This document shows positions 1 to 64,000 of a stretch of 64,000 bases of DNA, piece after piece. Numbering within the stretch: the stretch's first letter is position 1; every line of letters starts with the position of its first letter. The translations under genes and the position numbers were made by a program. The stretch lies in NCBI GenBank assembly GCA_036785375.1, contig JAWMAR010000012.1, forward strand, positions 930,001 to 994,000. Direction: 5' to 3'. Source of the stretch: Leucoraja ocellata. Taxonomy: Eukaryota. The notes under the pieces were generated by a model. That model made no database searches. It was not told the DNA's origin and saw nothing but the letters and a program-made list of their open reading frames with translations.

Positions 1-1
1 A

Positions 2-197
2 TAAGACACGGATGTGACCCCAACCTACTCTACTTTGTCAAGAGTCAAGAGTGTTTTATTGTCATATGTCCCAGATAGAACAATGAAATTCTTGCTGCAA
101 CAAGTAAGAATTTCATTGTTCTATCTGGGACATACGACAATAAAACACTCTCGACTCTTGACAAAATAGAATGGGTTGGGATCATCTCCGTGTCTTA
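2..197. repeat. Long imperfect palindrome (about 92-bp arms, 12-nt loop) containing two head-to-head retroelement 3' tails
   Basis: 2-93 (taagacacgga...caatgaaattctt) is the reverse complement of 106-197 (aagaatttcattg...tccgtgtctta). The inner part resembles the tail seen at 53625-53680. Confidence 0.92.
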
Positions 198-302
198 CCC
201 AGTAGCTATTTTGAAAAAGGCCTTTGAGAGTGGGACAGATTTAATGGGCAAGAAATATCCCTTTTCTCTGTGTGAAATATCTGATTGCTGCTCAGCACCT
301 AC

Positions 303-345
303 CTGTGAGGATAAAGTTGACAGTTAAGGCTCCGAACCTGAACAG
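303..345 (-). CDS. Candidate 43-nt internal exon of an unidentified gene (LFRFGALTVNFILT or AVQVRSLNCQLYPH)
   Basis: Minus strand reads ttttgtactcacag|CTGTTC...CTCACAG|gtaggt. Two frames are open and the flanks are repeat-free. Confidence 0.4.
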
Positions 346-934
346 CTGTGAGTACAAAATAATATGCATGCCATTTGGCATAAAGGCTCAGTGTTAAAAT
401 TATGAAGTTAAAGGGAGGATCCGTGTTGGCAGATCTCCTGCTGCGATATGCTATCTTCAATCTTTCCATTAGCTTTTTAGACAATCTAAAGCTTCAGCGC
501 ATGAAATGTGAGAAAGCACATTATAATATGGAAATTGATTTAAATTATCTCCCTGGTGAATTCCTAATCTTCTCATTCACAACACATGCCGCACTTAGCC
601 TGCCTATATAAAATTGGCAATAAAGGCCAGTTTTAATTGCTGGGGGTTTTCATTACTACAAAGCAAATGCTTAAATTGCCCATTTTATTGAGTTCAGCTT
701 GCGAATTGACTGAGTGGAGAGCGGCTGTTCTGTTTGCAGCAGAAGTGGGGGTTTTCTCTACCAGACTGCTGTTTTTACAGATGCTGACGCCTGCCTCCAA
801 GTATCTGAGAACAGCAAGTGGCACAGATTCCACCTAAACAGGGAGGCGGTGGATTGAGTCAGTCCATCTGCTTGACAGCCTTGTTTCAGAGAATAGTGCT
901 GTTGCATGTGAGACAGAAACAATTGTGCTTTCAA

Positions 935-1305
935 TGTCCCACTTCAGAGACCTGAGCACATAATCTAGACTAATATTTATTTGAAGAATGAGTAAGTGCT
1001 TCAACATTAGAGTTGCCATCTTTTGGATGAGATGTTAAATTCCGGCTTTGTTTGCTCCCTCATGTGCACTCAAAGATCCAAAGCAGAAAAGCAAGAGGGT
1101 CTCCCTGGTGAGCTGCCCATCACTTATCCCTCCAACAACCAAGATGATTTGCTAATTTCAATTATAGCTCTTTGTGGGATCTTGTTGTGTGAAACTTGTC
1201 CACTGTGCTTTCTACATTACACCCATGACTACACTTCAAAGGAATGTTATTAGCTTTAAAGTGCATTGGGACACTGTGAGGTCATGAAGGATGTTACAGA
1301 AGCCA
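935..1305 (+). mobile_element. Ancient DeuSINE (SacSINE1/AmnSINE1-like Deu domain), degraded
   Basis: gagacctgagcacataatctag...gttgccatcttttggatgagatgttaaa...aaagatcc...tttgtgggatcttgttgtg...gactacacttcaaa...gtgaggtcatgaagg follows the recalled DeuSINE consensus in order. Confidence 0.75.
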
Positions 1306-1866
1306 TTCGCTTTTAATGGCTGTGACCATGACCACTGAAACTTCAAGCCTTGGGCTGTTTTAGAAGAAAGTCAACAATATACATCATTCTGAAGTGCACA
1401 GATTTATCCAGCAGGCCACTGATACATTACAGAGAAATGCAGGCTCTGTCGGCATTTTTTTCCATGTAAAACCAGCAGCAGAATGAGAGGAATGCTGCAA
1501 TTCTGCTTCATGATTGGATTATCCAAAGTCCTGGCCATTATTGATGACTCTCAAATGCAATGCCAAAGCAATGATTAAACTAAAGAGTTACTACTCTATC
1601 ATTGTCAACGTGTTGGTGGCCACCAGTGAAGTATCATGCTGGTAAATGCCCACATCCTATCCAATAGTAATGATTCCTTTATTTTGTTTCAGCACTCTGG
1701 AACTGTGTTCTTTAGAGGAAATAAATGGCTCCAGGATATTGAGGCTGCTGCTTTCATTCATTGCAGATGCTCAAAAGTAAGAATCATCAAATTTAAGCAA
1801 ATATAGTGAAGCAATTGAAACCCACCTTATTATCAGACCATCAGATGACCAGGTGGATTGTAACTG

Positions 1867-2613
1867 CATCACAGAATGGACCCTTTTTTGGTACGTGAAC
1901 AAATGACAAACCACATTTGAGCAAAAATCAATGTTGCATTTCAAAATTAGTCATTGTTCATGACAAATGTTTTGAGGAATTGCTGATTGATCATTTCTAA
2001 TCTCTCTTTTATTCACCTTTCTATTGTTTCTTTTACTCCTTAAGTTCACATTTTCATTTTCATCCTTCCTTTAAGTCAACGTGGCTTGTGGCCTTCTTTC
2101 TCTTCATTCCATAATGTGAACAATAACAACAGGACAGACAGGAATAGACATGAAAAACCTACCCTACTTGTTCTGTCCAGCCCATAACACGGTATATATA
2201 ATGTATCACATTACATACCCCCGGCCCAAAGTCCTGTGACACTTGAGAGAGGTAAAAAACAGTTGAGAGAGGTAAAAAAACTATTGGCCAACTTGTGGCA
2301 TGTCTAGGAAATTGACTCCTAACCCATTTTTCCGATCAAACCTGGTCCAAAAATTTCAGGTGCAAATTCAGATGCCCCTGTGTTACAATATACACCATAT
2401 AAAATGAACGGTGAGATCTGGCTACAGTATGTAAATGACCTGGCTCATTGCACTAATCTGAAATAACTCTGTCAAAATGCTGAGACTGGGCCTAAACAGT
2501 ATTTCTGCAAGCCTAAATCAGAGATTAAATTATTAGTGTTGCTTATCATCACAGAAAGGACCCTTTTTTTCATACGTGAGCAAATGACAGACCACACATG
2601 AGCAAAAATCAAT
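1867..2613 (+). repeat. Dispersed ~66-bp direct repeat pair (1867-1932 and 2547-2613)
   Basis: catcacagaa(t/a)ggaccctttttt..tacgtga(a/g)caaatgaca(a/g)accaca..tgagcaaaaatcaat occurs twice. Confidence 0.9.
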
Positions 2614-2719
2614 TCCCATTTAGCAAAATATTCACACTTATTCGTGTTCCAGGCACTTCACAGTACATTGTGAGTCCTACATATAAAAGATGAAAGATGG
2701 CCAGTTTGACCTCCACTTC

Positions 2720-3835
2720 AAGACATTTATACATGCACTTAGATGGACAAGGGCTGATTAGGGATAATCAGTATGGCCTTGTACGTGGGAGGTACAATTA
2801 GATTCACGAAATCTGATTGAGTTTTTTGAAGCTGTGACCAAAAAGGTTGATAAGGGCAGAGTTGGAGATGTTGTACATATGAACTTCAGCAAAGCATTCA
2901 AGCAGGTTCCACATGATACGCTGCTATGGAAAGTAAGAGCGCACAGGATCCAAGGAGAGATAGCTAAATGAATAGAAAATAGGCTTCATGGAAGGAAGTG
3001 TAAATAAGCTCTTCTAAGCTTCCCCACCAGTCTAGTTCAGTCAACAAAAAACGGATTCAAGCAGTGGAACAACTAATCTTTATTTTTGAATAGAACAGCA
3101 AATTCCCCTATACGATACCAAAATAATCGCGGGTTTGATCCTTGTATCTGCCTGGCCAAGCCCTTCAGCCTCCTGCAAGCAGAAACACTCCAAATGTTCA
3201 CGCAGTCCCAAGCACTCTTCCAGAAGATCGACAAAGGATCTCGTGGGGGCTGCCTTTTATAGGTCCCCTAACCTTAAGGTGCCAATCTAGTGAGGGTTGG
3301 TCTATTTACAATCCAATCAAACACATTAATTACAACAATACATTATTGACAATTACGCAGACCAATAACATAATCTCCCTTACATTGTTGCACGAGAAGC
3401 TTCCAGAAGAAGCTACCAGAACTTGAATAATGCAACATTTACCCTGGAATCCAAACAAACCGGCTGGGGGCTTAACAATTTAACCAATCAACACACAGCA
3501 TGGTAACTGTCTAGCAATGTTATTTACAATATGTACATTTAGTTTGCATTGATCTAATTAATGTCATGCATTTTACATATCCTTGGATGTCCTCTGCAGA
3601 AATCCCATCCATCTGTCAATTGAATACGCAACATTGATCTGGGCCCTAAACTTACTGGAACCATTCAGAAGCTTGTCTTATTTCTGCCGAGAACATCAGA
3701 CTTGACCAAAATGGCCTCACAATACATGAGTCCTTACTAAATGGTGGTACTATGGCTGCTCAGTTTTAGCCAGGATTAACAGTAGCAGAGGGTGGTGGTG
3801 GAAGGTTGCTTTTCGAAATGGAGCCCTGTGACTAG
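2720..3835 (+). mobile_element. Degraded CR1 LINE RT fragment, split by a solo LTR
   Basis: Translates to LIEFFE.VTKKVD.GR...VVHMNFSKAF..VPH. The sequence ggaaggaag|cagagggtggtggtgg resumes at 3786. Confidence 0.85.
2999..3781 (-). mobile_element. Solo LTR, 783 bp
   Basis: TGTAAAT...ATTAACA termini and a 4-bp TSD GAAG/GTAG (1 mismatch). Minus-strand TATAAAAG (3254-3261) lies upstream of AATAAA (3079-3084). It cleanly interrupts a CR1. Confidence 0.8.
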
Positions 3836-4490
3836 TGTGCAACAAGGAACTGCAGACGCTGGATTAAACCGAAGGTAGACACAAAAAGCAGGAGTAACTC
3901 AGCGGAACAGGCAGCATCTCTGGAGAGAAGGAATGGATGACATTTCATGTCGAGACCCTTCTTCAGACTGGTTAGGGATAAGGCAAGCGAGAGATATAGA
4001 TGGTGATGTGGAGAGATAAAGAACAATGAATGAAAGATATTGTAAATAAGCAAACCGTACAATCTGGAGTTCAAGAACATCTTTAATCGGTATTCATATA
4101 TATATAGCGGTACAGCAGGTTGTTAGTTGTTAGTTCATCGTTACCGCTTCCAAGACTGACCAGTATAGGAAGTGGGTGTTAGTATGGATCATACAGTAAG
4201 GTGGGGTTAGTGATGCTATTCTACTATGATTGGTTCACATGCAATAACCAATCTACAGATATGCAAAAAAGTAACGATGATAAAGGAAACAGGCCATTTA
4301 AGCTTTGTAGGGTGAAAATGAGAAGCTAGTGCAACTTGGGTGGGGGAGGGATAGGGATTGAGGGAATGCCAGGGCTACCTGAAGTGAGCGAAATCAATAT
4401 TCATACCACTGGGCTGTAAGCTACCCAAGCAAAATATGAGATGCTGTTCCTCCAATTTGCATTTAACGTCACTCTGATAATGGAGGAGAC
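3835..4490 (-). mobile_element. Penelope-like element 3' end (GIY-YIG C-terminus, pseudo-LTR, hammerhead motif), split by a small LTR
   Basis: Minus strand encodes KLEEQHLIFCLGSLQPSGMNIDF. Hammerhead-like motif at about 3938-3968. Confidence 0.85.
4041..4257. mobile_element. Short solo LTR-like insertion, 217 bp
   Basis: TGT...ACA termini with a perfect 5-bp TSD GATAT (4036-4040, 4258-4262). A second copy lies at 46019-46224. Confidence 0.8.
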
Positions 4491-4494
4491 CGGA

Positions 4495-5420
4495 ATGTCC
4501 TACACGGTGAATTGTTGGCCTCTAGGGGGTGTTGCAGAGCAGAAGGACCTAGGAGTGTGGGTACATCATCCTTTGAAAGTGGTGTCGCAGGTCGAAGGGG
4601 TTGAGCAGGCTAGAACTCTATTCCTCAGAGTGCAGGAGGATGAGGGGTGATCTTATAGAAGTGTACACAATCGTGAGATAAATAGATCAGTGTCTCTTGC
4701 CCATAGTAGGGGAACCAGAGGACATAGGCTTAAAATGAGGGGGGAAGATTTTATAGGAACCTGAGGGGTAACATTTTCACACAAAAGGTGGTGGTATATG
4801 GAACAAGCTGCTGGAGGAAGTAGTTGAGGCAGGTACTATTGCAATGTTTAAGAAACATTTATACATGTACATGGATAGGATAGGTTTAGAGGGATATGGG
4901 ACAAACACAGTCAAGTCACGTTTATTCATCACATACACATACAGGATGTGCAGTGAAATGAAAAGTGACAATGCTTGTGGATTGTGCAAAAATACTCAAT
5001 TTTAAAAAGACACCACACAACGGTAAATTGGTACAGTAAGTTAGCCCCTGGTGAGATAGGAGTTTACAGTCCTAATGCCCTCTAGGAAAAAACTCCTTCT
5101 CATCCTCTCTGTTTTCACAGCATGGCAACGGAGGCGTTTGCCTGACCATAGCAGCTGGAATAGTCTGTTGCTGAGGTGGAAGGGGTCCCCCATGATCTTG
5201 TTGGCTCTGGATTTGCACCTTCTGAAGTATAGTTCCTGCAGGGGGGCAAGTGTAGTTCCCATAGTGCATTTGGCCGAACGCACTACTCTCTGCAGAGCCT
5301 TCTTGTCCTGGGCAGAGCAGTTCCCAAGCAGGTGAAACTAGTGTAGGTGGGACATGTTGACCGGTGTAGGCAAGTTGGGCCGACGTGCCTGTTTCCACGC
5401 AGTATGACTCCATGACCCTA
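4495..5420 (+). mobile_element. CR1/HER1-like LINE 3' fragment interrupted by a Rex1 piece
   Basis: EQKDLGV and RGDLIEV motifs, and a 3' UTR ggatatggg...gggccga..gcctgtttcc that resumes at about 5325. Confidence 0.8.
4910..5325 (-). mobile_element. Rex1/Babar LINE 3' end
   Basis: GNCSAQDKKALQRVVRSA...LFQLLWSGKRLR...RMRRSFF..GIRTVN, plus an aataaacgtgacttga tail. Confidence 0.85.
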
Positions 5421-5960
5421 TTTCATATTTAAGTAAAATGGGCAAGGCATGGGGTTATGACAGGGCAGCACCATCTGTGAAACTATACCTTCTAGGAATT
5501 TAAGTTTCATATTCAGGGGGAATGTAGTTAACTTAGGAACTGATGAGAGAAGAACTATTCTTCATAGTAAAATAAGAACAGAAAATGCTGGAAACATTGA
5601 GCAGGTCGGGTAGTACCTGTCAAAAGAGATGCAGAATTATCAACTCTGATTGTAAAGCCTTTGTCGGAACCTGGAGTGAGTGGGGGAAACAAGTGAGAGA
5701 GAAGGTAGGGGAAGGATTGATAAGACAAATGCAATATCTGAAAGCAATGCCAGGGTTGTTATGGTGATATGTTGTGAAGGGTTAATAGAGGACAGTTATA
5801 GAGATTGTGAGAAAATGAAGAATAAACACTGTGAGATGAGAGCAATTAGAGTCTGAGAACACAGACAATAGAACTGACCAAGCATGCAATGCAAGGTGAT
5901 GGAACAAGCCCAGCAGGGCAGGTTGTTCTGAGAGGGAAAATCAGAGTCAATATTGCAGGT

Positions 5961-6607
5961 TGATGACATACCGTGGGTATAGGAGGGAAATTTTGTCTTT
6001 TACCTGTACCTTGAATCTTTCTTTACTTGGCGCCCAGCTCAGATAGGAACAGACAAAAAATTAAACATCTCATAGAACAGTGGTGAGTTTCTTGAACAAG
6101 TCAGTTTATTGAAGAACTTTACAGTGCACAATGGGAAACACTCTGAGGGGACCCAAAGTGCTTCAAAGATTCATAATACCCACAGCATTTTTATATTCTC
6201 ACAACACAGTAGTTACATGTGGATTCTACAGTCCTGAAATAATTCGCCATTAATCAATGTCTGTGTTTACTTTTCATTTTTGTCTTTCCCCAGTGTTGTC
6301 TTTAATCTTATGGTTCCTGTTATTTTGAAAGCGTCTCTCCCATTTATCTAACAAATGGGCAAAAGATCCATTCTTGGGCAGTTTTATTACCTTCAGCTCA
6401 GATTACAACCTCCAATGTGTATTTTAACTAAACTAGCTGTGCCGTGGAACCTAAACACCATGATAAATCTATCTATTGACTCATTAATATCCTTATGTTC
6501 CCTATATTGGCCATGTTTGCATCATGCTTGCCCAGTATGTAATATCTTGGGTTAAACACAATACAAACTACTCATCTTCCTTATAATTTTCAAAATTTAT
6601 GTCATCA
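5961..6607 (-). mobile_element. LTR-like element of about 650 bp
   Basis: 10-bp inverted termini TGATGACATA/TATGTCATCA. Minus-strand TATAAAAA (about 6187-6195) lies upstream of AATAAA (about 6105-6110). No convincing TSD. Confidence 0.5.
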
Positions 6608-6747
6608 GTGGGAATGGCCAGTTCTGGCACCAATGGAGAAAGCGAGTTACCTGCCGTTGTAGAAAGCAACAGAGTCCATAGGGCTGCAATAGCCCAGTCA
6701 GATGATGAGGTGCTGTTCCTCATCCTTACAATGGGCATTGTTGTAAC

Positions 6748-7725
6748 AGCGCAGGGACTCACAGACAGATATAACCATACAACAATTACAGCATGGAAAC
6801 AGGCCATCTCGGCCCTTCTAGTCCATGCCGAAAACTTATTCTCACCTAGTCCCATCTACCTGCACTCAGACCGTAACCCTCCATTCTTTTCCCATCCATA
6901 TACTATCCAATTTATTTTTAAATGATAAAATCAAACTTGCCTCCACCACTTCCACTGGAAGCTCATTCCACACAGCTACCACTCTCTGAGTAAAGAGGTT
7001 CCCCCTCATGTTACCCCTAAACTTCTGTCCCTTAATTCTCAAATCATGTCCTTTTGTTTGAATCTTCCTTTCAATGGAAAAAGATTATCCACGTCAACTC
7101 TGTCTATCCCTCTCATCATTTTAAAGACCTCTATCAAGTCCCCCCTTAACCTTCTGCATTCCAAAGAATAAAGACCTAACTTGTTCAACCTTTCCCTGTA
7201 ACTTAGTTGCCGAAACCCAGGCAACATTCTAGAAAATCTCCTCTGTACTCTCTCTATTTTGTTGACATCCTTCCTATAATTTGGTGACCAAAACTGCACA
7301 CCATACTCCAGAATTGTCCTCACCAATGCCTTGTATAATTTTAACATTACATCCCAACTTCTATACTCAATGCTCTGATTTATAAAGGCCAGCACAGAGT
7401 CCACAGAGATAGGCTTTCTTAACCACCCCATCTACATGAGATTCCACCTTCCGGGAACTATACAGTTATTCCTAGATCCCTCTGTTCAACTGCATTCCTC
7501 AATTCGCCACCATTTACCATGTACGCCCTATTTTGATTTGTCCTGACAACCTCACACTTATCAGCATTAAACCCCATCTGCCATCTTTCAACCCATTCTT
7601 CCAAATGGCCTAAATCTCTCTGTAGACTTTGAAAATCTACTTCATTATCCACAACATCACCTATCTTAGTATCATCTGCATACTTACTAATCCAATTTAC
7701 CACACCATCATCCAGATCATTGATG
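6748..7725 (-). mobile_element. CR1/HER1-like LINE, 5'-truncated and frameshifted
   Basis: ORFs 7458-7703 (ISKYADDTKIG) and 7039-7431 (LKLYKALVRTILEYGVQFWSP, RLRGDLIEVFK), with a ggttatat-type tail. Confidence 0.93.
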
Positions 7726-8211
7726 GGTCAGTGGGAGTCAGGAGAATTAAAGTGGCATGAAACAGAGAAAAATAAATAGTGTTAATGATTTAGAGCAAGG
7801 AACTGTCATCAGAAGGAAAGGAAACAAATAAACTAAGTGCCAGAGGAACCCAGCAGGTCTGTCTGCATGTGTGGAGGGAAATTAACTGATGGTGTTTTGG
7901 GTCGGGGCCCAACTTCAGAGTTGTGTTCATTTCCATCTCCAGATGCTGCCTGACCTGTGAGTTCCTCCAGCACTTTGTTTATGCTCAAGATTCCAGCATA
8001 CGCAGTATCTTGTGCCTTGAGAACAGAACACATTTTATTTTAAATTGCAGATGGAGAAGATAAAGGGAATCTCTCTTACAGAGTAAGACCAAGGTCACTC
8101 CTGCAGAATGAACACAGGTAATCTGCAAAGCAGTAACCTAAAGAGCCTTTGCTTTCCCCAGAGTACATGAGAACAAACCAGGAAGTTGCGATGTGAGCAA
8201 TCCTATTGAAT

Positions 8212-10768
8212 TGCGTGCAACAAAGGTAAAACAGTTATAATGGGTGACTTCATTCTACATATAGATTGGGTGAATCAAATTGGCAAGGGTGCTGAAGAAG
8301 AGGATTTCTTGGAATGTATGCGGGATAGGTTTCTAAACCAACATGTAGAGGAACCAACGAGAGAGCAGGCTATTCTAGATTGGGTATTGAGTAATGAGGA
8401 ATGGTTAGTTCACAGTCTTGTTGTGCGTGGCCCCTTGGGCAAGAGTGACCATAATATGGTTGAGTTCTCCATTAGGATGGAGCGTGACATTGTTAAGTAA
8501 GAAACAAGGGTCCTGAACTTAAAGAAAGGTAACTTTGAGGGTATGAGACGTGAATTGGCCAAGATAGACTGGCAATTGATTCTTAATGGGTTGATGGTGG
8601 ATATGCAATGGAAGGCATTTAAAGACTGCATGGATGAACTACAACAATTGTTCATCCCAGTTTGGCAAAAAAATAAATCAGGGAAGGTAGTGCATCCGTG
8701 GATAACAAGGGAAATCAGGGATAGTATCAAAACAAAAGATGAAGCGTACAAATTAGCCAGAAAAAGCAGCCTACCATAGGACTGGGAGAAATTCAGAGTC
8801 CAGGAGAGGAGGACAAAGGGCTTAATTAGGAAAGGGAAAATAGATTATGAAAGAAAACTGGCAGGGAACATAAAAACTGACTGCAAAAGCTTTTATAGAT
8901 ATGTGAAGAGAAAAAGATTAGTTAAAACAAATGTAGGTCCCTTGCAGTCAGAACCAGGTGAATTGATCATGGGGAACAAGGGCATGGCAGACCAATTGAA
9001 TAACTACTTTGGTCCTGTCTTCACTAAGGAAGACATAAATAATCTGCCGGAAATAGCAGGGGACCGGGGGTCAAATGGAGGAACTGAGTGAAATCCAGGT
9101 AAGCCGGGAAGTGGTGTTAGGTAAATTGAATGGATTAAAGGCTGATAATTCCCCAGGGCCAGATAGGCTGCATCCCAGAGTACTTAAGGAAGTAGCCCCA
9201 GAAATAGTGGATGCATTAGTGATAATTTTTCAAAACTCTTTAGATTCTGGAGTAGTTCCTGAGGATTGGAGGGTAGCTAATGTAACACCACTTTTTAAAA
9301 AGGGAGGGAGAGAGAAAATGGGGAATTACAGACCAGTTAGTCTAACGTCGGTAGTGGGGAAGCTGCTAGAATCAGTTATTAAAGATGGGATAGCAGCACA
9401 ATTGGAAAGTGGTGAAATCATTGGACAAAGTCAGCATGGATTTATGAAAGGTAAATCATGTCTGACGAATCTTATAGAATTTTTCGAGGATGTAACTAGT
9501 AGAGTGGACAAGGGAGAACCAGTGGATGTGTTATATCTGGACTTTCAGAAGGCTTTCGACAAGGTCCCACATAAGAGATTAGTATACAGACTTAAAGCAC
9601 ACGGTATTGGGTGTTCAGTATTGATGTGGATAGAGAACTGGCTGGCAGACAGGAAGCAAAGAGTAGGAGTAAACGGGTCCTTTTCACAATGGCAGGCAGT
9701 GACTAGTGGAGTACCGCAAGGCTCAGTGCTGGGACCCCAGCTATTTACGATATATATTAATGATTTGGACGAGGGAATTGAATGCAACATCTCCAAGTTT
9801 GCGGATGACACGAAGCTGGGGGGCAGTGTTAGCTGTGAGGAGGATGCTAGAAGGCCGCAAGGTGACTCGGATAGGCTGGGTGAGTGGGCAAATGCATGGC
9901 AGATACAGTATAATGTTGATAAATGTGAGGTTATCCACTTTGGTGGCAAAAACAGGAAAGTAGACTATTATCTGAATGGTGGCCGATTAGGAAAGGGGGA
10001 GATGCAATGAGACCTGGGTGTCATGGTACACCAGTCATTGAAATTAGGCATGCGGGTGCAGCAGGCAGTGAAGAATGCGAATGGTATGTTAGCATTCATA
10101 GCAAAATGATTTGAGTATAGGAGCAGGGAGGTTCTACTGCAGTTGTACAGGGTCTTGGTGAGACCACACCTGGAGTATTGTGTACAGTTGATCACAATAT
10201 ACAGTTGGAGTATTGTGTACAGTTGATCAGTAATCTGAGGAAAGACATTCTTGCCATAGAGGGAGTACAGAGAAGGTTCACCAGACTGATTCCTGGGATG
10301 TCAGGACTTTCATATGAAGAAAGACTGGATAGACTCGGTTTGTACTTGCTAGAATTTAGAAGATTGAGGGGGGATCTTATAGAAACTTACAAAATTCTTA
10401 AGGGGTTGGACAGGCTAGATGCAGGAAGATTGTTTCCGATGTTGGGGAAGTCCAGAACAAGGGGTCACAGTTTAAGGATAAGGGGGAAATCTTTTAGGAC
10501 CAAGATGAGGAAAACATTTTTCACACAGAGAGTGGTGAATCTCTGGAATTCTCTGCCATAGAAGGTAGTTGAGGCCAGTTCATTGGCTATATTTAAGAGG
10601 GAGTTAGATGTGGCCCTTGTGGCTAAAGGGATCAGGCGGTATGGAGAGAAGGCAGGTACAGGATACTGAGTTGGATGATCAGTCATGATCATATTGAATG
10701 GCGGTGCAGGCTCGTAGGGCCGAATGGCCTACTCCTGCACCTATTTTCTATGTTTATATGTTTCTATG
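8212..10768 (+). mobile_element. CR1 LINE ORF2 (APE C-terminus plus RT) with 3' UTR; inactivated by stops and frameshifts
   Basis: MGDF..IDW, ILDWVL, GKSDH, NYRPVSLTS, YLDFQKAFDKVPH, GVPQGSVLGP, KFADD; tail (ctatgttt)n. Confidence 0.97.
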
Positions 10769-10769
10769 A

Positions 10770-11365
10770 AATGCTGCAAGGGAGAAACATGTATCTGATT
10801 ACATGACGCTGACGGAAATTGTGAAGAGTGATTAGTTGAATCCAGAGGTGGAACGTGAGGATCTCCTTACTCCACTTTAACTCCACTTTCCATTTCCACA
10901 CTGACCTTTCTATCCTGAGCCTCCTCGATTGGCAGAGTGAGGCCCAGCACAAATTGGAGGAACAGCACCTCATATTTCGCTTGGGCAGCTTACCCTCCAA
11001 CGGTCTGTATATTGACCTCTAACTTCAAGTAACCCTTGCTTTCCCTCTCTCCCCAATCCTCCCCCTTTCTAGTTCTCCAACCAGTCTGACAGTCCCCCTG
11101 ATTAAATGTTATCTCTATATGCTTCGTTGTCAACTTCTCCTAGCTAACAATGATCTATTCTACATTTTCCTTGAACTACATCTCCTTTGATGTCTCTTTT
11201 TCACACCTTACCTTTCATTATCTCCCTCTGCCCTGACTCTGTCTGACGAAGGGTCTTCACCTGAAATGTCACCCATTCCTTCTGTCCAGAGATGCTGCCC
11301 GTCCCGCTGAGTTACTCCAGCATTTTGTGTCTATCTTTGGTGTAAACCTGCAGTTCTTTCCAAGA
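10770..11365 (+). mobile_element. Penelope-like element 3' portion with hammerhead motif
   Basis: QSEAQHKLEEQHLIFRLGSL. ctgacga-agggtcttcacct-gaaa-tgtc at 11243-11270. Confidence 0.88.
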
Positions 11366-11769
11366 CAAATTCTAGAGTAGAGACCAGCGACAGAAAATAG
11401 ATGAATTGCAATCAAGGGTTCTGTTAACCATGGTAGAGGGGAAGCCATGGTTCAGAAAGAAGGAAGGCATCTCTTATGTACCTGAATGGAAAGTCCAATC
11501 ATCAGCAGAAACACCACAGAAATAAAGTATGGAGAGGAATTAAATAGATGCCATACAGGAGGGAGGGTGGGAGGAAGTGTGGGCAAGATATCCGTGTGAA
11601 TTGGTCTAGTTTTAATGGATGTTTATCACAGGCCAATTCTTTGAAATGGAGGGAGAGGGATCCAGAAAAGGAAGAGAAAAATAAATCAGAGATGGACAGC
11701 GTAAAAGCAAGAATCAGTTTGAAATTGGCAGCAACATTAATGATATTTTAAAATTCTATCTGTGTGTTA

Positions 11770-12012
11770 GAACCAACCGTCAAACCACTGGCTGATCACC
11801 TGCACACTAGTTCTATCCTACACACTAGGGCAATTTACAGAAGCCAATTAACCTGCAAAACCTACGCATTTTTGGAATGTGGGAGGAAACAGGAGCACCC
11901 AGAGAAAACCAATGTGGTCACAGGGAGAACATGCAAACCCTATTGGGACAGCACACGTAGACTGGATCTGGCACGGTAAGCATGCAACTCTACCGCTGCG
12001 CCACTGCGCAAT
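11770..12012 (-). mobile_element. HE1-type tRNA-derived V-SINE
   Basis: V-domain ggaatgtgggaggaaac.ggagcaccc.gag.aaacc. A-box head (gcagtggcgcagcggtagagttgc) on the minus strand. Confidence 0.85.
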
Positions 12013-12929
12013 CCCAGTCAAGTGACTGATTGATTCTCATTCAGATTTCTGGGGAGAGAGTTGTAGATTTCTACTAAGCTTTGTGTGAAAAAGGATTTTT
12101 GATATCAATGATAAACAGCCAAGCTTAAATTTGAAGATCATTGCCCTTTACTTTGGGCTTTCCACCAGTAGAATTGATTCTCTCAATCTACCTACCAATT
12201 AATTTAATCGCCCTGAAGTCCTCAATTAAATTATCTTTAATCTTTTATACTTAAGGGAATATAAGCCCACTTTCAAAGAAATGCATGATTTTTCCTTAAT
12301 CAGTAAAGATTTATCATTCTCTACTCTTTTAAATGGGTGTTTAACAAAGCAAACTATAAAGGCATTGGATAAGGCACAAAACCCAATGAACACGATTTAA
12401 CAAGAGAAGATAAAGACTGTATGAGATCAAAGGTAAAGATTCAAATTTGTCATAAAAGTCTTTGAATCTTTGAGGATTTAAAAAACTGCAGAATTTGCAA
12501 AAGGAGAAGAAAAACATTGATAAGGAAATTGAGGAATGTAGTCTGTAAAATATTCCATTTAAATGAAACAGGAAATATCTCAGTAAAAATTCTTGCGGGT
12601 CCCTTATACAGTGAGAAAATAATATTGGTCAACCAGGGAATGGAAAATATTTTAAAAGATATCTGTGCATCTGTGTAAAGCCACACAGAAACCTTCCAGA
12701 AACGAAGAACAAAAGGCCTGGAGTAAATTTACTGATGACAATATAGAATGGGCTCCTGGGGTTTTGGTACACACACCAGACCAATACTAATGTTCACATT
12801 TACTACTCATTTCCCTGTAGCTCTGCAACACAAATTGTGATGTGGGAGGAAACCCGGGGGTGAAATCTATGTGGGAGAGTATGCTAGGAACTGTATGCTC
12901 ATGCCACATTTGCGGAGGATACAATGAGT

Positions 12930-13790
12930 CATATATAGACGATATCAAGTTGGATAATACTGTGGGTTGTGAAGATAATGTCACACAATAACGTGTCAGG
13001 TCTGGCCTCCCTACTCAAAGAAGAATATTTTTATGGTAATGCGTGTGCAACAAAGGTTCACCAAATTAATTTTGGGATGGGACTGAAATGGGGTTAAATA
13101 ATATAGGACAATATTGTATCTAATTTAGAACGGATCTAATTTATAGAATAGATCTAATTTATTGTATCTATTTTGAACGGAGACGAAGAAACATTTTTTC
13201 TCACAGAGAGTGGTAAGTGTGGAATTCTCTGCCTCAGTGGGCAGTGGAGGCAGGTTCTCTGGATGCTTTCAAGAGAGAGCTAGATAGGGCTCTTAAATAT
13301 AGCAGAGTCAGGGGATATGGGGAGAAGGCAGGAACGGGGTACTGATTGGGGATGATCAGCCATGATCACATTGAATGGCGGTGCTGGCTCGAAGGGCCGA
13401 ATGGCCTACTCCTGCACCTATTGTCTGTTGTCTATTGTCTATAATTTAGAAGTATGAGTAGTGATTTCATCAAATCACATAACATTCTTATTGTGTTTGG
13501 CCTGAGTATCTAGAATTGGAGGTCACAATTCAGAATAAAGGATCAGGATTGAGATGAAAATAAATTTCACCCAGTGGATAACAAATCTTTGGAATTCTCT
13601 ATCCAAGGCTGTAGATGCAAAGTTGCTGGAGATATTTAGGTAAGATTGCAATGTAATTTGAGATATTAAGAGAATCAAAATACATAGCATGAGTGCAGGG
13701 AAATGGAAGATACAATGGATCATCCATGATTAGCCCTGTCAACATGGAGTTGAATAACCATCAGCCATATTTATTATTTCTTAAGTTTTT
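12930..13790 (+). mobile_element. Old CR1 3' fragment with a younger CR1 3' end (about 13180-13441) nested in it
   Basis: gaagggccgaatggcctactcctgc 3' hairpin and (ctattgt)n tail, flanked by degraded ORF2 motifs. Confidence 0.75.
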
Positions 13791-14444
13791 CATGAAGATG
13801 GTAGTGTCCTACCCTTTTACTTTGTGCCTTAGATTTCATCGTAAAACTAAATGTAAACATGTTGTTCTAAAACACAGTTTGACTCTCTGATATTGCAGAG
13901 ACAATAAAAAAAATGATCAAAAGCAATAATATCACAAATGCAGGATGTCATTGTCTGAAAAATAAGTTGTTCTTCAGTCAGAGCTGTAAGAATGTTTAAG
14001 TTGACATCATGATATATCACCTGCACCAACAAGTGACTCGGATAATCACAATGTTTGTTGCTGGCTAACCAATGTTTCTTTTGCCTGGAAAGTTGTCATG
14101 GGATTTGTGGACAAGACCAGAGACTTCAATGATATTGCAAAAATGAGAGTTAATGGATTTACCAATTTAATCAAATCATGAAGCATTGGATATTTAATAC
14201 TTCACACATACACAGACTATGTTGCGCGAGGTCTGCAGGTACTGTGAGTGGCTGTTTCAATAGGGCAATCACAGCAAAAGGCACCAGACTGTTTTCTAAA
14301 CTAAGTGTATTATTGAACAGTCATGGCTGTGCATTTCTCAGTGTTAACAAATAAGGTTTCACTTGAATTATGCAATGTGTCAAATGCATGAGCACCCAAG
14401 AAAAATCCACAAGTGTGAGTAATGTAACCACGGAGCAGAGATGA

Positions 14445-14695
14445 AGAAACTAGTTTCTACAGATGCTGGTAAAAGTGCTGGGGTACCTCAGTGGGTCAGG
14501 CAGCATCTCTGGAGAACATGGATAAGAGATGTTTCGGGTCAGGGCTTCAGACTGATTGGGATGGGGGAAGAAAGCTGAAGAGAGGATAGGCAGGATAACA
14601 CCTGGCAAGTGTTAAGCTGATTCAGTTGAGGGGAGTGTTTGATGGACAGATGGTCGTACAAAGGCCAAGAACCAAAGGTGTGAGCTAAGGGTAAA
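14445..14695 (-). mobile_element. Penelope-like element end, degraded hammerhead motif
   Basis: ctcagtgggtcaggcagcatctctggag...gtttcgggtc...cttcagac. Confidence 0.75.
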
Positions 14696-14704
14696 ATACA
14701 CATA

Positions 14705-15468
14705 CTTAATTTCATACTCATACTTACTTTATTAGCTAAGTATGTTTTACAACATATGAGGAATTTGATTTGCCATACAGTCATACTAATAAAAATTAAC
14801 AGAACACACAAAATACATTTTAACATAAACATCCACCGCAGTGACTTCTCCACATTCCTCACTTTGATGGAAGTTGAAAAAAGGTTCAATCTCGTCCCTT
14901 CTTTGTCCTCCAGCGGTCGGGGGCCTCCAACCTTCCGTTGACGGGACAATATTTCTCCTGTAGCCGGCGGCGGGCGTCCTCATCAAGGTGATTAAATTCC
15001 TGCATCGGGGGGGAATCTCACCTCAACCGTGCCGGGCGATCTACCCCAAGTCGAAGCTAATCAAACCTTCTGCGTTGTTGGACCCTCCCGACTCAGTCTC
15101 AACCTGAGACTGCGAGCTACTTGATATTAAAGTCCGCAGGCCGCGGTTGGAGCATTTGATCACATGCAAGGAATTGGCTCTGATGATAAGTCCACGCCCC
15201 ATTCAAAGTCAGTCCCGAGCAAGGCCTCCTGCTCCACGATGTTAGGCTGCAGAACGACCAGAGATTCAATCCGGAAAGCAATCGCATCTCAGGCAAAGTA
15301 AGAGATAGAAAAAAAGTTTCCCCCGACCCCCTCCGCCCACCCCCCACATAAAACAAACCAGAGAACATTAACACAAACTTTTTAAACACGCTAAAAATAC
15401 CAAAAAAAATACAAAAAGGACAGATAGACAGTAGGCGAGGCTGCCATCGAAGCGCCACATGGTGGTAA
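14705..15468 (-). mobile_element. Non-autonomous, CpG-rich retroposon with Rex-type tail (unclassified)
   Basis: Minus-strand aataaaagtaagtatg tail and a CpG-rich body. PLE-like sequence appears to resume after 15470. Confidence 0.55.
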
Positions 15469-16567
15469 TCCAGAGGTGCAAAGAGGTGCAAGTTGTGAAG
15501 CAAATAGGGGAGAGAGCGGGGGTGAGTGGAGAGGGATTAGAAATTTCCTCCAGAAAGAGCCCATGGAAATATAAACATCACTGCCTTTGGTGCCTGTCAC
15601 AAACTTCATGAAGCCTCAAGAAATCCCCCTTAAGATGTGTGCTGTTCCATTTACAAGATGTTTCTTAATACATGCAAATTCATTCCTTTCTGATCAATTC
15701 ACACCAACTCCAAATTGCACCCTGTGACCTTTCGCTCATTAATAACATACTGTATGCATGTGTCACCACCATTTGAAATATGAGCTGCAAAAGTGGTTTG
15801 AGCATATGGTATAGTTAATTAGCATGACTGAGGTTAACCTTGTTACACAGACCACAAGGGCCACAAAATAACAGTAAGCAGTGATGAACGTTTGTAACTG
15901 TTACAGAAACTAGAAATACTTATTACCAACCAACATTCCACACTTCTAATTCAAATAGCTCAAAGATCAGATTCTTATTTTACTCATTTTGATTGGAATG
16001 AAAACATTTTTCCTTTTGGCATCAACGTGTGTTATTGTCATTTCAAATCTGTTCAGCGATATAAAGCTTTTATTTGATGTTCAAATCAGCCACCAGGAGG
16101 GGTTGGAAGTATTCAAAGCTTTCAAAATTGATGCCAAACATCTTCTGATGTCCAAAGAATGCCATCACCGAGCTCTTTGTAATCTCATAATAGGAACTAT
16201 AACAGCAATTGTGTTAAGATGCATTAGGTTTGTCAGGAAGTTCTTTACATTCATCTTGAAAAATTAATGCTCCTGATGCAGGCTGATTTGGTTGTCCTTG
16301 GGAGAAGGACAGAAACGTTGCAGAATATTGAAACACTGCTGTCATTGAGAATGTTAAAATAAATCTCAACTTTCAAAAGTGAGGTATCTCAAAGCTGGTG
16401 CTGGGGAGGGGATGTTATCTTGGCAGTGTATATTTAAAAAATCTGTCTCACGAGCTTCTGACTTTTGTTTAATTAAAACTAACAGGTAATTAAATCTTAG
16501 GGCCATTAATTTAGGTATTGCAGTTGCCAATTAAGAGTGAGAGAACATTATTAACCATATGAGAACA

Positions 16568-16825
16568 TTCCCTCTCTATCCCTCCCCCACCAAAGTTGCA
16601 CCAGCTTCTAATTTTCACCCAACAAACAGCTAACAATGGCCTGTTTCCTTTATCATCATTACTTTTTTGTTTATCTTTCATTCATTGTTCTTTATCTCTC
16701 CACATCATCGTCTATATCTCTCATTTCCCTTATCCATAACTAGTCTGAAGAACGGTTTCGACCCATTCCTTCTCTCCAGAGATGCTGCCTGTCCCGCTGA
16801 GTTACTCCAGTTTATTTTGTCTATT
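16568..16825 (+). mobile_element. Penelope-like element pseudo-LTR fragment
   Basis: Reverse complement of the 3870-4350 family; the hammerhead core is partly deleted. Confidence 0.85.
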
Positions 16826-18118
16826 ATTAGTTGGCAGCTTGTTTTGCCTGGTTCAGATGCATTGCCCCCACAAGTTGAAGCATGCAAAACCAACATATTA
16901 TCATGTCAACTTTTGTGCAACACCTATTTAAAACCAGTGCTACCTTGTTGGCCTATCTCAATCAAACTGCCACCACCATAGTAGCAGGCACAGGGAAATC
17001 TAATGTTAATAAGGTGCTAAACCTTGTGTTTAGCACCAAACTGAATTTCAGCACCTTTACTTTAAGAGGATCATCAAAGATTGGCAGATTTGGTATTGAT
17101 TGATTGAGAGATTTATTGATATTTGTTTGATTTTCATTCCTGGATATGACGTGCATTTCAGGATTTGAGAGAGAGATGGCAATTTTTACACATGCAGTAT
17201 CCATCCAAAGTGACGGATTGAGTAGTTAATATCATGATAAGAAGCATAACAGAGATATGTGAATGTAAGAAAAAGGGGAAGTGGATTAAAAGACAGGAAG
17301 CTTTATCTGCATTGGGTATTCCAGGAGAATTTGTTTGTTGACCTGTTTCACCAAGAAGTGGCTCATGGTCATTGAACACATTCTGCAGTAGAACAAGCTA
17401 CTGCACAGACCTACTTTGCCAGCAACACTCACACCGTCTCTTCAAGGATGTGGGTGGAAAGATGAGTAACAAGAACCAATTAGTCTCCTTTTTTCTTGGG
17501 TAGAGAGTAGCATGCAGAGTGACAGTTTTTTTTCTAGGTAGCAGATGTCTTATCATGAAATGAATGATTGACTGTGACCAGTGACTTTTTTCCTGAATAT
17601 TTTAAATAGGACATTGCGCTGTAGTTGCTCTGAGAGCTCTACATCGGAACATTAAAATATTTAGCGAAATACATCAAGATGTAGCTCATCTGCACCACAG
17701 GCAGGTTAATGCTGAAATCATGCAGTAGTACCCATGGGAAAACTACTCATTTCCAGCAGTAATAACTGGCAAGCATTTCTGAGGACAACTATGCCATCTC
17801 AAAACTGAGAATTTCCAGATTCAAGTCAAGCTTGTGCTGATGATGCAAGTACCAATAAAGCAGATATGCAGGAAATTAGATCATTAGAGCTGAGGAACAA
17901 TCATTGTTCTTCACTCCCGAGACCATCATTCTCTGGCCTCCCGGCCTGAATCCAGGCTACGATCACCAGATCATAGGGTTCAATCACCAGGAACTCCAAA
18001 AAATGGCCCCAGCTGTGCGGAAACGGCATAAAAAGCAGAAGGAAGCTGTGCAAACACCTTGGATGTTACTGATACTTTCAACATCAGAGCTGTACAACGG
18101 CCAAATCGATATTTCTTT

Positions 18119-18389
18119 TTTTTTTTTTTAATATTTTATTTTATTAGAAGTAAGCACAGTCATATGGCACCAAAGTGCCTAATATATATTTTCATAATAC
18201 ATTTTATGTACAACTTCTTTTTTTTTTGTTACATTGAAAAAAGATGAGAATAAGAAAAAGAGGTTAGATAGTAAAGGATAGAAAAATGTGAAATATATAG
18301 TGTGTGAAGAAAGAAAACGAGTAAATGAAGAAAGTTGAGAGAGAAAATAGTGAAAAGAAAAGGAGATCATTATTTATAGTCTTGACCAA
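18119..18389 (-). mobile_element. Poly(A)-tailed retroposed fragment (L1/Tx1-type 3' UTR) with 18-bp TSD
   Basis: CCAAATCGATATTTCTTT at 18101-18118 and 18390-18407. Poly-T and tttatt at the left end. Confidence 0.85.
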
Positions 18390-19109
18390 CCAAATCGATA
18401 TTTCTTTGTGGCTCTTTCTAGGCCAATACATCTCTGGGTTAATTTTCCAGGCATGGTTACTGCGTATTTAAAATGGGTCAGTGCAATTAGTGCAGTTTGC
18501 TCTAGCAGCACTTTAAATACTTTGATTGTTTTATACTGGACAATATCCACAATTTCAAATTATTTGCTTTTAAAATGTTACTTAAAATCAATGGGATTAG
18601 GCATATAAATATATCAAAGGTTGCAGTGTAGAGCATAAAAATCACTGGATTTTATTTTGAGAAGGAAGCAACTGTTATGGTAGACTGAACAGTTTTGGTA
18701 GTCTTGTTTATTGTCATACTAGGAGTACTGCATGTAATTCTGTTTGCCACGTCCTACTCACAAATTCCAACAAACAGTCGAGTTTATGCCCATCAGGAAG
18801 AGATGAAAAAGTTGAAGCTCTTTGGTGATGACAAATGAAGGCTAGGAGTTGGGAGTGTTGGGAGAATGGTGGAATTTAGAGGGGTGACAAGAGGCACAAA
18901 ATCACGGTTTTTATAATTATGAAAGTTTATTTTTTAATGTATAGCATAGACACCAAATGTTATCACCTGAAGCAGAGCAACATGAGAAACCATCAATAAA
19001 AGATAGTGCCAAAGAAACAACGAGGGAATTCTGAAGAAATTTCTTTATCTAGAATGTGAAGAGATGTATAGTATTGCCACAGGAAATAGAAGGTAAATAG
19101 TCTAATAAA

Positions 19110-21345
19110 AAAGTATCTGCAGATGCTGATTTATATCAAAGATAGACACAAAAAGGTTGGAGTAACTCAGTGGGTCATGCAGCGTCTCTGGAGAAAATGG
19201 ACACATGACATTTTGGGTTGGAATCCTTCTTCAGACTGAATGTAGTGGGGAAGAAACTGGAAATGAGGAAAAATACAGGATAAATTGGGGCTGGCAACAG
19301 ATGACATCAGGCAAGAAGGTTCCCTGATTGTTAGCTGGAGACATTATGAGCTGAAGAGAGATACATCGTAGCAAACAAGTTAATTGACTAGTGGAGGAAC
19401 AGGGAAGTGAAGGGGGAGGAATGTATATGTAGAGGTTACCTAAAATTGGAGAACTCAACATTCACATCATTGGGTTGTAAGCTATTCAAGCAAATGATGA
19501 GGTACTGTTCCTTCAATTTGCATATGCAAATTTTCTGTCCTGTAATTTTCTGCCCTGGGCCTTCCCCATTGCCAGAGTGAGTTCTGCAGAGACCATTCCC
19601 TCTGCAACTCCTTGGTTCACTCATCCCTTCCCAACCAAACCACCCCGTCCCCGGGTACTTTCCTCTGTAACAGCATGAGATGCAACACCTGTCCTTAAAC
19701 CTCCTCCCTCGACTCCAACTAGGGACCTGAACCGCCCTTTAAGATGAGACAGTAGTTCACATGCACCTCTTCTAACCTAATCTACTGTATCCAGTGTTCC
19801 CGATGTGGCCTACTGTACATTTGTGAGACAAATGTTTCACTGAACACACACGCATTTTCTGACAAAGCCTACTGGATCTCTCAGTTGCTAAGCACTTCTC
19901 CCCTTCGCATTCCATATTGACTTTTCTGTCCAGAGCCTCATCCATTGCCAGAGTGAGGCCACACACAAATTGGAGCAACAGCACCTCATATTTTGTTTGA
20001 GTAGCTTACAGCCCAGCGGTATGAACATTGAATTCTCCAATTTCTTTCAAATTCTCCACCTCCTTTCCCTTTCCATCTCATTCCCCTCCTTCCTCCACTA
20101 AAAGTTAGTTAACTTGTTCCACAATTTGCAGCGATGTCTCCGTGTGGGATCACACCATCTCTAGCCAAAAATCAGTCTATCTGGGAACCTCCTTGCCTGA
20201 AGTCTGGGAATTGAAGGCAATATCTCCAAGTTTGCGGATGACACTAAGCTGGGGGGCAGTGTTAACTGTGAGGAGGATGCTAGGAGACTGCAAGGTGAAT
20301 TGGATAGGCTGGGTGAGTGGGCAAATGTTTGGCAGATGCAGTATAATGTGGATAAATGTGAGATTATCCATTTTGGTGGCAAAAACAGGAAAGCAGACTA
20401 TTATCTAAATGGTAGCCGACTAGGAGAAGGGGAGATGCAGCGCGACCTGGGTGTCATGGTACACCAGTCATTGGAAGTAGGTATGCAGGTGCAGCAGGCA
20501 GTGAAGAAAGCAAATGGTATATTAGCTTTCATAGCAAAAGGATTTGAGTATAGGAGCAGGGAGGTTCTACTGCAGTTGTACAGGGTCTTGGTGAGACCAC
20601 ACCTGGAGTATTGCGTACAGTTTTGGTCTCCAAATCTGAGGAAGGACATTATTGCCATAGAGGGAGTGCAGAGAAGGTTCACCAGACTGATTCCTGGGAT
20701 GTCAGGACTGTCTTATGAAGAAAGACTGGATAGACTTGGTTTATACTCTCTAGAATTTAGGAGATTGAAAGGGGATCTTATAGAAACTTACAAAATTCTT
20801 AAGGGGTTGGACAGGCTAGATGCAGGAAGATTGCTCCCGATGTTGGGGAAGTCCAGGACAAGGGGTCACAGCTTAAGGATAAGGGGGAAATCCTTTAAAA
20901 CCGAAATGATAAGAACTTTTTTCACACAGAGAGTGGTGAATCTCTGGAACTCTCTGCCACAGAGGGTAGTCGAGGCCAGTTCATTGGCTATATTTAAGAG
21001 GGAGTTAGTTGTGGCCCTTGTGGCTAAGGGGATCAGAGGGTATGGAAAGAAGGCAGGTACAGGATACTGAGTTGAATGATCAGCCATGATCATATTGAAT
21101 GGCGGTGCAGGCTCGAAGGGCCGAATGGCCTACACCTAATTTCTATGTTTATATGTTTCTAAGTCATCAGTTGCGAGTTCTGATTTGTTATGGGTTTTTT
21201 TCTCGTTTCCAGTCCCCCCCCCCCCCCCCCCTGTCCCACTACAATCAGTCTGAAGAAGGATCTCAACCCAACACATCACCTATCTCTTTTCTCCAGAGAT
21301 GCTGCCTGATCCGTTAAGTTACTCTAATACTTTGTATCTATCTAA
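19110..21345 (+). mobile_element. Penelope-like element with 5' inverted pseudo-LTR, degraded GIY-YIG endonuclease and a nested CR1
   Basis: Inverted arm at 19110-19575. Sense part reads GTFLCNSMRCNTC...FTCTSSNLIYCIQCSRCGLLYICET...VAKHF...KLEQQHLIF...GMNIEFS. The 3' end resumes at 21166. Confidence 0.88.
20205..21160 (+). mobile_element. Young 5'-truncated CR1 LINE; open ORF2 frame 20207-21070
   Basis: GIEGNISKFADD...GKKAGTGY* is uninterrupted. 5-bp TSD AAGTC (20200-20204, 21161-21165). Same family as 8212-10768. Confidence 0.96.
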
Positions 21346-21375
21346 GGTAAATAATTTAGATGCATTTAAGGGAAG

Positions 21376-21507
21376 NNNNNNNNNNNNNNNNNNNNNNNNN
21401 NNNNNNNNNNNNNNNNNNNNNNNNNNNNNNNNNNNNNNNNNNNNNNNNNNNNNNNNNNNNNNNNNNNNNNNNNNNNNNNNNNNNNNNNNNNNNNNNNNNN
21501 NNNNNNN
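21376..21507. other. Assembly gap
   Basis: Run of N. Confidence 1.
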
Positions 21508-22040
21508 TATGTGCAATGAGATTTGGTATGCAGCTTCCATCCGATGTCATAACTTAAACAACGAATAAAATTTAGATTTAGATACCCCGAGAAACATGAT
21601 TTATAAAAAGAACAGTAAAACAGTAAAACAGTCAAAACAGTCTAAAGTGCAAATGTGTCTGTGTCGGGTCGATATGTGACGTGACCATCCGAGGGAGACA
21701 GTTCTTGGTGGTGGGGGGCACTCAGCAGGGCCGGTTCAGATCAGCTATAGCTCTGGAGATGAAGCTGTTCCTGAGTCTGGAGGTGCGGGCGTAGAAGGCC
21801 TTGTAACGTCTGCCGGAAGGTAGGAGTTCGAACATTCCATTACAAGGGTGTGAGGAGTCTTTGTGGATGCTGACGGCCTTCCTGAGGCACCGTGTGTAGT
21901 AGATGCCCTCCAAGGCTGGTAGCTGTGTCCCAATAATCTTCTGTGGACGACGCGCTGAAGAGCTCTCCTCTCCGCCTCCGTGCAACTGAGATACCACACA
22001 GAACTGCCATATGTTAGTCTGCTCTCTGTGGTGCAGTGGT
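21508..22040 (-). mobile_element. Rex1/Babar LINE 3' end
   Basis: WYLSCTEAERRALQRVV, HPCNGMFELLPSGRRYK, TSRLRNSF. Confidence 0.88.
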
Positions 22041-24139
22041 AGAATGGCTTCTGCTATAGTTTTAGATGATGTGAAGGTTAGGATGGAGTTTAAACATAAC
22101 ACAGACCAGATGGGAAATACTTCGCTGCGGGAACACCACAGTATTTTTTAGTGCCCAACAAAAATAAATAACTGTGAGAGAAATCAATCTAAGGTATCAC
22201 TTCTGATGAATCACAAAGGGCCTTTAAACCTCTCACTTGGGCCAATGTATACTATTAGTTTGGGGTAATCTACTCATTTTCGATAGCAACCAGTGTTATT
22301 TGCTGGTGGCCTCTGCCTGTGGTTGGAAAAGTGGTCCCTAATTTTCTCTTCCCAAGCCCATAATAACAAAGAATTTGGCCTCAAATCCTCAATTCATTTC
22401 TACATAGAGAGCAAAAGAATAAACAAACAGATCGGTCAGTCCTTTGTGCTGAATGTGATATTTGGGAATGTGAAGGCGGATTGATAAACTCAGCTAAATA
22501 AGCTAGCATAATTTTGAATTTATTAATTACAAGTTAGCATCAGTTTCTTTGTGCATGTATTTATGAGTGGGACAATAAAGCATCTTAGAGAGCCAGGATC
22601 TGTGGCCAGCAGAAAGCTGCCCACTCCTGCACTAGATTTTGAATTCATTGTTAACTCTCCAGACCACATTAACTTGGAGTATATTTGTTTACACAGCTCG
22701 ATGGTGACAGAAACAAGGCCTCCCATAACATGATAAGATCGCATGGGGATAAAAGGGGATGGGGTGCCAAGCAGGAAGAGTGAATGCCAACAGTGGCCTG
22801 ACCCTGGAATTTTGAAGCTGTTGAAGCAGCAAATACTGAAAGTTTCTGTTTCCATTTGAAAAGATTCAGATATTATTTAAAACAGTTGAAACAGAAAGCA
22901 AATTAAATTTATTGAACAACATTTAAATCGTAAAACAGTAATAACAATTAAAAGCATCTAAGTACTTAATGAAATCCCTCACAGCCTTTTTATTCCACCA
23001 AAGTGAATAATGATGGCAGGAAACTTGGGGAGGAGATGAAAAGTATTAAAGAAAATCTACCAGCAGATTCTGCACAGCAAGTGATAGGAATGGCCTCTTT
23101 ATAGCTGTACACTCCTAAACAGGATTGATAAACCTGGTACAGAGATTAGTCAAAGAAATAATGACTAATAGATTACTATAGCCATTGTGCGTTTACTTAG
23201 TTTGGGCACAGATGGATATTACAGCATTGAATATGAACCATAGATTTGTGAATGAGCAATTCATTGAAATATCCAGTATGTCAGACTTGGTACGACAGTA
23301 ATAATCTCACTTTACATCTGAGTGCAATGGGATAAAGCCTCCCACGTTAGTGGTAAGGAAGTGCGGCTTTATTAAATGCTGTCTCAAGGATGACAGAGTA
23401 GAGTAAGTGCCTGGGCAAATGAGTGTAAATGTACTGTTTGGAGGGGAGTAGGAGGGTTCTTCAAGTGTCCTTGGCAATTCGCAGATTCCTTACTTTTTTT
23501 GCAATTTTTTACAAAGTGCAAATAACTGGAATGAGTAAAATTGAAACACGAGCAGCTTCTGTTACAGCCAGTCAATCTGCAATATTAGGTTACACAAAAA
23601 AGCTGGAGAAACTCAGCGGGTGCAGCAGCATCTATGGAGCGAAGGAAATAGGCAACGTTTCGGGCCGAAACCCTAGTTTAGTAATGAAGCATTTTCAAAA
23701 TCTAGTGTGTCCAAGGACAGATAATCCTTTAGCAAATAAGAAAATCTGCATAATTGTGTTGTACACAGAAAAGCTCCACATGTGAACAAACCAATTGTTT
23801 TTTGATCAAAGTAAAAATGCAACTAATTAGATTAAAGAAGCAAATCAACATGATCTTGCGTTCAAAGACAATCTGATCTTTGTGTAAATGGAACTATACA
23901 ACAAGGCTGACAACTCAAGATAAAAATGTTTCCCTACATTTTTACAATAAAAAGCTGAGTAATATTAAGCTGAATTAAGTTACATTTTATATTATCTTCA
24001 ATTGAATTAATTTTTAATCATTTATTCAATTTTCTTGGCCAAAAGATTGAAGCATACATATTATTTATTGAGTATCCTTCCTTGGCCTATAAAATTGTGA
24101 GATGTCTTGCGTCATTTCAGAAGATAGTGGGAAAAGTCT

Positions 24140-24470
24140 GTTGCTGCTGCTTTTGCCGTTGCCTCACAATTCTAGTGACAAGAGTTCTATCTTGACCTCC
24201 ACGGTTCTCCATGTGGAGTTTGTACATTCTCCCTGTGACAGCCTGGATTTCCTTTTGCATCCCAAAAATATGCCGATTAGTAGGATAGTTAGCCACTTCT
24301 AAATTACCCTCCATGCATTAATATGCAGAATCTGTGAGAGAGTTGAAGGAAATGAGAGGAGAATAAAATGGGTTAGGGGAGGATTACAAACTATGAGATA
24401 TTTGACGTAGACCCCGTGGGCCTGTTTACTGCTGAATCACTCTTTTACTCCAAATATGACTCCAACTATG
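24140..24470 (+). mobile_element. HE1-type V-SINE, degraded
   Basis: gcctcaca...tgtggagtttgtacattctccctgtgac...catcccaaa. Confidence 0.7.
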
Positions 24471-24574
24471 ACTCAACCAAATTCCATTTAGATAAGATTC
24501 ACATAAAGCTTGGATAAAGATAAGGATGTTTGATTTCCTTCTCTGAAAATGTTGTATGTTTTTTTGTTCTTTCC

Positions 24575-24705
24575 AAGATAGACACAAAATGCTGGAATAA
24601 CTCAGCGGGACAGGAAGCATCTCTGGATAGAAGGAATGGGTGATGTTTAGGGTCGTGAACCTTCCTCAGAGTGGTCTGAAGAAATGTCTCGACCCGTAAT
24701 GTCAG
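24575..24705. mobile_element. Back-to-back PLE ends with apex at the hammerhead 5' edge (right arm truncated)
   Basis: gatgtttagggtcgtgaaccttcctcaga-gtgg-tctgaagaaatgtctcgacccgtaatgtca. Confidence 0.75.
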
Positions 24706-24707
24706 GG

Positions 24708-24899
24708 TCATATCAAGGTCGCCAAAAGATTTTGAACATTTTAAAATCCAGCGGCGACAAAAAAACTGCGACACTTGAGGAAACATCGTGCGTCACTACG
24801 TCATCACGCCGCGTCATGCCGCAACTTTTTCAGTGACCTGATATGTCAGTCAATTGTGCTGGCAGTCGCCGCAAAAAATCGGCAAGTGGGACAGGCCCT
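24708..24899. mobile_element. Harbinger MITE, right half
   Basis: Terminal aagtgggacaggccct followed by tta; same TIR family as 40100, 58002 and 62165. Confidence 0.75.
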
Positions 24900-24904
24900 T
24901 TAAG

Positions 24905-25360
24905 GTTTATTGTGGTCACATGTATCAAGATACAGTGAAAAGTTTTGTTTTGCATTCTATCCAAACAGATCAAATATATCATACATAAATACAATCAAGT
25001 CAAACTCGAGTACAATAGATAGAACAAAAGGGGAAAAGCCAAATGTAGAGTATAGTTATCAGCATTGTAGCACATCAATTCCTTAGACAAAGTCCAATGT
25101 CCACAACAGGGTAGAGTTGGATTGGACCATATCCTAGTTCATGAAGCCTGATAACAGAGGGGAAACAGCTGTTCCTGTTTCTGATGATGCACACTTTCAA
25201 GCTTCTATACCTTCTGCTGGATGGGAACAGGAAGAAGAAGGAATGACTGTAGTGGGAGAAGTTTTTAATTATGTCGGCTGCTTTTCTGAGGCAGTGTGAA
25301 TTGTAGATGGAGTCAGTGGTGGAAAGTCTGGTCCATGTGCTGGACTGGGCTACATTTGTG
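24905..25360 (-). mobile_element. Rex1/Babar LINE 3' end, degraded
   Basis: DSIYNSHCLRKAADII...PSSRRYRSLK...RNSCFPSVIRL. Confidence 0.8.
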
Positions 25361-28029
25361 ATCATATGTTGCTCTATTTGTAGCCACCCATTGCTTTTAT
25401 GCGGCCACTTATCATCATCACCAGAAAATAAGTTATCAGTTTCCATGTGCATATCTTTCTCAGTGAGTTCAGCCTCACTGCCACCTCCTTGCCGGTCTCT
25501 AATTCAACATCACCAAATGTAATCCCTTTCAAGACTTCACTGTGCATTTATTTTTCTTCCCTCCTTTTAGTTCTCTCTGAACTATTATCATTATTCATTA
25601 CTTTTCTACTTAAGTGTCTTTGTTAAGTTTTAGTTAATAAAGATCTTGTGAAGTTCCCTGGAAGATCAGATGGTGCTGAGGATATCATGACACCTTCCTG
25701 TGAGAATACTGAAGATGCAATTCTATTGTTTTATTTTTTCTATGCCTATCAAGCAAGGCCACAGAAAATACTTCAAACAGCAGGTATTTACTTGTACTTC
25801 TTTCAATTTAGAGCAATGTATTCACTGTTCATAATGGTGTCTTCTTTACATTGTAGAAACTGATGATGTCTTTGCAGAAAGCCTCACATTCAGTCCAAAA
25901 GGCATTGCCCTGAACCTCCAGTTCCCTATTCTTTATTTTACACTCTCACTTTCACTCTGACCACTGCACTCATCTTGCTACATTGTTCCAACAAAATTCA
26001 TCCCAACTACAAGGAACAGCAATACCTTCTGACAAGACACGATACAGCTTTCTAGAAACAGCTGTGTGTTCAACAAATTCAGATAATCAACATTTTCAGC
26101 AATAGTATTTCAGATTTCCAGAATTCTCCACATTCCTTAGATAAATGTAAAATATACTCAATTTGTGTCTTCTCCACAGGGACCTTTGATTTTTGCTGTT
26201 TGAACCAGTCGGTTCGCTGCCACTTTTAATCTTTGCTTCCTTAAAGGGCATGGCACCTTTACTGGTGAGCATGAGTGGAAAATAACTTGGGGCAGAGAAC
26301 TGAATAAAAAAACCGCTAGTCTATTTCGTCAGACCCATTTATCCACTCGTTATATTCTTAAAACACAGATAAGTATATGTTCATTCAGATTTAAATACAG
26401 TACCAAGCACAACATGTTTCTGCCAGGGGCAAAGCAGTTTGGCTAATGATTGTTATTTTTCTAATACCATGCATCAATCTGCTATCCTCTTTAATAAAGT
26501 TTTAGTCTGGTTTAATTGAACTTCACTTCCTGCCTGAACACATTAAATCGAGCTTTAAATGTTAAATTATCACAGATGGCAATCAAAAATACTGTGACAC
26601 AAATCACTGGAACACTGCTCAGTAAACCAGCTGGAACATAATCACCAGGTTCCTGCTCTTAGACAGTAATACCAACATTTTATTGGGCATTGTTATACTA
26701 CAACATGTGCCTTGAGGTTACCTGATGAATCAATCATTGGAGTTGAAATTCCAAAACATTGAACTAATCAATTATACATGAATACATTGTTCACAGCATA
26801 CCCTACTTTTACTATGATTTGGCTGAACCAAGATTCCTCTGCCTCAGGCATCCTTAAGAGCCTCCAGCGACTGAATTCTGTAAAAGAGACAAGAAGCAGT
26901 GAAGCAAGAGCCTGAGGAGAAATGAGTATACAGTTTTCAATGATTAATTTTAACTGTGCCCATCAATGCAAAGACAATTTAAGCATACATTCCTTTACAG
27001 TACATGCAAGCTTTCTTTGCATTCTGGTCCTGAATGTTAGGAAAGTATTTTCAGCACATATAATGACCGGCACTGTAATGATGTGAGCACCTACAAAATA
27101 ATAAATTGGTAATGACACAGAATTATTTGCATCAAGACCATCCTCAAAAAGTTTACATGGACACAAATATTGTTATATTGGTACATTGTAACAATAATAG
27201 GTGAACATAATCACAATTTCTCAGATTGTTCTGGTGTTCAAATTATTTTTCATAATATGATTGGATCTGTTGATTTACTCTATTGTGATTCCCTTCTACT
27301 TTTGCTATGGAATCATAAATGATTGCAGCACAGCTGGAAGTAATTTAACCGATTATGTCCACATTAGCTCTCCAACAGCACATCTCTCCAGTTCTGACCC
27401 AGCCCTCTCTCCATACACTTGCCAATTTTTCTTTACCACCGTCAATCTAAATGTTTATTCTCATGCTAATTCTCTTTATCTCAATCCAGAGATGATAAAC
27501 CCTCAAATCCTCCACCAAATGGAACAGCTTCTATTATCCATGTGTAAAATCTATAAAATCCCTCATTTTATAGAATTCTATCACATTTTCCATCATCTTT
27601 TCTTTACTGAAGAAAACTACCCTGGACTGTATCCTTGTTCTGTGACACCTTATCAAAAAGCCTTCCAGAAGTTCAAGTACATAAAATTCGCATCAGCATC
27701 AACTGTAACCCCATCAAAATATTTTATCAAATTAATTAAACCTGATTTGTGCTGAATAAATCCATGCTCGTTTGCCTTAATTCATTCATTTTGCTCCAGG
27801 TAAGTATTAATCCTGTAAAACAAGTGACTGCAGATGCTATAATCTGGAATAAAACAACATACTGCTGCAGGAACTCGCTGTGTTTCCCTCCCTGTGGAGG
27901 GAAACTAATTAATGTCTGGAGTAAGTCCTGATGCAATGTCTCGACCCGAAACATCAGCAATTCCTTTCTTTCTGCAAATGCTGCTCAACCCATTGAGTTC
28001 CTCCAACATTAGTCCTGTCCTGGATCAAT

Positions 28030-29290
28030 ATTTCTTGATTGTGATTTTTGAGGAGGTGACAAAGGGTAGGGTGGTTGTCTACATGTACTTGATAAGGCTC
28101 TTGACAAGCTTCCTCATGGTAAATTGATCCAGATGATTAAGATGCATGGGTTAGGATGCATGGGATCCATGACAATTTGATTGTTTGGATTCAGAACTAC
28201 CCTACCTATAGATGACAGAGGGTAGCAGTGGAAGAGTGTTATTCAGGCTGGAGATCTGTGACCAGAGGTGTTCTGCAGGATTCAATGCTTGGACTTCTGT
28301 TTTTGAAATATATATATTGATGACTTGGGTTAAAATGTAGATGGGTTGGTTAATACTTTTGTGAATTATAACAACATTGGTAGAGTTGCAGAGAGTGAAG
28401 AGGACTGTCAAAGCATACAGCAGGATACAGATCAGTTCCAGAAAACAAAGCAGATGGAGATTAATCCAGGGAAGTGTGAGATGTTGCATGTTGGGAAGTC
28501 AAATGTAAAGCGAAAGTATACAATTAATGGCAAGACCTTTAACAGTGTTGATATACATAGGATCTTAGCATCAAAGTCCATAGCATGGCATTGAGTATAA
28601 AAGTCAGGAAATCATGTTGCAGCATTATAAATCTTTTGGCAAAGCCGGAATTGAAGTATAGTGTGCAGCACTGATCATCCTATTACAAGAAGAATGTGGA
28701 GGCTTTGAAGAGGGTGGAGAAGAGGTTTACCAGGATGCCGACTGGATTAGAGCTATAAGACGGTGTTGGACAAACCTGAATTGTTATCTCTGCAGCATTG
28801 GACACTGAGGGGAGACCTGATAGAAGTTTGTAAGATTATGAGAGGCATAGATATGTTAGGTAGAAGAAGAAGACAGTCTGAAGAAGGGTCCCGACTTGAA
28901 ACGTCGCCTATCTATTTTCTCCAGAGATGTTGCCTGACCTGCTGAATTACTCCAGCATTGGTGTCTATCTAGGGTAGACAGAACCTTTTTCTCTGAACCA
29001 ATTTCACTGGAGGATTTTCTCTGAACCAAACACTAGAGGATTTTAAAGTCAGAGGGTCAAAGTTTAAAAGAGATGTGTGGGGCAAGTTGATTTTTATTTA
29101 GAGAGTGGATGTTATCTGGAATGTGCTGCCAGGGGTGGTGGTGGAAGCAGATATGATACTAGTGTTTCAGATAGACACATAGATATGCAAAGGGAGGGAT
29201 GTGGATCATATTCAGGCAGAAGGAATTGGTTTACTTTGACATCATGTTCAACATAAGGCCTGTTCCTGTGTGGTACTGTTCAATGTTTCT
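28030..29290 (+). mobile_element. Old CR1 LINE fragment with a nested PLE end (about 28860-28970)
   Basis: FEEVTK, NPGKCEMLH and LRGDLIEV motifs. Hammerhead motif at 28878-28905. Confidence 0.8.
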
Positions 29291-29382
29291 GCCACTGAGG
29301 TTGAGCTGACTGCTCTCTACTTGATGGCATTAGCTTTACTTTTTTTTGATCAGTGGAGTATAAGTTGTGATGCTTCATTCCT

Positions 29383-29522
29383 GGAGTGGGAGTTTGCAAC
29401 CTTCACGTGGTCCGCCCTGTGTCAACGAATGCAATCAACCTGGCGTGCACAATCAAATAAGATCAAATAGAACAAGTTGTCCTACAACTTTAGGCTGTGC
29501 ACGCCATACGCAAGAAGAAGAA
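29383..29522 (+). mobile_element. Short retroposon 3' end with (AAG)n tail, Vingi/Ingi-like, 14-bp TSD
   Basis: GATGCTTCATTCCT at 29369-29382 and 29523-29536. Ends gccatacgcaagaagaagaa. Confidence 0.75.
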
Positions 29523-31180
29523 GATGCTTCATTCCTCTGCCATGAACCCCACATCCAAACAAAAGGTTGGAAGAACTCAGCCAAGCAGCATCTGTGGAAA
29601 GAGAAACATGTCAATGTTTCAGCTCAAGGACACTTCACCACAACTTGTGAAAAACTGCACGGTAAAGGAAATGGAGGATACTGATGAACACGTTGAAAGG
29701 ACTGGGAAATTGTAGCCATGAGGAAGGACTAGATAGAGTAATTGCTACCAGGACTATGGACCTAGCACTGGAAGGTAGGAGTAGATTTCCAAGTTATTTT
29801 TTAACCAGCACAAACATTGAAAGACCTCCTTTGGTGGTGTTCATTTTCTCTGATCCTGTGATATTGTGTTGTTTTCCTGTCTACTTTTGTGCCTTGGAGA
29901 TGCCAATAGCAATATATACATGTTACTAATTTCAGTAGTTCAATGTTGCCAGCTGAAACTAATTCCACTATTGTCGCACTCAATGCTCTGGCATTAGACC
30001 ATGGATGTGCCTCAGACTTTCTGCATTTAATGCCTGTGCATGGAAGCTTGAGACATCCTAGGAATCAAGGGGCAGATAGTTGGCAATTTGTTGCAAGTAA
30101 GAACGGTTCAGTTCAACGGTTGATTATGCAAAAACAGACTACATTTATTAACTAACTACAAAGCTAAACATGACATGAATAAGCATTTGATTAATTCTGA
30201 CTATGGTTTTTCAAAACTCAAGATCAACTTTTTTCAATATACGGCAACTTCGTCGTGTGGCTCTAGGCAAAACAGCTATGACTTTGTTCATGAAGACAAA
30301 AAAATAATTACCAACTCCCATGCCCAAAAATTGTGCCATAAAAAGGCTGTCAGTCATTGGTTTTGAAAGGTGTATGGCATTAAAATCTAAAGTTGTCTAA
30401 ATTAGGACAATTTCTCTATTCGCAACTGAACCAAAGGTTGTGTCACTTTGGATGCCATTAAATTGGTTGCAAAATTGCCTACAACCTTCATGAGAATGAA
30501 ATATTCCATGTCATCTATTGGTTTTTAAATTTTATTTAACTGTGTGTCAGTTTACTAATTTACTATGACTTGACAGCATAAAAATGTGAATGCATTACTT
30601 ACCTGGATTGCAACATAACATTAAAATTTATGGGACCCATAGGAGCTAACTTTGACACAATTACTGAAAATGCAGTAGAACATATATTAAATGGTTACCC
30701 TGGGGACTAACCAATATTGGCTTCTTGAGAGAAATGCCTGCTTAGTGTAGACATGGATCCCATTAAAAATCATTGCACTGGGACGGAGGAGGCTGATAAA
30801 TGATTGTTAAAGTCATGGGACTTTTTAATACATGTTTCTATGAACATATGTATCACAAACATGATTTTTTTGTTTACACCGTCCTGATTTCAACAGAGGA
30901 GCTTTAAGTGGAAGAATTCAAACAACCTTAGCAGAGTCACAAGAATGGCAGAAGCAATATCTTAATCTTTAGGAAGAGTGAGGCCAGTTAATTGTATTGG
31001 TGATAATATATGATACAGTTTGTTAATATTCAGCTCAGATAACTACTGAAAACACAATACAAACTGATGATTGTAAAAGTAATATGCCATTTCAGTTGTG
31101 CCATTTTATACGTTTAATCTGTCAAATAGGCTGTTGGCCAAGCATCAAGAATGTGTCTAGAAATCAACTTTCGTGACCCA

Positions 31181-32807
31181 CTAGATTAAGTGGGACCCAT
31201 TGGGTTCCATGTTCACATGGAAGGGCTGGTCCCCCAATGCAATATTCCATCTCTCCACCAATTCCAATATTGGTGGCCAGTGGAGGGGGAGGGGGGGGGG
31301 GGGGCTTTGTGGAGCTCTAGTATGGGCTGAAGGGACTAGTTTATGGAGGGCTAGTATGAACATTGTGAGCCGAATGGATTCCTCGGCTGGCAGCTCAGTC
31401 ACTCAGGCCTGGTGGGCTGGCAGCTCAGTCACTTGGGCTTGGTGGGCTGGCAGCTCAGTCCTCAGGCCTGATGGGCTGGCATCTCCGAAACTGCCAGAAA
31501 TTCAGCCGAAAACAGGTGAGAGACTCTGTGAGAGCAAAGGGGAGAGGGTGGAGAACCAATTTTACATATTTTTCATCTTTTTCTGCAGATCACAGCAATG
31601 AAGAAGGAAAGTCTATCCTGGCCTGGACCTCACAGGGAGCCAATGAAGGGAGGGAGAAAAGATAATAGGGTAAGCTTTAATACTTGCAGGGGGAATACTT
31701 ACTGGTGGACTGAAGGTACTCCTCCTGGGCTAGTAGAGGCCTGATGGGCCAAATGGGCTCTTTTTGAAAAGAATCTGTGAAATCTCAGTGAAAAGCACTT
31801 TTTCTGGACTTTTCCTGGCCTGGCACGGGCCTATTGGGCCAAACTGCTCCTCCTGGGCTGATATGGGCATTTTGGGCAAAAGAGGCTGGTTTCTCAGCTA
31901 ATAGAGGCCTTATGGGCCGAAATTAGTGATTTCAGGCAGGGCAAACAACGCATTTAATTTCATTTCAATTTCAAGCACAGGGCAGGCCAATCAATTCATT
32001 TCATTTCCATTTCCATTTCCATTGCAGTTTCAAGCACAGGGCAGGCCAAACAACTCATTGCATGTTCAATTCATTTCGAATTCCATTGCAGTTTCAAGCA
32101 CAGGTCAGGCCTAACAGCTCATTGCATTTGTATTTTGTTTCCATTTCCATTGCAGTTTCAAGCACAGGGCAGGCCACACAGCTCATTGCTTTTTCATTTC
32201 ATTTCCATTTCCATTGCAGTTTCAAGCACAGGGCAGATCAAACAGCTCATTGCATTTTCAATTCATTTCCATCTCCATTGCAGTTTCAAGCACAGGGAAG
32301 GCCAAACATCTCAAAGCATTTTCATTTTATTTCCATGTTTCCATTTCCATTGCAGTTTCAAGCACAGGGCAGGCCAAATACCTCATTTCATTTTCATTAA
32401 GGGCTAACAAATCATTTATTGCAAGTACATTGCAGACTTACAGTTCAGTTACAGCTTAGAATCACAGTTCTGACCTCTCCCTCGCGATCTTCCAGAGTGA
32501 CCGGCTCATGTCCAGGCATACGGGGATTTATAGTCCTGCCCCCCCCCCCCCCCGCCCCCGGAAGGGGCGTTACCCTCATCGTGGTGATTGACAGGCGAGA
32601 GGACCAATCAGCTGATCTCAAGATTTTTTTTTAAACTCAAAACTTTTTTTATTTTTCATCGAACGGACAAATCTTCAGGGCTGCCTCAGCAGAGAAGGAC
32701 TGTGAGTAAGATGGCCAAAAATCATAGCGATATATGGTCGCGTTTTTTTCTAAAATCAATATATAGCCCAGACACAAAGTGATCAAGATGAGACTTTTAG
32801 ATATAGA
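31181..32807 (-). mobile_element. Non-autonomous Helitron, 1627 bp
   Basis: Minus strand reads A|TCTATATCTAAAAG...GGAACCCAATGGGTCCC (hairpin)-acttaat-CTAG|T. No TSD. Confidence 0.85.
31930..32400. repeat. Minisatellite, about 64-bp unit, about 7 copies, inside the Helitron
   Basis: Recurring ccattgcagtttcaagcacagggcaggcc.aac..ctcattgcat plus (atttc)n. A separate 30-bp x3 repeat lies at 31385-31480. Confidence 0.95.
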
Positions 32808-33023
32808 TGTCTTAGAACTACATTAAATTTTGCACAGATTTAGATAAAATATAATTGAGAAGGAAGCCATAACTCGTCAGTGCCAAAAGATGCACATTAA
32901 TTAATTTGACTAATTCGGAAACAAGATCGAAAAAGTAAGCACCATCTAGTGTCCAATGCCCATATTCCCCCATGGGGAGCCCATTTCCATGTTGCAGTCT
33001 ATTCAAAATATATGTTATTATAC

Positions 33024-33027
<4 letters not shown>

Positions 33028-33103
<76 letters not shown>
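33028..33103. repeat. (TG)n microsatellite, about 38 units
   Basis: Seen directly. Confidence 0.99.
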
Positions 33104-33105
<2 letters not shown>

Positions 33106-33689
33106 TGTGAATATGACTGTAATCATATATAATAATTTATAATTATACTATATAAAAATAATATAATTATGATTGTGTTTTTTGAATGAGACTGCCATAG
33201 AGGTCTGGTTGCTGAACCTGCCTAATTAACGGATGAGGGCAGTTCCTGTGGGTTCCCCTGTTTACTGAACCCCACTGATTGCCAGTGTGCAGAGTGGGGT
33301 TCACGGCCAAATTTGGACTGCAGCAGTGCCAGGTTGGGGGAAGGCTAAGACATCTTCCACTGACAGGAAAATGCCTAACCCTAACACTAACCTGCTCCCT
33401 TCCAGAGCTGCCTTTGGCTGGAGCTGGAGCCGCATTGGGACTGGCTGTGGGCTTCGTACGTGTGGCCCTGCAGCGCATCCACCTCGGCCAGCATGCCCTT
33501 CTCGATCATCGTGGTGATGATGGTGGGGAGTAGCACTGCCCTGCATGCCGGCCGGGCCACCTTTAGCACCACCATAGCGCTGGCTCCGTCAGTCCGCCCG
33601 CTCGCTCGCTGCAACACCGGCCTCCCGAAAAGCCCAACCGACCCCTCGCAGCACCCAGTGGCAGTCTGACCACTCGCAGCACCAACGGG

Positions 33690-34440
33690 CACCCCGGCCA
33701 CTCTCACCATCCACTGGCGGCCCGGCCATTCTCACGACCCACCAGCGGACCGACCACTCTCACCATCCACCGGCGGCTGCGATTGATACGTGTAGTAACT
33801 AACAAGTATGTTGGATAAAACGTGGTCAATATCAGCTTCCAAAATTTCACGTTCCCTACCATCATCAACCTCGGGGTCTACCGATTCCCACCCTTCATTC
33901 CCACCCATCGGGATAGAGCTGTACAGGGACGACAATCTCCCTGACCACAGACTGAAACATTGATTGCAAGGAGCTGGTTGCAACTGCAGAGCCCACACAG
34001 AATATTAGTAAACCTTCATTAAATAACATGTGGAACAATGCAGCTTAATTGGAATTAGCAGTTACGGTAAATGTTGGAAGCCAGCGGAGGTACTGCCAGT
34101 CAGACGAGAGCAGGAGAGATTAAGACAGTGTATAATCCATAGCACCTCAGTGTACAATTGCATAATATATACTAAATAACAGGGCTGACAGACCTTGGCT
34201 GGAAACATGGGGCTCACCAAAATTGTTCCCAAGTGGGCCTCGCAACTCCTAAGGCCGGCCCGGCCACTCTCACGACCCACCGGCGGCCCGGCCACTCTCA
34301 CCGCCTACCGGCGGCACGACAGCCGACCGATCCTCCACAGCATCCATCGGCCTACCTACAAGCCCGACCGACAGACTGACCGACCGACCGACTGACACTG
34401 ACCCTGACCCTGACACTAACCCTAATCCTAACCCTAGCTC
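33690..34440. repeat. GC-rich ~28-bp repeats in two blocks, followed by (GACC)n and degenerate (CCCTAA/CCCTGA)n
   Basis: cggccactctcacc/gacccaccggcggcc at 33693-33778 and 34255-34315. ctgaccctgaccctgacactaaccctaatcctaaccct at about 34392-34436. Confidence 0.85.
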
Positions 34441-35619
34441 TACATTTGTTATTAATCATTTTTATTTAGCAGTTCACATCATAACTTTATAAAGATGAAT
34501 CAATTGAAAAACAGAATGATCAGCAAGGTGAGCATTACCTTTATTCCTTAGAAATCTGTTTATTGGTTTGATGTAATGAGAAGGCAGCCATGATCCCAGG
34601 GTCCTCGCTGCCTAGCGACCATAAAACAAAGCACGGGATTGATCAATGTGCATCCGACCTCAATGTCAAACGTTCATTGATTGGACAATTCCTACTCGGA
34701 AAATTGGAAGTTTTTCTCATATTTAATAAAAAATGTGCAGGTTTTGGTCTTGTTGAGTTTCAGGTATGATTTATATAATATTTTTACACAATATTGTACA
34801 CAATATTGTAAAAATCCAGGTAGTTCCGTGAGTTTGGTCACAAACTTAAACTAAAAACCGCCTCGGCCCACAGAACCAAACAAACGTTTGATTGGATATC
34901 CATCCTGAAGTTCAGCAGAGAGCTGTAGAAGTACACATTAAACAGCTTGACAGATAATACTACCTTCAAGTCAAAGATGAAAATTATCTCTAATTGTATC
35001 AGTAATATTTTGACAATTAAGCATGTTGTGCCATTCAGACTAAACAAAACCTTGCCTTGTTGTTTTAATTAGCTTGATAAATCTGAGAATTTGAGATGAA
35101 CATTAATATCTCCAAACAAAAATCAAAATCTGAGGCTGCTAGTCTTCTGAAGTATGAACAGAAAATGTTGATAATACTCAGCAGATCCAGCAATGTCTAG
35201 AGTATGGGAAAAGTGGTTAATTTTTCAGATCCTTCATGACAAGTTGTGTGACATGACAAGTTCTGACAAAAGGTCAGGACAAAACCTAAAATGTTATCTG
35301 AGTTTCTTTCCACATATACCACCTGACCCCTTGAGTATTTCCAATGTTTCTGTTTTTATTTTACTTTAGAGTTTGACTTTAAAGTTTGACTTTGGTAACT
35401 TGAATGTTTCCAAAGAATTGGAAATGTGCTTGAATTCTAAGAATAAATTATCATTCAATTTTAACCTGTCATCAAGACTTCTTTTAAAATTGCATTTTAA
35501 ATCAATATTCTTTCCTCTTTGATCAAGCTTACTTGGATTCTTGACACTGGTATTTTGCCCCTCAATCCAAATTCTATACACAAGTTTATCAATGTATGTA
35601 GACAAAAGTGTGAATGAAC

Positions 35620-36360
35620 TATATAATTGCAGGTAGATAAAAATGCTGGAGAAACTCAGCAGTTGAGGCAGCATCTAAGGAGTGAAGGAAATAGGCGATG
35701 TTTTGGGTCGAGACCCTTCTTCAGACTGAAAATGCTGGAGAAACTCAGCAGTTGAGGCAGCATCTAAGGAGTGAAGGAAATAGGCGATGTTTTGGGTCGA
35801 GACCCTTCTTCAGACTGATGTGAGGGTGGCGGGGGGGGGTGGGAAGAAGAAAGGAAGAAGCGGAGACAGTGGGCTGTGGGAGAGCTGGGAAGGGGAGGGG
35901 AAAGAAGGAGAAAGCAGGGACTACCTGAAATTGGAGGTCAATGTTCATCTGCTGGGATGTAAACTACCCAAGCAAAATATGCGGTGCTGCTCCTCCAATT
36001 TACGGTGGACCTCACTCTGGCCACGGAGGAGGCCCAGCACAGAAAGGTCGGAAGGAGTTGAAGTGCTGAGCCACCGGGAGATCAGGTTGGTTATTGCGAA
36101 CCGAGCGGAGGTGTTGGGCAAAGCAATCACCAAGCCTACGCTTGATCTCACCAATGTAGAGCAGTTGACACCTAGAGCATCAGATGCAATAGATGAGGTT
36201 GGAAGAGATGCACCTGGAAAGACTGCTTGGGTCCTTGAATGAAATCAAGTGGGGAGGTAAAGCGACAAGTGTAGCATTTCCTGCGGTTGCAAGGGAAAGT
36301 GCCAGGAGAGGGGGTGGTTTGGGTGGGAAGGGACAAATTGACCAGGGTGTTACGGAGGGT
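35620..36360 (-). mobile_element. Penelope-like element 3' part with an 89-bp tandem duplication of the hammerhead segment
   Basis: CISSNLIYCI, QSEVHRKLEEQHRIFCLGSLHP. 35640-35728 is repeated at 35729-35817. Confidence 0.88.
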
Positions 36361-36754
36361 GCAGGAGTGCTTACCATGTGTTTTACATCAAACCACTGCA
36401 TCTGATTATCAATTAGTACAATAAAATCATCATGCAGTTTCACATCAAAATTCCATGTTTTCGTTGAAACATTGGATGACTTGTTTCTTATATGACAACA
36501 CATTGTGGAAATCCTAGAACAGTTTCAGCTTCTCATCTCTATGTTGGTCAAATGTCCATTCTTTTCCGACCTTGGATCATTATGGGCTTTTCTTATAAGT
36601 ACCGACTCAACTACACTGAATATTTGGATGTTCCAGTTAATGTGCTGACTTTATTGCAATTCCAACATTGATTTCATGCTGTGACCATGACTTTGCAATG
36701 ACAATGGTGTTCTGCTGGTAATTCCAGGGCTCAGTTGTATATTTCCACTGGAAC

Positions 36755-38045
36755 AGATTCAGATTCAGAAAACTTTATTGTCTGTCGTAACAGAAAATCT
36801 TCTTTGATGTGGCTCAACATACAGACAGGATAATGTACTGATAAGCAATCATACAACACAGATTTCTGCGAGCACACACAGTGTGTATCGATCTTAAAAG
36901 CAAATATAAGATTAAAAACTAAAAATAGACAAGATAAAAGTTGTGGATACGTGTAAAGTGACAATGCATCAGGGTTAATTTGTCCATTGTTCATTTTTTT
37001 ATTTAAGCTGTTTATGGCAATGGGTACGAATGAGTTTTTGTGGATGTTTTTCTTGGATAGGGGGACTTTATATCAGCGGCCTGATGGCAGAAGTTGGAAA
37101 GACTTGTGCAGGGGGTGGGTGGGATCCTGTGTAATGAGATTGGCTTTCCTTTTAACTGCCTGGGTGTGGAGTACTGATAATTGATTTTGAGTTTTACCAG
37201 TTATTTTGCTTGCCTGATTGATGATCCGGGAAAACTTTGATTTGTCTTTGACAGAGGTGAGGGTGAACCAGGATGTGATGTTAAAGGTGAGTACAGATTC
37301 TATAAGTGATTTATAGACAGCTGTTAAAATGTTGTGTCTGACATCAAAGCTCCTGAGTTTCCTCAGCAGGAACAGGTGTTGCTGTGCCTTCTTGTACACA
37401 GAGTCTGGTGTCTAAAGGCCTCTACCTGCTCAACTGTCTGCCCATTCAGCCTCAGAGGTTCAAAGAGAGGTTGGGGGGAAGATGTCCGCCTCCCCCCACA
37501 ACACAACTCCTTGGTCTTGGAGATGTTAAGCTCCAGGGAGCTCTCTTTGATCCACAGCATCAGGCTGTTGACCTGCTGATAGTAGGCAGCCAGAGAAGTG
37601 TGATCCTTGATGTGGGCCACCAGGGCCATATCGTCTGCATACTTAAAAAGGGAAATGTCACTGTTATTGTTTGTTATGTTGTTTGTGTAGATGGAAAATA
37701 AAATTGGTGATAAGACACAACCCTGGGGGACACCAGTGTTTAAAATCATGTTCTTGGATTTAAAACCATTTACCACCACATGCTGAGGCCGGTCCTGCAG
37801 AAAGTCTTTTATCCACAGGATAAGTGATAGTTAACTTGTAGATCCAGAAGGCGGTTGCAGAGGGTAACCGTGTTAACTGTGTTAAAAGCTGAAGAAAAGT
37901 CCATAAATAAAATCTGTGTGTGGGGGTGTGGGGAGTCCAGCTGTCTGCTAACTGTGTCCAGGAGAGTCAAACAGGCATCCTCCACCCCACGCCTTGCCTT
38001 ATAGGCAAACTGGAGTGGGTCAAGCCTGTCAAGAAGGATTGTACA
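36755..38045 (-). mobile_element. Rex1/Babar LINE RT fragment (pseudogenised)
   Basis: LDPLQFAY..RRGVEDA, LFMDFSSAFNT, TGVPQGCVLSPILFSIYTN, KYADD, LNISKTKE, FQLLPSGR; (tctgaa)n tail. Confidence 0.95.
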
Positions 38046-39284
38046 TCTTTGCATCCTCGATTCTATCAGCACTGGAGATTTAGTAGCACCCAAAATGACA
38101 TTTCTTGGATAAAACCTGAAGTATTTCTTCTTTCTTTTGCAGCCACCCATTTGGGCAATTGCGGTGTCATCTTCAACTTCCATGCATCTTTCACTTTAAA
38201 CTTTAAAGTTTCCACTTCTTCAATATATCAGCTGAATGGCTCAACATGTCCTTTGGTATTGTGACATCTTGTACAATGCACACTTCAATTCATGATAGCT
38301 TCTAACAAATGGGATTCCATGCTGGTTATGGGACAATGAAAAACATTTTTCCCTCAAACTCACGAAAGAATTGCCAAGTAGCAATCATAAATGTCCTTCA
38401 ATTCTGAAGAAAATTGACCATACTCTTTGCCAATTTATAATCTCTACACATAACACATAGCATAAAAATATTCAAAAAGGGTCGAACTCAAACTATTTGC
38501 AGGTTGAGTCTAAATTATTAATGCAAATTATTGCAGGCCTCTGATATTGCTATAAAGCTGCAATTGAATCTGTTGACTAACTTGGCTTACAGTATGAACA
38601 GACAAATATAAAGCTAGAATAGAAAGAAGCCCTGTGCTAAAAGATACACTACACCAACATATGCAAGCAGATCAGCAAGGTTCCAAAACTCGGTTGCTGG
38701 ACTAGATTAATAGTTGTTGTTTATCGATGGGCTACTTGTATCTCATTGTAACCAGGGAATGGTGCAGTGAATCTTTATGCACAGACTTTCTATTTGCTAT
38801 ATATCCATATGCCTATTCATGCTGTGACCCTGATTGGACAGGGAAATCATGGAGCATTTTCCTTCTCCAAAGAAATACTATTGTATAAATGCAGCATATT
38901 CGACTTGCTCTAAAGTCTTGAAGATTCAACGGGTCAACAGCTTGTGTACTGGCTTGCAAAATTAAACACCATCTCTTGATATATGCAGGCTGTGTGGTTT
39001 GTTATGGATTCATAGCCCAAAGCCTAAGTTATTGTTTCAGAGGCACAAATACAAATCCCATTTTGGTTGTGAATATTTTATAAAGCCTGCATCTGAAATG
39101 TAAACTGGGTTGTTACAAAAACCCATCTGGTTCACCAATACCCTCCAGGGAAGGAAATTTGTTTCTTGTAGATCCTGTCTGTGTTACCCCAGATTTAACA
39201 ACAAGCTTGATTCCATGCTGCCTTCTACAAAGAAATAGAACCAGCAATACACCTTGCAGCCCTTTGTAGCTATTCTCATTCAGT

Positions 39285-39600
39285 AAAACACAGTAGAATC
39301 ATGGTTAAACTTTTATGTCTGCACCACGTTCTATATAGCTAATAATTGCAATAAGTTCTCCCAGTCTACACCTCAATTATCTTCAGCAGCTGAAGCACCT
39401 CAAGAATTTTGGTCAAGAATTCTAAATATTCACTACCCTGTGGGTGAAGAAATTTCCTCTCATCCCTGTCCTGAATGGCCATCCTCTTATTTGGAGACTG
39501 ATCTCGGGCTCTAGATACTCCAGCCAGAAGAAACATCATCCCTTCACTTACCTTAAGAAAGTTGTATATTTTGTATGAGATCATTACTTTCCAAAAAATA
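39285..39600 (-). mobile_element. Old CR1 3' fragment
   Basis: Reverse complement of gtctagagcc.gagatcagtctc...gagatgagaggaaatttcttcacccacagggtagtgaat. Confidence 0.7.
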
Positions 39601-40499
39601 ACACCTCCTCTCCAGGAGTTCATCTGGTGAACCTACATTGAACTCAATCTACTGGAGAAATTCTGCAAGCAAGCAGCATTTTGCTGGGGAGGGTGAGAGG
39701 GGTGAAGGATTGGTTGATGTTTCAAGTTGAAATGACAAAAAATATATTTTTGCCCTGCCCCCACCCCATGCCCATTGATGTTGCTCCACCCATTGAGTTT
39801 CTCCACCAGATATTTTGTTACTCAAAATTCCACCATATGCAGTCTCTTGTCTTTCCATTCTTATGAAATGCCTTGGTTTTTTTTCTTAATCTGTCAGTGA
39901 TATTGACTTCCTATCCTTGCCTTCACCCTACAGAAACACATTGGCCCTGAACTCCCACTAATTCATTTTTAAGACCCTCCCATTTCTGCAAATGGAGATT
40001 AACCTACAAATAGCTGCTCCATCTATATTTGCCAGGCACTGTCTAATGTTATTGAAATCGGCCTTTCCTCAGGTCAGATATAGTTTTGGACTATCCTTAA
40101 GTCCCTGTCCCACTTGGGCGACCTCCACCGTGACCTCTGGCAACCTTAAGCGACTTTTTTTTAAATTCAAGGTCGCGGTGACCTACGACCTCCTACGACC
40201 TTCCACGACCTCCTACGACCATGTTGAAGGCCTCCCTCGACTATGAAGAAGACCTCCTTCGACCTCCTTCAACCATTTACGTTTTAAGGATGGTCTCTGG
40301 CAAATTGGTCCATGAATGAGCACGACCCCCTTCCACCTCAGAGGACCACACCGAAAACCAACAATGACCAGTGACGAGTGCCTACAGCTCAAATGATCAC
40401 CTGATAAAATGATGTCATGTCTGCATTTCTTTCTCACTAAAAAATGCCTCCCAGGTATTTTTTTAATCATTCTGAACCATGCAAGCAAGGAACTAGTTT

Positions 40500-40740
40500 G
40501 GATGATGATAGTAAAAATACTACTGCTGTTTGCAGTATCCCTTTTGCTTCAACAGCCTTTTAAGAAAGGCAGAAGGGGAAGAGCAAAGGTGAAGAGGAAG
40601 AACAAGAAGAGGTCTCAATGGGTGAATGGAGATGATGTGATGGACTGTTCCAGCACGCCAGATGACTGGAAGAGAGTGCGCTGGGCTTTGACAAAAGATG
40701 GAACTTTAAGCACACATGTGGGGCAGTGGATGGCAAGCAT
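40500..40740 (+). pseudogene. Harbinger DDE transposase remnant
   Basis: KNKKRSQWV...STPDDWKRV, then after a frameshift GFDKRWNFKHTCGAVDGKH (first catalytic Asp motif). Confidence 0.85.
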
Positions 40741-41148
40741 GCCATTCTTGCCTCTGTCCCTGTACCCCTCATTTTCCTTGTCGTTCAGGGTGGCATTCTG
40801 CTGGAACCATTCCTCCTGCTGCCTGGTGAAGGTGTAGGGCATAACCTTCCTCCGGCCCTCCCTCACCACCAATGGGGCATCTGCCTCTGATGCTGTGTCA
40901 GACACAGGAGAAAAGGCTGCTTTGCTGCTTTCAAATGAGAGTGAAGGATGGGGTGGTGGTGGGGACATATACTACCACCCTGGTCTCCTCCTCCAGGGGT
41001 CTCTCATGCAAGGCTACCTCCTCCTGCACTATTACCTCCTGTGGCATCACCTCCTGCCACTCCTCCACCTGGGTGGGCAACACCTGCATGGCAGTTTTCT
41101 TTTGAGGGTTGTGCCCTCCCCACTGCGCTGCTGCCTTTTTGGTGCCAT
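40741..41148 (-). pseudogene. Harbinger Myb/SANT-MADF accessory gene remnant
   Basis: MAPKRQQR..., an acidic tract, then PYTFTRQQEEWFQQNATLNDKENEGYRD; convergent with the transposase remnant. Confidence 0.65.
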
Positions 41149-42084
41149 CTCCAAAACACAAATCTCCTCTCCAAACAACTCTCCAGCTATGAACGAACAT
41201 GCCTTGGAGTGAAAGAGGTGACGTTCTGCTGTTTAAATTACCTTTTTTTTCTACTGACCTTTTATTCACCCCGAGCTATTACCTTCAACCACCTTCGAGT
41301 ACCTACGACTAGCATCACGACCTACTGCGACCGGCTTCGACTAGACCTACGACTAAAAAAATAATTATTTTTCCCACGGCGAACTGTTTTTAGTCGCGGT
41401 CAATTTTTAACATTTTGAAAAATACGCCACGACCTAGCTGAAGCCTCGACTACGCGGAGACCACTCTCGACCATGAAGGAGAGTGACGAAGACCTCCTAC
41501 GACCTCATGGCGACCTTGCCGCGACTATGGGCCGTGGGCAAACTCGTCAGAGGTCGCGGCGGAGGTCGCCGAAGTGGGACAGGGGCTTTATTCCTTTCTA
41601 ACTTCGTTGAAATTTGCCACTATCACCAAAGTGCTTGTCCATCATCACTTCATCTGATTGCCCAGCTTTATTCTAGTATTGCCCCATCCCTAGTAGTATT
41701 ATTTACCAGCACCAAAAGTATTTCTGAACTCAATTCAAAAATTCTATCCTTTCACACCATGACAATTCCAGCTAATATTGGGAAATTAAAATCTACTACT
41801 ATAACCCTCTCATGCCTCTGATTTGCATACAAATCTGCTCTTTTCTCTACTGCCAACTTGTTGGGAGGCTTGAAGTACAACTGCAGCAAAGTGATCATTT
41901 TTGTTATTTCTAAGCACTGAACATTTGGTCTCATTTGCAAAGCTGTTTAAAACATTACCGTAATGATACGCTCCTTGATCAATAGTACAATTTCCCATCC
42001 TCTTACATGCCCTCCCCTAACATGCCTAAAATGTTGTACCGTCAAATGTCAAGTTACCACTAATCCCCTAACTGTACATCTATT

Positions 42085-42300
42085 CTGAGTTTCTCTGTGT
42101 GCTCTGGTTCCCTCCCACACTCCACACACGTACAGGTTTGTAGGTTAATTGGCTTTGGTAAAATTGTAAATTGACCCCAGTGTGTGTGTGTGTGTGTGTG
42201 TAGGATAGTTTAGTGTGCAGGGATCGCTGGTCGGCGCGGACTTGGTGGACCAAAGGAACCTGTTTCCACGCTGTATCTCTATACTAATCTAAACTAAACC
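42085..42300 (+). mobile_element. HE1-type V-SINE 3' part with internal (TG)n and (ctaaa)n tail
   Basis: ctcccacactcc...gtacaggtttgtaggttaattggc...cctgtttccacgctgtatctct. Confidence 0.85.
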
Positions 42301-42504
42301 CCTTAACTCCAATCCATCCCCACCTACCAAAACTCCCCACACAAACCCCATACCCTCCCACCCCCTACTTACGTCCTCTACCCACACACACCAGCACCCT
42401 ACTGCCTACCCCCTACGTTTCTGCCACCCACCACGACTATCCCCACCTATCCAACTATCTACCCACCCCTCAACCCACCCCATAACCTCGCCTCCAACCC
42501 CCGA

Positions 42505-42605
42505 AACCCACCCACCGCCCCAACCCACCCCACCGCCCCAACCCACCCACTGCCCCAACCCACCCCACCGCCCCAACCCACCCCACCGCCCCAACCCACC
42601 CCACC
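42505..42605. repeat. 18-bp C-rich tandem repeat, about 5 copies
   Basis: ccgccccaacccacccca. Confidence 0.9.
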
Positions 42606-43084
42606 TTTTTACTTCACTGAACAAAAGTAGTAATGTAAAAATAGCCCGCTGATACTATTATCCAATACTTGTTCACTATCGCCCACACTAGGCTTTCTTT
42701 TGTACAAAACATGCTGTGAGTGCTGTTCCTCTGTTTTATCCACTCAGCTGTGGTCTAGACAGCTCAGCCTAAATGGCTTTGTGAAAAGTTTACATTTGCA
42801 ATTATAAAGTGAGACCCCCAATCACATTCTGTTAAACATAATTTCCCTTTCATGAATCCATGTTGAGACACCCCATTCATATGATAGTTTTCTAAGTGCC
42901 TTTTGAGAAGCAAAAGAGTTGGCCACACAATCCATTCTCAGATCAAGCAGTAGAATATGCATTCAACCCATTTCTCAATCACACACTCTCTCCAAATGAA
43001 ACAAGCACACCGTTTTTCATGCGTTCTGGAGAGTAGGTGCAACAATTCTGATAATGTATACAAGACAATAATCACATCTTAAGC

Positions 43085-43295
43085 AAAAAGGACACGAAGT
43101 GCTGGAGTAATTTAGCAGCATCTCTGGAGAACATAGATAGGTGATGTTTCGTCGAGAACCCTCTTCAGGCCAATTGTCCTGACCCAAAACGTTACCTATC
43201 CATGTTCTCCAGAGATGCTGCTTGACCCGCTGAGTGACTCCAGCACTTTGTGTATTTGTTTGTAAACCAGCATCTGTAGTTCTTTGTTTCTACAA
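43085..43295. mobile_element. Palindromic back-to-back PLE ends
   Basis: gtgctggagtaa...gcagcatctctggagaacatagataggtgatgttt / aaacgttacctatccatgttctccagagatgctgc...actccagcac. Confidence 0.85.
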
Positions 43296-43569
43296 TGTAA
43301 AAAGGCATGTGCTCAGTTGCTTCTGATATTATTTTCCCTGTGTGACCTCTGCTTCTCATCAGTGTTAAACTGTAACAGACCATTCCTTTGATTTAATCAA
43401 TCAATAATTGATCATTAACCAATCTCTGCTAAGGTAGTTTGTACTGAACAACTGTTCGTCCTGGCCAATATTCAACATTCCATCTGCTGACCATCTATGT
43501 TTAACAGATTTGTCACCTACTTTTATTTCTAAAATATTAATTGCCTCGAGAAGAGGACCATCTCAGGAG

Positions 43570-44990
43570 AATCCCATTATCTTTTTTTCCCACATTCTTC
43601 TAGGTGTCTTTTACCTTGTGAACAGGCTCATTATTCCAAAACCCGTGTGTTTTTATAAAACGTGGCATTGACTATTGACTCCATGTATGTCAATCAAGTC
43701 TTAATCTGTGTTACCTGATTGCCGTGGAGTTTGCTGCAAAGATTCGCACAATCCAGTGACCTTCAGTGAAGAGAGGTTATTTTTTAACATTCCATGGATG
43801 GTTTATTCTTTAATTATACCACTGGGCCTTGAGCTCAGCTATACAAACCCAGTCTAACTTTCATATTAACCCAATAGTCCCTGTGTAAATAAACTTGTCC
43901 TATACTGGACATCTCTTTTAAACTTTCCCCATCTGACATTAAACCTATGGCTTCTATTCTTCGACATTTCCATTCTGAGAAAGAGGTTCTGACGGTCTCC
44001 ACGGATCTATGCCTCTCATAATTATATATACTTCTATCATATCTCCCAACAACCACTGATGGTCCACAGACAACAATCAGTTTGGTCAACCTCTCCTTAC
44101 AGCTAATACCTTCTAATTCAGGCAACATTCTGGTAAATCTCTTCTGCATCCTTTTTTCTGTGATGAGGGGACCAAAACTTCACACAATACTCCTGATGCA
44201 GGTTAACCTCATTTTCATAAAGTTGTAATACTGACTCTTGCACTCAATGCCTCGACTGATGAAGGCAAACATACCAGACACATGGTTCAGGTCGACACAA
44301 AATGCTGGAGTAACTCAGCGGGTGAGGCAGCATCTATGGAGAGAAGGAATTGGCGACGTTTCGGGTCGAGTCCCTTCTTCTGATCCCACAGAGGGGGAGC
44401 AGTGAGATAGGATGTTGCTAAACTCTCGTCGGAGAGAGGAGAACTTCTTCAAAGTAGACATTCCTTGAGGAGATTTTGCAGTGGAGTGAACTAAATGTTT
44501 CAGAAAGAACTGCAGATGCTGGTAAAATCGAAGGTAGACATAAAATGCTGGAGTAACTCAGGGAATTATTCCAGCATTTTGTGTTTACCCTCGATTTTAC
44601 CAGCATCTGCAGTTCTTTCTTAAACACATGGTTCAGGTCATCAGGTTCTAGAAATGTATTACCTTTCAGTCCCATTAATTTATCCAATATTTTGCTACTT
44701 TCTTTTAGCTTCCCAAACCTGTTGTTCTCTATAATTTCTAAAAGATTTTCAGCATCATTATCTGTATTGACAGACAGCAAATATTTAATTTCTCTGCCTT
44801 TTTCTTATTCTCCAGTTTTATTCCTCACGTCTCAGTCTAAAAGCAACCCATGTCAACATTTGTTAAACATTCTCTCTCTACACATGCTAGTTTCCCTTTC
44901 CATTTCAATGCCTTTGTCCTCCTTTGCTGAATTCTGAGTTTTTCCCAACCTTCCGTCTTACTGCTCCACTGGCAAGATCGTAAATCTGAA
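43570..44990 (-). mobile_element. Old CR1 fragments with a nested PLE palindrome
   Basis: MQKRFTRMLPELEGISCKERL (43835-44149) and KLMGLKGNTFLEPDDL (44640-44700). Confidence 0.75.
44294..44623. mobile_element. Composite PLE-end insertion with 16-bp TSD
   Basis: ACACATGGTTCAGGTC at 44278-44293 and 44624-44639. Antisense hammerhead at 44353-44382. Palindrome at about 44500-44623. Confidence 0.85.
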
Positions 44991-45049
44991 AGATGCAAAA
45001 CTGCAGGCGCTGGAAAAATAACATTAAAAAATGCTGGAAAGACTCAATA

Positions 45050-45266
45050 CCCTACACACACTAGGGACAATTTTTACATTTACACCAAGTCAGTTAACCT
45101 ACTAACCTGCATATCTTTGGAGTGTGGGAGGAAACCCGAAGATCTCAGAGGAAAACCGCACAGGTCACGGGGAGAACATACAAATTCCGTACAGACAGTC
45201 AGGATCGAACCCGGGTCTCTGGCACTGTAAGGCAGTAGCTCTAACGCTATACCACCATGTCACCCA
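45050..45266 (-). mobile_element. HE1-type V-SINE
   Basis: ggagtgtgggaggaaacc...caggatcgaacccgggtctctgg (B box)...accaccatgtcaccc. Confidence 0.88.
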
Positions 45267-45299
45267 AGTCGGCAGCTAATATTATCAAAGATTCGCATC

Positions 45300-45640
45300 T
45301 TACTGGCCATGCTCTTATCTCTCTGCCATGATCGAAAAGAAAATACACGAGACGGAGAACCATTACATCCAGATTCAAGAAGAACCTTCTTCCCCTCATC
45401 CATCACTCTTGAACCACCCTAACCCCAACCCTAACCATAACTTAATACTGAACCTCTATGGATTTTGTATAAAGTTACACCACATACTTTGGCTTGCACT
45501 ATTATGATCTGGTTTACCAGTAAAGCTGAAAATTTATTGTGTATTTATTTGTCGTGTTATTGCATTTAATGTGCCTGTAAAGCTGCAGCAAGTAGGAATT
45601 TCAATGTTCCATTCTCGATGTATATGACACTTAACTCATA
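45300..45640 (+). mobile_element. Rex1-like 3' end, degraded
   Basis: ccagattcaagaagaaccttcttccc...gctgcagcaagtaggaatttcaatgttc. Confidence 0.6.
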
Positions 45641-46018
45641 AAATGGAGATAATAAAACCACAATCTCACTATCCTAGTTATCTCACACAGACCATCAGAT
45701 TGAATAAATAAACCAAAAATAACAAGGTATTTTTAATCTTATTTAGTCTTTAAATCAAAAGTTGCACATTTGCTCTTGCTTCCCTGAAATCACTCACCCA
45801 CACAATGAGTACAACACTCCACACCGTGCTTGAGCAGAACACATGGATTTATATTCCAAGGCCCAATAAGTATATTAGCCTCAGTTAACAAATGCCAGCC
45901 GGTTACCCAATTAACTAGGAATTCGTTTACTGTTAACTTACCACTGAATAAGAAGGTTAATGAAATCTAACAACAAAACTAAATAACACAAATACATATT
46001 TAAAACTAAATCATCATC

Positions 46019-46224
46019 TGTAAATAAGCATATTACACAGTCTGGAGTTTAAAGTCATCTTTAATTAATACACATAATATAGTGGTACAGCAGGGTGTTA
46101 GTTGCTAGTTCATCATCACCTTTTCCATGACTGCCTAGTGTAGGAAGTGGGTGATAATATAAAGCATACAGTAAGGTGGGGTTAGTGATGGTGTTTATAC
46201 TATGATTGTTCACATGCAATAACA
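46019..46224. mobile_element. Second copy of the short LTR-like element
   Basis: Colinear with 4041-4257 (tgtaaataagca...catacagtaaggtggggttagtgatg...cacatgcaataac). Confidence 0.85.
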
Positions 46225-47899
46225 AAATGGCTGCAGCACTCGGTAGGCAGTGCATGCTGTGCAGAAACCTATAGTCACTGTCATCGCTGCATCAATGGTC
46301 CATCAAGTTATTCAGATAAGATGGACCATAAACACCCACATTGCCAGTGAAGCCCATGGCCTAAAAAACAAATAAATTAAAATAAAACTGCTGGGGACTC
46401 CAGGTAAATGTCACACAGTCTCCAGCCAATATACCATACACGATCCAAGGGCAATTGCTTGCTTATATTTAACATCAAGTTTATAGTTTGATTTTAGTTT
46501 TTCCAAGTCCTTGGAAACTATAGGAATAGATTTATTTTGCCCTTCCAACTGAGCAATACTAAATTGTACAAATCTGAAATAATCAACATGTCTAACAGTT
46601 TTCCTGCTGTTGTCCAGTATAATGGCCAACGTTTCCCATTGTCAAGCACACATTTTAGTCAATGTTATGTTGACTACAAATCAGAGGCTCTGCTTGAATG
46701 AACAAGATGAACAGCATGCATTCCATGTGCAACTGTATCCCCAGAATGTTCTTATAACATAATATTGGATAGCGGTTTTGTTCATTTCTTCTTGATGTTA
46801 TGTATCACAATCATATAGATGCCAAACCCTAGACATTTAAGCACTGCATGTGTTATGATACCAAGCCTCCAGGTGATTACATCCAAAAGCTATCAACTAA
46901 AAGCCCAGGCTCACTTTATCAAAATCCTCTGGAGAAAAATTGACTAAAATTCAGATTAAAGACCTTTGACTTGAAACATTAACTCTCTCTCTCTCTCTCT
47001 CCATACAAGTCTGCTGATGCCCTGAGTAATTCCAGCACTTTCAGTTTTTATTTCAAATCTCCAGTTGATGGAGTTTTTGGCTTTTTGATTTTTTTCTAAT
47101 AGAACTGTTTGTGTTTATATAAGGCTGGCACTCCAATACACAATAGGCTGAAAACCTTCCTTTCTGTTGATGATTCTTCCAAGCATTATAAATGCATCTC
47201 TCAACTATGGTGAACACACTGTTCCGTGGATTGCCTTGGTAAAGAATGGGACTATGGGAGTGAATCCCCACAGAAAATCAGGAGTGTATTACTGGAGGTG
47301 GACTGAGAGCATCCCACGATCACTCCAGCAGTTCCTGTATCCAAGCACATCTACAGCCTTGTCATGACTTTGTCGAGTCACTGAAATCAGGTTCTCCTGA
47401 ATGGGAGACTGAGGCTGAATGTGCTCAATTTCTTCTTCGCTATAATCCACGTCACAGGGATATCATGGCATCACAACACCTCCTTTGTCGTTGGGGGAGC
47501 ATCAACCACACTCATCTTACTGTGGCTGGGGTGGGGTTTACCTTTCCCATGGGCCAAACAAGAACAAACGGAAGAGAGTAACTGCAAGCACAATTGGAGC
47601 ATGAAATGTGTCTATCTTAATGGACAACTCTCGCACTGCAGCACAATAGACTAGATGACCTGGTCTTACTCGAAAACAAGAGACAAGTAACATCAACATG
47701 AACAGGATGAATCATTTCTACTGAATTCTAAATGTCCCCGAAATATTGCACATCATCATTACTTAAGCATACATTTTTGTGCCCCATGCCTACATCAGAT
47801 AATACCTATAATATGCTGACATTGAAGAAAACTTTAAATGAGCAAAAATATCATATCCTTCTCCCTCCCAAGTAAAGGCACTTGAGACAATGGTATTCG

Positions 47900-48230
47900 G
47901 GTGAGGGTGGCACAATGGCTCAGCACAATCACTACCTGACACAGCCAGAGACCTGGGTTCAATCCTGATTTCTGATGCAGCTTGCGTGGAGTTTGCACAT
48001 TCCCCTTGTGATATTCAAGGTGCTCCATTGTCCTCTGACATTGCAAAGACAGGCAGAGTTGTTAGGTCAATTGGCTGCTGTACATTTTCCTGAGTGTGGA
48101 GGTGAGTGGTACAATCTGTGGACACCTTACATGAATGTGAGGAGAATAATATATGGGATTAATGTAGAATTAGTGTAAATGATGGACAGCACAGGCTGAG
48201 TGCTCTGAAGGATAATTTCCCTGCTGTGCC
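47900..48230 (+). mobile_element. V-SINE, older copy
   Basis: cacagccagagacctgggttcaatcctga (B box), gtggagtttgcacattcccc. Confidence 0.75.
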
Positions 48231-50364
48231 TCCAATGCAATGGCAATGACTGCAGCTGGTATCCACTCTGCCGCTTGCACTGATTGAGAGAGGTGACATG
48301 AAAATTCTAGCACTGCCTTTGAATTTCCTTCAGTAGATCAAAGCTGTTCTTAAAGATGTCCACTAACTTTCACTGGATGACCTTTACCTTCACGATGTTG
48401 AGAGTACCATCAGGCGAAGGGCCAGCTGCACATTTTCTCTTCTCAAGAAGGAGCACCAAAGTATGTTCACAAATTCAGGAACACACATTTGCAACTCCTT
48501 CTTCCCAGTACCCAATTCATCACTAAAGCACGAGTAAAATGGAATGGGTCTTTGTGGACAATTTTATCCTGCTCCATTCCTCATGAGAAATAAATTCAGT
48601 AGTGATGCTACATGAATGTTAGATCTGAATAAAATGCAAGATTCAGCCAGATACTCATGTTACTTCCAATTTCCTCATAAGGGTCACCTGAGGCTCAGGG
48701 TTTAAAACCTTATTAAAACTGGTGAAGCTAATGTAAGTAGTGTTCCATTAAATATACCAATATTCCAGAATCATTTAAGGGACTAGAATCTTACTGGGAA
48801 AATATAGTTAATTCTTCTTAGATTATTCTGCGAGCCTCTGACATTGGATATGTATGCCATGACAATTTGAAGGAGCAATTTGCAAGCCAGTGAAGTTGTC
48901 CTATTTAAATGTAATAACAACTAAACATCATTAACAATTCTCAATGCAGAAATGTTACAATGACAGACATTTAAATCTGGAGTTAATAGCCAGTGTCTCT
49001 GAAAATGTCAATGAAATGAACAGACAACATTTTACTTTCTAGACTTGTTAATTTTTAGACTTTATAATTACAAAGAAAAAATGATTGCCTAAAATAGTTA
49101 TTGCCTCTTTAAATAATCCAATTCACATTTTAGAAGTTTCAAAATGTATGAGGACAAACACCTGGTGCCTAAAGCAAATGGCAGGCACTGGCAGGTACAT
49201 TTTATTTGCTGGTGAATGGCCAGAGCATAATTTGTAACCATTTTGTTTGCAACAATCTCCATAATTCTAAATGTGGGAAATAGTTTTTTATCAAGTAATT
49301 TCCAATCTTTACTGGGGAAAAGAAACAACACATCAACATGAATTTAGCTCTGGAAAATAATTATCATGTCTGCAACTAATGATGCAAAATGAAGAACTTG
49401 TATTAATAACCTTTGCTGACAAATTCACTTGTATTATCAGATGGTAAAGATATGCTAATTAAATCATTTTTCACAGTTTCATGCAGGAAAGTGCCTTCAC
49501 TGTCAATTTAACCAGCGATTCTACTTAAAGTTAATTGTCATATTGTGCTGCAGCACTCTCAGTGAACCCAATGAACCACTTCCTCTATCACATAATTCAA
49601 CAAAATGTGACAAATTTTAACTTTCTATTTTATGTCTGATCTTCGTTTTAATGAGTTTTATTAAGCAGAAAATGTCGCAAGAAATTATATTACTATTTTT
49701 CGGAACAATTTAGGACATTTATGACCTTTTTGTAAATTGGGCCCTCATTATAAAGATCACTGACTTTAATACAGCAAACACAAACCAAAAGAGATGAAAC
49801 TGGAAAAACAGTGTTTTGCATACATCTGTGCTGCATCAAGCACTAAATAAAGCAAATCTAGTTTCCAAAACTAACAGTCAATTGACTGCACTTGAGATTG
49901 AAGCCTTTCCAAGATTGCTTGGAATGAATCATTTGGGAACTTGTCCTCACTCACAGAGGGAGCACAGATTGCAATTACAAATGTTATCCAGCATATATGA
50001 CCTAGATATACGGCAACAGAGTCATAGTGAGAATCAAAGGGTATATTTTCTCCCAACTGGAAGGAGATGCATGTTGTAGATGTTGTTTGCAAGTGGATAA
50101 AATCTGGTTACACTGTCAGAATGCATGAAGCTGCTTGTAAATGCTAGAATATAAGACCAAATAGATATTCAAGATCATTTCAAGGCTGACATTCCTGTAA
50201 AAGGCTATTGCCAGTACAGATAAATGACGTTACAGCTCTAATTTTAGTGAAGTACATTTTTCTTGTCCAGTTGCTGTTTCTTGATCCACTGAGAGTATTA
50301 TTGTTCCATGTTTTGGGTTTAGCTCCTACACTCGGGCCAACACACTATATGTTTTTATTATTCA

Positions 50365-52490
50365 CTTTTTTGAGAACTGGGGCATCACTGAAAATGGCAG
50401 CATTATTTGGCCATTTCTAATTTCCCTTGGGAAAGTAGTGGTGAGTGACTTTCTTGAACTGCAACAATCCTTCCGGTGAAGGGTCTTCCAAGGTGCAAAG
50501 AGGATTCCTGGACATGGCTGTAACAATAAAGGTGGACCAGCAATATATTTTCAAGTGAAGTGCAATTTGGAGGGAAACCTGTAGGTGGTGGTGTTCCCTT
50601 GAACTTACTGTCCTTGTCCTTCAGGCAATTTGTGAGTTAGTGTACGAATATTTTATGCAAGAAACTGCAGTGCATTTTATAAATGACACCCACTGCAGCC
50701 ATTGCGCACCAGTTGTATAGAAACTGGATGTTTAGATTTATTAATGCAATGCCAAATCAAGTGACCTGCTTTGTCCTGGATGATACCTTGATAGCTGTTG
50801 GAGCAACACTCATCCTGGCAAGTGGAAAGTATTCCATATTTCCAGATTTGTGTCTTGTAGGGCTTGGGCATTCAGGAGACAAGTCACTCGCCACAGGATC
50901 CTCAATATCTGACCTGCTTTTTTAGCCACAGCACTTACATGTCAAGCCCTATTGATATTATGATCAATGACCCCCATAACTTTGATGGAGGTGATTTCAA
51001 CTATGATATTGCCAGTGTATGTCAAGGTAGGTGGTTAGATAAAGTAGTTGTTCGGCACATGTGTGACATGAAAATTACTGCATTACTGCATTTATCAGCC
51101 CACATTGTCCAAGTCTTGCTATATGCTATTGACTCGTCACTTGCTGAGCAATTTGAAATGCAATTGAATATTGTGTAGTCATCAGAAAATATCCCCACTT
51201 TTGACTGTCATAGAAGAAATGTCATTCATGAAGCCACTCGAGATGGCTGAGTTAAAGAAAGTGTTCTGAAGAACTTGTGCTGTAATATCCTGAGGTTTGG
51301 AAGATTGACTTTTGTGCAAAGTATAACTCCAACCATTGGAGTGTTTTCTTATCGATACACATTCACGACAATTTTACAAGGGCATTTTGATGCCACACTT
51401 GGTCAAAGCAGTTTACATAATTGGCATCCAATCAACCACCCTCAACATTCAATCTCTCCACTACTGGAAATACATTGCTGTTCAATCATCATTGTTGCAC
51501 CTAAATCCTAGAAATGCCTTCCAACAGCATGTGTAAGAAAAAATTGCAGATGCTGGTTAACACGAAGATAGACACAAAATTCTGGAGTAACTCAGCAGGT
51601 CAGGCAGCATCTCTGGAGAAAAGAATAGGTGACGTTTCGGGTCGAGACCCTTATTCAGACTGTGTCTGAAGAAGGGTTTCAACCCGAAACATCATCCATT
51701 CCTATTCTCCAGAGATGCTGCCTGACTTGCTGAATTACTCCAGCATTTTGTGTCTATATTCTCAACAGCATGTTGGAAGTACCTTCACCAGAAAGATTGT
51801 AGCTATTCAAGAAAGCTGCTCAACATCACTTTCTGAAGGACAATTAGGGATGGTCGTTAACACTGACTTTCCTTGATGGCCAGATACTAAGAAAATGAAT
51901 TAAACATACACAATAACGTGTTGGTGTAAGGACTGGAGTAAAGGTCAATACATTGAACATTGACATTCTGGAAGAATTAAAAAAGTGTATCACCTGTCCA
52001 TTCCCTCCACAGAGGCTGCTTGACTTGCTGATTTCCTCCAGCACTTTGTGGTTTGCTTAAGATTTCACCACCTGCAGTTTCTTGTGTCTTAAAAAGCAGG
52101 GATTGGACAGTGAAAACAGATTTTGCTGTTAATATCTAGGGCAGTCACTCTTAACCTCCCTCAACTCTGGTAATGCAGCTCTTTGACAATGTTTGGACCC
52201 AGACATTGATGAGTTCTAGAGATGAGTAGCCTGTCAAAACCTAAACTGGATGTGCATGAACAACTTATTACTGAGCAAGTGCTGCTAAACAGCACTGCTG
52301 ACAACATATTCCCTCATTTTGATGTTGATTGAGAGTGGACTAATTGAGCAATAATTAGCCAAATTGGATTTGTCCTGCGTTTTATAGATAGGACAAAGCT
52401 GGGCAGTTTTCCACATCGTCAGCAGGTGCCAGAGTTGTAACTGTACTGGAACAGCTTACCAAGAGGCGACACTAGTTCTGGACATAGGTA
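50365..52490. mobile_element. Cluster of ancient CR1-type fragments (minus 50365-51440, plus 51465-51905, minus 52090-52490)
   Basis: 3' end motif ttcaagaa.gc.gctca.ca.cac.tt.t.aagg.caattagg occurs in both orientations. Confidence 0.65.
51533..51762. mobile_element. Palindromic back-to-back PLE ends with two opposed hammerhead motifs and 11-bp TSD
   Basis: gacgtttcgggtcgagacccttattcagac-tgt-gtctgaagaagggtttcaacccgaaacatc. TSD CAACAGCATGT at 51522-51532 and 51763-51773. Confidence 0.92.
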
Positions 52491-53269
52491 TTATGCTGAA
52501 GGGAAATGACATCAACTGTAAGCTTTACATCATTGGAGTTATAACCAGCATAATTACATAGACAACTGGTATTTGAAACTTATTTGTGCCACAATATTAG
52601 TTACAAGTATTAATACAAACAGTATAATTGCTTTTATTTTGAAAATGTAAGAATAACATTGATTTCTAGAAAAAAAATCAATGCCTCGTACTCTGCGACT
52701 AACATTGTGCTGTCAATGCCAAATGGTTTATTCTAGCACCATTGTCGCACGAACAGGATAGTTATTCTGGGACTTTTATTCTCTTAAAAAATTCCACATT
52801 GTTTTCAAACTATCATTCATTTTCCTGAGGAAAATTATTTAAATTGTTTCATTACAGTTCAAAAAGATAAATGATAAAGTCCATTTTGAATTTAATGCAT
52901 CAATTGATTTCTGCTGCATACTAATACATCTTATGTTTTCTGCTTCCTACTAATGGAAATTTGCATGGCTTGCTGCTCTGGGGAGCAATCCATGAGGGAC
53001 ACTGTTGCAGTAGCCTATTACCTGCATCATGTGAGCTGCTTTGAAGCTTCGATCTCCTGCTGCTGCGGTATGAGGACATGCAGTCACAAGCAGCTCAGGA
53101 GTGCCCCCAAATTGCCCCCACTGATAGGATTGCAGAACCATTCTGAACCCACAACCATTTTCACCACATAGGCTTTTCAAATGAGGCTACCATACATTGT
53201 AATATTCTCAGGGAATCAGTCATCTGGTGCCCTATTCATCTTAAAACTTCAATAATGGTTTCAAATTCA

Positions 53270-53620
53270 ACGAAGTCCATGCCGACTATTGATCACCCAT
53301 TCACACAAGTTCTATGTATCCCACTTTCGCATTCACCTCCTACACACTCTTACAGAGGCCAATTAACCTACAAGCCCACACATCTTTAGGATGTGGGAGG
53401 AAACCGCAGCACCAACAGGAAAGCCAAGCAGTCACAGGAAGAACGTGCAAACTCCATACAGATGGCACCCGTGGTCAGGATCAAACCTGGGACCCTGGTG
53501 CTATGAGGCAGCATCTCTACCAGCTGTGCCACTGTCCTGCCTTGTGTTCCAGCTTCACATCCCAAAGATGTAGGAAATGAAAGGATATTTGGCCACTGTA
53601 AATTGCCCCCAGTGTGTAGG
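53270..53620 (-). mobile_element. V-SINE (minus) with an adjacent inverted SINE fragment
   Basis: ggatgtgggaggaaaccg...caaactccatacaga...caggatcaaacctggg. Confidence 0.8.
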
Positions 53621-53821
53621 TCAAGATTCAAGAGACTTTATTGTCATGTGTCCTGATAGGACAATGAAATTCTTGCTTTGCTTCAGCACAACAGAACATA
53701 GTAGGCATTGATTACAAAATAGATCAATGTGTCCATATACCGTCATATAAATATATACACACATGAATAAATAAACTGATAAAGTGTAGATTTGCAGATG
53801 GGTGGGGAGAGCGGATGTTGC

Positions 53822-54565
53822 ATAGAACATAGAACAGGTACAATACAGAAACGGGACCCTCGGCCCACAATGTTGTGGCGAACATAATGCCAAGTTAAAC
53901 TGATCTGACTTGCCGATCCATATCTATACCCTCTAGTCTTCCACGTGCCTATCCAAATGTCACCATCACCTGCCTCTGCCTCTGTGAAAACTTGCCCCAC
54001 ACATCTCCCATTAAGCTTTCCCCCCCTCACCATATAGCTATGCTCTCTAGTGTTGGACATTTCCACCCTGGGAAAAAGGTTTTGATTGTCTACCATATCT
54101 ATGCCTCTCATGTGTAGCAGGAGTGTCCTGGGGAGCAGTGTGGGCCCGACCCACCCACCGAGCAACCGCGGCGCCGATGACCAGAATGACGACTGAAGTT
54201 CGTAACGCGCCCCGGTAGGCCTGACTCGCCCCACAGGCCTCCCAGTGGACTGGGTCGCAAAGCCTGTCTGGGCCGAAGGAGTCTCAGTGGCAGCGGCAAT
54301 GGGAGGCTACGCGGAAGCAGCAGGAGCCTCGGCTGCAGCTTGAGCCTCAACGGCAACAGGATCCTCGGCGGTGGTGGGGACTCAGCGGCAATGGGGGCCT
54401 GGTTTAAGAAACAGTTAGACAGGTACATGGATAGGACAGGTTTGGAAGGATATGGACCAAACGTGGGTAGGTGGGACAGTGTAGCTGGGAGTTGTTGGAC
54501 AGTGTGGGCAAGTTGGGCTGAATGGCCTGTTTCCATGCAGTATCACTCTATGACTCTATGACTAA
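53822..54565. mobile_element. Two divergent CR1 3' ends (minus 53822-54110, plus 54402-54565) flanking a GC-rich insert
   Basis: MRGIDMVDNQNLFPRVEMSNTREH on the minus strand; (ctatgact)n tail on the plus strand. Confidence 0.8.
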
Positions 54566-56064
54566 CAGGTTGAGACTATGACTTCTCATATTGTGTTAAT
54601 TCATTGGATCCTCAACTAGTAACTTCGTATTTCATTCGTTGTTCTCAGCACAGTATGTTATTATTAAATCTTGAATTTAAAAAAAACATTAGTATCAATG
54701 TTAGTGACCATGAAATCCCAATGTCCATAAAAATCTGAAGTACAGTCAGAAAATGATAACTGCTGTATTTATATGGCAAGGCTGATATGCGATTCCAGAC
54801 CCAGCATTATGGTTTAACTTAGGTCAGAAACTGATTTCCGTTCAGAGATAAAGAAATGTAGCTGAGGTGTTGAAGGGGGCAGGGTTGAGATTGGGAAATT
54901 ATACGTTCGGCATTTAGAGGATTCCAGGATTGCGCAATACACCCTGGTTTATTCACAGAATAACAATTAGCTGCACAGACTTGTCAGTAAAATAAAATCT
55001 ATCTTGAGTTTAAAAAGGGAACAATCACAGAGAGGAGAAAGGTGAAGATGTGCAGAAGTCCCTGGAGTACAAATGTAGCGAGGGAGGTTATTTAGCTTAA
55101 TAAATAAGTCCTTTCAAAACAGCACCTATTTAAACCTCATTCAGTTAAGCGCCGTTCCCCTCTGTGCTCGTATGCATTCTATAAACATGCCCTTATTGTT
55201 TGCTTCCCTGAGCTGCTTGCACATTAATTGATGACTTGCCAAATAAAATTAACATTGAATGATTTTATTCTTTGTGTGTGAACAATACATATACAGTGAT
55301 GAGCCAGAATGCTATCCTCTTGCTAGTGCATTGTCCTCTGCCTCCATTTGAAAACCTAATAAAAGGGTGAAGTGTTGTCGCTGACTGCAGAGTGGCTAAT
55401 TAAGATTCTGCTGGTGTGCTGCCCTTCGGTGGTTGTTCCCTGGAGAATTTAGTAACTGCTGGAGCAATATCTTATGCTGCCATCAAGGGGCCAACTTGAT
55501 TTGAACGGCAGCAAATACCAGCAGCACAGCCATACGTAATATCACATTAGTGGCACTGACATGACACATAGACACCTGCCCTTTCTAATGCTTCATATAC
55601 ATTGCTGTCAGTTTAAGCCTTTTTTAGGAATGTTGAGCCAAGTGTTGCACAACATTTATGAATCCCTTAATTTTCATTGCCTGCAAAGTTGGATTTTTAT
55701 TGTTAATGGTGATGATAGGTATGTCTTATGCTCAATTTCGGAACACAAAATCAGATCACAGAACATCTAGATAGCAGTGGAGTGACTAAGTGAGCTATTA
55801 GGGCATTGAAGATATTAATCAGTGGCCAGACCTGCTATGCTGAAAGTAGTCACTGTCGATGACCTATACAGTGAAAGGTAAATTTCAGAATCTTGTTTTT
55901 AAATCCGTTTGTTGGAGTGCAGAACATCATACTTGCTCCATGGACCCTGGAATTGATACCATCTCCACTGCCCCTCATTCTGTGCTGCAGTTGCCACCTC
56001 TATTCCTCTTTCTGGGCCTTGGTTGCAGATTGCTGCGAGGAGTCAAGTGACCAGACGCTAGAGA

Positions 56065-56262
56065 CAAAAGAGACTGCAGATGTTGGAATTTGGAATACAA
56101 AACAAATTGCTGGAGGAACTCAGCAGGTCAGGCAGCTTCTGTGGAGAAAATGGACAGACAAAGTTTCAGGTTGGGATCCTTGTTCACTTTGAAACATCGT
56201 TCATCCATTTCTTTCACAGATGCTGCCCGACTCGCTGAGTTCCTCCAGCAGTTTGTTTTTTA
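56065..56262. mobile_element. Palindromic back-to-back PLE ends, older subfamily
   Basis: aaacaaattgctggaggaactcagcaggtcaggcagc / gctgcccgactcgctgagttcctccagcagtttgttt. Confidence 0.85.
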
Positions 56263-56847
56263 CTCAAATGACCTGATACTGATGTCTTCCTTTGAAAGCA
56301 CTCCTCCAATTACAATGATGAAGTCCAAAGACTAAGGGAACAGAAACATAAAATCAGGTTGCAAGGCCAGTATAAGCATCTGCTGTAATATGATTCCTAA
56401 TCATATCATATCAACTGGGGAATTTAAATTCATTGGTTAAATATGTCAGGAAATAAAATGCTCATATCATCAGTGATGATCAGGAAACTGCAAATTGCCA
56501 TAAAAACCTGGTCCAATGTTCCTCATGGAAAGAATCTGTCATCTCACGAATGAAGGGATAATAAAATAGGATACATGTAGATGATTGTTGATAATTGGCA
56601 GAGACTCAGCTCAATGACTCTACACCTCCTCAGTTCAAGGCAATTTAAGATTGCCAATGAATGCCATAGTGTGAACAAATAAACACATTTCCATATCTCC
56701 TTTGGTGTTTTCATTTGGGGTGACAAAGATCACACCAATGGAACTATTAAGGAAATCATCCACTGTAATTTCTTTTTTCCAGTAAATCTCATGATATTTC
56801 TTTTGCATTTCTGGTCAACTGCATTGCGTAGTAAAAACCATTATTTT

Positions 56848-56982
56848 CTGAAGTATGAAGAAGGGTCTCGACACGAAATGTCATCTATTCCTTTTCTCCA
56901 GAGATGCTGCCTGAACAGCTGAGTTACTCCAGCCTTTTGTGCCTACCTTCAGTTTAAACCAGCATCTGCACTTCCTCCCTAC
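56848..56982 (+). mobile_element. PLE end with degenerate hammerhead motif
   Basis: tgaagaagggtctcgacacgaaatgtc...ccagcatctgcacttcc. Confidence 0.85.
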
Positions 56983-57615
56983 GCCATTACTTTCAACTAA
57001 GTTGTGAATTCCATTGATGAAATGTAATGAGCTGGAGGAATAATTATTTGACAGTGGAAACAGAGCCTTTACATATTCTTAAAGTAAAGATAGGCAGAGT
57101 CTTAGCAATCAAGGAAGAGAACGATGACTCGGGGTGGACTGGAATGCAGAGGTGTGGTCGTCTGATCAGCCATAATCTTATTAAAATAGCAGTGCAGGCT
57201 TGAGTAGCTGAATGGCCTATCCCTGCTCCTAATCTGCTGGTATGGTATCTGCTGGTATGTTATCTATTAAAGGAGCTGTGAGAAGATACAGGGCAGTATC
57301 AGCAAACTTTACGCTGTGATCCCACTTGATATCCTAAATCAACAACAGAAATCAGGGGCACGGTATTACAGGACCATGTGGGGAAATCTGTCAGCTTTTC
57401 CCACCATACACCACGTAAAGCACAGCACTCTTATATTTCCGGCCATGAACATGCAAGTCTGGGAAAGTGGAAGTTGCTGTAAGCTGCTTACAGCTGGACA
57501 GACAATGTACTCCCTGTGGAGTTCATTGTGAGAGTATGACCTCAGCCATATTGCTCGATAGTTAATTTAAAAATTCACAACAATATTCTGTGCAGTTCAA
57601 GGAGAAGCAACTTAC

Positions 57616-57653
57616 CTTCACCCTCGGAAGGAAGGAAAGGACAACTATCAGAC
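57616..57653 (-). CDS. Candidate 38-nt internal exon (LIVVLSFLPRVK or SDSCPFLPSEGE)
   Basis: Minus strand reads ctttttctattaaactctgaatcacag|GTCTG...GTGAAG|gtaagt, a perfect donor. Confidence 0.4.
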
Positions 57654-57692
57654 CTGTGATTCAGAGTTTAATAGAAAAAGCAGATTGCTTAA

Positions 57693-58001
57693 GGGCTGCA
57701 CATTGGTGCAGCTGGTAAAGCTGCTGCCTCACAGGGGCATAGCCCCAGGCTTAATCCCAATTTCCGGTGCTGTCTATGTGGATTTTGCACGTTCTCGCCG
57801 TGACCACGTGAGTTTCCTCTGGGTCCTCTGGTTTCCTGCCACATGCCAAAGATGTGTGGGCTTGGAGCCGCTTAAATTGCCCATGTGTAGGGAATGGATA
57901 CGAAATTGGGATAACATAAAGCTAGTGTGAATGGATGATCAATAGTCGGCATGGATATGGTGGTTCAAAGGACCTGTTTCCATGATGTATCTATAAACTA
58001 A
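57693..58001 (+). mobile_element. HE1-type V-SINE, near full length
   Basis: ggtgcagctggtaaagctgctgcctcac head, V domain, cctgtttccatgatgtatcta..aaactaa tail. Confidence 0.85.
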
Positions 58002-58695
58002 AGGGCCTGTCCCACTTACGTGTCCTTGGCACGCAAATTACGCTACCTCATGGTCGCGTTGAAGCGTACGGGCATCGTATGGCCGCACGGGGCCAGTCCC
58101 ACTTAGAAGCGCAGAGGGGTATGTAGTTGTGCGCGACATCGCGTGGGGCTCCGAAATGTTAGTAGTGAACAAAATCTTTGCGCGCCAACGGCCTGTCACG
58201 GAACTGCCAGCCAAAGTGGGACAGGCCTAAGACCCTGGGGCGACGCAATGTCTCACTTTCAACAGCAGCAGAAGCAGGCAAACAATCGCCAAACTCGGCA
58301 TGGGGTTCACGGCCGTTAAGGTGTGGATCCGCCCCCGCTTATACTCCCAGAGCGGGGCCAAGAAAATTGAAGATAGATACAAAATGCAAGAGTAACTCAG
58401 CGGGACCGACAGCATCTCTGGAGAGAAGCAATGGGTGACGTTTCGGGTCAAGACCCTTTTTTCACACTGAAGAAGAATTTCGACATGAAACGTCACCCAT
58501 TGCTTCTCTCCAGAGATGCTGCCGGTCCCGCTGAGTTATTCCAGCTTTGTGTCCATCTTCAAATGACGTCACGCACTCCAGACGGCTGTGCGTACGCATG
58601 TAATCGCGCCCGATCTTCACTCGACCGTCTCGGCTCAACGCGACCACGAGGACGCGTAATTTGCATGTCAAGGACACGTAAGTGGGACAGACCCT
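58002..58695. mobile_element. Harbinger MITE with long TIRs, hosting a PLE palindrome (58368-58562)
   Basis: AGGGCCTGTCCCACTTACGTGTCCTTG / CAAGGACACGTAAGTGGGACAGACCCT, TSD TAA/TAA. Confidence 0.92.
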
Positions 58696-60014
58696 TAAGA
58701 CTCCAAACTAAAAATGTTTAAAAGGTGTTAAATGTATTCAGATGTGTTTAGTTCTTTAGAAATATTTTAAAGTATTTTAGCTGTTTTAAATTTACAGATC
58801 CTTTAATGTTTTTTATTTTTGTTTTGACCTTTTACTGAATTTCCTAGACAAATTCAGTTTGCCAATTATTTAACAATCTTTATGGTTCTGGCTAAAAGTC
58901 AGAAAATGACAGGAGGCATCCACGTTTCTTCCTCCTTTTTTGTTGGTGGGTGGGACATGGAATCCTGGTATTGAGGGACAAGAGACAAAGGACATTTATT
59001 GTCACGTACACCAATTGGTGCGGTGAAATTTGAGTTATCATGCAGCTTGGCACGATTTTCCAGTAGTGACGTCACCACCCCACCCCGCCCCCCCCCCCCC
59101 CCCCCCGGTTCTTCAAAAGACGCAGAAAGAACGAGCAAATGGGCTCTGGTCCGCAGATCCCAAGGGCTTCCGAGGTCACCCAAGGTCACGAACACTCACG
59201 AGCTTCCTCGCTTGCTTTTGAAGAACTTTCTCCTCGCAGCCTGCTGCGCTATGTTCCATGCGCAGCGAGTGAAGTCACCCCCTCCCCGCCCCCTCCCCCT
59301 CCCCCTCCCTCCCGCTGCTAACCACCCCCCCTCCTCTCTCCCCCTCCTCTCTCCCCCTCCTCTCTCCCCCTCCTCACTCCCCCTCCTCTCTTCCCCCTCC
59401 TCTCACCCCCTCTCTCTATCCTCCTCCCCCCACCTCTCACCCCTTCCCCCTTCCTCTCTCTCACTCCACTCCCCCACTCCCCTTCCCTTCTCCCCTCCCC
59501 TCCACCTCCCTCCCCCTCCCTTCCCCACCTCCCCCTCCCCCAATCCCCACTCCCCCCCCTCTCTTCCCTCTCCCCCTTCTCCCCTCCACCCTTCTTCCCC
59601 CTCCCCCCCTCCCTCCCCCTCACTCCCCCTACCCTGTGTGTGCGGGGAGTGGTTAGTGTCTGTGCGATGCCACAGCCCCCTTCCCCCCCCGAAACCGCGC
59701 GTTGGGGGGACTGGTCCCAACGGGGTCCCCATTGGTCTAGTAAAACTTAAAACATCCCCCACAGTGGAATCAACGTTTCCCACCGTGAGGGAAGGCAATA
59801 ACGTTCAGTCCTCTTCCTCAGGTTCACCCATGGTCGGGGTTTATTGAGGCCTCCGCAGTTGCCGCAACGGCGGCCCGATGTTTCGGCCCACTTGCTGAGA
59901 TAGAGAAACTCCAACATTGGAACGGAAGAACACTCCCACCCACTCGCTCACATGGCTCCCCTCCTCCTCTCCCCCCTCCACCGCCCCCCCCCACCCTTCT
60001 TCTCCCCACCTCTT

Positions 60015-60157
60015 NNNNNNNNNNNNNNNNNNNNNNNNNNNNNNNNNNNNNNNNNNNNNNNNNNNNNNNNNNNNNNNNNNNNNNNNNNNNNNNNNNNNNN
60101 NNNNNNNNNNNNNNNNNNNNNNNNNNNNNNNNNNNNNNNNNNNNNNNNNNNNNNNNN
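60015..60157. other. Assembly gap
   Basis: Run of N. Confidence 1.
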
Positions 60158-61204
60158 TACACCCTCCTCTATTTTCCTCCCCTTCCCCCTCTGCCCCCCT
60201 CCCCACTAACCCCCTACCCACTACCCTCCCCTCCGCCCCCTCTCCCCTCCCCCTCTCCCCCTCCCTTTCCCCCCTCATCCCCCCCACCCACCCATTCCTT
60301 TCTACCCCCCTCCTCTCTCCCCTCTACTCTCTTTCCCCTTTACCGACCATCTCTCTCCCCTCTCTCCCCGCCTCTGCCCCACTTCCCCACTACACCCCCC
60401 TCCCCCTCTCCTCCCTCCCTTTCCCCCCTCTTCCCCCACCTCTACCACCCTTCTCTCTACCCCTCTTCTCTCTACCCCCACCTCTCCCCCCTCCTCTCTC
60501 CCCCCTTCCTCTCTCCCCACACCTCTCTCCTCCCTCCCCCTCCTCACTCCCCCATTCTCTCTCCCCCACTCCTCTCTCCCCCTCCTCTTTCCCCTCTCCT
60601 CTCACCCCATCCTCTCTCCCGTCTACTCTCTACCTCCCCTCCCTCCCCCTCCCTCCCCCCTCCCTCCCCCCTCTACCCCCTCACTCCCTCCTCCCACCCC
60701 TCCTCTCTCTCCCCACCTCCACACTCTCTCCCCCTCCTCTCTCTCCCCCTCCTCTCTCTCCCCCCTCTCCCCCTCCCCTCTCTCCCCCCCTCTCCCCCCC
60801 CTCTCCCCTCCTCCTCCCCCACTCCCCTCCCCCCCTTCTCCCTCCCCCTCACTTTCCCCACCTCTACCCCCCTTTCCCCACCTCTACCCCCCTTACCCCC
60901 TCTCCCTCCCTCTCTCACCCCCCCCATCCCCCCTCACCGAGTGTGTGGGGGGTGGTTAGTGTGCGTGTGACGCCGCAGCCACCCCCCCCCCCCCCCCACC
61001 CCCCCCCCCCCCCCCCCAGGGGATGGGACCCAACGGGTCCCCGTGGTCCAGTAAAACATAAAATATCCCCCACAGCGGAATCAACGTTTCCCACTGTGAG
61101 GGAAGGCAAGCTCACCTGTGCTCAGGGCCTATTGAGTCCTCCGCAGTCGCCTCCCCGATGTTTCAGGCCCTCTCGCCAGGATGGTGAAACTCTGACGTCG
61201 GAAC

Positions 61205-61575
61205 ATAGAAACATAGAAACATAGAAAATAGGTGCAGGAGTAGGCCATTCGGCCCTTCGAGCCTGCACCGCAATTCTATATGATCATGGCTGACCATCCA
61301 ACTCAGTATCCTGTACCTGCCTTCTCTCCATACCCTCTGATCACTTTAGCCACAAGGGCCACATCTAACTCCCTCTTAAATTTAGCCAATGAACTGATCT
61401 CAACCACCCGTTGTGGCAGAGAGTTCCACAGATTCACCACGCTCTGTGTGAAAAAAATGTTTCTCATCTCTGTCCCAAAAGACTTCCCCCTTATCCTCAA
61501 ACTGTGACCCTTTGTTCTGGACTTCCCCAACATCGGGAACAATCTTCCTGCACCTAGCCTGTCCAACCCCTTAAG
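61205..61575 (-). mobile_element. CR1 3' end, same young family as 8212 and 20205
   Basis: DRLGAGRLFPMLGKSRTKGHSLRIRG...GEKAGTGY, (gaaacata)n tail, probable GAAC TSD. Confidence 0.93.
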
Positions 61576-62164
61576 AACGGAAGAACACTCTCAGCGGCTT
61601 GAGGGCATTGCCATCAAGGATTCCTCCCTGTAGTTACCAGCGGTTCTCACCGGCATTTTGCCATAAATTCTGTTCCCATGTAATGTAAACTTCATCAGTT
61701 TTAACTTGCTAACAGATTTGTTGATATTATTGTAGATCATTATTGAAAGTATTGGCTTGTTTGGTTAAATGGAGCTTAACTAACTACATTTATCACAACT
61801 AAGCTTTACATTACAATTTGGCCCACAGATTCAATGCAATCACAGTCTTGGATAAAATGTTTCTACATCCGTATCTTTTACACACTGAGATGATTTTCTA
61901 TCACGTTGAGTCATGTCTGTCAACATGTTTTATACTTCTGCAAGATTTAATGGAGGTGTAAATTGCATTTTAATGCAATCACATTAGTCATTTATCACAA
62001 AATAGAACTGCAGGAAATGGCCAAGTTCATCAAACTTGTACTGCATTTGTGATAACTTTTGTGATTATGATCTGAGCTGAACAAAACTGTGGCTTCTCTT
62101 TGTGCAAATGATGGGGTGGCAAAGGGTTCCTAATTGACGTCCCATTGACGGGTTCCCATTGACG

Positions 62165-62303
62165 TGCCCTGTCCCATTGACGTGACCTTTCAGCGACTGT
62201 CTTCAACCTTCAACCTCAAGGGCACTCGCCTGAAAAACCTCGAGCTGGATCGACCGTCAGCGATGAAAGCACGAGCTGGATCAAACGCACACACACACAC
62301 ACA

Positions 62304-62350
<47 letters not shown>

Positions 62351-62866
62351 GATGAACAGGAAGGTAAAAGACGGCTGCACAGTGTACAGCAAGTCCTTTC
62401 GAGAGCGCGGGGGGGGAAGAGAGAGGGGAGAGAAGGGGAGAGAAGGGGAGAGAAGGGGAGAGAAGGGGAGAGAAGGGGGGGGGGAAGGGGGGGGATTTTA
62501 GCAGGCATTTAACTTAAAATGTCCTGAAAACTCCAATGAGCCAATTAAAATGCCTGGTCAGCGAAGGAGATTGCCTACGGCTGTCCAAGACGGCCAATAA
62601 CTACATAGCAACCCCACTCCACTGCACTAAGTTCAAAAGACCCAAGCCGACCAATTTTTACTCACGGAAAATATTTCAGCATGCTGAAAATTTTTCCTCG
62701 ACCAAACTGAGGCCCCGAGTATGCGGGAACTTCCTTCGAGCATGAAGGAGAGTTCCAGTGACTTCACGGGACCTCCTGGGACCACGTGTCGACCATGCTA
62801 AGAGTTTGAGTCGAGGGAAAACTCTTCTAAACTCACAGATTAAGTCGCCGCAATGGGACAGCCCCC
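62165..62866. mobile_element. Harbinger MITE containing (CA)n/(CGCA)n and (GAGAAGGGGA)n repeats
   Basis: gccctgtcccattg / caatgggacagccccc-taa. The left end has local gtcccattgacg reiterations. Confidence 0.8.
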
Positions 62867-63009
62867 TAACTTTCCAATTAGATGTCCGACAATGTTTAAG
62901 TTGAGCACTGTGTTATTCTCACACACTGGCCTTGAGGATGTTCTCCTCAGGATGGACAAAATTCTGAGAAGACTTGTTTGAAATTTTCAAAATTCTACCT
63001 AATGCCTTC

Positions 63010-63982
63010 CTGCATCATAATAACAATACCCAACACAAGCTAGAGGAACAGCATCCCATATTCCATCTGAGCTGGTAGCAGTCTGCTGAACTCAATATCA
63101 AATCCCACAACTTCAAACAACTCACTTACTGGGGACCCCGCGCCGCTGTGAAGGTAGTGGGATCCGCGTGAGGGGGGCTGCCGAGAGAAATCCAGTGGGG
63201 GGGTCACCAAGAATGAAGATGGGGATCCGGCTGGGGTCTGCTGAGAAGGAAGAGGGACCTGACAGGGGGTTGCAAAGATCGAACAAGGGACCCGTCAGGG
63301 CACTGCCAAGAATGAGGTGCGGACCCGGCAGGGTCTAGCTCGCTGATGCGAGCAGAATATAAGACTGTTTGATGAACGTTTTGTAATTTTGTCAGCACCA
63401 GAAACATGGTGACTATTTATGTACTGCCTAAGTGAGGTCTGCTGTGTGATTTTACCTATTTGCATGGGAACACAAAAAATGTCACTGTACCTCGGGTACA
63501 TGTGACAATAATATAATTGAACCATTGAATTGCTGGAATTTATTTAGTTTGCTGTTGACAGCTTTCTCTTTCAGCATATCTAACCTATTGTGCATGTCCC
63601 ACAACCTTACATTACACAACATTTGCATTATTTTGTTTGTGTTCTCACCATGTAAATACCCTCTGGCCATAACTTTTATTTGTTATCTCCTTCTCTAACT
63701 GCACCCATTAAATCATCCACTGGATGACGACAACAGTTTATCGCCACACCGCCTCCTATCTCACCATATCAGAGAAATTTCCTTTGTCCTATCATCACTC
63801 CTCCACCCTCGTTTCAACTTAAAATGAATTCATAATCTCTCTTCTTCTGAAGAAGAAGGGTCTCGACCCGAAATGTCACCCATTCCTTCTATCCAGAGAT
63901 GCTGCCTGTCCCGCTGAGTTACTTCAGCTTTTTGTGTCTATCTTCGGTGCAAACCAGCATCTGCAGTTCCTTCCTGCACATA
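63010..63982 (+). mobile_element. PLE fragments with an intervening GC-rich retroposon (about 63130-63520) and a terminal PLE end with hammerhead motif
   Basis: QHKLEEQHPIFHLS at 63030-63075. ctgaagaagaagggtctcgacccgaaatgtc at 63847-63877. Confidence 0.75.
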
Positions 63983-64000
63983 AAAATCTAGTGTCTTGGG

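Follow-up and report, generated by a model that had tools for sequence, protein, structure and literature searches.

In LINE-1 twin priming, the second target strand also acts as a primer on the RNA, which produces an inversion within one target site duplication (TSD); there is little overlap between the segments, and the position of the second site varies. Inserted units of EN+ Penelope-like elements (PLEs), as described in PMC3846280 and PMC8557442, share several features with the insertions analyzed here: a head-to-head inverted copy, a 30–40-nt tail at one end, an enclosing TSD, a palindrome at the inverted junction and partial tandem copies. The palindrome layout is thus already published (Arkhipova 2013; Craig 2021) and does not define a new element class. 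How PLE integration is finished, and why it yields inverted repeats with a one-sided tail, is an open question in the papers cited. In vitro work on Poseidon, a PLE of Anolis carolinensis, showed nicking and extension of both strands, using uncleaved RNA and without need of the hammerhead (Frangieh et al. 2024, PMC11167929); the main text of that paper draws no connection between this extension and insertions with head-to-head copies. The motif studied here resembles the minimal hammerheads described from PLEs (Cervera and de la Pena 2014, PMC4209133) in its core, in an unpaired base before stem II and in palindromic positions 15.2-16.2; dual hammerhead motifs lying 100–700 bp apart on opposite strands are described in the same paper for Schistosoma. 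Our literature search, which covered listings and lay outside Repbase, Dfam and most subscription papers, found no paper on this family in cartilaginous fish and none that invokes twin priming to explain the inverted repeats of PLEs.

We analyzed a 64,000-nt window of the Leucoraja ocellata genome. Positions within the repeat are given as columns of a 139-column profile built from sampled copies, in which the A of TCAGTC is 4, the C of CTGANGA is 7, the predicted hammerhead cut follows 34, the short end lies at ~99 and the tail end at ~137 (tail, ~38 nt). In the focal palindrome, exact 11-bp TSDs at 51522–51532 and 51763–51773 enclose two opposed copies of a PLE leader. The long arm (51533–51662, minus strand) runs from model position 3–4 to the tail end (HMM 3–138, E 3e-40), with its tail at ~51533–51565, and the short arm (51664–51762, plus strand) runs from position 5 to ~103 with the tail absent. 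At the apex joint (51661–51664) one arm ends at 3–4 and the partner begins at 5, with 1–2 extra bases between them. Each arm contains a minimal hammerhead motif: at 51631–51658 on the minus strand, with one core base (G8) altered, and at 51666–51693 on the plus strand. By folding prediction the focal RNA is a single hairpin (−156.9 kcal/mol, z −17.6, equaled by 0/200 shuffles) in which stem II has a pair probability of 0.000 on both strands, so that the core is predicted to be unable to fold within it and the palindromic RNA would not form an active hammerhead. An earlier reading made from the sequence alone had proposed that either strand yields a hairpin with one sense ribozyme motif; this applies to few pairs in the sample described below, where the hammerhead core is intact in both arms of 5/122 pairs and in one arm of 27/122, and the unpaired stem II of the focal hairpin speaks against a working ribozyme. 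The motif itself is present as that reading had noted, recognized by its core bases, with no hammerhead match at the gathering score in an Rfam scan.

The same reading had listed ten insertions in the window as an antisense PLE end joined to a sense one, and a profile HMM search found an antisense then a sense piece of one leader at 10/10 of these loci (E 3e-40 to 3.5e-3), three of them weakly. Arm-to-arm alignment scores exceeded the best of 40 shuffles at all ten, by a narrow margin at 24575, 27825 and 35130. Exact TSDs are found at two loci, the 11-bp focal repeat and a 16-bp repeat at 44278–44293 and 44624–44639, in agreement with the claim that each of these entered as a single unit; a search at the remaining 8/10 loci found none. 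At least one arm reaches the core region (model position ≤7) at 8/10 loci, and both arms reach it at 3/10 (24672, 51660, 58465). The arms of the window palindromes are asymmetric, one with the tail and the other ending ~35–40 nt short. Head-to-head pairs are located at 43086–43288 (short 4–100, long 14–132), 56067–56263 (long 6–130, short 27–99) and 58364–58563 (two short arms, apex near-symmetric), with an older pair at 7827–8011 (short 5–97, long 47–129) and degraded pairs at 27815–28010, 35130–35349 and 39625–39848. The locus at 24572–24704 consists of a short arm (5–104) and a sense piece of merely ~32 nt (24673–24704, model 4–35); the GC-richer unrelated sequence that follows (24705–24900) was found to hold neither a remaining arm nor a TSD partner. 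Within the 16-bp TSD lies a composite insertion of three PLE pieces (44278–44639), in the order short arm (6–100), same-strand leader, tail and ORF start (72–248), and inverted tail arm (73–137). Its 112-nt spacer is the PLE's own 5′UTR/ORF start (model 72–248), and its outer ends are one short and one tailed, as in simple pairs.

Non-palindromic copies are also present in the window, including a solo leader with tail at 63852–63981 (plus strand) and further solo leaders at 56851–56984, 28874–28976 and 23589–23680. A decayed leader at 35640–35818 lies in an exact 89-bp tandem duplication with private changes common to both units, which is either a later duplication or an assembly artefact. An inverted repeat unrelated to the PLE leader occupies 2–197 (95-nt arms, 91%); we take it to be an inverted duplicate of a LINE-type 3′ end and flank. 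Broken LINE-like RT frames, presumably CR1/L2-like, are found at 8780–11020, 20201–21070 (plus), 37073–38195 (minus) and 21722–22147 (minus), two copies being 91–92% identical, and tandem arrays of 64, 30 and 28 bp lie at 31957–32396, 31385–31485 and 33638–33776, respectively.

The PLE origin proposed for these repeats could be traced to its source. Two window copies, a 5′-truncated PLE at 35627–36260 (minus strand) and a copy at 3836–4560, extend upstream of the leader into a pyrimidine-rich 3′UTR and a GIY-YIG remnant. A protein search of the 3.44-Gb genome of the same species gave frames of up to 1246 aa among the matches listed, and 19 stretches picked for long frames revealed a tandem unit of 3985 bp whose ORF spans 1221–1235 aa, the copies being mostly 97–100% identical. 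Judged by these frames, intact PLE masters apparently exist in this genome. In a 1234-aa frame, Pfam matches to RVT_1 (718–887, E 1.4e-6) and GIY-YIG (1138–1172, E 0.013) both fall below the Pfam cut-offs, and RT and C-terminal GIY-YIG motifs are visible in the translation, the arrangement of a single-ORF EN+ PLE. Wherever a 5′ leader is joined to the ORF (7/7 copies), 3′ sequence lies upstream, consistent with partial tandems or pLTRs; TSD-defined ends peak at 99–100 and 136–137, as for the optional 30–40-nt tail of such elements; and the minimal hammerhead core bases are present in the master and in 37/244 arms. The arm corresponds to the ~135-nt segment between the PLE 3′UTR and the ATG, which lies 34 nt past the tail. 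Given this placement, the leader serves both as the 3′ end of the element and as its mRNA leader. A three-cysteine motif, spotted by eye, precedes GIY-YIG in the linker; such a motif is described in PMC8557442 as a feature of Neptune that is also found in Nematis, and it points to a placement of the source PLE with Neptune. In sequencing runs of a relative, reads 90–99% alike cover the PLE ORF on both strands. Tandem units of 200–370 bp, which comprise 3′UTR, leader and ORF start to 227–270 and are retrozyme-like with the downstream segment kept, occur at L246, L254, L258, L274, L276 and L279, with arrays on G000 C9, C13, C68, C205, C270 and C298.

We sampled 140 stretches of 10 kb (1.4 Mb) at preset places on large contigs only and identified 683 arm matches, 341 of which are singles. 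Neighbors ≤80 nt apart are head-to-head in 122 cases, tail-to-tail in 19 and direct in 57, and the excess of head-to-head over tail-to-tail neighbors indicates that pairing is not due to chance. At least one pair is present in 74/140 stretches, a density of ~87 pairs per Mb that extrapolates to ~300,000 head-to-head pairs genome-wide, a figure possibly inflated by duplicated loci in the assembly and by the sampling of large contigs alone. This large load of ~100-bp hairpins is predicted to give dsRNA wherever it is transcribed. Four sets of sampled stretches (L002/L003, L004/L005, L011/L026 and L023/L024) have near-identical flanks, marking duplicated segments or retained haplotypes. We also observed head-to-tail arrays of a 66-bp leader unit (model 27–93; L042:9247–9710, L086:5949–6197, L097, L161, L188, L190) and of a 33-bp unit (15–46; L188, L084).

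The pairs follow a rule in their outer ends. With 21/122 pairs omitted as too eroded to class, the 101 classifiable pairs divide into short+long (82), short+short (13) and long+long (6), where the frequencies among single copies (166 short, 146 long) would predict 50/29/22 (p 2e-9); the short+long rule is thus violated in 19/101. A TSD of ≥10 bp (mode 14–15 bp) encloses both arms of 45/82 short+long pairs, with no clear target preference at the ends of these 45 TSDs. In 50 of the 82 it is the short arm that extends further 5′, in 16 it is the long arm, and in 16 the two are level (p 3e-5). Arm lengths span 35 nt to 3 kb, and the long palindromes obey the same rule (L235, 2.3–2.4-kb arms; L232, 290 nt + 3 kb; L221). 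Most pairs overlap across 50–100 nt. Partner arms consisting of the tail only are found in 3 of the 122 pairs and beside 4/162 short singles (vs 0/162 control flanks). Both arms belong to the same subfamily cluster in 70/82 pairs (mean 33 and maximum 46 over 2000 shuffles), and the two arms of a pair average 85% identity vs 91% to the best unrelated arm. The share of arms in pairs shows no trend of pair loss with age over score quartiles (0.38/0.42/0.28/0.36).

Joints were scored in 76 pairs, with 46 low-score pairs left out. They comprise 27 overlaps, 2 blunt joints and 47 with inserted bases, and nearly all are distinct (71/76). One arm reaches position ≤8 in 49/76 pairs and both arms do so in 9, in line with the sequence-only observation that apexes lie near the 5′ side of CTGANGA. 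That reading had taken uniformly spread apexes without shared junctions as the mark of ordinary independent inversions; the apexes do cluster, and the joints nearly all differ. The commonest joint (5/76) lies on the natural near-palindrome TCAG-T-CTGA and recurs exactly in 587 copies of the young subfamily. The first 10 of these are all short+long, represent several sequence variants and have matching arms; the central base falls to the tail arm in 4 and to the short arm in 6 (4 vs 7 over all loci). Self-complementary stretches at or inside the hammerhead motif host 7/76 joints, 2/76 being centered on the stem II region.

Single copies share the 5′ boundary of the pairs, as 151/280 solos start at position ≤7. 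Among 92 solos, 69, 64 and 55 match the PLE at positions 6, 5 and 4, and 28 match at position 3. Exact copies of the young subfamily number 30,775 in the genome when counted to position 5 and 16,891 when counted to position 1, a ~45% drop that is partly due to mutation and to variants at positions 1–2. A survival curve of upstream extension (BLAST) is blurred by chance extension and is no basis for exact rates. We found no pile-up at the predicted ribozyme cut, with 2, 0 and 2 starts at 34, 35 and 36 among the 683 matches; ribozyme-cut RNA as the template was rejected on these counts. As a control we used 40 of 151 leader-to-ORF junction copies, whose copying began downstream of the leader, picked from the first 100 listed with inner array units avoided and including some duplicates or short tandem units. 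Fifteen of these stop at 9–133 and 25 get beyond position 8, none of which stops at 2–8 (0/25; p 4e-7 at a 45% rate, and 0.007 for 19 long copies at 25%). The 5′ stop is therefore not intrinsic to the sequence or its fold; it matches what would be expected of an RNA end, for templates whose priming lies within that leader. Four junctions in sense orientation lead from ORF-start positions 170–264 back to leader positions 6–9 (window 44384–44495, L047:46–82, L058:1860–1965, L249) and fit enzyme jumps at such an end.

No full-length copy starts at the proposed RNA start (0/25 junction copies, 0/7 leader-ORF copies), and long copies need another template, either multimeric or circular. Both a simple transcription start for every template and a strong-stop jump of the LTR type that succeeds at a constant rate predict full-length starts at 2–7 and were rejected on the same count (0/25). 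A cap-derived G is weakly enriched at position 3 (G/(A+T) 0.52 vs background 0.39), an excess too mild for us to accept. The stop site also resembles a 3′ splice site (pyrimidine tract, YAG), and the Drosophila Penelope intron is described as ending at hammerhead helix I (PMC4209133); we found no recurrent upstream exon in 92 solos and no donor in a donor-motif scan.

Taken together, the copy statistics favor an origin of the palindromes by twin-site double priming with a common 5′ stop, to which we assign a probability of about 0.62. As the TSDs suggest, staggered nicks by the GIY-YIG domain would yield two 3′ ends, and each nicked target strand would prime reverse transcription, one at ~99 and one at ~137; these ends are observed, and the priming is modeled on PMC11167929. 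Both primings would take place on a single RNA. The leading enzyme, which makes the short arm, would reach the RNA 5′ end, and the trailing enzyme, which makes the tail arm, would halt earlier. The cDNAs probably run off the RNA just upstream of the hammerhead core, where the RNA 5′ end may be a transcription start at the initiator-like TCAGTC. The cDNA ends, to judge from the observed joints, would be sealed by microhomology or short inserts, including at the TCAG-T-CTGA near-palindrome. Priming of one strand alone would give a solo copy. Because a short first cDNA offers no template for the tail, and a truncated long one none for positions 4–20, two primings are required for most pairs, unless a hairpin is trimmed afterwards. 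The palindromes formed separately as insertions of the autonomous PLE's leader and are likely dead on arrival: they are without the downstream segment that a related PLE needs in vitro, and are thus likely not recopied. The absence of a strand preference for either start site in vitro (PMC11167929) counts against a two-site model.

Self-priming is an unlikely alternative, in which a cDNA folds back on itself, perhaps with an antisense template and using the 5′ near-palindrome, and a staggered endonuclease cut at the open end of the hairpin then leaves a one-sided tail. PMC3846280 puts such a route forward for inverted pLTRs and PMC8557442 for the tail, and it would account for the 587 young copies of the TCAG-T-CTGA joint and for the subfamily concordance of the arms. 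A hairpin that is cut once synthesis has ended might also have either arm as its short one. Foldback of a first cDNA requires one arm to be a subset of the other, whereas in most pairs neither is, the short arm being fuller and the long arm tailed; the long arm is fuller in 16/82 pairs, which are compatible with foldback. Against it also stand the inserted bases at 47/76 joints between arms that often end tens of nucleotides apart, the fusion of position 1049 to 3795 in L232, the tail-only partner arms, the short ends that close ordinary single and full-length copies too, and the central base of the symmetric joint, found on the tail arm in 4/10 and the short arm in 6/10. Double priming could instead have used two separate RNAs held by a protein dimer, such as is predicted in PMC11167929. 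We consider this quite improbable as a replacement, as it alone explains neither the one-short-one-long ends nor the fuller short arm; it would allow complete arm overlap without strand displacement, and 12/82 pairs have arms in different clusters, although those discordant pairs that we inspected proved old and degraded. On the narrower choice of one RNA or two, the copy data fit either.

Both origins offered by the sequence-only reading fare worse. A switch point set by stalling of the reverse transcriptase at the hammerhead fold is very improbable: starts do cluster a few nucleotides 5′ of the core in all subfamilies, and the joints on self-complementary stretches, including the two centered on stem II, give the idea a small part, but solos start alike, 0/25 crossings from downstream stop there while ordinary truncation at 9–133 is seen in 15/40, the stop comes after the fold has already been copied, stem II is sparsely populated in folding models (0.02 in the master context) and the cut site has no pile-up. 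Ribozyme mutants, moreover, leave the insertion band size unchanged in PMC11167929. A discrete, strand-symmetric palindromic element copied whole from one or a few masters is largely refuted, and we give it almost no weight. One joint does recur and TSDs surround the whole unit; yet 71/76 joints are distinct, the one that recurs is shared by several subfamily variants and has both orientations, the arms are asymmetric, range from 35 nt to 3 kb and resemble the best unrelated arm more than each other (91% vs 85%), and the palindromes lack the ORF-start segment that the short tandem derivatives keep.

Twin-site double priming can be put in a more specific form, which we offer as a tentative one: a single PLE complex may prime both tail boundaries of one RNA leader, with the leading copy running off, the trailing one recopying, and long and tandem copies coming from a second, continuous class of template, multimeric or circular. 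If true, the palindromes would be an in vivo record of this process, and PLE inverted repeats and the one-sided tail would come from a single reaction. With apparently intact masters and ~300,000 minimal products in one genome, such models are open to test through copy counts and in the existing in vitro system.

Compared with the EN+ PLE units of PMC3846280 and PMC8557442, the arms here usually consist of the leader alone and occur at ~87 pairs per Mb; those papers favor self-priming with endonuclease resolution, whereas the arm asymmetry here favors two primings. As in LINE-1 twin priming, the inversion lies inside a single TSD, but here a constant ~38 nt separates the two sites and the arms usually overlap over their whole length, with ~7 tail-only cases. 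The helix I of our motif is 2 bp, unlike that of the PLE hammerheads in PMC4209133, and the motif is predicted to be unable to fold inside the palindrome. Poseidon (PMC11167929) likewise has two start sites flanking the tail and extends both strands; it differs in belonging to another clade by the linker motif, which is Neptune-like here, and in an ATG that lies inside the hammerhead rather than 34 nt after the tail. Non-LTR retrozymes (bioRxiv 10.64898/2026.07.22.740005) are, like the palindromes, short non-coding hammerhead repeats from vertebrate PLE pLTRs, but they form head-to-tail tandems where the pairs here are head-to-head, and it is the 200–370-bp tandem derivatives in the same genome that fit the retrozyme class better than the palindromes do.
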